DNA of 64,000 nt. Origin: Mytilus edulis (lineage: Eukaryota). Where the stretch lies: the NCBI RefSeq assembly GCF_963676685.1, contig NC_092350.1, forward strand, positions 10,602,001-10,666,000. The letters are read 5' to 3'. A program made the position numbers and the translations under genes. Positions 1-64,000 of the stretch are shown here, piece after piece. Within the stretch, counting starts at the first letter, position 1, and each line of letters begins with the position of its first letter. The notes under the pieces were generated by a model. It searched no databases and was not told where the DNA came from. It saw only the letters and a program-made list of their open reading frames with translations.

Positions 1-101
1 GGTTTTAAGCTCAACATATTTTACATGTGTGAGAGGATTGCTTCCCTTAGTAAATGTGGTAGATACTAAGACAGCCATAAACTGCTGAGCTTAAGAAGTA
101 C

Positions 102-172
102 TTCTGTAGCTCAGTCAGTATACAGGATGCTTTGTAACACAGAGGTCCCTGGTTCAGGTCAAGGTGGAGACA
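102..172 (+). pseudogene. Degenerate tRNA-like sequence (tRNA pseudogene or SINE head)
   Basis: A-box-like TGTAGCTCAGTCAG and B-box-like GGTTCAGGTC at tRNA spacing; stems imperfect. Confidence 0.45.
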
Positions 173-292
173 AAGACGATTTGTAAGAAGAATAATGCTC
201 TCTGATTACACATGTACATTGGCTCCTCTAAAGAAATCAATAACAGTAACACCTATATATTAACCACAGCATTTGCAATTTAGCATACATAC

Positions 293-418
293 ATGTGCAT
301 CACCCTGTGTACAGGAAATCTTGTGCAGAGCCAGAATAGCCTCATTGACCTTTTTCTCCAGACTTATCGATGTCTGCACTGCATCCAAACCAGTTTTCCA
401 TTCATCTTTCTCTGGTTT
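293..418 (-). CDS. Ferritin, third coding exon (final exon outside window)
   Basis: ttttgtag acceptor; KPEKDEWKTGLDAVQTSISLEKKVNEAILALHKISCTQGDAH; gtatgt donor. Confidence 0.93.
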
Positions 419-523
419 CTACAAAATACAATCAAAAGTAAATCATATTAATTGCTACAGGGTTAACATTGCTCATTCATAAACAATAAATATCATGCAT
501 TCTCTCATAGACAAGAACATATA

Positions 524-757
524 GATTTGATTTGATTTTTGGTGTTTTAATACCACTTTTAAGCACCTATTTTGGGCTATTTTGTGGCGACAAGTTTTAT
601 TGGTGGAGGGAGCCAGAGAGCCCAGAGAAAACCACTGACAATCCTAGTCAATAAAGATTAGAGTTGAGAGCACTGACATGAGTTAGGTTCAAATTCACAA
701 CCTCAGTGTTGACTGGCTAGTGATTACAGTAGTAACTACTTAAACCACTCAGCCACC
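524..757 (-). mobile_element. tRNA-derived SINE with V/Meta-type central domain
   Basis: Minus strand GGTGGCTGAGTGG A-box head, core GGTTTTCTCTGGGCTCTCTGGCTCCCTCCACCAATAAAAC, (AAATC)n tail; degenerate related copy at about 15945-16130. Confidence 0.65.
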
Positions 758-848
758 GCAAACCATACAAACATTTTCTGTATTACCTACACATTTTGCT
801 GTACAAATTGCCTCCCAATTTCGTTAAATATATACAAGTTGATATATA

Positions 849-1402
849 TTTTTATGCCCCATTTCTGGGTATTATGTTTTCTGGTCTGTGGCTCTGTCTG
901 TTTGTTCGTTTGTCTGTCTGTCCCGCTTCAGTTTAAAGTTTGTGGTCGAGGTAGTTTTTGATGAAGTTCAAGTCCAATCAACTTGAACCTTAGTACACAT
1001 ATTCCCTATGACAAAAAAAATGTATGATATGATCTTTCTGATTTTAATTCCAAATTAAGAGATTTTCCCCCATTTTCACGGTCCACTGAACATAGAAAAT
1101 GATAGGGCCATAAAAAAGAATAGGTTTGTTTGCCCAAACCCTACCTACCCAGAAAAAAGCTGCCTACTCAAATTCTTTTATTGTCCTGATTTGAAGAAGT
1201 TTTTTTTTAATCAGATAGGATAGGCATGAATACTAATAAACATCCGATACTTCAATTTCTTTTTTGAAAAAAAAAAAAAAAGAAAATGCCTACCTAACTA
1301 CCCACTGTCTCAACCTTTGGGTAGGGTTTGGGCAAACCTAAATATTTTTAATTGTGGCCTAGTGCGGATGGGGCATCCGTGTACAGGGGACACATTCTTG
1401 TT
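849..1402 (+). mobile_element. Non-autonomous Helentron/HINE-like element with nested MITE
   Basis: T-tract start TTTATGCCCC, (TCTG/TTTG)n microsatellite, GGGGCAT subterminal inverted repeat, TTCTTGTT end; second copy at about 12520-12962. Confidence 0.55.
1106..1359. mobile_element. MITE with 3-bp TSD (TAG), PIF/Harbinger-like
   Basis: Ends GGCCA...TGGCC, internal inverted arms TTTGCCCAAACCCTACC/GGTAGGGTTTGGGCAAA, TAG on both sides; empty site ATGATAGTGCG seen at about 12934-12944. Confidence 0.7.
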
Positions 1403-1686
1403 AGTACATTTGTTACCTGACAATTCTGTCATACAATATTTCATTCCTATTCATGTAACTAGGTAAAAGTGAAAGTTTTGAGTATGGCTAAGCCGCTCAT
1501 TTCATTTACTTCCTATTTTATTCAATTCTCTTTTAATTTTGTGCTACCTTAACACAGCAATTATTCCTCCCCATTTCGTTAGGTACGGCTTACATATTCA
1601 GCAGAATAATAATACCCCATTGATTGATATGGTGTTACCCCCATTCTGCACTAACATTCTAATTCCCCCTTTAATTTTGGTCATAC

Positions 1687-1833
1687 CTGAACATCCTGCA
1701 GAACAATTCTTCCTCCTCGTTTATTTTGATAATCCATCAACTTTTCTGCCTCACATCTCTTCTGTTTGGACTGTTTAGCAAAAAAACTATGGAAACCTGG
1801 AAGTGCTACATCATCTCTGTCAAAGTAATATGC
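1687..1833 (-). CDS. Ferritin, second coding exon
   Basis: ttttcag acceptor; [49 protein letters not shown]; gtatga donor; phase 0/0. Confidence 0.95.
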
Positions 1834-2753
1834 CTGAAAATACTCATAATCATTAATGTATTGAAATATGTTTTGGAAAAAACAGAATTCTGAAAATGTC
1901 AACTGTATACATCATCATAGACAAATAAAATCAGACATAAAATATACAGTCTAGTCTGTTAATCACTTGGTTATGTTTGTTAATAAAAATGAAAACTGGA
2001 TTTTTGTTTTGTGTTTTTTAAAATATTGGGAACTCAAGAATTTAAACAAAACTGAATTTTGAAACATTTTTTTCCTTTTGGCAAGGACGTATATTATGTT
2101 AGTTAAATGTCCTTGCTTTTGGTTTATACAGGAACTTAAATATATATATATATATATACTATCGAAGCCTTGTCACTAATGGATCTGACTCGCAATCTCA
2201 TTTAAAGTCAGAATTATAGAGTTTCATGATTTTTTTTTAATATAAAATAGTATAATCATGTTAGAAATTTTCAAAACTGGATGCAGGAATATGCCAAAGC
2301 AAAATTTAATCAATGCATTCCAAGAAGTCACATTTATTTGGTCCACATGTGCTTGAAATTCATATATTTCCCAGGCAGTAAATTAATGTATTTTCAAATG
2401 TCAGTGCTGATATTATCAAAAGTAAAAGTCAATGATCATTACTAACAATTTACCTAGTGTAAACTGACATAAATAATTCTTCATAACATAAAATAAGTAT
2501 GACTCTGTACGTCAATGAGTATTTAATATATTTTTTACGCAACATCAAAAAAATTCTAGTGGCCATGGACAAGGTCGTTCCGTGATCCAGTTTTGATATA
2601 CTTTCTGCATTTTTTAAGAATGTTGGATATTTTTAACACGAAAAGTTCCTCAACGGACAGTTATTAATTCACTAATCCACTTTTTTCGTCCCCAACTGGG
2701 CCCAACTCCAACCTCATAAGTTATAACAATAGTCAATACAAAAAAAACTGTAC

Positions 2754-2858
2754 CATTGACTGATAAATATAGGACGCATGCAGTTCGACATTTATCTGCT
2801 TGTTAATTCCCGCCTCAGTTTCAGCATGAAAGTTTTGCCTAGGTTGTGTCTGAGACAT
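2754..2858 (-). CDS. Ferritin (soma/cytosolic type), first coding exon
   Basis: Reverse strand reads MSQTQPRQNFHAETEAGINKQINVELHASYIYQSM, then GT donor at 2753-2752. In-frame TAA 5 codons upstream of the ATG, so no signal or transit peptide. Confidence 0.93.
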
Positions 2859-2889
2859 TTTGGGGACTGTTTACAGCTACGTGATTTCC

Positions 2890-3112
2890 CTGAAAGACAA
2901 ATGGCCGGGAGGAAATTAGCAAGTTTCTTTTTGCGGGTCTTTGTAGGAAATTCCTCCCCTTTCTGGAGCACCTCAGATTAACACCAACAGCTAGAACAAA
3001 GAGTGAAGTAGAAAAAATTTTGTAATAGTAAATTTTCCCGTTTTATTAATATTGGAAATTTAGTTTGCGTTCAAGTCTTTCTTTGCGTTAAAACATCAAG
3101 ACAGTGCTTTAC
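2890..3112 (-). other. Putative 5'UTR intron of the ferritin gene
   Basis: Minus strand AAG|GTAAAG donor at 3112; GCTAAT branch-like motif, pyrimidine tract and TTGTCTTTCAG acceptor ending at 2890, 31 nt before the ATG. Confidence 0.55.
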
Positions 3113-3343
3113 CTTTAAAACCGATGTTCAGCGGTTAATTGTGGTTACTTTCGTTTTGTTTACTTATAATTGAGGTCAATCCGCATTTTGTACATTTCGT
3201 TTATTGAGGTTTCATGGTTGAGTGAATACACATTGTAAACCGATTGCAGGGATGTTGTAAACAATCTTAGAGTTCAGATATTGTTGTTTACACGGATTAA
3301 AAATGGATATATCATAAAACATGCGTGTCTATGTTTTTAAAAA
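3113..3343. promoter_or_regulatory. Putative bidirectional promoter / 5'UTR zone shared by ferritin and LRP4-like
   Basis: Divergent ATGs 485 bp apart; locally more CpG than flanks; three TTGTTTAC forkhead motifs at 3156, 3257 (reverse) and 3284. Confidence 0.55.
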
Positions 3344-3389
3344 ATGAAGGCATTCATTGCTTTCCCATTGATTTGGACTTTAATATTGG
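3344..3389 (+). CDS. LRP4: LRP4-like exon 1 (signal peptide)
   Basis: [16 protein letters not shown] hydrophobic leader; G|gtaagt phase-1 donor matches exon 2. Confidence 0.75.
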
Positions 3390-6300
3390 GTAAGTTATGC
3401 ATTTTAATACGAAGTTGTTCATGTTGTTACAAAAGTAAACCCAAAACCCTATTCTACGAACAAAGTTATCTGAACAGTTCACAATCATATGCATGAGCTT
3501 GTAGATTGTAATGATAAAAAATATAGTCAAGTTTCAAAATAGTAAATTATCATGTAGATTATACATATACATTGGACATGTACAGTGCATGAAATTTAAT
3601 ATGAATTTTTAGTCTAGAAATTAGTATTAGTAAAATCAAGGATTTGTATAGTACTATACAAATCCTTGGTAGAATACAGATATATATCTAAATCTAGTAA
3701 GATTTATAGAACTTTAGACTGTAGACTGCAGTACAGTAGTGAAAAGGCTGAAACTACTGTTAAAGAAGTTGTGGTATTGATTTCTCCAAACAATATTTAA
3801 AATCTATATATATAGGATGATGGGTAGAAACAATATTGTGTCAACAAATCAGGGAAAAAAATCATATATATATATTATATATTGTGGAAATATTAAATTT
3901 CTGTCAATTAATACCAAAATTTGCTATTACCATTTTCAACCCCTACCCTTGCAAAGTCAAACTGATGCAAACTCATACTAACATAACTTATATCATTAAC
4001 AAGTGTCCAATATCCCAACTGCCTTAAAATGTCCATATTTTTTTTCATATATAAATTGATATTTTATTTGAGTAAAGTACATGGTGTAATGTCTAGAATT
4101 AATTTATATGAAATGCATTGAAATTAAAAAAAACTTTGCAAGCTTTTTCTTTTGTAAATTGTATACTGGCTGGACATGCAATAAGAGAATTTAGACCAAA
4201 TTATTATACATGTACATGTATTATAGGTATTTTTAAAATGTTCTTTCTTCGCAGGAGCACACAGCTTCTTCTTCAAACACAAATCGATACAGAATGTACA
4301 GAATTGTTACATGCATGGTCCTAATTTTAAAAAGTAGTATAACTATTTTAGAAACAAAATTTGTTTTAATCTCTACTTATTTTCATTTAATTATTGTGTT
4401 CCTTCTTTTATTCATACTTTTTTTTTGTTATCGTAGGATGGTATTAATACAGGTGCAAGAACTAATTAAATAAACCAAAAACAATTTGAAATATTTTAGA
4501 AATTTTAATTTAATAAAAATACAAAAATAATTTTAAATAAGTGAAAGAATAAAGGTTCAATTACCATTTATTTCATGTGAGTCAAGGACTTCTTGTTTAA
4601 ATTAATGGTTCTTTCAGAACTCTCTTTACTTTACAAGTTATATTTTCGTAAGTCTACTAACATGTAATGTGTTTCATACATTACTTCCAGGTTAACAGTG
4701 AATTTTAAGTTCCACTACAGATTAGATAAAAAAAATGTATGTTCCAAATAATATAATGATTTTTGAAAGTAAAATGTTTGAGTTTTACACAATTTTATGT
4801 CAGGTTCTTCTGGTACCTTACATGTATGTTCATGAAAATCATTCGTCATATATTGTATAGTACCATACAGAGCTCTCAGAAAGAAGTTGTGGAAAGTTGA
4901 ATATCCTCACTGATTGACTCTGTCTCAACTTATAAGGGCAAAGGGAATCGTGGCCTTCAATTCAGATGCCTTATGTAGAAGTTTCCATCTGTCATAAAAA
5001 TTGTTCATTGTTTTTGACTTCATTATCACACTGTTAAATGATCATGAGTGCCTAAAAAATATACACTAGTTTTTATGTCGCATTAATTTCCAACTTATAA
5101 TGTGTAATAAAATGGGATCCAAGATTCACCTAGTATTGACCTCATTTCATGGATCAGTGATCAAGGTTAAAAGTGTGGTCAAGTCGGTCTCGAATACTAA
5201 GGTAGCACTCCACAGTTAGAAAATAAAATAAAAAATGAGCCACAAAATGTTTTATCATCTCCTATTCCTGGATTTCTAATACATTAACCTAACTGTTTGT
5301 GTTGTACATGTGCATATGTATGTAATCAGTATATTCCATAGATTTGATTTTCAAAAGTTAAAAGAGTGAAAATTAATTCCTTTTATGTGTATCCATGGCA
5401 ACATTCTGCATTTATTTACCATAAAATATTGCAAAAAGGGGGGTGGACATGTCACATATCCCCCCAAAATTTTGATCAAACTAGAATTTCAATGCCTTTG
5501 AGTGATACCTTTTTTGAAACTGTTTTCATAAATCTTCCTAATGATCAAATAAAAAATGGCTGTCTTTCGCCTCATTTTTTCGTAAAATCCAATCACAAAG
5601 TTCGTGCGATAAAAAGTTGGGAAAAAACATTGCAATAATTGCCGGACCAATGTATGGTAGGGACATGCAAATACGGACTGTCATACAGAAAACAGCCTAT
5701 ATTACATACATTACATAATCTTGATGTTCATATAAACCCAATACAAAGGCTATTTTAATACTCAGCTATCCAAAAATGAATTTTATTGCACACTAGCTCT
5801 CATATTTGAAAAATCCACAGGGGCCAAAATGCGAAACTACACACCTAACTGTGGAGTGCTACCTTAAGGTGAAATTTTTCCCCTCCTGCCTCAATTTTTA
5901 TTATATTTTCTGTGTTCTACTAGCTGTTACGATGAAAATGGTACCTTAGTTTTTAAAATTGGTTCAGTAATAAAGATTTTATGAAGGTTAGCAGTTGATG
6001 TTGAAACGCGACAAAAAGTGATTTAAAAATAAATGCAGGATCATAGTGAAAAACTTCAAGTCTGTCTCATTTTTGGGGTAAATTTCTAAAACTTTTCCCA
6101 TTATCTTATTTAAAATCATAAAATTACCTTCAAAGAGGACAAATTGTACAATTTTTAGGTATTTGAAAGCACTTATAGGTCAATTTTGCTGTAAATAGCA
6201 TACCTAACCTTGGTTTAGAAGCTCTCAAGCAGGGTATAAATTTCTAGCAGTACTGGCATCATTAAATTTAATTAATGCTAAATTATAATATAAAATCCTG

Positions 6301-9300
6301 CTAAAAATGTTTATTTGACTTATTCGCATTCAAAAATATAAAGCAATACATTCTGAGGATATCAATAAAGCGCAATCTTTGGTTACAATGGTGAAGCTAA
6401 ATTGAGTACAAATTTAAGACCGCAACATGTCTAAGTGTCAAAATGTGTATATTTGGTTGCTAAGGACAGTAAACAATAAAATAAACATAAATTGCATTCC
6501 TAGCAGATTTTTTACCTTCAGAACTAAACCAAGAACATAAAAGACTAAAGATTTTTGGTAAATTTTATCTTAAAAAGTGCATTTCTGTGCTTTCTGATGT
6601 GCCATAAGGTAGCACTCCACAGTTAGAAAATAAAATAAAAAATGAGCCACAAAATGTTTTATCATCTCCTATTCCTGGATTTCTAATACATTAACCTAAC
6701 TGTTTGTGTTGTACATGTGCATATGTATGTAATCAGTATATTCCATAGATTTGATTTTCAAAAGTTAAAAGAGTGAAAATTAATTCCTTTTATGTGTATC
6801 CATGGCAACATTCTGCATTTATTTACCATAAAATATTGCAAAAAGGGGGGTGGACATGTCACATATCCCCCCAAAATTTTGATCAAACTAGAATTTCAAT
6901 GCCTTTGAGTGATACCTTTTTAGAAACTGTTTTCATAAATCTTCCTAATGATCAAATAAAAAATGGCTATCTTTTGCCTCATTTTTTTGTAAAATCCAAT
7001 CACAAAGTTCGTGCGATAAAAAGTTGGGAAAAAACATTGCAATAATTGCCGGACCAATGTATGGTAGGGACATGCAAATACGGACTGTCATACTGAAAAC
7101 AGCCTATATTACATACATTACATAATCTTGATGTTCATATAAACCCAATACAAAGGCTATTTTAATACTCAGCTATCCAAAAATGAATTTTATTGCACAC
7201 TAGCTCTCATATTTGAAAAATCCACAGGGGCCAAAATGCGAAACTACACACCTAACTGTGGAGTGCTACCTAAAGCAACCTGGCAGACAGCTGTATTAGT
7301 GCATGGAATGACATATCAGTCAGACAGGTTTTATTTGACCTTGACCTCATTTTCATGGTTCATTGTTCAGTGATTTTGTCTGTTTTAACTCCATGTACTG
7401 TAACTTGTATAAGCAATATGTTTACTACATTATTAAGCATAAAAGGTTTGTTTGGTATACATTGAGCATCACTTTTTTGGAAAATCCATACTTACATGTA
7501 ATAATAATATCATTAATTTTTTTTATAAGTAAATCTACTTGACTTTTACTTGTACTTGTTCATGATGTTGTAAAACAACAAACTTTTCCTTGAAATCTTA
7601 AAAAATTTTAAGTGGTAGTTTCAAACCATATATATATATACTAGAACACACCCGTGATAATGCAGGTCCATGACTGAATTAAAGTATATAACTATGCGCA
7701 AGCCTTATTTTAGTATTAGTATTGTCATCTGATAAAGTCATACACAGTTTTCTTTTCTTTCAAATCTTTCTGTTTGAACCCGTCGAACTGGAACTTATCA
7801 ATTATTGGTAATATTATTTTTTTTTGGAAAACAAATGGTCCTGGAATGGGGTATTTTTTAATCAACAGCATTGTCCTATATTAGTTATAAATAAAGTTGA
7901 ATTCTTTAATTCGCTGTTTTACGTCATGCCCGCTAACAAATTGAAAAATGTACCTATACGCCTTATTTTTAGTCACAGATTTTTAGTATTCGTATTGTTA
8001 TCTTAGAATGTCTTACTGATTAAAATACTACAATAGGTAACAATTTGACAATTTAGTAGTGTCAATCCTGTGATTATGACCTGTGTATATAGCATATTAA
8101 TCCTAAATACACCGTTTGGTGGTGCGCCTGTCAGATGCGGAACATACAGATAAGGTAATAGGTAACAGGTGAATATGCTTTTGGTATGGTATCAGACTCG
8201 ATCCAGAACTTCTTAATTATTGGCAATATTAATTACGTGGAAAACAAAAGGGTCTGGAGTGGTGTAATTTTTAATCTACACCGTTGTACTATATTAGTTA
8301 TATATATAAAGTTGAATTCTTTGATTCGTCGTTTTTACGTGATGACGGCTGACAAATGGGACCTCGTAATTTTAGTATTATAGATATATTGTAATTTGTA
8401 ACTTCAACTACCTTTTTACAAACACAGTTTAAAACACTTGAAGCTCATAAATATCATGAAATTTAATGTAATTAAATTGAATAAAAGTTTTTATCTTTTT
8501 TTAGATAAGTTCAACAATAATGATAATTTAAATAACTACTGTTTGGGATATATGCCAGTAAGTTTTTACTTTAGAGTGTTGTGTTTTTTGTCAATCGATG
8601 GCAGATTGCAGTGGTTATGTAATAAATGCACCTCTTGTGTTTCTGCAGATGTCAAATTTCAACATCAAAAGGGAAACATTTTCTCCATCTGTCACTGAAA
8701 ATAAACACCAGTAATATAATAATCTGTACAAAAAAGAATGTTGCAGTTTAAAGATTAGGATGTTTGGACAAGTTAAACATGTTATGTTATTTCATGGCAT
8801 TCATGTATTCTTAGTGAGTTACAATATTATTTTTTGAGAAAAGGTTTCATTTTCACTTGTTTCTTTCCCCTTTCTTTGAAGGACCCCCTTTTCTATCTTG
8901 TCTGAGTTTTAATGAATGTTGTTTGATACATGTATCACATACAGTGTATGTAAGTATAATCAGTGGCGGATTTAGGGGGTGTATGCCCCTCCCCCTTTGA
9001 TTGGAAGATATGTATTTCTTTAGCAAAAATATCTTCTAAAAATATTACCTAACTTTCACTTAATTATGTTAATTTTATATTAGCCCCTGATAATAGTGAT
9101 ACATGTAGAGGTAATATAACATGTAATTTTAAGTTTCATTTCTAGTTATTTTGATGTTTTTTTTATGTTGATGCTGTGCATTTACTGATTTGTTTATTGT
9201 ACACCTTATTCTTTGACATTATCAGACAATTTCACTTTCATTATTACTTTTAAGTCTTTGTTGGCTCATAAACATATTTGACCTTGAGCAGTATTAAGAG

Positions 9301-12300
9301 AAAATCTCCACTGTTATTTTTGTCATCAGAACTGATATGATATCATTGTTAACTGTATGGAAGAACTGCTGCTCATAAAATCATGACTATTGCAGAGTAA
9401 TTAATGATCCAAGTCTTGCATCTTTACCTGATAAATGATAATATGTCTATGTAAATCTGTATATTAGTCTATAGTGTATTGGTACCATAATCAGTAAACA
9501 TAGCTGATTTCCTTGAGGAATTATATGTTGACTGGAATATGATTATTGAGATAACTGCTGTACATGCTTTAACTCATTCGCCCCCAAGACATTTTTGGAA
9601 AATCAGGCATTTTCGAAAATTTGCAAACATATGCAAATTATATGCAAATGAGCAAACTCCTGATGCTGTAACTGATGCTCATCTATTAAACTACTTATTG
9701 GGATTTGGGGGTGGATGGCATGGGTGGGGGATCGGGTGGAAGGTGGAATATTTTCTCGTGGGTTTGAACCCACCCCCAGTGAAAAATGGTAATTTTCCGT
9801 CTATTTTCCGATTTCAAAACGACCTTGAGAGGTGAACACTGACAAGACTGTGTTTTTTTGTCATTCAAGTATTACCCTATAGTTACAGTAGTCCATTCAT
9901 GCTAGGTGGGAGTATATTGGACTTCAGTGTCTTGCTTGGGAATTATTATTGTCAAGTCAGGTCTGCCTAAATGTCTGTTTTTATGGATTTTTGACAAAAC
10001 GGTGACTAGATTTTACAGATTAGATTCCTATTGGCCATATATATTATACCTCGTTGTGTTCCTATACCACCTATGCATGCATATATGATAATAGTTTTTA
10101 CCAACAGTCACTTCCAGTTACGTAGTGGCCATCAAAAGATGCCCACCCCCACCTGATTTTGGCTACTTTTCATGTTTTTCCGATTTTGAACTCTTAAACG
10201 GCTTTCAAAGTGCCAAATTTTCATGAACAGACATCTGAGAAGAGTTGATGGATCATGAACTGCTTGGTTGAAGTCCCTGCTATCATGACAGTTCAGTTGG
10301 GGCAGTTCAAAAAAAGTATGGAGGGTCATACGGGCCATCAAATAATGGTTGTCGCCATCACGCCTACAGACGGGATTGGGGGTTAAAGGGTTAAATATCT
10401 ATTTGTTACACCAGTAGTTGGTGCTTCTGTGTCAATCTTGGAATATTATATATTATTGAGATAACTGCTGTACATGCTTTAAATATCTGTTTGTTGCATT
10501 GTTGCTCTCCTGTCAATCTTACTCTCTGTAAACATATCTTTATTGTGTTCTGTGGATCTTGTCCAATATACAACATGTGCAATTCTACTTGTTTCTGATG
10601 TCAAAATATTTCTTGTCTACAACAAGTGATTTTTTTTAGGTCAAAATGTAATTATGTATAATTGAAAGATGGCAGGTTATATAACTAAACAAGTACTTAG
10701 GTGCATAGCATAGCAAATTGAGAACGAAATAACATCTTTATAATGTTTATTAGGTCCTTTTGGTTTTCATCTAATAGAGCTTGCAAGTAAAAATTGCTAG
10801 GACTAGTGAGAAGAAATACCTGCTTTGTGTACCTGTATACAGGGGCGGATCCAGACATTTTCAAAAGGGGGTTCCCAACCCAGGATAAAGGAGGGTTCCA
10901 ACCATATGTCCCCATTCAAATGCATTGATAATGTCAACAAAAAAAGGGGGGGTTCCAACCACCGTAACCCTCCCCCTGGATTCACCACCGTGTATACCTA
11001 CTTGCCTCCTTTCACTAGAATCTTTCAGAAGAGATTTCTTTAGGCATGTTTCACCTGAATTCAAACATTTTTAATAAATTTGAAATCATGAATATATATA
11101 TTTGTAATGGATATCGCCTGGGTCATTCACTGCCTAACAAGTTTGACCTTTATAATCTTTAAGATAACATGACATGGAGATATATTTGTACAGATGTTGT
11201 ATCAATAAAAGAAGGTGTGAAATAAATAAACAAACTGCCAAGTACTTGACACCTGGAGTACTGGTACAGACATGTTAAAGGAAACGTTGCCCTTACAACA
11301 GTACATCTAATTGTTTCTCCAGTATCATTGTTCCTCAAATATACATTTTAGCCACAAAACTATCTAAATAGACATTATTTTTGGTAACTTAAACACCTGT
11401 AGCATAACCAGATTTTGACATAACCAGATATAATTGTAATATTATTTGATAAATTCTACACAAATGAAATGTATTTGACACTAATTAAATTCTGGAAGAT
11501 ATTGACATGTTTGGCACAAGAGAGACATATTTTGTAGTGTTTTTTGAGAGGGAATAGCCCATGTGTGTTATGTTTCTCAAATGTCTTCTTGGTTGGTATA
11601 ATTGGTGTATGTGTGTACAAAGTTCTGTGAAAAATAGATAGAAGGATAGCATTATAAAAATATGTCAAAAGATTTTATGAATATTAATCAAAGTTTGACT
11701 CAATTTGTAAGTGTATGATATGAATCTGTTTGTATAAATGTGTTAAATTAGACCTTCTTTTAATGTGAACTGGCAATGATCAAATTTTCAATTTTTATCA
11801 AATTTATCACAAAACATCATGTAGACTTCTTGAACTGCTGTCCACCGTGGCAGTACTGTGCTTGAGATTAAAATATCTACAAAAAGTAACAAGATTCAAT
11901 TCATTGTCATTTGGTTATCAATGGGATGTTGTTTTACATTCAAAATGTATTACATCTCGTTAATATGTTATATATTTAGGGAGAAAGCAAAGGTTAAACT
12001 CTTTAATTCTCTAGAAGAAATTGCAGCTTATAAAAACACCCAGAGTTATATTAACCATACAACTTGGTGATTTAATTTTAATCTATTCCCACATCTTAAT
12101 GCTATTTAATTTTAAAATTAAAAGTGTTTTTAGTAGAAAAGAGATAGCAATGGAACCTTTACCTTTACAATAACCCTGCCACATGTGATTGACAGGTTTT
12201 TTATTTTCTCTCTTTACTGAAAGACAGATTGAAAACCAGTAGGTCTGGCTTATGAACCTGATAAAACCAAGATTGTATTATTATTATTAATGATCCTGTA

Positions 12301-15300
12301 CCTAAAAAGATTCTATCTTCTGTAATAACATGAACTGATTTATACTGGTGTACAGATCAACCATATAAATCTTTTAAAACTTACTATCAAATCGTGCATC
12401 GATCAGAGGTCTCAAACCATTATTATCAAGTTTAGAGTTCTTCAAATTTTTTAAGGCTAATATATATGGTTAAGAGTTCAAAGTTTGAAAATAAAGTTTT
12501 GTAACTGCTCAAGGTCATGTTTATATGCCCCCGCTGTAGTGGAGGGGGCATTAAGTTTTACCCTTATCCGTCTGTACATCATTCCCTGACGTAGCAGATG
12601 GGGCATTAAGTGTTACCCTTGTCTGTGAATATGTCAATATGTCCTTCCTTATGTCCACCCACTTCAGTTTAAAGTTTTTTGTCAACGTCGGTTTTGATGA
12701 AGTTGAATGTATCCTATGATATGATCATTCTAATTCTAATGCCAAATTAAATTAGAGTTTTGACTCCAATTTCATGGTCCACTGAACATACAGTGGCAGA
12801 TTAAGAAATTTTTATAAGAGGGGGCCCACTTCCGGGCATTCAGGCTTCAGTGATTCATTTTATAACCAACAAAAAAATTCCCTGAAAATGGGGGCCCACT
12901 AGGCCCCCTCTAAATCCTCCTCTGACATGGAAAATGATAGTGCGAGTGGGCATATTCTTGTTTGTTTCAAGTTTTGCCAGTTTCTTTGGAAAAGTGTACC
13001 TCAAATTTAATGTAGTATTGATTTTTTCTTCTGATTTTTTTTTTTAATATTTTAGAGAAATTTGGAATCATTTTTACCACATCTAATGTTATGTTCGTCA
13101 TTCGAATAAATAATGAAATGAAACATTTCTCTTGACATGTTATCACATTAAATTTTATATTGGAAAATATGAATGGACATATGACATTTATTGTTAGTCC
13201 TAATAATTAAAAGCTATCATCAAAGTCACAGTGCTGCAGGTTTGTCAAAGGAGTTCTTCTCTCATGACATTTCATGGTCAACAAAAGTTAGAAATTGCAA
13301 GTCACATTCACCAATATGAATCTAACAACAGGTTGTCAAATGTTACCTGGGTTAGTACAAGTTTATTGTCAGTCCATATGATAATTATAACCCACTTGAA
13401 AGGACTTTATGAAGCATAGCCCTTTTATTAGGGGTTAATTAAGACCACTTTTTTCTCTGATGTAGAGTTGAACCTTTTAAATAGCCACGGTTCATTAATT
13501 TTCATGTGATCTTGTTCATCTGCATGAATTGTTACTTTAAAAGGACATTTTTTATGAGTTTCCATCAGTTGTACCATTGTATTCTACATGTAGTTTGTTT
13601 TTTGTATCGGAATGTTTTTTTAATTGTTTAAATACTGTACTTTTTTAACTGCTATGCCTTATTATAAAAATGGCTTCAAATGATTATCTGAAATATGATA
13701 CTGAAAATCCAAAATTTTAACAACGCTTTATCATTGGAAATTGCAACAGGATATAGGTACATGCATATAATTTTGATAGTATGCAGGTTTACTCATTGTT
13801 GAAGGTGTAAATTTCTGTGTCATTTAGTCACTTGTGGATTTTGGTCTCATTGACAATAATACCACATTTTTTAATTTTTATGTTTATTTTTAATACCATC
13901 ATTTATGTAGCATTTCCTGAAATACCATTAGCTATTCTCTCATTTTGTCCATTCTTCATCAATCACAATAATAAATGCATGCAAAATTTTGGAATACATG
14001 TATATACAGTGTATCAAATTTCCTCATTTATATATTCCTAACAAATTTTATAGTACCATAAACTTGTGTCAAAAATATTTTAGACCGTATGATAATATGT
14101 TTTTTTTTAAGTAGAAAAAAAAACATAAGAAAATATGGTGGGTTGATTTAATTGTGTTACGCTTGCATTGTGACCACATCATGTTGGGTAGCAATTCTAA
14201 GCATAGGAACAAATAATGAAAGCCAAGAATTTCTCATTCCGACCTTTTCCATTCCAAATTAAGTTAAACCTACATGTAACCATGTAAATTACACCATGAA
14301 ATGTAATTGGATTTCTGCATTTGTTGTGATTTATCACAAGATTAGGTTGGGTTGCTGAAAGAATCTCTCCTAAATTATTGAAACAACTCCTCTTAAATTA
14401 AAGAAACAACTCCTCTTAAATTATTAAATGCTCTCACTTTGCATTAACAATATGGTGTAAATTAGACCTGGGACATAATATATTGACTAGTATAATAGTC
14501 CCAGATGGGGCTAACCTCTTCATGCAAATAAAATGTTTACATGTATGATTGAAGCCAACCAGCACATGATAACAATATAACTACATGTTCATAGACTCAG
14601 CACAGACTTGTTCTTAATAAGATCTTAAGACTTATTATTTCATAGATAAAATGTATACATCAATCAAATGAAGTTTTCTCTTCATATTTCTGTATTTAGC
14701 TTTTGACTTATGTTGACTGCAATTTAAAAGATGTTGCTAAAGCCGACCATCAAAGTAAAAAGTTATGTAATTAGAAGTTCAATATTTACATTTGTAAATG
14801 AAAGTCATTGACTTAAAAGTTTAGAAGGCATTATACAAGCTTTTTAAGTAGAGAAATATTTATTTTGCGGTGACAGTGAAGTGAATGCTATCGTTGAAGT
14901 ATTTGTGACACAACCATTAACATTAAGATTACAGAAACGTAGTTTGCTCTAACACAGTACTTAGTAGAAAGTGAAATCAGGGTTAATACTTGTAAATGCA
15001 AACCTTGTTGGACTTTAAAAACTCATTAAGCTACACTGACATAAATTTTATTTAAATTTCAATTTGAGTTCAATTTGTTGTAAGAATCAATGTATGTTTT
15101 TTTTGTGTGGTAAATGCAGATTTGTGATTTTATCGTTGAACACTGTGATCGTAATCTGGTATCAAGTCTAAATCAAACTTTTGTCGTGGATTTTAAACGT
15201 AGAAAATGTCACTGGATTGACACAAGCCATTAAACATAATTTTGAATGACATGTTGTTCTGCAACCAACAATCGTAAGATGTTCTTACTAAGCCCTTTTA

Positions 15301-18300
15301 ACCCCGTTGGTTTTATAATTCCTTTGTATCCTAGAAGGATCAGTCACAGATTGACCGCCAGATTGACAGAGATGACCTTGTTGATCTTAAAGGTCAATCA
15401 GTATTATATTTCTGCCAAATGTAATCTACGTTAGAATGTATGTGATTTTTAGTTTGTTGTCATGTTTGTCAAAGGTTTACCCTCTTATGTAAACAGAATT
15501 AATGGTCCATTAGGTTGTACAGTAGTAGTTGTAAATACCTATATAAAAGTAAGGAGTTCCTACCGATGTTAGAAATGTAAGGAAATTAAAGTCTTTACAA
15601 TGACCATATTTTTGTATACCCTATCCTGTCTTTGCTACTGATACTGTACATACAATTTGTCCATTTAACTACTTTATATGGATTTGGTTTATGTTAATTT
15701 CTCTATTACTTGTATTTAAATGGCATAATAAGAAACTACATTGTACAGTTTTTCCAGACGATGATTTAGGCATTAATTAAAAAAGAGAGAGCACACACAA
15801 TAACCATATTCCACAAAAATAATGTGTAACAGCAACTTATAATTATGTATTCATCTACTGTATGACTATAAAAAAGATGATGTAGTATGATTGCCAAAGA
15901 GACAACTCTCCACAAAAGACCCAAAATGACACAGGAATTAAGTCTGTGATCTCTGAGGTTGTGTATTAGAACCTGGCTAGTGGCACTAGGTACACTTGAC
16001 TCCAAGGTAGATTGAATTGACAAAGGATTGTCAAGATTGGTGATTTTCTTGGGGCACTCAAGCTTCTTATGCTAAAAAAAAACTGACCACCTCAAATTAG
16101 CCGATAGTGTTGAAAGTGGTATATACACACCTTCATCACAAGCTTCACAATGTAGCTTGTAAGTCATACTTATTACTAACTTTGACAGTTGGATTGTGGC
16201 ATTCATTGAGCAGACAAGTTTAGTTACATAGGACATATTTGATATAGAGTAAAGATGCTGTGTTATTCAAAATATAGCGTTTAAAAGTACAATTGTACTA
16301 GTATGATTACCCTTAAGCTTATAAAATTGAAGTACATGTATGGGGTCATATAATCTGTGAACTGAGAAAAGCTTCTGTTGATTAAACTTTGATTAACTTT
16401 CCACTAAGATAGTTTTTTCAATTTTACATGATTGTTGTTCAAGTTGTTTTACAGCTAAACCATTTTACTTCAGCATCTTTGTGTAAAACTGCATGAAAAA
16501 ATTACAAAGCAATATTTTATTACTGTAAATTTAGAAATGAATGCCTGCATTTTTTATTGTGAATTTAATTTTTGCAATACATGTTAAATTCACATTAGAA
16601 TATCAAAATGAAAGTTTAAATTATTGCGATTTCCAAAAACGTTAGCCTGTCACATTTTTCTCAATAATAAAAGCATTGCAATAATTTATGAAGTTACAAC
16701 TTGTTAAGTTCAGTACATTTTACCGTTAGAGATTTGAATCCTGCCAAATTATCTTGTTTCCAAAAAAAAATTTTGTGCTCAATCAAATCTGTAAATGTTG
16801 AAGATTTAAAGTAATATAGTGTATGCATATTATTGTTACTATCAAATGATTTGACATAAGTGGGTAAAGCATGTTATTATAATTTCTTTGTTTTGCTTTT
16901 GTGAGACTTGCATATAATCGTATTACAAAGCCTGCTTGTTATGTTGAAATAGGTTTTAAAAAAATGAGTTTGTTCTACGCATAGCACATATCCAAGGAGA
17001 TTTCACTTGTCTTTTTCGGAAATTTAACAATCTATGGCAAATGTAGTAACTAAAACCAGATGTGTAAAAATGAACTATAGACATTGAATTTTTGTTTTCA
17101 GGACTAAAGATTCCTGAACCAGAAACCAAAAGCTCCTGTACGTGTCCTGATCATTTCTTTTCCTGTGGGAATTGTATATGTATTCCTAAGAAATGGGTCT
17201 GTGACGGAGACAATGATTGCTCCAATAATCAGGATGAAAAACATTGTGGTAAGTTTCCATGGTTACTTAAGCTGTCAAGGTGATGTTGACCTTTTCAGTT
17301 GCATTATGAAAGCTAGTCTGCCAGCTACCATGATGGAAATTGTATAAAGGTGGAAGAAAAATATATAGCCACAAAATTTTGCTTTTCCTCAAAAAAGAAA
17401 TCTGAAAATAAAAGTTTATCTTTGCAGGTAATATTAAGTTTCCTAATGCATGACAAATTAACATTTTCCTTTTAAATTCTTTATATATTATTTAGAAAAG
17501 TTGCATTAGATAATTATTATATTTATATAAACACTCAAGATTGACAATCGGGTAAATCAATTATTGAATGTTTTAATGTCTTATAGTGTCATCATAACGG
17601 TCGTCTGCATTTTGACAGAAGACAGAGCTATTATCGCTATATTACGAAATTTTCCATTCATTGACGAATAATTTCATTTCTCAGCACAGCTGAACAAGAG
17701 TGATATAAAAAATTATAGCTAGAAACTAAGGGTGCATATGCTGTTGTCAATGAAATAAACAACATTGTCATAGGTAAAATAGCAATAAGCAGATTATCAT
17801 AGGTCATCTCGACTCAATTGCTGTACCAGCTCAAGTGTTAAAAATCTCGTTATAATGATCAAGGATAATCTACTTTATCTTCCCAATTTTGAGTCTACAT
17901 TAATTTCGTAAAGGTGCAATAATGCAGATTGCTGTATGCAACACTAATGTGCAGTATTCTGCCTTTTCATATCTTGAATTGTATAAATGCATATCTGAAA
18001 TTTTTCAGTATTTTTCATTGAGAAATTTCGCTGCAGGAATAAAGAATACAGTGACAGAAATATGTTTTTTGAAAGTAATAAAAAGTAGAATATATTTATT
18101 AAAAGTAGTAGTGTGGGGACATTGACATATATATGATATATAAATAGTTTCTGTGTATAGGTATTGTACATAATGCATTTATTATAACTGAAAGAAAAGC
18201 TTCCCATGGCATAGTGACATTTTAAACTATGATTAAATAATAATTGATAGCATATATTTTCTGTCAGTGTAGAAATGATTTTAGAATAACTTTTTGTAAA

Positions 18301-21300
18301 ATGGGTCAGTTTTCTGAGGATCTATGAGGGTTGCCAATATATTTTTCTCTGTAACAGTAGTAGAAAATTCAGTGAGGATTCTTGTTAAACAATGTGCCAT
18401 TAGATAACAAAAATGGAATGTACCCTTTATAAGAAATTTGGTATTATGGTGGAGAAACAATGACCTAGCTTCTTGATATTTTTCTATTTAGGCGGAATAT
18501 TTATGTCATATAACATGATACAATGCTGTAATGTTTGGATGAGAGAAATGGTATTTTCACCAATTTTCTGCATATTGAGATTTTCATTTTTCTGGCAGTG
18601 TATTCATGGTTATTGTCATTAGGGAATTCTATGTGCCAGGGAATTTACTAACGGCTTTGGAAATTTGTTAACCTTTCAATCAGTACTTTTGGCAAGTACC
18701 CCTTGTAAGCATGATACATTTGTATAAAATTCTGTAAATATTCTGGTTAAATATACGATGCAAAAGAGGATTATAATTTATTGCCATTTGACATAAAAGT
18801 TACACGAAAAAAGGGATAAACAGGATATTTTAGATGTAAAATTACTGATCTGAAGACCCAGACACTATAAAACTTTTAAATTTTTTCAAAGATTAAAATT
18901 TCTGCTAAAATCTTTGGTTATGATTAATGTTATTTTACATCAAATGTTGAGCAAATTTAGATTAAAATTGTATGCAATAAATGTAGGATAATTTAGGTGT
19001 CTCATAAACAAATGAATATCTGTATCTATCAAACCTATTAATCAAATATAACTGTCACCTAGTAAAAAGTTAAGCTCTACACCATCATGCATGGCAAGGG
19101 ACCAATCAATCTTAACAAGAGAACTGTGATCAGGAACCTGCGAAATCATGTTTATTCTGGACAGAGCTAAAGGATATAAATCTACATGTACTGTCAAAGA
19201 GTTTTACATTGTCAATCAAACATCTGTATTAAAATGAAGGTTCTTTATCAACATTTTTGACTTTTTCTGCTCCAACTTTTTTGATACCAGGATCAAGGTC
19301 CTTTGTGATGCCAAACACTTTAGAACTAAGTTCCTTATATACCTTTTAGAATTTGGCATGGTTTTCAGGCAGATCCTTTGGAGAATTTCCCAGACTTACT
19401 ATTGACCTATGTCAAAGTAATATCTAACAGCATACTGAAGTGTCTATCTTTGATCTACCCTTTTCCTTGGGAAATATTTGCATCAGTTTGTCTGCTGTTA
19501 TAACAGTCTGCTAAACATCAGCACTCACTCCCGTGTAAATAAACTGTCAACAAATTTATTGCTTTCAAGATAAAGTAGCTATTCATTAATTTTGTGTAAA
19601 GTTTTCTTGTTAAAAGATTCTTGATTATACCACCACTTAATCAGCATCAAAAAAGACACATATCTATTGAAAGGAAAATGGTAGTGCAGAAAAGAGTGTT
19701 TGTCAGAACTTTGCTTTGATTCAGATACTGCGTACATGGAGGCATACACTTCCTGCAGATGTAATGCTGGCATTATAATAAGTATGATAAGTTCTAAGAT
19801 GAAATATTTAGAATAACCATACTTTGCTTCAAAAATGAATTTAATTTATTCAATTCTTGCTGCTTTCTATTACAGATTTTGTTATATGTTTACTTAAACT
19901 ATATAACAAAAGAGAAAGCAGTTCAATTAAACATCATCAAATTCATATTACTTATATATAATTAATGAACCTTGGAAATAATTTTTCTTAAGAATTTTTT
20001 AAAGTTGTTTCTTTTAGTAGCCCATAGATTGGCAAGGGACCATTGGTCTGTGGACCCCCACTAGTTTTATGTTGTAGATATTTACATACATTCTACTGTA
20101 GAATACTATAGTGTACATAACTTAACTCTGCATGAGAGTTTAATTGCATTGACTTGTCTTTAACTTTGATACATCATATTAGTTAGGTTAACACTATATC
20201 ATATAAAACTTTTTGATGAGCTTTCTGTGGGGGATTAACTCTCAGTCAGTATGACTACTGTACCAAACTCAAAACAAATTTCAAAACATATAGTTTGACA
20301 AATAATCTGTTTATAATTACTAACACTATGAAAAAATCGACTGAATTGCTTAATCATGTTGTAAATAAAGTCACATGGCTTTCTGAAAGCCAAATATTGG
20401 TAGTGGTAGACTTAAAGTCTTCCGACAGAGTCGGTCAGGTGTCAATCATTCAAAAGAATTGTCATTCATACTTTTTCTTATCATTGAATAATGTGATATT
20501 TAGTGGCACAGAGATAATATATACTTCACCTGTAGGTTGACATGATCTTTTGATGTCATATTAATCAGGTGTTATCAGGTGTAAAAAATACAAAAATTAT
20601 ACAAGTCAATATCAATCCAGATATCACATTATTAGCATGTGCATTTTTTGCTGCATATTTTAGATAATATTACTAAATATTTTGTTTACACTGCATTATT
20701 CAGTCTTTTATCTAAAGGTTTTATTTCATAAGATATTGTTTAAACTGTCAAAATTACAGACAAGGTAACGATAGTCGATATGGTACTTATAAAAACTTGT
20801 CATTAAAATGTATATCCATACTTTTATGAAAATTTGACTTTATAATTATTTTATAATTTATTGAATTATGGTATGTTACATATTCAGTTTCTTTACAAAT
20901 GTATTAGGTCTCTAAATCAACAAAATATACAAAACTATCTAATCTTTCATGATCATTGAAAATTACAATAATGTATTGCAATTTAAATATGTCTGTGATA
21001 TTAAAACTACTGTAATTGTAAGATGGTTAATATTAAATGGTCAATGTCCGTATCTGTATAAATTTTCATTCATAAGTAGATATAGGAAGATGTGATATGA
21101 GTGCAAATGAGACAACTCTCAATCCAAGTCGCAATTTATAAACGTAAACCATTATAGGTCAAGGTATGGTCTTCAACACAGAGCCTTGGCTCACACTGAA
21201 CAGCAAGTATAAAGGGCCCCAAAATAATTACTGGTGTAAAACCATTCAAATGGGAAAACCAATGGTCTGGTCTAATCTATTTAAAAAAAGCAAGAAACGA

Positions 21301-24300
21301 GAATAACTCATGAACCACTTCAACAAACAACAACATTCCTGACTTAGGACAGCTAGGTGCAAACAATATATATATTTTTATTCATTACACATGTTAGATG
21401 CAACTTAGAGACATACATTCAGTTAATAATCCTTCGACCTGTATTCCAGCAGATTAATTACCACTGAAAGAGTGAGAAGACACTCAGGAGGTTACCTTTC
21501 TGTTTTCCCTATTTCTTTTACATTTGATTTTTGCATGCTAGGTATCTGTACATTAGAACAATTTGAAATGTTAGGTATTAAGAACTGAATTGGTGAGTTG
21601 AAAGTTGTAATGCATTTTTTGCTTACCCATGTCTCTAGGTAAATTTATCACATAGATTAAAATTCATAACCAACTTGTCAAATAGCAAAATGTAAATTTT
21701 ACCATGATATTGAGTTTCAAGGGGTATTGCATTTCTTGTGTAAGACTGTAAGTCACAAATCGTGGCTACGGTATTTTGGGTCATTTTAGCTTGGTTGTTT
21801 CTGTGTATGGATTGAAGTTTCATTAAGTTTTCTTAGAATTTATATATTAATATGGAGAAAATAATGAATTTCTGTAACCTTAAAATTCCAATTCAAGACT
21901 TTGTAAATCATTTTTAGAGTGTTCTACTAAAACAGTCATTTCTACATTCATGTTCATATGATTTATAATATTATTACTGCTATCTTTTACATAAAAACCA
22001 AGTGTAATAACAGACGGTCATATGTTGCCAATTATTACAAATCATATTCATATTATACAAGAAAAAAATATCTGCTTTATGTGTATCAGGATGAAGAAAA
22101 AAGTTAGTAAATCAAACAAAAACTATTATTCTCTTGGCAAAATCTCTGTCTGCTTTCAGGAGAATCTAAATACAAATCTTCATCCTTATGACTAGCCCAC
22201 TTTGAGGTCTACTTTTTGTTCCCTCCTAATATGACTAATCTATTTTGAGGGCTCCTTCTTGTTCCCTCCTCATGACCTCTGGTAATTTGTTTTATTTTGA
22301 GGTCCCCTTTCAGTGTTATCCTTATGACCAATCCACTTTGATGTCTCCTTTCTGTTCACCTTTTACGACTAATCCAGTTTGAAGTCCTGACTTTCTGTTT
22401 CATCCTTATGACTTATCTATTTTATTTTGATGTCCCCTTTCTGTGCCCCATCCTTGTGACTAATCCACTCTGAGGTCTCCTTTTTGATGACTATTCCACT
22501 TTTAGGTCCTCTTATGACTATTCCACTTTGTGGTCCCCTCTCTCTGCCTTCTTTATGACTATTCTTTTTTGATGTCTCCTTTCTGATTCATTCTTATGAC
22601 TTGTCCACTTTGAGGTCTCCTTTCTGATTCATTCTTATGACTTATTCACTTTGAGGTCTCCTTTCTGTTCCATCCTTATGACTTATCCACTCTGAGGTCC
22701 CTTTGAGGTCCCCTTTTTGATCCATCTTTATGACTTATCCATTTTGAGGTCTCCTTTCTGATCCATCTTTATGACTTATCCATTTTGAGGTCTCCTTTCT
22801 GATCCATCTTTATGACTTATCCATTTTGAGGTCTCCTTTCTGATCCATCCTTATGACTTATCCACTTTGAGGTCTCCTTTCTGATCTATCCTTATGACAT
22901 CCATTTTGAGGTCTCCTTTCTGTTTCATCCTTATGACTTATCCACTTTGAGGTCTCCTTTCTGATCCATCCTTACGACTTATCCACTTTGAGGTCTCCTT
23001 TCTGCTCCATCCTTACGACTTATCCACTTTGAGGTCTCCTTTCTGATCCATCCTTACGACTTATCCACTTTGAGGTCTCCTTTCTGATCCATCCTTACGA
23101 CTTATCCACTTTGATGTCTCCTTTCTGATCCATCCTTACGACTTATCCACTTTGAGGTCTCCTTTCTGCTCCATCCTTACGACTTATCCACTTTGAGGTC
23201 TCCTTTCTGCTCCATCCTTACGACTTATCCACTTTGAGGTCTCCTTTCTGATCCATCCTTACGACTTATCCACTTTGAGGTCTCCTTTCTGATCCATCCT
23301 TATGACTTGTCCATTTTGAGGTCTCCTTTCTGATCCATATATCCTTATGACCTATCCACTTTGAGGTCTCCTTTCTGTTCCATCTTTATGACTTATCCAC
23401 TTTGAGGTCTCCTTTCTGATCCATCCTTATGACTTATCCACTTTGAGGTCTACTTTCTGTTCCATTCTTATGACTTGTCCATTTTGAGGTCTCATTTCTG
23501 ATCCATCCTTAAGACTTATCCACTTTGAGGTCTACTTTCTGTTCCATCCTTACGACTTATCCACTTTGAGGTCTACTTTCTGTTCCATCCTTACGACTTA
23601 TCCACTTTGAGGTCTCCTTTCTGCTCCATCCTTACGACTTATCCACTTTGAGGTCTCCTTTCTGCTCAATCCTTATGACTTGTCCACTTTGAGGTCTCAT
23701 TTCTGATCCATCCTTACGACTTATCCACTTTGAGGTCTCCTTAGTGATCCATCCTTATGACTTGTCCACTTTGAGGTCTCCTTTCTGATCTATCCTTATG
23801 ACTTATCCACTTTGAGGTCTCTTTTCTGTTCCATTCTTATGACTTATCCACTTTGAGGTCTCCTTAGTGATCCATCCTTATGACTTGTCCACTTTGAGGT
23901 CTCCTTTCTGATCTATCCTTATGACTTATCCACTTTGAGGTCTCCTTTCTGATCCATCCTTATGACTTGTCCACTTTAAGGTCTCTTTTCTGATCCATCC
24001 TTAAGACTTATCCACTTTGAGGTCTCCTTTCTGATCCATCCTTATGACTTATCCACTTTGAGGTCTCCTTTCTGATCCATCCTTACGACTTATCCACTTT
24101 GAGGTCTCCTTTCTGTTCCATCCTTATAACTTATCCACTTTGAGGTCTACTTTCTGTTCCATCCTTATGACTACTGTAAACTTTTTTTGCATGTATTCTT
24201 TATTTTGCGTTTTACCCTTTCTTGATTACTTCACTGCTATTTGATTTCGCGATTTTCTGATGTACTTGATGAAGTTTAATAAAGAATGATCCAAGTTAAC

Positions 24301-27300
24301 ATATTGGCGTTATTTTCGCGAAAACAATTTCCTCACGAAAATTAGTTGGTTTACAGTATTCCACTTGGAGGTCCTCTTTCTGTTCAATCCTTATGACTTT
24401 TTTGATTGATTGATTTCTGAGTTTTAGTACCTAAATCGTACTTGAATAGTACAGATCGATATACATAATGTGAGAACATTGAAAACGGTGAAAAAAGCAT
24501 AACAAGTTGTCCCTTATCAGACTTCAGTTTACATAACACTGTACCTGTAAAACAACATCACTTTTCTATTAGTTTACCTTTCAACATTTAAATAACTGAA
24601 CTGAAGTAAATCTATAAAAATTGGCTAGGGCCCTAGCCCCACCGTGAGCTTATAAAATTGGAAAAAAAATGATACAAGAGACTATTTAAGCAATGTGTTA
24701 CCACTGTTGAGTTTTTGAAAGATCACCCAAGACACCAGTCTTTTGAAGAATGAATGCAGGGGTGCAAATGATAGATTACAAGGTTAAGGGTCACATATTC
24801 TAGTCTTAAAGCAAAACCGATTTATATTTATCAAAAAGCTAAAATAATCTTTTTAAAATCTAAAATAAACATTTAAACTACCATCTGACTTGTATCAGGA
24901 ATTGTGTAAACTTTTGTAGTTTTTTGTGCTTGTGAAATATTTGCACATCACCTTAAAAATATATGAAAATTTATTATTCAAATGTGGTTTTATCAACTGA
25001 AATAGATATATTGTTAAATCAATAGTAATGATTTAACCAGAATATTAAGAAAAGAATATCAAAACTTAATTTAATATTATCGTAGAGAGTTACTTTAATG
25101 AAACTACAACTTGTTTAGTGTAAATATCAAGTAGAAAAATAATATTTATTAACTGGCCATAAATGGCAATTACTATGAAGATTATCCAAATTAGGAAAAT
25201 CTGGGTGAATTATTCTTGACAAGTACCTGCAGACATCTGAGTTTAATCATTACCTCCTTAGCATTCATTGTCTCTCATTAACATTATAACAATTAGTATT
25301 AAGTACTGGTGATCATTGTTATAATTCATGTAAGTGGATACAAGTGTCTGTGTAAGCCAGGAAATTGATGCTTGCCATCTATTAGTGGAATTTGTATCAA
25401 AGAAAATGTTTATATTTATCATATAGATAAAAAAAGACATATTGTTTTTCATTACTGACATAATATGATGTCTGCTAAGTTAAGTAGTACTAGTCTACAG
25501 GTCTAGTGTTTATGTTTGAATGGTCTTTGATCCAGACCTTGTGACAGTCTGTGTTCAGCTCAAAATAGTATACATATATTATAATCCAGAGGTTTGGGGT
25601 CAATCATATTACCAATTATCTTGACAGTGTCCAAAATTCAAGCGACTAAGCTCCTTTCAACCCTTGTCCTTATATATCCTCAGTCAATTATAAAAATAAT
25701 CTTTCTTAAACCAGTGGCATAATTTGGATCACAAAAAATTATTAGAGTGTTTAGTGTCACATCTTTGATATTTCTGTTGACCAACAAACAAGTCTGCTGA
25801 CCATTACTTTAATTCCCTTTGTTTTACAGCCTATATGAATTACAAGTTGATATTTTAAGTCATATGATTCTCCTATATTGTAATTAAAACCAACCAAAAA
25901 GCTCCTTATTTTTATACTGATACAATAAGGTAATAGATATGTTATTTTTCTAGTAAAATGATATTTGAAAAGTGTTATTTAATCATTTTAATGACCAGGT
26001 TTGACAGATACTGTTCACTGCATAATATTTACCCATTGAACCAGCTTGTAAAAATTACTACAGAATTCTCAATTTTTTTTTACAGCAAAGAAAAATAATG
26101 ACTTCCAAATGTTTCTCGCAATTTACTACACATGTAAATAAATTTAATGATAATCCCTCTATTACAGATTGTGCTTGCATTAAATTCTTCTGTGTAAAAA
26201 TAAACAGTTTAAGAACAAAATATCTTTTACACCATTGTACAAATACTACCATATGACACTTATAATAGGAAATTGTATGATGAAACATTTGTTTTACTTT
26301 CATATAATATTGTGCTATGCAAGACGATGGAGATATTACAGTTTATATGATAAAACACTCATCATCTACATAATACAAAAAATACAAATAAGTTACAATT
26401 ATGTTTAAAGACGTCCAATATATGCATATATCGGACTTCTCTTGGACTGAATTTTAACGTGCGTATTGTAATGCGTTTACTTTTCTACATTGGCTAGAGG
26501 TATAGGGGGAGGGTTGAGATCTCACAAACATGTTTAACCACGCCACATTTTTGCGCCTGTCCCAAGTCAGGAGCCTCTGGCCTTTGTTAGTCTTGTATTA
26601 TTTTAATTTTAGTTTCTTGTGTACAATTTGGAAATTAGTATGGCGTTCATTATCACTGCACTAGTATATATTTGTTTAGGGGCCAGCTGAAGGACGCCTC
26701 CGGGTGCGGGAATTTCTTGCTACATTGAAGACCTGTTGGTGACCTTCTGCTGTTGTTTTTTTCTATGGTCGGGTTGTTGTCTCTTTGGCACATTCCCATT
26801 TCCATTCTCAATTTTATGCATATAGGAATTACAGGCAATTTATTTTTTGTATATAAATGATAACATGCACAACAAAATTTAATTCATTTTTACTAATATG
26901 AAATTTTACAAATCCAATTAAATAATATAAGTAGAGAAATAATTCCCAAAGAAGAGAATACGTTATCGGAGTGAACTCTTTTTGACTAGCTACCAGTTAA
27001 AGCCTATTGATTTCACAAATACTGTAAAACTACTTTTTTTCTCAACAATTCAATCATTCTTCTACTCAACTACTCTGGATTATTAAATTTCAGAGTTTCT
27101 AAATATTTCTACATAATTAAAAGCTAAGATATGATTGACAAACACACCCAGGTGGTTAGGTTTGTGTCCATGTTTTATTAGGTTTCAGGTAGCCTTTCAA
27201 TTGACACAGGTGTTCACTTTGATGTATTACACACCTGTTATCACCTGTAGTCTGACCATCTTACCTATATAATACCTACATGTTACCTACATGTTCGTAC

Positions 27301-30300
27301 ATCTGATTATAGATCATCAGAATATATTGACATATACAATTAGTAAATAAATAACGTCTTCTTTGAATTAGAAATATGCATTGCATGCTATGAAATTTTG
27401 TGTCTATTTAAATTTATTTGCAAACACATGTATTTATAATAGATTATACCTTTACATGCATGCTGTGCAGTTTAAATTCAGGTGCAAAACTTTTGTCTGC
27501 ATTAAACATTTAGGTTCTTCTGTTTCATTGCCAGTTTTCAGTAACAAAATTTGATACAACCAATAAAATAATGACCTCTGCTGAAGGTTAAATTGAAAAT
27601 TTCTGTATGAATGGACATAAAGTATTTGTACTATACAAATTATCTTGCATTTGTCTGAATTATTTATGTGATCAAATGCTTATACAATGTAAAGATACCA
27701 GGCTTGGAATTTTGTATGCCCTACTCTATACAGGCATTTCACCTTCAAAAGACGCATCAGTGCCATCAGTGACACTGGAATCACAAAAAATAAAAAGTGC
27801 GAAGTCCAAAGTTAAATATCATTGATCATAAGAACCTAATATTAAGATGGTTTTTACCAAAAACTTAAAGTAAGATTCTTTTCCTGTGAAATGAATAAGA
27901 CCAATTAAGTACTATAACCTGTTGTCTTATTATGTTTTTAACTGAGCACCATGACCTCTATTTTTTGTTATCTTTTCCAGATCAAACATGCCTTCCAAAC
28001 CACTTCACATGTAATAACCAGCGATGTGTAAAAATAGAATGGCTTTGTGATGGAGATAATGATTGTGGGGATGACAGTGATGAACTCAGTTGTCGTAAGT
28101 TACTGTTACCATAGTGATGCACTCAGTTGTCTTAAGTTGCTGTTACTATAGTGATGAACTTAGTTGTCGTTAGTAACTGTTACTATAGTGATGAACTCAG
28201 TTGATGTAAGTTACTGTTTCTAAAGTTATGAACTCAGTTGATGTAAGTTACTGTTACTATAGTGATGAACTCAGTTGTCTTAAGTAACTGTTGCTACAGT
28301 GATGAACTCAGTTGTCTTAAGTTACTATTACTATAGTGATGCACTCAGTTGTTGTAAGTTACTGTTACTATAGTGATGAACTCAGTTGTCTTAAATTACT
28401 GTTACTATAGTTATTAACTCGGTTGTTGTAAGTTGCTGTTACTATAGTGATGAACTCAGTTGTCGTAAGTTACTGTTACTAAGTGATGAACTTAGTTGTC
28501 TTAAGTTACTGTTACTATAGTGATGAACTCAGTTGCAATTGTTCAGTTGTCTTAAGTAATTGTTACTATAGTGATGAACTGAATGTCAAAAGTTACTTCT
28601 CATTTGTCAGAAGTAACTTCAATGTGCTGTGGCGCCTCACTCATTGATACGGACAGCTAACCATGTGTAAATACTTGTACATTTTTTTTATTCAATCTTT
28701 TATTTTAGATTGTACAACAAAATGATAAAAAGCTGTAAAATAAAAAGAGTTGTTGAAAGGAATCTTATATATGCAGAAGAAACATCAACAGTAACTAAAC
28801 AAAACTGAGTTCAAAACTTAGCAAGCATATGTGTCCATATTGATATCATGCACTGCTAGTACAATCACATTTTTTTCTTATGCAAGATTCTTCATTCATA
28901 TTTCAGCTTTTAATTATCAATTCTAATCAGTTAATGAAAAGATTTTGTGTTTATTTCAGCCTCAAAGAATTGTAGTACTGACCAGTTCCCCTGTAGTGAT
29001 GGAAGTTGTATACCCAAACATTGGAAATGTGACCATGACCCTGACTGTACTCACAGAGAAGATGAAAGAAACTGTGGTAGGTAACAATAAGATATGTTAT
29101 CCCTTTGATACATAATAGTTATTTACTTACATGTCATGTTCAGGTTGTAGCATGTATAGACAACTCAGATCCATTCTGTAGAGATTTAATGAATTTTGGA
29201 TATCAGTCAATTTTTGATGATTTTCATTAATAACTGCCATACTGTAATTAATTTCAAGTGTACATAAAATTACATTGATATTATCATAATAATTATTGTT
29301 ATGATATCACACATACCTTGGTAGCATTAAATACACATAACTTTTTGGATAGACTTATTATTAGTTAGTTCACTTGTATGGTCTACATCTCTTGAGAAAT
29401 GTGAATGACAAAGTAACGAGAAGTTCTTGTGGATTTACAGCCTATTCTGTAATCATTGTAATTAAAGTATCTTTCTCCAGTTCTCTATAGTTCTGGCCAA
29501 AGTAAAATGAAAAGAAAATAAAGCTGTTAAAAAAATAACCCTATAATTAAATATTTCAGCTGTGACATGTAATGAACACCAGTTTAAATGTCAAGACAAG
29601 TCTAGCTGTATACCTAAAGAATGGAGGTGTAACTCTATACTAGACTGCTCGGATGGCAGTGATGAAGATAACTGTAGTAAGTTAATGTTCCAGCTAACAT
29701 AACTGATAATTATTGGTAGTTGGTCAATGTTCCTGCTAACAAAGCTGGTAAAAACAGAGATGTTATTCTTGCCTAATAGATTGTTGCTTTTCCAGCCAAC
29801 TTGGCTGGTTGTAAAAGCAATTAATACTATGATGAGTTACTTTTCCAGATAATGAAGATAGTACATGTGTATTACAACTATGATATTATATATTTGGTAG
29901 TTAATTACTGTTTCATCTGAAAACCTGGTAACAATGACCTTGTTTTGTATTTCTAAAAAATAAAATGCCTGTAAATTCGGAAATATATGTGAGGTTTTTA
30001 TTAATGCGAAAAATGCAACTGGGTGAGTATCGCAATAATTAGAACTGGCATTTTGATAACAGAAACATAGATCTTTATGCAGATTATTTTGGTAAACGCA
30101 ATAACTAAACTCGCAATGTTTGTCCATTGGTGAAAAATCACAATAATAAATGCATGCAATAATTTCTGAATTTACAGCTGTAATAAAAATACCCAACTCC
30201 AAGGAACATTCCAATCAGAAATTCCCTAATCACATGGCAAAATCTAAAGCTCAAACACATCAAACAAATGGAAAGTTCCTTATCACATGGCAAAATCTAA

Positions 30301-33300
30301 AGCTCAAACACATCAAACAAATGGAAAGTTCCTTATCACATGGCAAAATCTAAATCTCAAACTCATCAAACAAATGGAAAGTTCCTTATCACATGGCAAA
30401 ATCTAAAGCTCAAACACATCAAACACATGGAAAGTTCCTTATCACATGGCAAAATCTAAAGCTCAAACACATCAAACAAACGGAAAGTTCCTTATCACAT
30501 GGCAAAATCTAAAGCTCAAACACATCAAACAAATGGAAAGTTCCTAATCACATGGCAAAATCTAAATCTCAAACTCATCAAACAAATGGAAAGTTCCTTA
30601 TCACATGGCAAAATCTAAATCTCAAACTCATCAAACAAATGGAAAGTTCCTTATCACATGGCAAAATCTAAAGCTCAAACTCATCAAACAAATGGAAAGT
30701 TCCTTATCACATGGCAAAATCTAAAGCTCAAACTCATCAAACAAATGGAAAGTTCCTTATCACATGGCAAAATCTAAATCTCAAACTCATCAAACAAATG
30801 GAAAGTTCCTTATCACATGGCAAAATCTAAATCTCAAACTCATCAAACAAATGGGAAACAACTGTCATATTCCTGACTTGGTACATGCATTACCTTATGT
30901 AGAAAATAGTGGTTTAAACCTGGTCTTATATCTAGGTAAAGTTGTATGCTTGTATGACAGTCACATAAAATTTTACTGCAGTGAATTTATCTTGTTAGTT
31001 TTAAAGAAAGATTTCCTTTTGAGTTAAAATCATAATTGGTACGGATTTAGATTATCACTGTCACTTATAAATGGATATTGTAGATGAGCAGCAAGCCTTC
31101 TGCAGTAAACATGAATTCACCTGTCTACAAACTTCTACATGTGTTCCATTAAAGATGAGATGTGATGGTAAAAATGATTGTAAGTCTGGGGAAGATGAAT
31201 TACTTTGTGGTAAGTTTGTTGTTACATGTAGTTTCGTCTGTTGTAAAAACATGGAATAGATACTCATTTGAAACTTTATCAATTCAAAAACTATAGAAAA
31301 ATTCCAACCTACCCCTCTTAAAAATGCTTTTTGTTGTTTAGAGAAATAAGGTCTTCTAGAAAATTACTATCCTTTATGCAATACTTATCATCGATAGAAT
31401 TCAGTTGGTAGTTATGAGGCTGATCACATCCTAAACATTGTTTGGAGGAATTGAAGTAAGATATATGTTCTAATCATGGTATATTTTTACTACTCCATAG
31501 CAATAAATTCCCTACTCAAATAGTCTACAACAGTGAACATAAATGAGTGTTTGGGGAAGATAATTTGTTTCAGTCACATTCAATACTACAAAATTCTGAA
31601 ATAGCTCTACAATTCTGTAATTGTCATTGATGTTAGGAGTTATTGTTATGGATTTTTTTTTTAAAGTAATATCAACAGAAAAAAATGTGGGAAAAACTGT
31701 TACACAAAATATCCAGGACTGAAAATGGAGTTTTAGGTGAAAAGTTATCTTGGTGTATCATTCTTTTTTCACTTTTGTTCACAGAAGTGTCAGATAAATC
31801 TGACTGTTCATCAGATGAGTATGTATGTGGTGATGGATCCTGCATAGCTATGGACTGGGTCTGTGATGGAGTAACGGACTGTGCCAACCTAATGGATGAA
31901 CAGAATTGTAGTAAGTTACCCCACCCAATTCCACTCTGTTGCCTACTTTCTGTATATTCATAAGGATTGTACTTTAGATAAAAAATCATGAGGAATTCTT
32001 TTAGGTCTGAATTTGCCAATAAAATAGTTTAACTGAAGTGTAGTCAGAACCTCAGTTTGAATAAGATTTCCTCCTTTAGTTCACTTGGTATGTACAGATA
32101 TGAAATATTCTCCTGAAATCAAACAAGCAATTGTAACCAAACTTCGATTGAATTATTCCTCGTATATTTTGAATTCAGATTTTGCCAGACAATCATGTTA
32201 ACCAACCAAATTGAAAGACCAAGATTTTTCTAGTTAGTGAAGATAGTGGCCATTGTTTATGTAGACAATTGATAGTTTGCCTATTTTTTAGCTTTTTTGT
32301 CTTGTAATCCTAACCAGTTCAGATGTGACAATGGTCATTGTATCAGTAGATCTAAAAGATGTGATGGAGTTGATGACTGTTCCGATGACAGTGATGAAAA
32401 GGGGTGTGGTAAGTTGATAGAACATCCCACTAATAAATACTTTATCCCTCCCACTTACTGAATTTATTCAATAAGAATGTGTAAACAATTGATGGTAGGG
32501 AAGTTTGTAAGTTATATTTGGACAGCAAACTTATTTTCTTTGTCCCCTTTAATTGTGGGTTTAGGGGTTGATTGTAATTGTTTGGTGCTCTATTCACTGA
32601 TCTGTTTAATGTGGCAACTGTATAATAAATTTTATTAGTATATGATAAATAGTTTTGTTGAATCAAATGGGTCATGTCAGAATGATATTTGTACTAACTA
32701 TAACGCTCATGAAAGTTTGTTAATCTGCAATAAAAATGGTAAGACAGATTCAACCGACGTTGCATTGGTTGTAATAGAACATGAAGTGTGCACATTCTAT
32801 TTGATTTTTTTATCTTAAATATTTATGAGGTTTCTCATACTAAAAAATGGACCTAGCCATTTATACTTATATTATTTTGAAAAAAACGACAACTATTATT
32901 ATTATAATTATTTTTTGTAATATTCCTATATTTTTCATTACCTAGAAACCCTAAATGGAGAGATACAGTGCAGTCCAGGACAGTTTAGTTGTGGCAATGA
33001 GAAATGTATTTCCTTGGACAAGAAATGCAATACATTTGATGACTGTGGGGATTCTTCTGATGAACTGAACTGTGGTAAGTGTCATGGTAACAAGAACTTA
33101 GTAATTTGTCATGGTAATAAGAACTTAGTAATTTGTCATGGTAACATTTCATGGTATCGTACATTGTGCTAGTTATGGATTTTATGTTTGGTAAATAAAA
33201 TTCTTGTATGAAGACATAATGCATGGGTTGGGTTCACTAATCCAACGGGATTTGCAATGCATTTATTACCCCCATCATGTCCCTTTTGGTTATTTTCTTG

Positions 33301-36300
33301 ATTTAAACAGTAGCTGTTTATGACATAAAACTATATCATTTCTGTATTGACAGTATGGTAGAATAATCCCTCATTTGAATCATATTTTTGTAAGGTTTAT
33401 TTGCCAAAAACTGAATCTTTTGAGGATATAAGATATTTCTTTTGCCTGAGTTATAATACACTTAAGAAGTAGAAAAAAATGGTAAATTATAAATTATAAT
33501 AATAAAATTGAGAATGGAAATGGGGAATGTGCCAAAGAGACAACAACCCGACCATAGAAAAAAACAACAGCAGAAGGTCACCAACAGGTCTTCAATGTAG
33601 CGAGAATTTCCCGCACCCGGAGGCGTCCTTCAACTGGCCCCTAAACAAATATATACTAGTTCAGTGATAATGAACGCCATACTAATTTCCAAATTGTACA
33701 CAAGAAACTAAAATTAAAATAATACAAGACTAAGCTATGAATCATCTGTTATAAGCTTTCATTGAGGATGTCTTGTTGATGATATTTCTCTACTGATTTA
33801 TAAAGATTAAGTATTATACAATACAGACAGTTTAATCTGTGTGAGAAGACTTGTGATGTTGATGACAGAACATGAAACACAAGATGACAGACTGATGATA
33901 GAATTACCATACTATTACATAATTATTTATCAAAGAAAATAGGCTACAGTTAAATGTGTTGAATAGTTTTTTTTAAAGATTACACAATAATTTTTTTTTT
34001 TATCAAAGGTGTTGATTTCAATACAAATTTTACCTACTTTCATGTTCTAGTTCTTTAAAGCAAACAAAAAAGACAAATAGTTGTTTCATTTTTAGCATCA
34101 TGATCTTATTTAAAATGTTCCTTTGTGCCAGGATGTTATGAGAAATTTTTGGATTGAACACTGTTATTAAGAAATAATTGAGTAGTTGTTGAATGAAATA
34201 GAATCTTATACATTTTCATATGAAGAAATGTTGATTTGTGGAACTAGTAGATTAGGTTACATGTCAAGAAGACAACAATACATTTACTGTGGAATCATTT
34301 ATTTTTGTGGTTAAAGAAGAAAATGTGGGTTTTTTTTTGTGGATATTAGATTTTGGGAAATTGACAAGTTTACATATATATATAAAATAAACCACATAAT
34401 CCACAAAAATTGGTATACTGCAAAAATGATGATTCCACAGTGCACAATTTTTTAAAAGACATATATTCAGGTCCTTCATTCATCATATAAAAAGGAAGAT
34501 GTGGGATGCTTGCCAATGAGACAACTCTCCACAAGAGACCAAATGACACAGAAATTAAAAACCATAGGTCACTGCATGGCCTTCAACAATGAGTAAAGTC
34601 CACACTGCATGGCCTTCAACAATGAGTAAAGTCCACACTGCATAGTCAGCAAGGCCCTGAAATGACAAATGTAAAACAATTCAATATGTTTGTCTTAGAT
34701 GAGACTGGTGTTTATATCATATCAAATAATTGACATATTTAACTTATTTCAGGTGAGGAGGTTCTGATTTATGCCCAGGGACAATACTTAAGGAAGATAG
34801 CACTGAGCATGCCTAACTATCCCGATGTTAAGATACCACTGAAAGGTGTGAAGAAGATCATAGCCATTGATTACAACCCTATAAGTAACATGATTTACTG
34901 GAGTGACCAGGATCTCAACACTATTAGTGCAGCTTATCTGGATGGTTCAGGTACAATAGTTAACTCCCCTTCTTGCTAATACTCATCTTTTCTTACACTG
35001 TGAACAAAAATGACAATAATGACTCTTTGTTGAAAAATGGTAGCCAGTATTTCTGGCCATGAAAACATTTGACTTTTTCCACATTTTAAATCAAGTCAGA
35101 TGATAGAATTTTTATGGTTTCAAATATCTCTTCTACTATTTAACCATATATGTAAGAGTAAGTTGTAGTCGAGTTTAAGAAGTTATATTGTTATCAAAAC
35201 CAGGGTCATTTGTTTTTTGAAAATAACAGATGTCCCACATACTTTAGTAAAAGTATATGTAACTCAGGTGATATATCAATATTGGCAAGTAACCCACTGT
35301 CAACACTAGGGACTATATTTGTGGACAACGAAAATCAAGGGATGACAATTGTCGTCTCGGACCTATTTGTATAATATTAGGACAAATCTTTTCTTATCAA
35401 AGGTCAGAAAATAATATCAAGCAAAGTGAAGTCATCTGATGGTATAGCAGTAGATTGGATCAACCAAGTTTTATTCTGGACAGATACAGGCTCTGATAAG
35501 ATAGAACAGGCAAATCTAGATGGTACCAAACAGATTACTATCCTGTCTAAAGATCTTGACGAACCAAGAGATATTGCAGTGGACCCAGTAGAAAAGTGAG
35601 TTTAACATGGAACTGATGTATAACATTTCTAAGCTGTGCTTATTTAGGGATATTTCTGTGGGCTGATTAGAAATGTGAATATAGCAGACCACTCTCCTGT
35701 ATAGATGACTGAAATATTTAAGGAATAATACAGTAGAAAGAGAGAGAAAATAAGTTCAAGCACATTGATGTAGGCGTTATCTATATATGATAGTACCCAA
35801 AAGTACTTGTACTATTATAATCTACAAGGAAAAGTTAATTTTATGAAACTACAATATGTTTGAATTTAAAAAGTTTAAGAATGTTCACCCCAAAGCATTT
35901 TAAAAGGGAAACTGATTTGTAGCATCTTCGAATTTTAGAAGTAAGACACTTTTGTTTATATAAACTGTTGTCTTGTAGTTTAAGACTGACTAATGAATTG
36001 TGTTAAATTTCAGATTTGTATATTGGTCTGACTGGGGTCAACAACCTAAACTAGAGAGGTCAAGATATAATGGAACAGACAGACAAATCCTTATTGACAG
36101 TGAGATTCAATGGCCTAATGGACTAGCATTAGACTTGGCAGACAGGAAGCTTTACTGGGGAGATGCTAAGAAACAAAGAATAGAAAGAGCTAATTTGGAT
36201 GGTTCAAACAGAGAGGTTGTAATATCAACTGATATACCTCATTTGTTTGGGCTGAGTTTGCTTGGTAAGTTCTTTAGTATATTCCTTTTTTCATACATTC

Positions 36301-39300
36301 GTTAACTCGATCACAACAAAACAGAATAGAAACAAAATTGTGCCAAATGTTAGCTTGGAGTGAACAATCTCTAGCCTTTTAAATTCCCAACATTTTTCAG
36401 ATAAGCTTACTGATAAAGGAGGAGTTTCTTTTGATTTTTGATTTGTCAGATATTGATGGAATCCATAAATTCAAAGGCCAATAAATAAATATAGATTCCA
36501 CAACTGCAACATGTGTGTTACGATATTTCTCCACTCGAGACAGTTAAATTTTAATATTTAAAGGCTTGCTGAGCTTTTTAGATAATTAAAATTCAACTGG
36601 CGAGAGAGGAGAAATATCATAATACACGAGTTAAAGTGGTGAAATTTGTTTCTCTAATGAATTTTATCCTTCCTTTTCAAAGATTTAAAGAAAGTTGTGT
36701 ACTTTTTATGTGATGTCATTAGGCAAAGTCACCTGTTTTTATGACATCACAATAGGCTTATTCAGAAGAAGCCAAGAACATTTAATGTCACAGTTAAATT
36801 TCGATCAATCATTTGCCAAGAACAGATTTTTCATTAGTATAGAAAAATATTTTTCTCACACCAATCAAGAAGTGTGAAAAAAGCGCAAAAATTAGAGAAA
36901 AAAAAAACCAGATTCAGATTCAATGAAACAATCAAATAAAATCCAGATAAAATAAATACTTTTACAGTTGAAAATTTTTTACTTACTAAGAAAGGGATTA
37001 ATAAATATACAATCTAGATAGGAATAGAACTAGTAAATAAATTTATGACACCAAACCATATACACACTTTATACTTGTTTTTTGTGTATTTAGGTAACCA
37101 TATTTACTGGTCAGACTGGAAAGATACATCTTTAAATAGATGTGATAAAAGGACGGGAAAGAACAAAGTCACCATATTGAAACATCATAGCAGGAATCTA
37201 GGCATGTTCATGGATGTCAAAGCTATCAAGGTCAAACTTATAAAAGGTAAGGTCAAACACATTCATATCTGGACATGGGAAATGTTTGGCTGTGGAAATA
37301 AATGGAAACAATTAATGTCAAATTGCCTAAATACCGGTCACTTCATGAAACTGAGCATATTCATTGGTTTATAGAATTATTCATGTTAAATTTCCCATAA
37401 TTGTGACATATTCAGGGTTGTCAATTATCAGCACCAGACTGCCATTATAAAACAGATATCATAGAAGGGAGCTGTCAAATTTCCCTAATACTTCAGGAAT
37501 GTATTGTCTTAAGATATTTGAGTATTTTGTTCTCTGAATTTCAGGAGACAGAAATAAATACTGTGGATTTGATGAGTTCCATTGTGAGAATGATCTTTGT
37601 ATTGGGAACAAGAAACGATGTAATGGCAAGAATGATTGTGGAGATAATTCTGACGAGAAAGACTGTGGTAAGAATATAAAAGAGGGAAATCTAGTCTCTT
37701 ACAAGTATTAGACTAATAAAAATATATCAATAAAACAACTTGTACCAGTAATGTTCAAATTGTTTAATTTTTAAAACAAATTAAGGAAAAGTAGTTATAT
37801 TATATATGCAGCCAAAAACAGTTGGATGAAACAGGAATATATACACACTCAATCCATGAAAAGCCATTATATCACAAATTATAATGAATCAACAGATTTT
37901 TTGATTTAATATTGAAATACAAATGCCCAACAACCTAAATTATTGTTGAATAGTACCCTTTATATAGTATTAACTTTTCAGCCTCATATATAATAATTGA
38001 TGAAAAAACAATATATGGAACTCAGCAAAACCAACAAATTCTGTCTTTTCTATAAATAGATTTACCAGCCACTTGTGACAAAGATAATGGAGGTTGTCAG
38101 CAGACGTGTCGTATATTTGGCCAGCAGGCAAGATGTGACTGTTTCCCGGGCTATTATCTACAATCAGACATGAGGAACTGTAAAGATATAAATGAATGTA
38201 ACTTTGAAGGCACATGTAGTCAAAAGTGTACAAATGTGCCGGGAACATATAAATGTTATTGTGTTGATGGTTACACATTAAAGCCAGACGGCAGAGGCTG
38301 TAAAGCTGATGGTAGGTAGACCAGGGTGGTTACTTTTTAGATACATGTAGGTATACCAGGATACCAGTTAAAATCTTGTGCAAATTTCTAACAGCTGTAT
38401 CTACTGATATCAGGGTACAATTAAATATGTATTGTAAAGCTTCTGTAAGGTAAACTAATGTAACATTGAGAGGGGAAATGGGACATTTGTCAAAGAGATG
38501 ACAACCCGTACAAAGAGCAGACAACAACAGAAAGCCACCAATGGGTCTTCAATGTAGCGAGAAAAATGTGTTTGTTGAAGCCTAGTACAGCCTTTCTGTA
38601 CAGGTTTTATGTGGTTGGAAGACTAAAGAAAATAGAAGAAATGGTAACATTTCTTTGTTCAAAAAAGTATTCTGATATGAGAAGACTACAGAATCTTTGC
38701 TGTCAAAAATCCCAGAATCAAGTATGAGTCAAACTGCTGCAATGAAATTACTAGAATGACATATCTTTCTTTCATTTGGACAAATGGATGCAATGTTTTC
38801 TTATCTTAAACTCTTTGAATGTTTCCTTCTCTTAAACTCTTTGAATTGCCAGTATTAAATAAAACAAAGAATAGCAACATTATGAAAGTTAAACTTATGA
38901 ATTTAATTGCAGCTTATGTTATTTTTTGGAATTAATAAAAACTTAAAATGTATATTTCAGGTGGGAAAGCATATTTGATCTTTGCCAACCGTGTTGACAT
39001 CAGGCGAGTCCTACCAGATAAGTCAGAGTACGATTCTATACTTCAAGGTTTACAGAACGCCATTGCTTTAGACTTTCATATAGATAAGAACTATGTGTTC
39101 TGGTCTGATGTGGCTCTAGATAAGATTAAGAGAGCTTATATTAATGGTAGTGAGATTAAAGAAGTTGTACAGTATGGCTTAGAAAGTCCTGGTAAGTTAT
39201 AATGATAGAAAGTCCTGGTAATTTATAATCATAGAAAGTCCTGGTTAGTTATAATCATACAGAGTCCTGGCAAGTTATGATCAGGGAAAAGGAGAAACAT

Positions 39301-42300
39301 TTAATTTGTTTAAAAATTTTAAGATTGAGAATTTGTAACCAAACAGTGTTCATTTACCTCATAGTCATCTTGTAATAGAACAGAATACCCCATATAAAAA
39401 TAAGGGGATGTGATATGATTGCCAATGCGACAGCGATCAACCAAAGTTCAAATGAAGTAGATGTAATATAAAAAAGAAGATGTGGTATGATTGCCAATGA
39501 GACAACTATCCACAAAAGACCAAAATGAAACAGACATTAACAACTATAGGTCACCGTACAGCCTTATATACCAATAAGCATGCTTTCTTGAGACACAAAC
39601 AATTAAGAGAAAATGGAAGTGATTGGGTTTAAATATTTATATAATCTTTTATTTATAGGAGGCCTAGCTGTAGATTGGGTCCACGATCTGTTGTTTTGGA
39701 CTGATGCTGGAACATCTACAATAGAAGTGACAGACTTAGATGGAGTCTATCGTAAAGTGTTGATATGGGAGAACTTAGAGAAACCAAGGGCACTTGTAGC
39801 TCATCCTGGAAATAGGTCAGTGAATGTATCAAATTTGACAGCATATACTGTGGAATCATTATTATTTGTTGGATACCAATTTTCATGGATTTCGTGGGTG
39901 CAGTTGAACCAAGAAATTAAATGTTCAATGTATAACAAATTTTCCATAGGCTTGTATGCAAACTTCCTCAAAACCACAAATTAAATATCATTGAACATGT
40001 AAATTGTCCTTAATCTATGTAAATTGGTACCCACAAAAATAAATGAATCCACAGTTTTTGATTGATTGAGTGTTACTTGCTTAATATCATACATATTGAC
40101 ATATCAAATAAAAAAAATTGAAAGACCTCACAAGCAGCCTGTACAGGATATGAAACAATGTTAGATAAGTAGTACTAGACTACTGGTAGTATTGTCTAAT
40201 TGTTAATATTACAATATAATGGCATACAAAATAGCATCTCACGCATGTTGAAATACTTTACTTGTGCAGAAGAGAGAACCTGTCATGACACCTCTCACAA
40301 TGCTATACGGGACATACATTTTCTACTGCCTAATCATTAAGTAAACTGATCAAATTATCAATAATTATTGTTATATTTTCAGATCCATATTTTGGACAGA
40401 TTGGGGAGGTACACCTAAGATAGAGAGTAGCTGTATGGATGGTAGTTATAGGAATGTTATTGCTAACACATCACTGTTCTGGCCTAATGGTCTAACTATA
40501 GATTATACCACAGACAAACTTTACTGGGCTGATGCTAAACATCATGTTATAGAATGTGCTGATTTAGATGGTTCTAACAGGAGAACTGTGCTTAATAAAG
40601 GTGAGAATTTATAGATACCAAGGGGGCTCTACTTTATAAAGATAAGAATTTATAGATAACAAGGAGACTCTACTTTATAAAGGTTAGAATTTATATATAC
40701 CAAGGGGGCTCTACTTTATAAAGGTTAGAATTTATAGATACCAAGGGGGCTCTGCTTTATAAAGGTAAGAATTTATAGATACCAAGGGGGCTCTACTTTA
40801 TAAAGGTTAGAATTTATAAATACCAAGGGGGCTCTACTTTATAAAGGTTAGAATTTATAGATACCAAGGGGGCTCTACTTTATAAAGGTTGGAATTTATA
40901 AATACCAAGGGGGCTCTACTTTATAAAGGTTAGAATTTATAGATACCAAGGGGGCTCTACTTTATAAAGGTAAGAATTTATAAATACCAAGGGGGCTCTA
41001 CTTTATAAAGGTTAGAATTTATAGATACCAAGGGGGCTCTACTTTATAAAGGTAAGAATTTATAAATACCAAGGGGGCTCTACTTTATAAAGGTAAGAAT
41101 TTATAGAGAACAAGAGGTTGTACTTGGTAAAGGTAAGGCGTTGAAGACCCATTGGTGGCCTTTCAGCTGTTTCAGATCTTTGCTTCATGCTTTTCATGTT
41201 GCTGCTGTCTTTTTGACACAATTCCCATTTCCATTATCAATTTTAAGAAATCATAGAAGTAAGAATACACTGATAACTACAAGACTCGCTATATAAAAGC
41301 TATATGAGAAAAACATACTCTCTTCATGATGCAACAACTCTTCGTAGGTCTGGAGGTAATCTGTTATGAGGCAAAATTTTTGTCCCTTTCCATCATACCA
41401 GTTTTCCTGTAACAGTCCTATTTTGCACTATTCAGCCATGTTGTCCAATCCTAGCTATTGTGTTAATTTTTAAAAGTTTCCTGTTCTGATAATAGCAACT
41501 AGACATTTGCTAGCAACAACAATTAATTCAAGGTGTATTGTTTGTTATTTATTTTTTAATTATCTTATTTTCAGGATTGCCACATCCTTTTGCCTTGACC
41601 TTATTTGAAGATGAACTTTATTGGACGGACTGGAATACAAAAAGTATAAACAAAGCTAACAAGTTCACTGGGAACGATGTAGAGACTGTACATAACAGAC
41701 TTCATTATCCCATGGATATACATACATTCCATCCTCAGAGGCAGCCAACAAGTAAGTACACTATTGTAGCCTGGGTAAAGTTAATAAACTGAAAGGGAAG
41801 GGATACTTAAGGTCATGCTTAGGATTTAATGGTCACAGAGTTATTTATTGTTTCAGGTTTTACAAATTGTAGGGTCATAGATCTACTCATGATTCTTCAG
41901 TGATGATAAAGAAATAATTCATGAGGGCTTGAATTTATACTGATTTTACCACGGGTTGGGCTTTTATGCTAAATATCATACCACAAGTGACAGCGAGGGG
42001 TAAAGTCAGCTTAAAGGGCAAACTCGTGGTAAAATCAGCATAAATTCAAGCCCCCATGAAGTATTTCAATTCAAATAGGACAAGTATGGCTATTCTTTTG
42101 AATCAAAGCACTGTAAGTGAAGGCAGATATTTGCCATTCCAGTAAATAAGCGCACTATATATTAAATTGACGTAAAACAATGCAGCTAACTGAATAAATG
42201 ACATGCTGAAACTATTTACAATAACATATTTTGATAGGTTTGGATGAATTTAAATGATTATTTTACTTATATAAAAAAAGACTTATAACAGATTTTAGCA

Positions 42301-45300
42301 TGGTTTGTTTGGGTTTCCTTGTTGTGATGATTTTCGGTTTCACAAGCGTGTACTTTCCCGTAAAATGCTTATATTCTTACATCATAGCTCATTCATGAAA
42401 ATGCATATAACATGGGAGTTATTTTCAGAACAGCACAAACATTTTATTTATATTTTACCACAGTTTTGAAAGCGTTTGAAGAACGTCATGTTAGAAGATT
42501 GATTTTAGACAAGATTGTGATATATATAAGACAGTGTTTTCAACATGAACTTTTACGTTTCATGATTTCATAAAAGATGAAAATGTAAGTAATAGATATA
42601 TGACTGTTGTGTTGTAATGCAAATGGATATAGATCACATAAGTAAAGTATAATTTTATTTCAGTGAAGAATGTCTGCGGTAAAAACAATGGAGGATGCAG
42701 CCATTTTTGTTTGCCAAATTGGCATGGTTACAGCTGTGCTTGTCTAACAGGACAACATCTGAAGAAGGATAACAGAACATGTGTTGAGAGTATGAATCGT
42801 TTTGTGGTGTTTTCCACCATGTCTGATCTGAGACGTATCAGCGTAGACACGCCTGACAGAACAGATGTAGTTCTCCCCCTCAATAAAGTACTGAGTGCCG
42901 TGGGGATTGATTTTGATGCTAAGAATGACATGATATATTGGACTGATACAGACCTCAATGTCATCAAAAGAGCACATTGGAATGGCAGTCATGAGAAGGT
43001 AAAGGCATTACTGTAAATTACTAAATTGTTTAGTACATTTATTATTGCTTTTTTTTAACAATAGGAAAAATGAGAGATTGACGGTTATAACTAGAGGAAG
43101 TTCTTCATTCAAATAATGCTATCAAAATCTAAAATATTTTTTTTTATTTAGCCTCACAAATTTTGCTATAATAAAAAGTTTTTAAACATCGCTAAAACTT
43201 CTTAATTCACAGTATCATTTATCATATGCATATATTTTATGGTCATTGTTATATTTAATTGTAATTATATTTGACAGGTTGTCATTGGAAACCAGGTGGA
43301 GTCTCCAGTAGGTGTGGCTATAGACTGGATTAGTCGTAAGATCTACTGGACAGACCAGGATACAGACTTTATAGAAGTAGCCAATCTGAATGGTAGTATG
43401 AGGAGTATTCTGATCTCTACAAGTCTGGATAAACCTAGAGACATCATTGTAGATCCTTTGGAAGGGTAATAAGTCTTTTATTTATTTATTTATAAGATAA
43501 TTGATTCCCACATTTGGTTGTACATAATTTATATTTACCTATTATTACTAAATTATATATAGACTTTTGAGGTTTTTAACAAGTTCATCACTGTTGTATT
43601 ATTATACGACCGCAAAAATTTTAATTTTTCGTCGTATATTGCTATCACGTTGGCGTCGTCGTCGTCGTTGTCCGAATACTTTTAGTTTTCGCACTCTAAC
43701 TTTAGTAAAAGTGAATAGAAATCTATGAAATTTTGACACAAGGTTTATGACCATAAAAGGAAGGTTGGGATTGATTTTGGGAGTTTTAGTACCATCATTT
43801 TAGGAACTAGGGGCCAAAAAGGGCCCAAATAAGCATTTTCTTGGTTTTCGCACTATAACTTTAGTTTAAGTAAACAGAAATCTATGAAATTTTGACACAA
43901 GGTTTATGATCACAAAAGGAAGGTTGGGATTGATTTTGGGTGTTTTGGTTCCAACAGTTTAGGAATTACGGGCCAAAAAAGGGCCCAAATAAGCATTACT
44001 CTTGGTTTTCGCACAATAACTTTAGTATAAGTGAATAGAAATCAATTAAAATAAAACACAAGGTTTATGACCACAAAAGGAAGGTTGGGATTGATTTTTG
44101 GAGTTGAGGTCCCAACAGTTTAGGAATAAGGGGCCAAAAAGGGGCCCAAATAAGCATTATTCTTGGTTTTCGCACCATAACTTTAGTATAAGTAAATAGA
44201 AATCTATGAAATTTTAAACACAAGGTTTGTGACCATAAAAGGAAGGTTGGGTTTGATTTTGGGAGTTTTGGTCCCAACAGTTTAGGAATAAGGGGCCCAA
44301 AGGGTCCAAAATTGAACTTTGTTTGATTTCATCAAAAATTGAATAATTGGGGTTCTTTGATTTGCCGAATCTAACTGTGTATGTAGATTCTTAATTTTTG
44401 GTCCCGTTTTCAAATTGGTCTACATTGAGGTCCAAAGGGTCCAAAATTAAACTTAGTTTGATTTTAACAAAAATTGAATCCTTGGGGTTCTTTGATATGC
44501 TGAATCTAAATATGTACTTATATTTTTGATTATTGGCCCAGTTTTCAAGTTGGTCCAAATCGGGGTCCAAAATTAAACTTTGTTTGATTTCATCAAAAAT
44601 TGAATAATTGGGGTTCTTTGATATACCAAATCTTACAGTGTATGTAGATTCTTAATTTTTGGTCCTGTTTTCAAATTGGTCTACATTAAAGTCAAAAGGG
44701 TCCAAAATTAAACTAAGTTTGATTTTAACAAAAATTGAATTCTTGGGCTTTTTTGATATGCTGAATCTAAACATGTACTTAGATTTTTGATTATGGGCCC
44801 AGTTTTCAAGTTGGTTCAAATCAGGATCCAAAATTATTATATTAAGTATTGTGCAATAGCAAGAAATTTTCAATTGCACTGTATTCAGCAATAGCAAGAA
44901 ATCTTCAATTGCACAGTATTGTGCAATAACAAGAAATTTTTAATTGCACAGTATTGCGCAATAGCAAGAAATCTTCAATTTCACAGTATTGTGCAATAGC
45001 AAATATTTTCAATTGCACAGTATTGCGCAATAGCAAGAAATATCTAATTGCACAATATTGTGCAATAGCAAGAAATTTTCAATTGGAGTTATCTTTCTTT
45101 GTCCAGAATGGTAGTTGAATCAACTTAAATTATTGTTTTATACAATATACAATGTATATTCACTTTTACTACCAACTGATAAATTAAAACAATCTTTACA
45201 ATTCAGTGATAACAAGCACTTTATTTTACATTTTAATATTTTATGATGTATTTAAATGAGTAGTTATTGTTGCAAACTCCATTAGAAATTTGAATTGAGA

Positions 45301-48300
45301 TCAGTTTTAGAAAAAGGGAAAGGGGGATGTGAAAAAAAAATGGGGGGGGGGGGGGGTAAATTTTTCTCATTTCAGATTTCATAAATAAAAAGAAAATTTC
45401 TTCAAACATTTTTTTGAGAGGATTAATATTCAACAGCATAGTGAATTGCTCAAAGGCAAAAAAAATATTTTAAGTTCATTAGACCACATTCATTCTGTGT
45501 CAGAAACCTATGCTGTGTCAACTATTTAATCACAATCCAAATTTAGAGCTGAATCCAGCTTGAATGTTGTGTCCATACTTGCCCCAACCATTCAGGGTTC
45601 AACCTCTGCGGTCGTATAAAGGTGTGCCCTGCGGAGCATCTGGTTAGGCTTATTTTGATAATTGTGAGATTTTGTTTTTAATTTCACAATTTCATATTCC
45701 CCCCCCCCCTCTGCAGAGGAGGGGGCATTTAGTGATATCCTTGTCCCTATGTTCATCCCTCTGTCTATTTTTACATACATCCTGAAGTTGGTTTCCATTC
45801 TCTAACATGCAATGCTTATTACAGCAATACACTGATTAAATTAGATTTGGGTGACATCACTTTTACAGTTTTGAGTTATGTCCCTTTATAACCTGCAAAC
45901 AAGGGTCATCTGACACTTTCTCCATTTATTAATGTATTATGTAGGTTTATGTACTGGAGTGATTGGGGAAGTAGACCTAAGATAGAGAGAGCAGGAATGG
46001 ATGGGAATAGAAGACAGGTTCTGATCAGTAACAATATCACATGGCCCAATGGTCTAGCACTGGACAAGAAACTTAAACGTCTTTATTGGACAGATGGAGG
46101 AAGGAGTGTAATTGAATCTGTCAAGTTTGACGGTACAGACAGACAGGTAAATAGGTTACATCTCAATTGTAACATCATATGCTCACAGGCAGAAAAGCAT
46201 CTGTATTGGAAAGATGTAGGAGCTAGAACTTATCAAGGTGTACAATACAGAAAGACATGTAAGCTGGCAACACAGCAGAATGATCAAGTCAAAAAGATTG
46301 AGGGATTGTGTAATAGAATTTGTCAAATTTACCATGTCATGCTTACAGACTGTTTAGTAAGAATCAATTTTTTTTAGCAAAATCACATGAACAAATCTAT
46401 TTCTGTTGAACAGATTGAAGTTGAGAAAAGTTCCTATTATGCACACCAATAACACATTTAGAAAATATCCTAACATTCTGTTTTTAAATTAAGTAAGATT
46501 CCAACAGTTTTACTACATTTATGTGGCTTAAATCCTTGAAACTACAAATATATATACTATCTCTTTCAGATAATTATATCTGTAAATGTTCCACGACCAT
46601 TTGGCATTGCTTTGTTTGAAGACACCATCTACTGGACAGACAAGTTAAACAAGGGAGTTTACTCTGCAAACAAGTATAATGGATCAGGACGTGAAGTAAT
46701 CGCCTCGCAGCTTGATAATGTGATGGACATCAAAATGTTTTATAAACCACAGCCTAGAGGTAAATATAATCAAATTTTTCATTAGAATTTACTTTCAAAT
46801 GCACAGTTGACATATTGAACCTAATGAGTGAGCCTTCATATTGAATTATTTTGATTAACAAACGTTTGATTGCTACAATATCATCAAAAATAGCTTTGAA
46901 GTGTTCATTATCACTGAACCAGTATATATTTGTTTAGGGGCCAGCTGAAGGATGCCTCCGGGTTCGAGAATTTCTCGTTGCATTGAAGACCTGTTGGTGA
47001 CCTTCTGCTGTTGTCTGCTCTATGGTCGGGTTGTTGTCTCTTTGGAATATTCCCCATTTCCATTCTCAATTTTATTTAATTTTTGATGATATTGTAGCAA
47101 TCAAATGTTTGTTAATCAAAATAATTCAATGTGATTTAATCAAAATATGAAGTAATGTGATAAGAGCTGTTCTATAAACACATACATGGGACCCAGGGAA
47201 GACACTTCCAAATCTCAACTATGCATGGGTGTCTTCCTATGTTTTTACATAGTGGAAATGTATTTGAAATTTTATTTCCATTCTATAGGTGGTTACCCCA
47301 TTTTTAAAGTGCCTTCCCTGGGTACCATTTATGGATGGGAGTCTTCCGATGTTTTTACATAGTGGAAATGTATGTGAAATTTTATTTCCCCTCTATAGGT
47401 GGTTACCCCATTTTTAAAGTGTCTTCCCTGGGTACCATTTATGGATGGGAGTCTTCCGATGTTTTTACATAGTGGAAATGTATGTGAAATTTTATTTCCC
47501 CTCTATAGGTGGTTACCCCATTTTTAAAGTGCCTTCCCTGGGTACCATTTATGTTTAAAGAAACAGCCCTAGTTTGGTAATTTTCATACATATCACCTTT
47601 GGTCATGATGTTATGCATCAATTGTGTTCATGAAGTTTCAGAATTTGATTTTATTTCAAAATTCATTTTTCATGGAATTACTCATTATTTCTTTTTGTAA
47701 TGCATTAGATTTTGGATAACAGTACTGTAGTTGAAAATTTGCTGGCATTGATTTAGATTTGATGGTAGCAAATATATGTTTTACTGTTTTTGGCACTATC
47801 AAATCGCCAATTAACTGCGGCTACTCTTCAACTAAAGAACTGTTTTTAAATGTTTAAGCATCACAGGAAATGCTGGGTAATCAAAGGTCAATTACTTCAG
47901 CAACCTGTCTTGCAGTATTTATCTTTATCAATAAACACATAAAAAAATGAGGTAATAAAACTATATTTTGAAATGGAATTTTAACATCCTTATTTCAGGA
48001 AAGAATCCATGTGCTAATGACAATGGTGGATGCAGTCATTTATGTTTGATATCAACAACAGGGTATACATGTGTCTGTCCTACAGGGATACTTATGTCAC
48101 CAGATGGAAGGACTTGTAATAAAGGTAGGTATGGGTGTTATTGTCTTCATGGTTTTTTGGGAGTTCAAAAGCTGTCAATCTGCATTTTGCTTTGTTTTTA
48201 AAGGAAAAGAAGACATAGCCAGTAGTAGGAAAAGGGGAGGTAATATAGAATTATAATGCTCTCATTCATCATTAATATGTGTGCTGTTCACATTAAGGAA

Positions 48301-51300
48301 AAAAAGCTGAAATTGTAAAATTGGCAAAAACGTGTGGGATGCCAACTCAATATATTAAATATTCAGTTTGACAAAGAAAGAATGTAATAAGCAGGTGTTG
48401 AAATAGTTATTCAAAACATAGTGACATGAGATATAGGGTAAAATGAGACAACAATGCAACAACTCAAAAATTCAATAAAAATTCTACATCTATATGGTGT
48501 TCTATCAACACCAGAGTCCACCTACAAATGGCCTTCAGTGTAGACAGCTTAGGAGGATTCAAAATAGACAACAAAAATCTGACATCAAACTCAAATTTAA
48601 AAAAAGAAGAAAAGACATAAGAAAATAATCATGTGATCCTTTCATTTGTTTTAAAATATATTGAATTTGCATGTTTCTATTGTTGAAGAAGTTTTATTAT
48701 AAACCTAGATTGATAATGATGTTTATCAACATTTCTATTTACAGATATGAGTAATTTTATTGTGTTTGCCAGGAGAACAGATATCAGAAAGATATCATTA
48801 GATGTTAATTATGTAGCTGATGTAGTGATACCTCTTGGTGAAATCAGAAATGCTATTGCTATAGGTGTAGATAGAGTTGCAGGTAAATCTTGTCTTTTCT
48901 ACTTTCTGATGGATCTGTGCCCTATTTGTAAATATTTGACATCAGTCAATCTTCCTTCAAAAATTCAAAAATTAATGGCTGCTTAATTGGTGCTCATTTC
49001 TTGAAATTGAATAATAAAATGTTAATTATTGATTTGGTAACATTAAATATGATCAATAGTCTAATCCAAAGACTTCAGAGGTTCTGCATAATTCAAATGC
49101 TAAAGTATTGCCATGTAATTTCAACATTTGCATTATACTGTATTATCAAAATTACATACAGGTGAGATATATCTCTGTGTCAACAGTTTATTTTTAAGAT
49201 TTACAAATTTTCAAAACATCTTTTTGTGCTAATTATGGGTAACTTATGACTTGACAGTTTATATTTTTTTCCAAGCGGCTCTAAGAACAAAAGTTAACCT
49301 GTACAGTAAGCGTCAGTTGAATATATTGGTTACCAAATTCAGTTAATTAAACTTCATGCTAATGATTTTATTTTTAATTCAGGGAAGCTATATTGGACAG
49401 ATACAATTCTAGATGTGATAATGAAAGCTAATTTAGATGGATCTCAGGTGGAGCAGTTTATAAAACATGGACTGGACACACCAGATGGACTGGCTGTAGA
49501 TGAGATTGGTCGCAAGATTTACTGGACAGATACTGGATTAAACCGGATTGAAGTAGCCGACTTGGTTACTGGGATGAGAAAAGTGTTGATATGGGATAAC
49601 TTGGATAAACCTAGAGATTTGACTTTGTATTACGAAAAGGGGTAAGAAAAGTTTTATTAAAATATATGTAGCTCAAAAGGAAGACACTTTAAACAAGAAA
49701 TTTAAACTTATGCGTTACCATTGCTTGAATAATTTTTTTACTTTATTTCCCTGAATATGGAGATATAGATAAAGTGTTATTATTAATCCTTTAGATTTTC
49801 ATTATTTCCAAAACAGTAGACTTTTTTATACTATACTATGCTAAGTTAAATCAATGTCAAGTGATCATGAAGCATCAACATTTGACCTGAACCCAAATAT
49901 AAAATAAAGAATGATGTAAAATTTAAATGAAATCTTTAATCCCATGTTTTGCAAGTAAGTTTCTTGATAGATTATAAAACTTTTCTTTGTAAAACATTGA
50001 CATATAAGATACACAGTTGAATATTTTAAAACTTTTGATTTATTAAATTTAATGAGGTTTAGGACTCAAATAATAATTACTTTAAAGATAATTCAAGTCA
50101 TGACATCAATATTTGAAAACTTCTATAATTATTTTAACAGGTATATGTACTGGACAGACTGGGGTAAACTCCCTAAGATTCAGAGGGCTGATATGGATGG
50201 TAGTAATAGGACAGTATTAGTAGATAAAAATCTAGGCTGGCCTAATGGTATTGTCATTGACAAACAATCACAGAGAATTGTATGGGCTGATGCTAAAATG
50301 GAAGTGATAGAATCGTCAGATTTAAATGGCGGTAATCGTCGGGTCATCATCTCTAACGTCAATCATCCCTATGGACTGACCATTACTGAGAGACATATCT
50401 ACTGGACAGACTGGCAGAAAATGGCCATATTTAAAGCCGACAAGGATACAGGAAGTAATTTATTAGTCATAAGACGAACATTACCAGGTCTGATGGATCT
50501 ACAAGCAGTAATCAGGTCACCAGATGGTAAGTCAATTGTTATTACAATGCAATTGACATGCAAAGATGTGACAGATCTAGAAAGACAATCATGAGTCAGA
50601 GGCATAATTTCACCTGTTTGACTTCATATTTAAGACATAAAATGGGACTTTTTGTATGTTATCTGATGTCTTGCTAGATTTTCAGGATAGAAGTGTATTT
50701 GCTAAAGCACAACATTTTAATGCAATGCTCTAAATTTAGGGACACAATTTAGCTCTTGCATAGTTTAATATTTCCATAAAGCCTATATAAAGGAATTATT
50801 TAAAACAAATTCTGCCATATATTATCAAAGTATACAGGTTCTTAATGGTTTGATTCTGAATATTTAAGACTCTTGGAAATATATTTGATTAAGCGCAAAT
50901 TTCAGGCCAAAACTATACAAGTTTTTATTTTCTCGGACACCATTATCATGAAATAAAAAAAATGGTAAATATTCAATATCACTAAAATCCATAAAACCAA
51001 TTTGTCACATCAATCTTAACAATTATTTATTTCATACAGATGACCTACACAAATTAGAGAACAAATGTAAGAATAATGGAGGCTGTAGTCATCTCTGTTT
51101 ACCAAATCATAGTGGAATCACATGTTCTTGTCCAACTGGGTTACAGCTCAAACACAATGGAAAAACTTGCTTAACATGTGAGTAAGGTACCAGTAGTTCA
51201 GTCCTCTATTTGCACAATCTAATTCTACAATGAAAATATCTTGTATAACTGTTTTATACTTAATGGCAATAAAAATTGTTTCTTTATATTTAAAATTGGA

Positions 51301-54300
51301 CTTTAAATTGACAAATCACTGATCATTTATAAGCTTGTTAAATATTTATTTTTTATCAAATAGAATTTCTTTTGTTAATTTTTTACCTAGGTTAGTCTTG
51401 TCATGCTAAAAGAATACCAAGCAATTTAAGAAATTTCAATGTTTTTATAACCACAGTCTATTGGTTACACAGTGTGCTATTATCCTATAATGGGAATTGA
51501 TTGGGTCAATAAAATTCAAATAGGGTGAGGCAAAGCAAAATCTGATATGATTTTATTGACCCTATAAATTCTGTATTAGTACAATTGCACACTGTGTATA
51601 GAATTTATACTGGTTTTTGTCTCGCCTTGATGGAGTCAAAAAGCAAGACATAGGTATGCTGTTTCCGGCGTCGGTGATGGTGACGGTGTCAACAATGTAT
51701 TAGTTTGTGATTAGGTCTAGTTTGTGGTGAACCACAAGTGGTAGGTCAATCATATTTAGTATGCAGTTGTATAAGCATTGGCACATTTCATTTTCATGGA
51801 GATTATTTGGCCCAGCCCCCTCAGTCATGGTCTATTGACTTTGAAACTTTTGCTTATTTTACATGTATTAGTTTGTGATTAGGTCAGTTTATGGGGAACC
51901 ACTAGTGGTAGGCCAATGTTAAATAGGTATTCAGTTGTATAAGCATTGGCACATCTCATTTCCATGGAGAATATTTGCCCTTGCGCCTCAGTCACAGTTT
52001 AATGACTTTGAAACTTATCTTAGTTTACATATATTAGTTTGTGATTATATCAGTTCAAGATGAACTGCTAATGTTAAGTCAATGTTATTTGGTTATGCAA
52101 ATTTATTGGCATTTGCAAGTATTGCTTCCATGGAGATTATATAACCCCACCCTCTCTTCATGGTTCGTTGACTTTGAAACTTTTACAGTTTTCAAGTTAA
52201 TGTTTGTATTTAGGTTTGGGAACAACTTATTATAAGTCAAAAGTATTTGGTATGTAGTTGTATTAGCATTGGCACATCTCATTTACATGGAGATTGTTTA
52301 GCCGTGTAACTCAGTCATGGTTCATTGACTTTGAATATTTACATAACTTGTGTAAGATGTTAAAGTATTGCTATTTTGATTTCAACATTTGAATAATCAA
52401 AATTACAAAAAGGCGAGACATATCTCTGTGATAACAGTTTACGTTATATTACAACTTGTTATATTCAAATTCAATTATTAGGACAATATCAACCAATTAT
52501 ATTTAGATATTTAATCTCAAACTAAAAAATGAAAAGTATTTGGACTATATACAATGATATAGCAACTCAATTTTTTTTATCAGGTCAATGGTATAAGGGA
52601 GATAATTCCAATTAACATAATAAAAAATTGTACTGAAATTTATTAGGACAAAGTCAGCCAATCAAATTACGAGAACTTATGCTAAATCAGGATAAATGAC
52701 TTGATCCTGCCTGAATCCTGTGACATATCCTGTTTATCTGTTTCAGTGCCCAGCAAGTACCTGTTGTTTGCCAGTAGAGGGAGTTTACGGAGAATATCAT
52801 TGGATACTCCTGATTTTACAGATACATTTCTTCCTATGTCTGATCTCCATAATGTTATATCACTAGACTATGACTACCAGAAACAGAAGATGTACTTTAC
52901 TGATGTTCATCTGGATGTTGTCAGGTAGTTATCTCCCTTTTGTTACCACACTCTTTCAATTAGTTATATTTAATCTGCAATAAGGTATTGAAATTTTATT
53001 ATAACAAATATTTTAAGAAATTTTGGAAAGTTGTATCAAGTGAAAAATGTTTTTGATATTTTATTCCAGAATTGTCTTGTCTTCTAAATAATGGTTTAAA
53101 TTATATTTGGTTTAAAAGAATTGACAATTATGTATCCTTTCTCAGAGTTTTACCTTAGTTTGATTTTCATGTGTTGCAGATAAAATAAATTACATGACAA
53201 AAGTTGATTTTAACATTCTGATGGATATGGTTATAATAGAATAAACAAAGGAAATGGGACCAGGGTTATCCTTCCATGACACAAAATCATTACATGCATG
53301 GCAAAAAACACACAAAAATCAACGGAAAATTTTTGTTTTATTTTGACATTTTATTTTAGATATTAATTTAGATAGCTGTACTTTAGGAGATTTTTAAAGA
53401 AATTATTGATAAGTTAAGGATAGGGGTTAATTTGAATGTTTCTTTGTTACAGAAGAGCTAATTTAGATGGTACAGGTTTACAGTCTGTTGTATCAGAGAA
53501 TCTAGAGACAACCGATGGACTGGCTGTAGACTGGATTGCTAATAATTTGTTCTGGACAGATACAGGTATATCCCGAATGATTACAATAGTTATTGCAATA
53601 AGACTAGTGTGGTACATGAAATAGTGTTATGTCAATTTATTGTAAGTAAAGTTATTAACCATTTTAAAAAATGTTGCTCAAATAAACTTATCTCATTGGC
53701 ACTTATGCCACATCTTCCTATATCTTTAATGAAATAAGATACATGTAAAGGGTAAATGAAAATGATACCTAAGAGCTATGAGAGGTCTTCAGTGATGGCC
53801 AAAAGACGCAGGAACATGTAGGTCATTGCCCAGGCTTTGAGATTGACAGTTTGCAGTTGTAATTACTACCATTGTTGTATTATGGACATGTTTTTGTTAT
53901 CTTCAGGTCGTGATGTTATAGAAGTATCATCCACTGATGGAACAAACAGAAAATCTCTGATCACAGAAGATTTAGATGAACCAAGAGCTATAGCCTTGTA
54001 TCCCCAGAAAGGGTTAGTACTGTCATTAATATTACCAAGTTGATTGGACGGATCAAGAGATACATCTTCAATAGACTTGACTGTGATATATCAGGGATCT
54101 CCATGGATGAAAATTGAACGATGGAGGAACTTTCACCATCATAAACTGTATCTACGCCGTACCGTGTAGCGCGATCGAAAGTATTTCATCCCTCTATATA
54201 AGGATAGGTGAACATGCTAATTCATTGCTTATTTAAATTATATTTATTTGAATTTTCATTATAAATACTATATATATAGAAGTATATATATTTTCAATAA

Positions 54301-57300
54301 TTGTCGTTTGTAACCCTTCAAAGGCCAAGCCCTCATGCCCCCTCCCTTCCCTTAGTCGAGAATGACCAATAGCTATCACGAAGGTACCCATGTAGTTTTC
54401 TTGCTATTTTCGGTAATTGTTATGGGGGTTAAAAATCATGGGGAGCTTATTGTTCACGGACACTGTCAAATTCCCATTACCAGTATGACTGGTTGCAGCA
54501 ATGACAAAACGAGTCGTACGGGTTGTGTAAAAGGTTAAAAAGATTTGTAAAGCAAATGTTGTCAAATGAAAAGGTTTTTAATGACTTTATCTAGCAAATC
54601 GATGCAATGCAACATGCACCTTTCGAGTCTGAATAGAAACCGGAAACGCGGATCTATCAATTTGATTGTAAACTACGAAATGAATTCAGAATTACGATAC
54701 GATATTTCTTTACAGGAAATTTTAAAAGTTTTTGCTTTTTAACTTTTAAAGTAATTCTATATTATCGTTACAATACAGCAGTACTCGAGTTATTTTCAAT
54801 GAAATAATAATTACTGTTTTACGTCTTATTTTGTACTTCTTAAAAAAGGGATGCTGATTGCGTAAGTCAAAATAAAAGCATGTGTTGGACTTGTTAAACT
54901 TTGTAACTGGTTTATTAATTTATTTATTTAATCTGAATTATCATAAGCATTTGCGGAAACTTAGTTAAATTAATCGACAAATGAATCGTCTATCTATTCT
55001 CCTGTCTGGTTTGTTGATCTACCTGTACAAGCTGATCCAAGCTCAGGTACAAGTGATGAGCGATCTTAATCCGGATATCCCTCAGGCGTTAGAACTGTAT
55101 TGGATTATACTATAAAAAAAAAAAGCCTGAGGGTTATGCAAGTACATGCATTTAGTTATAATTGCTAACAAAATGGTGTCAGGCTATTAAAACGATCACA
55201 GTTTTGAACGATGGCGGAAGACAATTGAACGATGGCGCGAGTCATTTGACGATGGCGCAAGACATTTGAACGATGGCAGGGCGCCATCATTAAACAGGCC
55301 ATGGAGATCCTTGATATATGTTAGAAAGGGGTTTAGTGTTGTAAGTTTAGTAAAGTTAACAAGAACTTTACCAGATGGAGAATATAGTAAAAAAATAGGA
55401 TTGTTAATGGAAGCTCTAAAAACTAGGCCAAAAAGTAATTTTAGTGTTATTGATATAGAACTGTTATTTATTTTAACTTTTCATGTAACCCTTTACAACC
55501 TTTTTAACCGGATTTTTGTGACAAAAATGTCGGTTATTGATTTGGGGATTTACGGCGGGCGGCCGGGCGGGCGGGTGGGCGGTCGGGCAGTCGGGCGGCC
55601 GGGCGGGCGGGCGGCAATCAAATGTTGTCCGTGCATTAACTCATGAACCGTTCAACCAAAGCTTTTAAAATTTTAATATGTTGTTACTGACAACTAAATG
55701 AAGGTCAAGTTCAATAATGGAGAATTTGACTTTTACCGTTCAGGAGTTATGGTTCTTGAAAGATTGAAAAATGGAGTTGTCCGTGCATTTACGCATGAAC
55801 TGTTCTACCAAAGCTTCCCAAATTTTAATATGTTGTTACTAATGAAAGAATGGAGGTCAAGTTCAATAATGACGAATTTGACTTTTACCGTTCAGGAGTT
55901 ATGGTTCTTGAAAGATTGAAAAATGGAGTTTCCAGTCGTGTCCGTGCATTTATGCATGAACTGTTCTACCAAAGCTTCCGAAATTTTAATATGCTGTTAC
56001 TGATGACAAAATGGAGGTCAAGTTCAATAATGACGATTTTGACTTTTACCGTTCAGGAGTTATGGTTCTTGAAAGATTGAAAAATGGTTTTTCCCGTCGT
56101 GTCCATGCATTTTCTCATGAACCATTCAACCAAAGCTTTTGAAATTTTAATATGTTGTTACTGATGACAAAATAGAGGTCAAGTTCAATAATGACGATTT
56201 TGACTTTTACCGTTCAGGAGTTATGGTTCTTGAAAGATCATAAAATGGCGTTTCCATTCAGGTTGTTGCATTTACTCATGAACCATTCAATCTAAGCTTT
56301 TCAAATTTTAATATGTTGATACTGATGACAAAATGGAGGTCAAATTTGATATTGACGATTTTCACTTTCACCATTCATCAGTAATGGTTCTTGTGATATT
56401 GCCAGGACACAAATAAATGTTAATAAATCCGGTTTGCTGTCGTTGTGACAGCCTCTTGTTACAATATTTACCAGTATGAAATGGATTGTTATCAATCTAT
56501 CACAGAATCCATACTTTTTTGATGATCACAGTCCTATTGAATTACAGATTGCTTTACTGGACAGACTGGGGATCACCACCTAAAATAGAGAAAGCATATA
56601 TGGATGGTAGCAACAGGAAAATTATTATCAAAACAGATCTAGGTAGGTCTTCTCTACTGTCAAAAACATGCAATGTCATAAAAAAAAACACTTCAAAATT
56701 TCCAGAAACTTAATTTGCCTAATATAGCTGTATTTTAATGTGTTAGTTTTGATATTCCATGCTGATGGTAGAATTGAAAAAAAAAATTTAGTAGAATTTT
56801 CGCATCATATGGTCCAAGGACACAGTTATCGTCCTTTGGTTTTCGTTGTCAACGAATATAGTCCCTAGTGTAAACAGTGTATAACTTTTTTTTTTTTTTT
56901 TTTTTATTCAACAATATATTGCTTGCTGTTAACAATTTACTTCACTAGTCCAGCATTCTAGAGAAGGGTATCTTTGTTTTAACAAGAAATCCAGGATTTC
57001 TCTCTGTTTAACAATAAAACATTACAATTTATCTAATCTATGTTATAAATATTTCATTTTCAACCGTAAATAAATAAGTATATATATGAAATTTTAATTT
57101 ATCAATATGTGTATCTAGCTTGTTTGGAAAGAAAAAGTTTCCGGAAATAGTTCACACTTGCAGTTATCGATTTTATATTATTGTATTAATATCTCTTCCT
57201 GGTTTGGAAATTACCAGTTTAGAATAGTGATTTATGATTAATATAATTAGCAATTCACAGGTATGTATTAATGTTTCGATTCTGGAAAAAAAGATAGTAT

Positions 57301-60300
57301 GTAATATATATATAGTGTATAACTTGCATGTTTTATTTAATACACTTTCCCAATTTATTTCTTGATATTAAATGCTTGAAATATTAATTAGGGGGATGTA
57401 ATTACATGTTAAAAAAATTTGGGTGCTGAATCTTTATGTTAAGTAGTGATTTGGTCCAGTTGAAAAAGGTCAAATTTTATCACGTCTGAAGCTGTCAAAC
57501 TGAATTTTACACCCCCTTAACACAGAATTGTCAATATTTTGAGTAAGGGCTGGTAGAAGTTTCTATAATTTTGATATTATTTGTCTCACTGGTAGTACAC
57601 TACACTGTAAAAATCTTTTTGAGAAAGACCAGGTGCGATTTTTTTAATTTGAATTTATGGTCTAAAAGAAATGCACTACGAAATAACTGTGTTCTCGGGC
57701 CATATTTGTTCTTCATAAAAGTTGAAAATGAGAGCTCAAGGATAGTTTGAAACACCAAATCATAAAGAGATGCTCAACAAAACAATTGGAATTTTTGTTA
57801 ATGTCATGTAATCTTCATTAAAAAAATTTCACATTTTATTGATAAACAATACACTTGATATGTATTTGATATACCAACTTTAGTTAAGGCAGATATTTTC
57901 AAAATACTGCTATTTATTTCTTTCAGGTTTTCCCAATGGATTATCAGTAGATTTTAAGGCAAAAAGATTATACTGGGTTGATGCCAGACTTGATAAGATA
58001 GAGACTTCCGATCTGATGGGACAGAATCGTGTTACATTGATTAATCATGTCCCTCATCCATTTGGTCTTACAGTGGTGAGTAGATATTAGATAAGATAGA
58101 AACCACTAGAACACCTCACTTCCCCTATCCTCTTCATGTCGATTGGCATTTAAGGCCCTTAAAAGTCAAGTTCAGTTGCACAAAATCCTGCCATGTTGAT
58201 AAATTATGTCCCAACTCAATTTGATCTCATTAAACACTGATTAATTATGAAACTCATTATTTTAAAGTTCATGACTGATTTGACAGAAATGTTGTTTGTT
58301 GTACCAAGTACTGTAATGTCCCACAATAGTCTATTGCATACTGTCAGAAATATTTCAGTGATTTCTGACATTATACCTTGATTGTGACAAAATTGATTAC
58401 AAATATCAATGCACATGTTTTCTCAAGTTTATGTTTTTATTATGGAAAATAAAGCTTGAATTAAACACATGTTAAACTGTATATTCAGATATTAGCTGCA
58501 TTGTACATGTTGATATTATGTTCTAAGATTTTGCTTTCAATATATTTTGAAAATAAATATTTGTTATATTACAGTATGGACCTCATATTTACTGGACTGA
58601 TTGGCAGTCAGAGAAAATAGAAAGAGCTGATAAAACTACAGGAAAAGATCGTGCCGTCATACAGAGACATTTAGAGGGACTGATGGACATCGTAGTGGTG
58701 GCTAAAGATAGACAGAGTGGTCAGTTATATTTATTTCATACATTTAAAGGAGATTGCATATGCATGGTATTTAAATCTAATTGTACATATAATCTATTCA
58801 TACTATGTTGTCTTTTCTCTATCAACTTAATTTTTGGTATTTAAGTGTCATCCATTTCTTGAATTACATTAAAACATGCCCCTGCTTGGTACCAAATTTG
58901 TGAAACAATTTATTTGATCATTTTTTACAGGAACAAACTGGTGCAGTATAGGAAATGGTGGTTGTAGTCATCTATGTCTTGCTAGACCCAGGGGAAGATC
59001 ATGTGCCTGTCCTGATAAAACTACACAAGAACCTTGTCATACATGTAAGTTTTTGGATAGAAACTCTTATGAAATTAATTATACATGTCTCACTGAAAAT
59101 ATTTTATTTATTTTGGTTTTAAAGGAAGTTTGATCAATTTCTTTGTGCATTAAGGATTTATTAATTGAAATTAAAAGAAGAATTAAATTTCTGCTCATTA
59201 ATATATATTGTGTTTTATCCTGTTTGTTTGATTCCGTAATGGTTATTTACCACATGTCTTAGACTTTATATTCATATTGTAGATCCAGTAACAGACTCGG
59301 GAATGGAGAACCAAATTCCTGGATATAATGCTGCTGATGCTGATGAGTAAGTTATTTTATTATACCTTACATATATTACAAACAATTCTATTGGATAACA
59401 CATAATCACGTGACATGGAATAATTCAGATAATTTTCCATTCAATTGCAAGGGACGAACAACCCTTAAAATTTACACCAGTGGTAAATAACCCTATTATT
59501 CACCAACAAATAACATTTGAGTGTCTAGATTTGCACTCGAGTTATCTCCCATGAAAATGAAATAAACAAAACGGCAGCGTTCACGTTATACTGACAGCCA
59601 TAAAAAAATTATAGTCGGTGTTCAAAAGGACCTTCCACTGTTAGTTCAGTATAATAAAACAATTGTGGCCCCTTAGAATCGATGAATATCCAAAATTGTC
59701 AACTCTTTAAAGTTAAAAGCTGCACCCTCATTGAAATAACCTTCTTTGTGTTGACAATTTTAGATATTCACCTTTTCAACGGACCATAATTGTAAATTGT
59801 TTGTATATGTCCTTCCTGTTTTAATTATGAAAATAATAAGAAGAATAGGATGAGGTATGACTGCCAATGTGACAACTCTCAACCAGAGACCAAATGACAT
59901 AGAAGTCAATGACAAACTCATACTGCATAGTCAGCTTTAAAATGCCCCAATAAACAAATGTAAAACAATTCAAACGAGAAAACAAACAACTTGATGCAGA
60001 GCTGAGAGTACTCTAGTTCAAATCAAAATACATCTTATTGAAAAATCATGTATCTAATATAAAAAAAGAAGATGTGGTATGATTGCCAATGAGACAACTT
60101 TCCACAAGAGACCAAAATGACACAGACATTAACAACTATAGGTCACCGTACAGCCTTCAACAATGAGCAAATCCCATACTGCATAGTCAGCTATAAAAGG
60201 CCCCTATATGACAATTCAAACGAGAAAACTAACAACCTTATGTAACTGATGAAACCTATTTAAAATGATTATGGTTATCAATTCCAAATGATGGATATTA

Positions 60301-63063
60301 AAAATAAAAGCATTAAGAATATTTGATATTAAACATGATGTGGTTATTATAGGTGTACAGATGAAGACGAGAAAGATGGAATTTGTGAGAAACCGAAGAG
60401 TGTTCCACAAGCTGGTAAATATCAGTTTTATGTCGGTAGGAAGATTTTGTTCAAAATTCTTATCTAAATGTCTTTATCTTGATTTAGTGATACAGTGAAA
60501 TCTACAAATTTTACTAACATTTGATAGAAAGCATAATATTTATTCTGGGTAAGAATAAATGATGGAAAAACAGATGGCATCAAATGGAATTAATTACACC
60601 TTGGTGTGATCCAGTAGTGATGTCACCAGTGGCATCAAATGGAATTAATTACACCTTGGTGTGATCCAGTAGTGATGTCACTAGTGGCATCAAATGGACT
60701 TAATTACACCTTGGTGTGATCCAGTAGTGATGTCACCAGTGGCATCAAATGGAATTAATTACACCTTGGTGTGATCCAGTAGTGATGTCACTAGTGGCAT
60801 CAAATGGAATTAATTACACATTGGTGTGATCCAGTAGTGATGTCACCAGTGGCATCAAATGGAATTAATTACACCTTGGTGTGATCCAGTAGTGATGTCA
60901 CCAGTGGCATCAAATGGAATTAATTACACCTTGGTGTGATCCAGTAGTGATGTCACCAGTGGCAAACTATAGAAGCTGAATGACCATGAAATCACATAGA
61001 ATGTAGTCAATAATGCTTTTTAAACATCTAGTTATAAATTTGTCTTGAATATTCACCGCTGGATGTTCAGCAAGTAACAGACAATAAAAATAACTACATA
61101 TATATTTATTTTTTACAGCAACTTCTTTAGGAGGAAAAGAAACTGCCATGATAGCTTTGTCTGTTGGAATTGTAGTTATTGTAGCCTTATTAGTGTTTGT
61201 TGTTTGGAGAGTTAAAAAGAGGTATGGTCAAAAACTTTTTGCCTTTGATTAAAAAAAACCAAGTTAAAGTATAAGAATCAAATAAAAGTGCTTATGTTGT
61301 AAAACACACATACTGTGTTATGCAGATCTGACAGCCATTACTGTTTTTGTGGTTAGAAGTTCTATTTTATGTTGAAATACTTCATCAAATTAGTCTTCCC
61401 ACCAGTTGTTCATGATATCATATCTTGATTCTAAGATGCAGGAAAAACACAGGCTTATTCGGCATCATGAATGATATTGCGACAGTTTCATTCGCTATTT
61501 GTAAGGTCATTAAAGTTTCAGACCATGAACATTTCCTCAATATGTAATTTCTTCTAGAATATACACTTTTCACCTGAAAATATTTTCTTCAAATTTTATC
61601 ACATTCTGATTTCTGAAATGTTCAAAAAGTTTTATTGTGTTTGATGTTAAAGTTTAATGCTGGAACAAGATATATGATGTCATACAGGATAATAGTTACT
61701 GACTGTTTGAGACACTCATGGATAGTCAAGGTTGTTTATCTCCCCCATAGTAGCAGGATAATAGTATTTTTCTATTTTGCAAAGGTACACAGTATGAAAG
61801 TGCACTGTGTACCAATTAACATTAAAAGTAAATTGATTAACAAAACAAATTAAAAATACATTGTGAGAACACATTAAGTAAATTCAGGGAATTCAGTGAA
61901 CCACAAACATTTAAAATGTGTACTCTGTGAAATAATTGTACTATTAGTCACATTAATTATCCTCATACAACAAATTTGTTTATGATACATGTATATGTTG
62001 TAGAAGAAGACAAGCATTCCTAACAGAATCAGATGAGTTTGTACGTCTGACATTTTCCAATCCTAATTACCAGAAAACAAGTACAGAAACCATTAACCTA
62101 GATAGGTCTTCATCTGCTGACTCTCAAGAATGGAAAATATTTAGATATAGTAAAAAAGATGTAAGTATATCAGATCTTATGAATTAAGTCAGCAACCTAA
62201 CAATTAACAGCAGTTAAAAACAAACATTTAAAAAAGTTTTAAAAGATTTGTGATAATAAAACAAAAGATTGCAACAGTACAAACAAAGGATATCAGGATT
62301 TACCAATAACTATTGGACAGTACAACAAACCACTCTTATCTTCCCGCAAAGAAATAGACCTGTGTAAAACAACAAATGGTCAAGATAGCCTGACTTGGTA
62401 TAGGAACAACTTTTGTAATACATAAATTTTACAAAACAGTTATCTTTCCATTGGTACAGTTAAATGCCATGAAGTCATGCCTATTATATAATGTTGTATT
62501 CAACACTAACAAAAATATAAATATTTCATTATTTTATAAGTCAACAACCATGTAAGGACAGCATATAAAACTTGATAGTGAGACTTGGGTTAGTGATAGA
62601 ATACTCGTTTTTTCAATTTGAAAATTTTATAGGGTTTGTATTTCCAGAGTTATAAGACTTTTAATAGTCACGTTTTAATCAATATTTATTTGCCCAAGTA
62701 TATTGTTATGTAAGTTTTTCTACAAAGCCCTTTTACGAATTTTCAATTAGATGCCTTCTTAATATATCAGTTTATGCTCACAACATTTTCAATGTGGGGG
62801 AAAAGGGTGTACCATTTCGTCTTTATTCAGCTTCTTAAATAATGCCTATTATTTTACAGCAACAAGTTTCAATTTTAAAACCTTCAAGAGAGGCAAAGAC
62901 GAGGGGTTCTGAGCGTGCTGCCTTAGTACAACAAATGGACTCTGGTGCTGTGTCTCCTTCACTGCCGAGTCGAGAGAGACAGAGTAAATTATTTAAAGAC
63001 AGAACTTCTAATAAGGAGAAAGATGTTATCTCTAAAGTTCCTTACAAGCCTGTTAAAACATGA
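3344..63063 (+). CDS. LRP4: Low-density lipoprotein receptor-related protein 4-like, whole 40-exon gene model (about 2147 aa)
   Basis: Manual splice gives 6444 nt, a multiple of 3, with all GT-AG introns in phase. LRP4-like segments: 8-Cys first LDLa, [52 protein letters not shown], cytoplasmic [13 protein letters not shown]. Confidence 0.9.
5201..5863. mobile_element. 663-bp MITE copy A, PIF/Harbinger-like
   Basis: TIR GGTAGCACTCCACAGTTAG / CTAACTGTGGAGTGCTACC; TWA flanks. Confidence 0.85.
6608..7270. mobile_element. 663-bp MITE copy B
   Basis: Same TIRs and orientation; about 5 substitutions versus copy A by eye; TAA on both sides. Confidence 0.85.
7641..8384 (-). mobile_element. Non-autonomous Helitron
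   Basis: Minus strand A|TCTATAATACT...imperfect hairpin ACCTGCATTATCACGGGT...CTAG|T, no TSD, in a (TA)n tract; internal duplication (about 7793-7990 vs 8208-8380). Confidence 0.75.
9573..10390. mobile_element. TTAA-targeting non-autonomous DNA transposon, piggyBac-like
   Basis: TTAA on both sides; imperfect TIR CTCATTCGCCCCCAA / TTGGGGGTTAAAGGG. Confidence 0.65.
10840..10990. mobile_element. Short GC-rich MITE (CAGGGGCGGATCCAG ends)
   Basis: Imperfect TIR CAGGGGCGGATCCAG / CTGGATTCACCACCG, TGTATA duplicated; relatives at 8961 (partial) and 12791-12924. Confidence 0.65.
17102..17248 (+). CDS. LRP4: LRP4-like exon 2, LDLa1
   Basis: [37 protein letters not shown]; ag/gt flanks. Confidence 0.92.
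22180..24398. repeat. 41-bp minisatellite (roughly 48 units) in LRP4 intron 2
   Basis: Unit GATCCATCCTTAYGACTTATCCACTTTGAGGTCTCCTTTCT; degenerate at the left end. Confidence 0.95.
24174..24356. mobile_element. MITE with TA TSD, Tc1/mariner-like
   Basis: TA|CTGTAAAC...GTTTACAG|TA interrupting a minisatellite unit; related TACTGT-ended elements at about 16521, 29968-30178, 34286-34441 and 39846-40054. Confidence 0.7.
26431..26816 (+). mobile_element. Dispersed SINE/LINE-tail-like repeat family 1
   Basis: Shared 3' end ...GTTGTCTCTTTG.CACATTCCCATTTCCATTCTCAATTTTAT; truncated copies at 33501-33733 (-), 46902-47075 (+), about 38466-38562 and 41140-41245. Confidence 0.65.
27981..28094 (+). CDS. 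LRP4: LRP4-like exon 3, LDLa2
   Basis: [35 protein letters not shown]. Confidence 0.93.
28077..28581 (+). repeat. 37-bp tandem repeat spanning the exon 3 donor (about 13 units)
   Basis: Unit GTGATGAACTCAGTTGTC|GTAAGTTACTGTTACTATA. Confidence 0.93.
28960..29076 (+). CDS. LRP4: LRP4-like exon 4, LDLa3
   Basis: [35 protein letters not shown]. Confidence 0.92.
29560..29676 (+). CDS. LRP4: LRP4-like exon 5, LDLa4
   Basis: [36 protein letters not shown]. Confidence 0.92.
30222..30855. repeat. 53-bp tandem repeat (about 12 units)
   Basis: Unit TTCCTTATCACATGGCAAAATCTAAAGCTCAAACACATCAAACAAATGGAAAG. Confidence 0.93.
31084..31209 (+). CDS. LRP4: LRP4-like exon 6, LDLa5
   Basis: [36 protein letters not shown]. 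Confidence 0.9.
31785..31910 (+). CDS. LRP4: LRP4-like exon 7, LDLa6
   Basis: [35 protein letters not shown]. Confidence 0.92.
32292..32408 (+). CDS. LRP4: LRP4-like exon 8, LDLa7
   Basis: [35 protein letters not shown]. Confidence 0.92.
32946..33074 (+). CDS. LRP4: LRP4-like exon 9, LDLa8
   Basis: [35 protein letters not shown]. Confidence 0.92.
34753..34950 (+). CDS. LRP4: LRP4-like exon 10, extra YWTD propeller part 1
   Basis: [17 protein letters not shown]...[18 protein letters not shown]...AYLDGS. Confidence 0.9.
35403..35595 (+). CDS. LRP4: LRP4-like exon 11, extra propeller part 2
   Basis: [19 protein letters not shown]...[13 protein letters not shown]; AAG acceptor. Confidence 0.88.
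36014..36264 (+). CDS. LRP4: LRP4-like exon 12, extra propeller part 3
   Basis: [16 protein letters not shown]...QWPNGLALD...LYWGDA...PHLFGLSLL. Confidence 0.92.
37094..37246 (+). CDS. LRP4: LRP4-like exon 13, extra propeller part 4
   Basis: [23 protein letters not shown]...FMDVKAI. Confidence 0.9.
37545..37667 (+). CDS. LRP4: LRP4-like exon 14, LDLa9
   Basis: [35 protein letters not shown]. Confidence 0.92.
38060..38311 (+). CDS. LRP4: LRP4-like exon 15, EGF + calcium-binding EGF
   Basis: [12 protein letters not shown]...[28 protein letters not shown]...DGRGCKA; an in-frame alternative acceptor lies 9 nt downstream. Confidence 0.9.
38961..39191 (+). CDS. LRP4: LRP4-like exon 16, propeller 1
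   Basis: [20 protein letters not shown]...NAIALDFH...VFWSDV...GLESP. Confidence 0.93.
39180..39283 (+). repeat. 26-bp tandem repeat spanning the exon 16 donor (4 units)
   Basis: Unit TAGAAAGTCCTG|GTAAGTTATAATGA. Confidence 0.88.
39659..39815 (+). CDS. LRP4: LRP4-like exon 17, propeller 1
   Basis: [17 protein letters not shown]...[12 protein letters not shown]. Confidence 0.93.
40383..40600 (+). CDS. LRP4: LRP4-like exon 18, propeller 1
   Basis: [13 protein letters not shown]...[11 protein letters not shown]...[19 protein letters not shown]. Confidence 0.93.
40596..41137 (+). repeat. 41-bp tandem repeat spanning the exon 18 donor (about 13 units)
   Basis: Unit TAAAG|GTDAGAATTTATAGATACCAAGGGGGCTCTACTTTA. 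Confidence 0.93.
41575..41751 (+). CDS. LRP4: LRP4-like exon 19, propeller 1 end
   Basis: [32 protein letters not shown]...[13 protein letters not shown]. Confidence 0.93.
42664..42998 (+). CDS. LRP4: LRP4-like exon 20, EGF + propeller 2 start
   Basis: [14 protein letters not shown]...CAC...IYWTDTD. Confidence 0.93.
43278..43465 (+). CDS. LRP4: LRP4-like exon 21, propeller 2
   Basis: [20 protein letters not shown]...[13 protein letters not shown]. Confidence 0.92.
43602..45645 (+). mobile_element. Helentron/HINE (DINE-1-like) non-autonomous element with internal satellites
   Basis: Subterminal IR TTATACGACCGCA / TGCGGTCGTATAA, (GTC)n microsatellite, internal repeats of about 155, 240 and 33 bp. 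Confidence 0.72.
45945..46146 (+). CDS. LRP4: LRP4-like exon 22, propeller 2
   Basis: [20 protein letters not shown]...TWPNGLALD...LYWTDG. Confidence 0.93.
46570..46759 (+). CDS. LRP4: LRP4-like exon 23, propeller 2 end
   Basis: [19 protein letters not shown]...VMDIKMF. Confidence 0.91.
47164..47569. mobile_element. MITE with internal 110-bp tandem triplication
   Basis: Imperfect TIR GAGCTGTTCTATAAACA..CCCAGGGAAG.CACTT / AAGTGCCTTCCCTGGG..TGTTTAAAGAAACAGCCC; unit period 47341 to 47451. Confidence 0.7.
47999..48124 (+). CDS. LRP4: LRP4-like exon 24, EGF
   Basis: [16 protein letters not shown]...CVCPTG...DGRTC. Confidence 0.93.
48745..48882 (+). CDS. LRP4: LRP4-like exon 25, propeller 3
   Basis: [27 protein letters not shown]...NAIAIGVD. 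Confidence 0.93.
49383..49641 (+). CDS. LRP4: LRP4-like exon 26, propeller 3
   Basis: LYWTD...[18 protein letters not shown]...[13 protein letters not shown]. Confidence 0.93.
50141..50526 (+). CDS. LRP4: LRP4-like exon 27, propeller 3
   Basis: YMYWTDWG...NLGWPNG...HPYGLT...IYWTDWQ...[10 protein letters not shown]. Confidence 0.93.
51040..51177 (+). CDS. LRP4: LRP4-like exon 28, EGF
   Basis: [16 protein letters not shown]...CSCPTGLQL...GKTC. Confidence 0.92.
51614..52440 (+). mobile_element. Helentron/HINE-like element
   Basis: Subterminal IR TGTCTCGCCTT / AAGGCGAGACA, GGTGA(C/T)-type microsatellite, internal repeats of about 170 bp; 3' fragment also at about 49100-49190. Confidence 0.68.
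52747..52924 (+). CDS. LRP4: LRP4-like exon 29, propeller 4
   Basis: [17 protein letters not shown]...NVISLDYD...[11 protein letters not shown]. Confidence 0.93.
53453..53565 (+). CDS. LRP4: LRP4-like exon 30, propeller 4
   Basis: RANLDG...[19 protein letters not shown]. Confidence 0.92.
53907..54012 (+). CDS. LRP4: LRP4-like exon 31, propeller 4
   Basis: RDVIEVS...[13 protein letters not shown]. Confidence 0.92.
54092..55313. mobile_element. Non-autonomous DNA transposon with hAT-like ends
   Basis: TIR CAGGGATCTCCATGG / CCATGGAGATCCTTG, ATATAT flanks, subterminal TTGAACGATGGC-type repeats. Confidence 0.75.
55501..56460 (+). mobile_element. Helentron/HINE-like element
   Basis: Subterminal IR AACCGGATTT / AAATCCGGTT, (GGGC)n microsatellite, about five 160-bp internal repeats, 3' hairpin GCTGTC..GACAGC, T-rich ends. 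Confidence 0.75.
56548..56642 (+). CDS. LRP4: LRP4-like exon 32, propeller 4
   Basis: [31 protein letters not shown]. Confidence 0.92.
57927..58075 (+). CDS. LRP4: LRP4-like exon 33, propeller 4
   Basis: FPNGLSVD...[12 protein letters not shown]...PHPFGLTV. Confidence 0.92.
58575..58719 (+). CDS. LRP4: LRP4-like exon 34, propeller 4 end
   Basis: [19 protein letters not shown]...[16 protein letters not shown]. Confidence 0.92.
58931..59044 (+). CDS. LRP4: LRP4-like exon 35, last EGF
   Basis: [19 protein letters not shown]...CACPD...PC. Confidence 0.92.
59283..59346 (+). CDS. LRP4: LRP4-like exon 36, stalk
   Basis: Open 64-nt exon [20 protein letters not shown] with tag/gtaagt and the required phases 1 and 2. 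Confidence 0.75.
60061..60238 (-). mobile_element. Dispersed SINE/LINE-tail-like repeat family 2
   Basis: AAGAAGATGTGGTATGATTGCCAATGAGACAAC... recurs at about 15870, 21085, 34490, 39400, 39472 and 59848. Confidence 0.65.
60353..60414 (+). CDS. LRP4: LRP4-like exon 37, juxtamembrane Cys loop
   Basis: [20 protein letters not shown]; phases 2 and 1 fit the neighbours. Confidence 0.78.
60575..60964. repeat. 55-bp tandem repeat (7 units) upstream of the TM exon
   Basis: Unit TGGCATCAAATGGAATTAATTACACCTTGGTGTGATCCAGTAGTGATGTCACYAG. Confidence 0.95.
61119..61221 (+). CDS. LRP4: LRP4-like exon 38, transmembrane helix
   Basis: [21 protein letters not shown] followed by basic stop-transfer RVKKR. 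Confidence 0.9.
62004..62160 (+). CDS. LRP4: LRP4-like exon 39, cytoplasmic NPxY
   Basis: [16 protein letters not shown]; tandem TAG-AAG-AAG acceptor leaves the start uncertain by 3-6 nt. Confidence 0.88.
62860..63063 (+). CDS. LRP4: LRP4-like exon 40, C-terminus
   Basis: ttttacag acceptor, phase 0, open frame to PYKPVKT-TGA, followed by T-rich 3'UTR-like sequence. Confidence 0.8.
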   Translation, partial: QQVSILKPSREAKTRGSERAALVQQMDSGAVSPSLPSRERQSKLFKDRTSNKEKDVISKVPYKPVKT

Positions 63064-63743
63064 CATTATTATAAATATTTTTGTACCTATTTTTTATGAA
63101 AGTTTGATGTTATGTGCCAATTTGTGATTTGCAGAGTATTTGAAAGACAAATTTTGTGAAAATATTTTGTTAATATTTCACAAGTAAACGAATATAGAAA
63201 ACTTTTAAATTAATTTTGATATTATTAAGTCATATTTTTTTTCCAATTATCTCCCTTGTATAAGATCTGATCTGTTCCTGTTTTTTGTAGTAAATTTGGT
63301 TATTTGTAGTAATTTTATAACTGACTATAAATCATGTTGGTTGGCAATCTCATCTTATTTATGTATTCATTGAAATCTTTATTGTATTTTATGTCCCTTT
63401 TAAAGGATTTTCATGTTCTTTGTTGCTAGGTGACAATTTTTTGTAATTTGTTTTTTATTTAACTTATGCAATGAATTGGTAACTTTTTAAACAGAATTAT
63501 TAATTTTTTTTAAATTGAATCAGTATATACAAACATCAAATCAGACAGCTTGTGAATATTTATTACGCTTACTTAATTTTTTTACCTGTCCGGTACAGTT
63601 GTAGTTTTACTTTGATTTATTCACACTTTGATTTTTTTTAATCTGTTATTTGAATAGTGATATTATATTTAACTTTGCTCAAAAGCCATTTTCCAGAACC
63701 AAACTATATTTTTCAGTTTTAATAGCAAGAAAATATCATTGTA

Positions 63744-63749
63744 AATAAA
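63744..63749 (+). terminator. Candidate polyadenylation signal
   Basis: AATAAA about 680 nt after the stop, within a T-rich 3'UTR-like stretch. Confidence 0.35.
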
Positions 63750-64000
63750 AACATTTTCATTAATGTAAATATTGAGGCCTTCACTTGCCAGCATTATTTC
63801 AGTGTAATAATCCATAAATCATTTTATTTATACAATGTTATATTTTGATGTCATTTTTTATGGTCACAAATATTTGTTTAAATGTATATATGATTTATTA
63901 TACATGTACTGTAAAAATATTATCATATTCTTGAGGCAGCCATATTTCTGTATCTGAAAGAGAAAATACCTAATCCTGTGTCCCATTTTGCACGTATAGA

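What the first reader, a model, noticed from the sequence alone, without database searches (positions are those of the whole stretch)
34753..37667. LRP4-like receptor with a fifth, EGF-less YWTD beta-propeller inside the LDLa array
Seen: after 8 LDLa exons come four exons (10-13, 795 nt = 265 aa) encoding a full propeller, then a ninth LDLa, then the 2 EGF + 4x(propeller-EGF) body. Known: vertebrate LRP4 has 8 LDLa, 2 EGF and 4 propellers, and LDLR-family propellers are normally capped by a C-terminal EGF. This one is flanked by LDLa on both sides. The block is bounded by phase-1 introns, so it could have arrived by exon shuffling and could be skipped in frame. Inference: a lineage-specific receptor with an additional ligand-binding or ligand-release surface.
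Basis: partly seen in the sequence, partly recalled or inferred. Interest (0 to 1): 0.72.

Follow-up and report, generated by a model that had tools for sequence, protein, structure and literature searches.

The report
Mussel LRP4 carries borrowed LRP5/6 propeller
In mussels and oysters the cell-surface receptor LRP4 carries an extra binding module that appears to have been copied, introns and all, from the Wnt co-receptor LRP5/6, which may let it catch Wnt-pathway proteins and also marks the two shellfish groups as close kin.

Summary
The window holds a 40-exon, 2147-aa LRP4, identical to a Mytilus edulis RefSeq protein. Exons 10-13 (795 nt) encode a complete YWTD propeller with no EGF cap. 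RNA reads support every junction from exon 8 to 16; no 9-14 skip is listed. The layout occurs in 5 of 136 LRP4-like cluster representatives, all mussels or oysters; scallops, one ark, clams and other animals lack it. New here: the extra propeller is not a copy of an LRP4 propeller but of LRP5/6 propeller 2. Profiles (6 of 6), trees (100/98-99) and three of three internal introns at identical positions and phases agree. The donor's EGF sits in the next exon, which explains the missing cap. The ligand pocket is intact and the tail lacks PPPSP motifs, so a Wnt or Wnt-antagonist capture site on a non-signalling receptor is the likeliest role (inferred, about 45%). It is also a candidate shared character for Mytilida plus Ostreida. 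Against: trees put it beside, not inside, LRP5/6; pearl oysters and other mussel genera were not sampled.

The parts
3344..63063 (+). LRP4 gene, 40 coding exons, 2147 aa
3344..3389 (+). exon 1, signal-peptide-like start
   Evidence: matches N-terminus of P0287
17102..32408 (+). exons 2-8, LDLa repeats 1-7 (ancestral)
32946..33074 (+). exon 9, LDLa8', an added copy most like the ancestral last repeat; scallops also have such a copy
34753..34950 (+). exon 10, extra propeller part 1 (198 nt, phase 1-1; 201 nt in LRP5/6 loci L002, L004)
35403..35595 (+). exon 11, extra propeller part 2 (193 nt, phase 1-2; 196 nt in LRP5/6); holds pocket residue R468 (= LRP6 R449)
36014..36264 (+). exon 12, extra propeller part 3 (251 nt, phase 2-1; 251 nt in LRP5/6); holds W484, W510, N512, H553
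37094..37246 (+). exon 13, extra propeller part 4 (153 nt, phase 1-1; 159 nt in LRP5/6); no EGF follows
37545..37667 (+). exon 14, LDLa9 = ancestral eighth LDLa
38060..38311 (+). exon 15, two EGF modules
38961..41751 (+). exons 16-19, LRP4 propeller 1
42664..48124 (+). exons 20-24, EGF, LRP4 propeller 2, EGF
48745..51177 (+). exons 25-28, LRP4 propeller 3, EGF
52747..59044 (+). exons 29-35, LRP4 propeller 4, EGF
61119..61221 (+). exon 38, transmembrane segment (hydrophobic run read from sequence)
62004..63063 (+). exons 39-40, tail with NPxY, no PPP(S/T)P, stop

Best explanation
Origin (about 0.9): in an ancestor of mussels and oysters, the four-exon genomic block for propeller 2 of LRP5/6, bounded by phase-1 introns, was copied at DNA level into a phase-1 intron of the LRP4 LDLa array, between two copies of the last LDLa. 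The donor's EGF lies in the following exon and was not taken. The block is spliced into the main transcript and folds as a closed six-bladed propeller. Function (about 0.45, inferred): it gives LRP4 a fifth loop-binding pocket of the type that in LRP6 takes the Wnt NC-linker and the sclerostin tail, hung on the flexible LDLa string rather than in the rigid arc of propellers. As the tail has NPxY but no PPPSP, bound Wnt or Wnt antagonist would be held or endocytosed, not signalled, strengthening LRP4 as a Wnt modulator. Shown: structure, splicing, distribution, donor likeness, intron match, pocket residues, tail motifs. Inferred: mechanism and date of copying, ligand, effect on signalling. The confidence given is for origin and function together.
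For: Best non-self match of the Mytilus propeller among 1092 propellers is LRP5/6 p2 (48.7%, 276 bits) against 37-41% (195-226 bits) for its own four; four oysters agree. Profile classification: LRP5/6 p2 best for 6 of 6 extra propellers, and 24 of 24 control propellers went to their own LRP4 class; 18 of 20 quarter-blocks agree. Trees: five extra propellers form one clade (100/97, 100/95) joined to LRP5/6 p2 (100/98, 100/99); grouping with LRP4 p1, p2 or p4 rejected, p-AU 0.0012, 0.0047, 0.0030 (p3 not tested). Introns: 3 of 3 internal introns share column and phase with LRP5/6 loci L002 and L004, while each LRP4 propeller shares 1; in L004 the EGF plus propeller 3 starts in a later exon. LRP4 and LRP5/6 records share a contig length in Sinanodonta, Biomphalaria, Owenia and Latimeria, suggesting linkage. 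Pocket residues R449, W465, W491, N493, H534 of LRP6 E2 (PMC7585440) are kept 5 of 5. The Wnt8/Wnt1 NC-linker inserts in the E2 funnel (bioRxiv 2022.10.21.513178). 97-98% identity among three complete Mytilus models, and the two read variants tested in the block are synonymous.
Against: All four trees place the extra propeller as sister to all LRP5/6 p2, corals included (90/95, 97/92, 98/94, 96/92), not nested among molluscs; nesting with the bivalve copy is merely not rejected (p-AU 0.27, 0.25). Of 7 strictly diagnostic LRP5/6-p2 columns Mytilus keeps 1, oysters 3-5. No mussel or oyster LRP5/6 was retrieved, and L002 and L004 are unnamed animals. The five pocket residues are also largely present in other LRP4 and LRP6 propellers, so they show an intact pocket, not Wnt specificity; C. 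virginica has lost two of them. The module diverges fast (39-48% mussel to oyster against 61-80% for p1, p3, p4; p2 is as fast, 45-49%). In LRP6, E2 works in tandem with E1, which was not copied. No binding was tested.
Confidence: 0.5

Rival explanations
1. Same origin, but the pocket has been re-tuned to a new, non-Wnt ligand (an agrin-like loop, matrix or immune protein); LRP4 gains an endocytic or adhesion site specific to mussels and oysters.
For: Fast divergence and loss of LRP5/6-p2 diagnostic residues; E1 partner absent; the same R/W/W/N pocket in LRP4 beta-2 binds an agrin loop (PMC10266037).
Against: Likeness to LRP5/6 p2 persists across the whole domain; no candidate ligand identified.
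Confidence: 0.27
2. Tolerated passenger or spacer: the insertion landed in frame in a flexible region, was fixed, and is kept only because it must fold for the receptor to leave the ER.
For: LDLa repeats of LRP4 were unresolved in cryo-EM, consistent with a flexible region; C. virginica lost two pocket residues; scallops and ark manage without it.
Against: Phase-1 borders allow clean loss, yet it is kept in all ten species with it across about 396 Myr (date from bioRxiv 10.64898/2026.08.14.744788), no skip joint is listed and pocket residues are kept in four of five lineages.
Confidence: 0.15
3. Intramolecular latch: the propeller binds neighbouring LDLa repeats (as LDLR's propeller does at acid pH, recalled) to release or mask their cargo, or LDLa9 replaces the EGF as a cap.
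For: It sits among LDLa repeats with a 0-4 residue linker to the next one and is less acidic than its donor (37 K+R, 35 D+E against 32 and 44).
Against: No direct evidence; oyster charge balance is closer to the donor (33 and 40).
Confidence: 0.08
4. Different history: the propeller comes from an ancient, since-lost LRP5/6-like paralogue, or was gained early in pteriomorphs and lost in scallops, leaving their ninth LDLa as a scar.
For: Basal tree position; oysters read A7-A8'-P-A7'-A8, like one duplication around the insert, and scallops keep A8'; body propellers often group Mytilus with scallop.
Against: Nesting in LRP5/6 not rejected; last intron is shared with L001-L004 and L013 but absent in the coral-like loci L005 and L010, which favours a bilaterian-type donor; gain fits the published tree without losses (PMC4936043).
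Confidence: 0.15

Closest known systems
LRP4 (MEGF7), eight LDLa, six EGF, four propellers (PMC10266037, passages)
   Same: Whole canonical core in order, NPxY tail, each body propeller classifies with its LRP4 counterpart.
   Different: One added LDLa (two in oysters) and a fifth propeller inside the LDLa array, without EGF.
LRP5/6 (Arrow) propeller 2, E2
   Same: Closest sequence, fold (TM 0.95 to 8ffe) and four-exon structure; pocket residues kept.
   Different: No E1 neighbour, no EGF2, flanked by LDLa, on a receptor without PPPSP motifs; diverging faster than in its native gene (LRP5/6 p2 is 73-75% between Sinanodonta and chiton or octopus).
LRP1/LRP2 (megalin) propeller-before-LDLa junctions
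   Same: A propeller precedes an LDLa cluster.
   Different: An EGF intervenes (six cysteines in the gap in 4 of 4 apparent exceptions checked of 13); snail LRP2 propellers are only 22-37% identical.
YWTD propellers without a following EGF (ROS1/sevenless, recalled; nidogen chain 1npe_A, 267 aa)
   Same: Suggest the fold can stand without an EGF cap.
   Different: Not flanked by LDLa; distant in sequence (131 bits).

Membership tests
LRP4 orthologue | LDLa array, two EGF, four propeller-EGF units, single membrane span | tested here: met
   all canonical units present in order
LRP4 orthologue | Body propellers belong to LRP4 p1-p4 clades | tested here: met
   24 of 24 by profile; starred clades
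LRP4 orthologue | NPxY in tail | tested here: met
Canonical LRP4 layout | Exactly eight uninterrupted LDLa and four propellers | tested here: not met
   nine LDLa split by a fifth propeller; hence filed as a variant
LRP4 orthologue | Binds agrin/MuSK or sclerostin/Wise | not testable with these tools
   needs bench assay
YWTD beta-propeller | Six-bladed closed fold with YWTD-type repeats | tested here: met
LDLR-family propeller-EGF module | C-terminal EGF cap | tested here: not met
   no cysteine before next LDLa in Mytilus or Ostrea; no hidden exon
LRP5/6 propeller 2 lineage | Groups with LRP5/6 p2 by profile and tree | tested here: met
LRP5/6 propeller 2 lineage | Same intron positions and phases | tested here: met
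   3 of 3 internal introns plus phase-1 borders against L002, L004
LRP5/6 propeller 2 lineage | Nested within molluscan LRP5/6 | tested here: inconclusive
   free trees place it outside; AU does not reject nesting
LRP5/6 receptor (whole protein) | PPP(S/T)P tail motifs; four propellers before three LDLa | tested here: not met
   none in Mytilus, Ostrea or scallop LRP4; four matches each in P0011 and P0019
LRP5/6 E2 function | Binds Wnt NC-linker or sclerostin tail | not testable with these tools
   pocket residues kept 5 of 5, binding untested

The most novel reading that the evidence does not exclude
Mussels and oysters carry a natural LRP4-LRP5/6 chimera: a Wnt co-receptor's main Wnt-binding propeller grafted, without its EGF cap, onto a non-signalling endocytic receptor about 400 million years ago and kept as a tethered Wnt decoy; with the earlier LDLa duplication it gives two nested genomic markers (scallops+mussels+oysters, then mussels+oysters) for a long-unstable node of the bivalve tree.
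Probability: 0.35. Interest if true: 0.85.

Novelty: new variant of a known kind. Interest (0 to 1): 0.7.

Why it matters
It is a clean case of domain shuffling between two LDLR-family paralogues with opposite roles in Wnt signalling, with the donor's introns still legible. It shows that an LRP-type propeller can persist without its EGF cap, and offers a natural single-propeller construct to ask whether E2 alone captures Wnt. [quoted passage not shown] The protein is in RefSeq only as 'LRP4-like'; a review states that molluscan LRP4s largely resemble the fly protein (PMC8006230).

Tried and rejected
No whole genome was held, so the mussel's own LRP5/6 could not be read. The representative search with the tail exon gave only fragments and chance hits. 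An alignment of exon pieces to a tick protein was scrambled and not used. The look-up of sequencing runs listed no holder on record as RNA; evidence comes from the lay. Run X24 barely covers the exons and was not counted. In coral-like loci (L005, L010) an apparent donor site after exon 12's end is coding sequence and was rejected as an intron. Annotation artefact rejected: junction reads, plus oyster ORFs from Logan contigs with the same layout. Tandem copy of an LRP4 propeller rejected. LRP5/6 as source of the extra LDLa not supported. The six-propeller Ixodes model P0163 has its extra units in the body, a different thing. ESM Atlas gave only generic LRP clusters. Earlier findings of the scan: none. 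No complex prediction was run. PMC11373642 passages gave nothing usable.
Full report
Observation. I rebuilt the gene from the window: 40 exons, all with AG/GT, one frame of 2147 aa. It is identical to P0287, XP_071181988.1 of Mytilus edulis (0 of 2147 differences), and differs at 5 from the M. galloprovincialis model. Exons 10-13 total 795 nt and are entered and left in phase 1. The domain order is A8-P-A-EE-(P-E)4 (profiles built from the window's own domains, so divergent EGFs in other proteins can be missed). There is no cysteine between the extra propeller and LDLa9, whereas 4 of 4 checked (of 13) apparent propeller-LDLa junctions in other receptors hide a six-cysteine EGF. No further LDLa, EGF or propeller exon scored in the introns.

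Expression. About 6% of each of two stranded RNA runs from one study gave junction reads for every step from exon 8 to 16 (9-10: 8 and 19; 13-14: 29 and 14; others 11-54), and one contig from a run of another study shows the same joints. No 9-14 joint is listed; 44 weaker joints were not shown, so rare skipping is not excluded. A fourth run barely covers the exons. Six exonic read variants tested, two in the insert, are all synonymous. AlphaFold2 on a 10-row alignment gives pLDDT 91.4 and pTM 0.90; the top structural match is LRP6 E1E2, TM 0.95, though all LRP propellers score close.

Distribution. Of 144 LRP4-like cluster representatives (six LRP1/2-type or other rows dropped), 136 begin with LDLa and 5 of these have a propeller inside the array: Mytilus, Saccostrea, Ostrea, C. 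virginica and the Magallana cluster. Over all stored proteins, 30 of 282 with both domain types have it, all from mussel or oyster clusters; these cover five Mytilus and five oyster species. Oysters have two LDLa after it. It is absent from four scallop genera, the ark Tegillarca (one partial 1548-aa model with an intact N-terminal half), unionids, venerids, Mactra, Mya, gastropods, cephalopods, an annelid, nemerteans, a brachiopod, arthropods and deuterostomes. Pearl oysters, pen shells, limids and other mussel genera did not appear in the searches and are untested. LDLa comparison (output partly cut) shows that the repeat after the insert is the ancestral last one; the repeat before it is an added copy, also seen in three of four scallop genera; the first oyster repeat after the insert is A7-like. 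LDLa scores are noisy and this assignment is moderate.

Donor. The insert is closest to LRP5/6 propeller 2: 48.7% to the Sinanodonta copy against 37-41% to its own four propellers. Class profiles from 43 LRP5/6 and 43 of 98 LRP4 proteins assign 6 of 6 inserts to LRP5/6 p2 and 24 of 24 controls correctly (Mytilus margin 313 to 286 bits). Trees join the five inserts (100/97, 100/95) and join them to LRP5/6 p2 (100/98, 100/99) under two models; grouping with LRP4 p1, p2, p4 is rejected. Independent evidence comes from gene structure. A metagenome scan returned animal LRP5/6 loci. In L002 and L004 (profile 492 and 483 bits for p2 against at most 347) the propeller is four exons of 201/196/251/159 nt, phases 1-1-2-1-1, against 198/193/251/153 here; all three internal introns fall in the same alignment columns, while each LRP4 propeller of the window shares one. 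In L004 the EGF and propeller 3 begin in a later exon. So the unit between two phase-1 introns is exactly what was copied, and the missing EGF needs no separate loss. Retained introns point to DNA-level copying, not retroposition (inference). Equal contig lengths for LRP4 and LRP5/6 records in four species hint that the genes are linked.

Results against. Every tree places the insert beside all LRP5/6 p2, corals included, with 90-98 bootstrap. Read literally this means an ancient paralogue; I favour drift after release from LRP5/6 constraint because nesting with the bivalve copy is not rejected (p-AU 0.27, 0.25) and the last intron is shared with L001-L004 and L013 but not with the coral-like loci checked. 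Mytilus keeps 1 of 7 strict diagnostic residues. No mussel or oyster LRP5/6 was available.

Mechanism. In LRP6, the E2 funnel takes the sclerostin tail through R449, W465, W491, N493, H534 (PMC7585440, passages) and the Wnt8/Wnt1 NC-linker, the main driver of binding (bioRxiv 10.1101/2022.10.21.513178, passages). Numbering carried over from the paper's anchor peptide through the alignment shows all five kept in Mytilus, Saccostrea, Ostrea and Magallana, three in C. virginica. These residues are common to many LRP propellers, so they show an intact pocket only. The tail has NPxY and no PPP(S/T)P (their role in signalling is recalled). Vertebrate LRP4 modulates Wnt through sclerostin, Wise and Dkk1 (abstract openings), its first three propellers form a rigid arc and its LDLa repeats were unresolved (PMC10266037, passages). 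My best reading is a tethered capture site for Wnt or its antagonists on a non-signalling, endocytic receptor (about 0.45); re-tuning to a new ligand, passenger status and an intramolecular latch are the rivals.

Phylogenetic value. PMC4936043 (abstract and passages) finds Arcida basal and Mytilida sister to Ostreida, unstable in its smallest matrix. The pattern here fits without losses: ark eight LDLa; scallops, mussels, oysters an added LDLa; mussels and oysters the insert. A 2026 preprint dates the mussel-oyster split at about 396 Myr (10.64898/2026.08.14.744788, passages). Early gain with loss in scallops remains possible.

Novelty. Searches (listings and abstract openings only) showed no paper describing this layout or its origin; the library lacks most subscription journals and no supplements were read, so a domain figure in a genome paper could have been missed. 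A review says molluscan LRP4s largely resemble the fly protein (PMC8006230, passages). Verdict: a real, expressed, old and apparently undescribed variant of LRP4; interest 0.7.

Noticed in passing
window 28076-28535, 33080-33146, 39180-39283, 40591-41114: Tandem arrays whose unit spans the 3' end of an exon (3, 9, 16, 18) and its donor site, e.g. 12.5 copies of 37 bp after exon 3, giving rows of spare donor-like sites.
   Followed up: partly
window 22511-24172: 41-bp minisatellite, 40 copies, causing the strong strand skew in intron 2.
   Followed up: no
window about 5200-6000 and 6610-7270: A direct duplication of several hundred bases in intron 1, seen as near-identical open stretches.
   Followed up: no
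window 33500-33740, 34480-34680, 35280-35360, 38510-38570: Dispersed repeats that draw very deep RNA coverage on both strands from elsewhere in the genome.
   Followed up: no
P0163 (Ixodes scapularis, 2423 aa): LRP4 model with six body propellers and nine LDLa; tandem duplication or assembly artefact.
   Followed up: no
P0325 (Ylistrum) against P0251, P0324, P0326: One scallop model lacks the added LDLa that three other genera have; missed or skipped exon, or loss.
   Followed up: partly
window 42664-46759 (LRP4 propeller 2): Canonical propeller 2 is only 45-49% identical between mussel and oysters, as divergent as the insert, against 77-80% for propeller 1; possible functional hand-over to the insert.
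   Followed up: no
P0082, P0083, P0084, P0088 (corals): Several short LRP5/6-like proteins with only the first two propellers, one followed by four LDLa.
   Followed up: no
P0329 and P0199 (Sinanodonta): Two LRP4-like models with close locus tags on one contig, a possible tandem duplicate.
   Followed up: no
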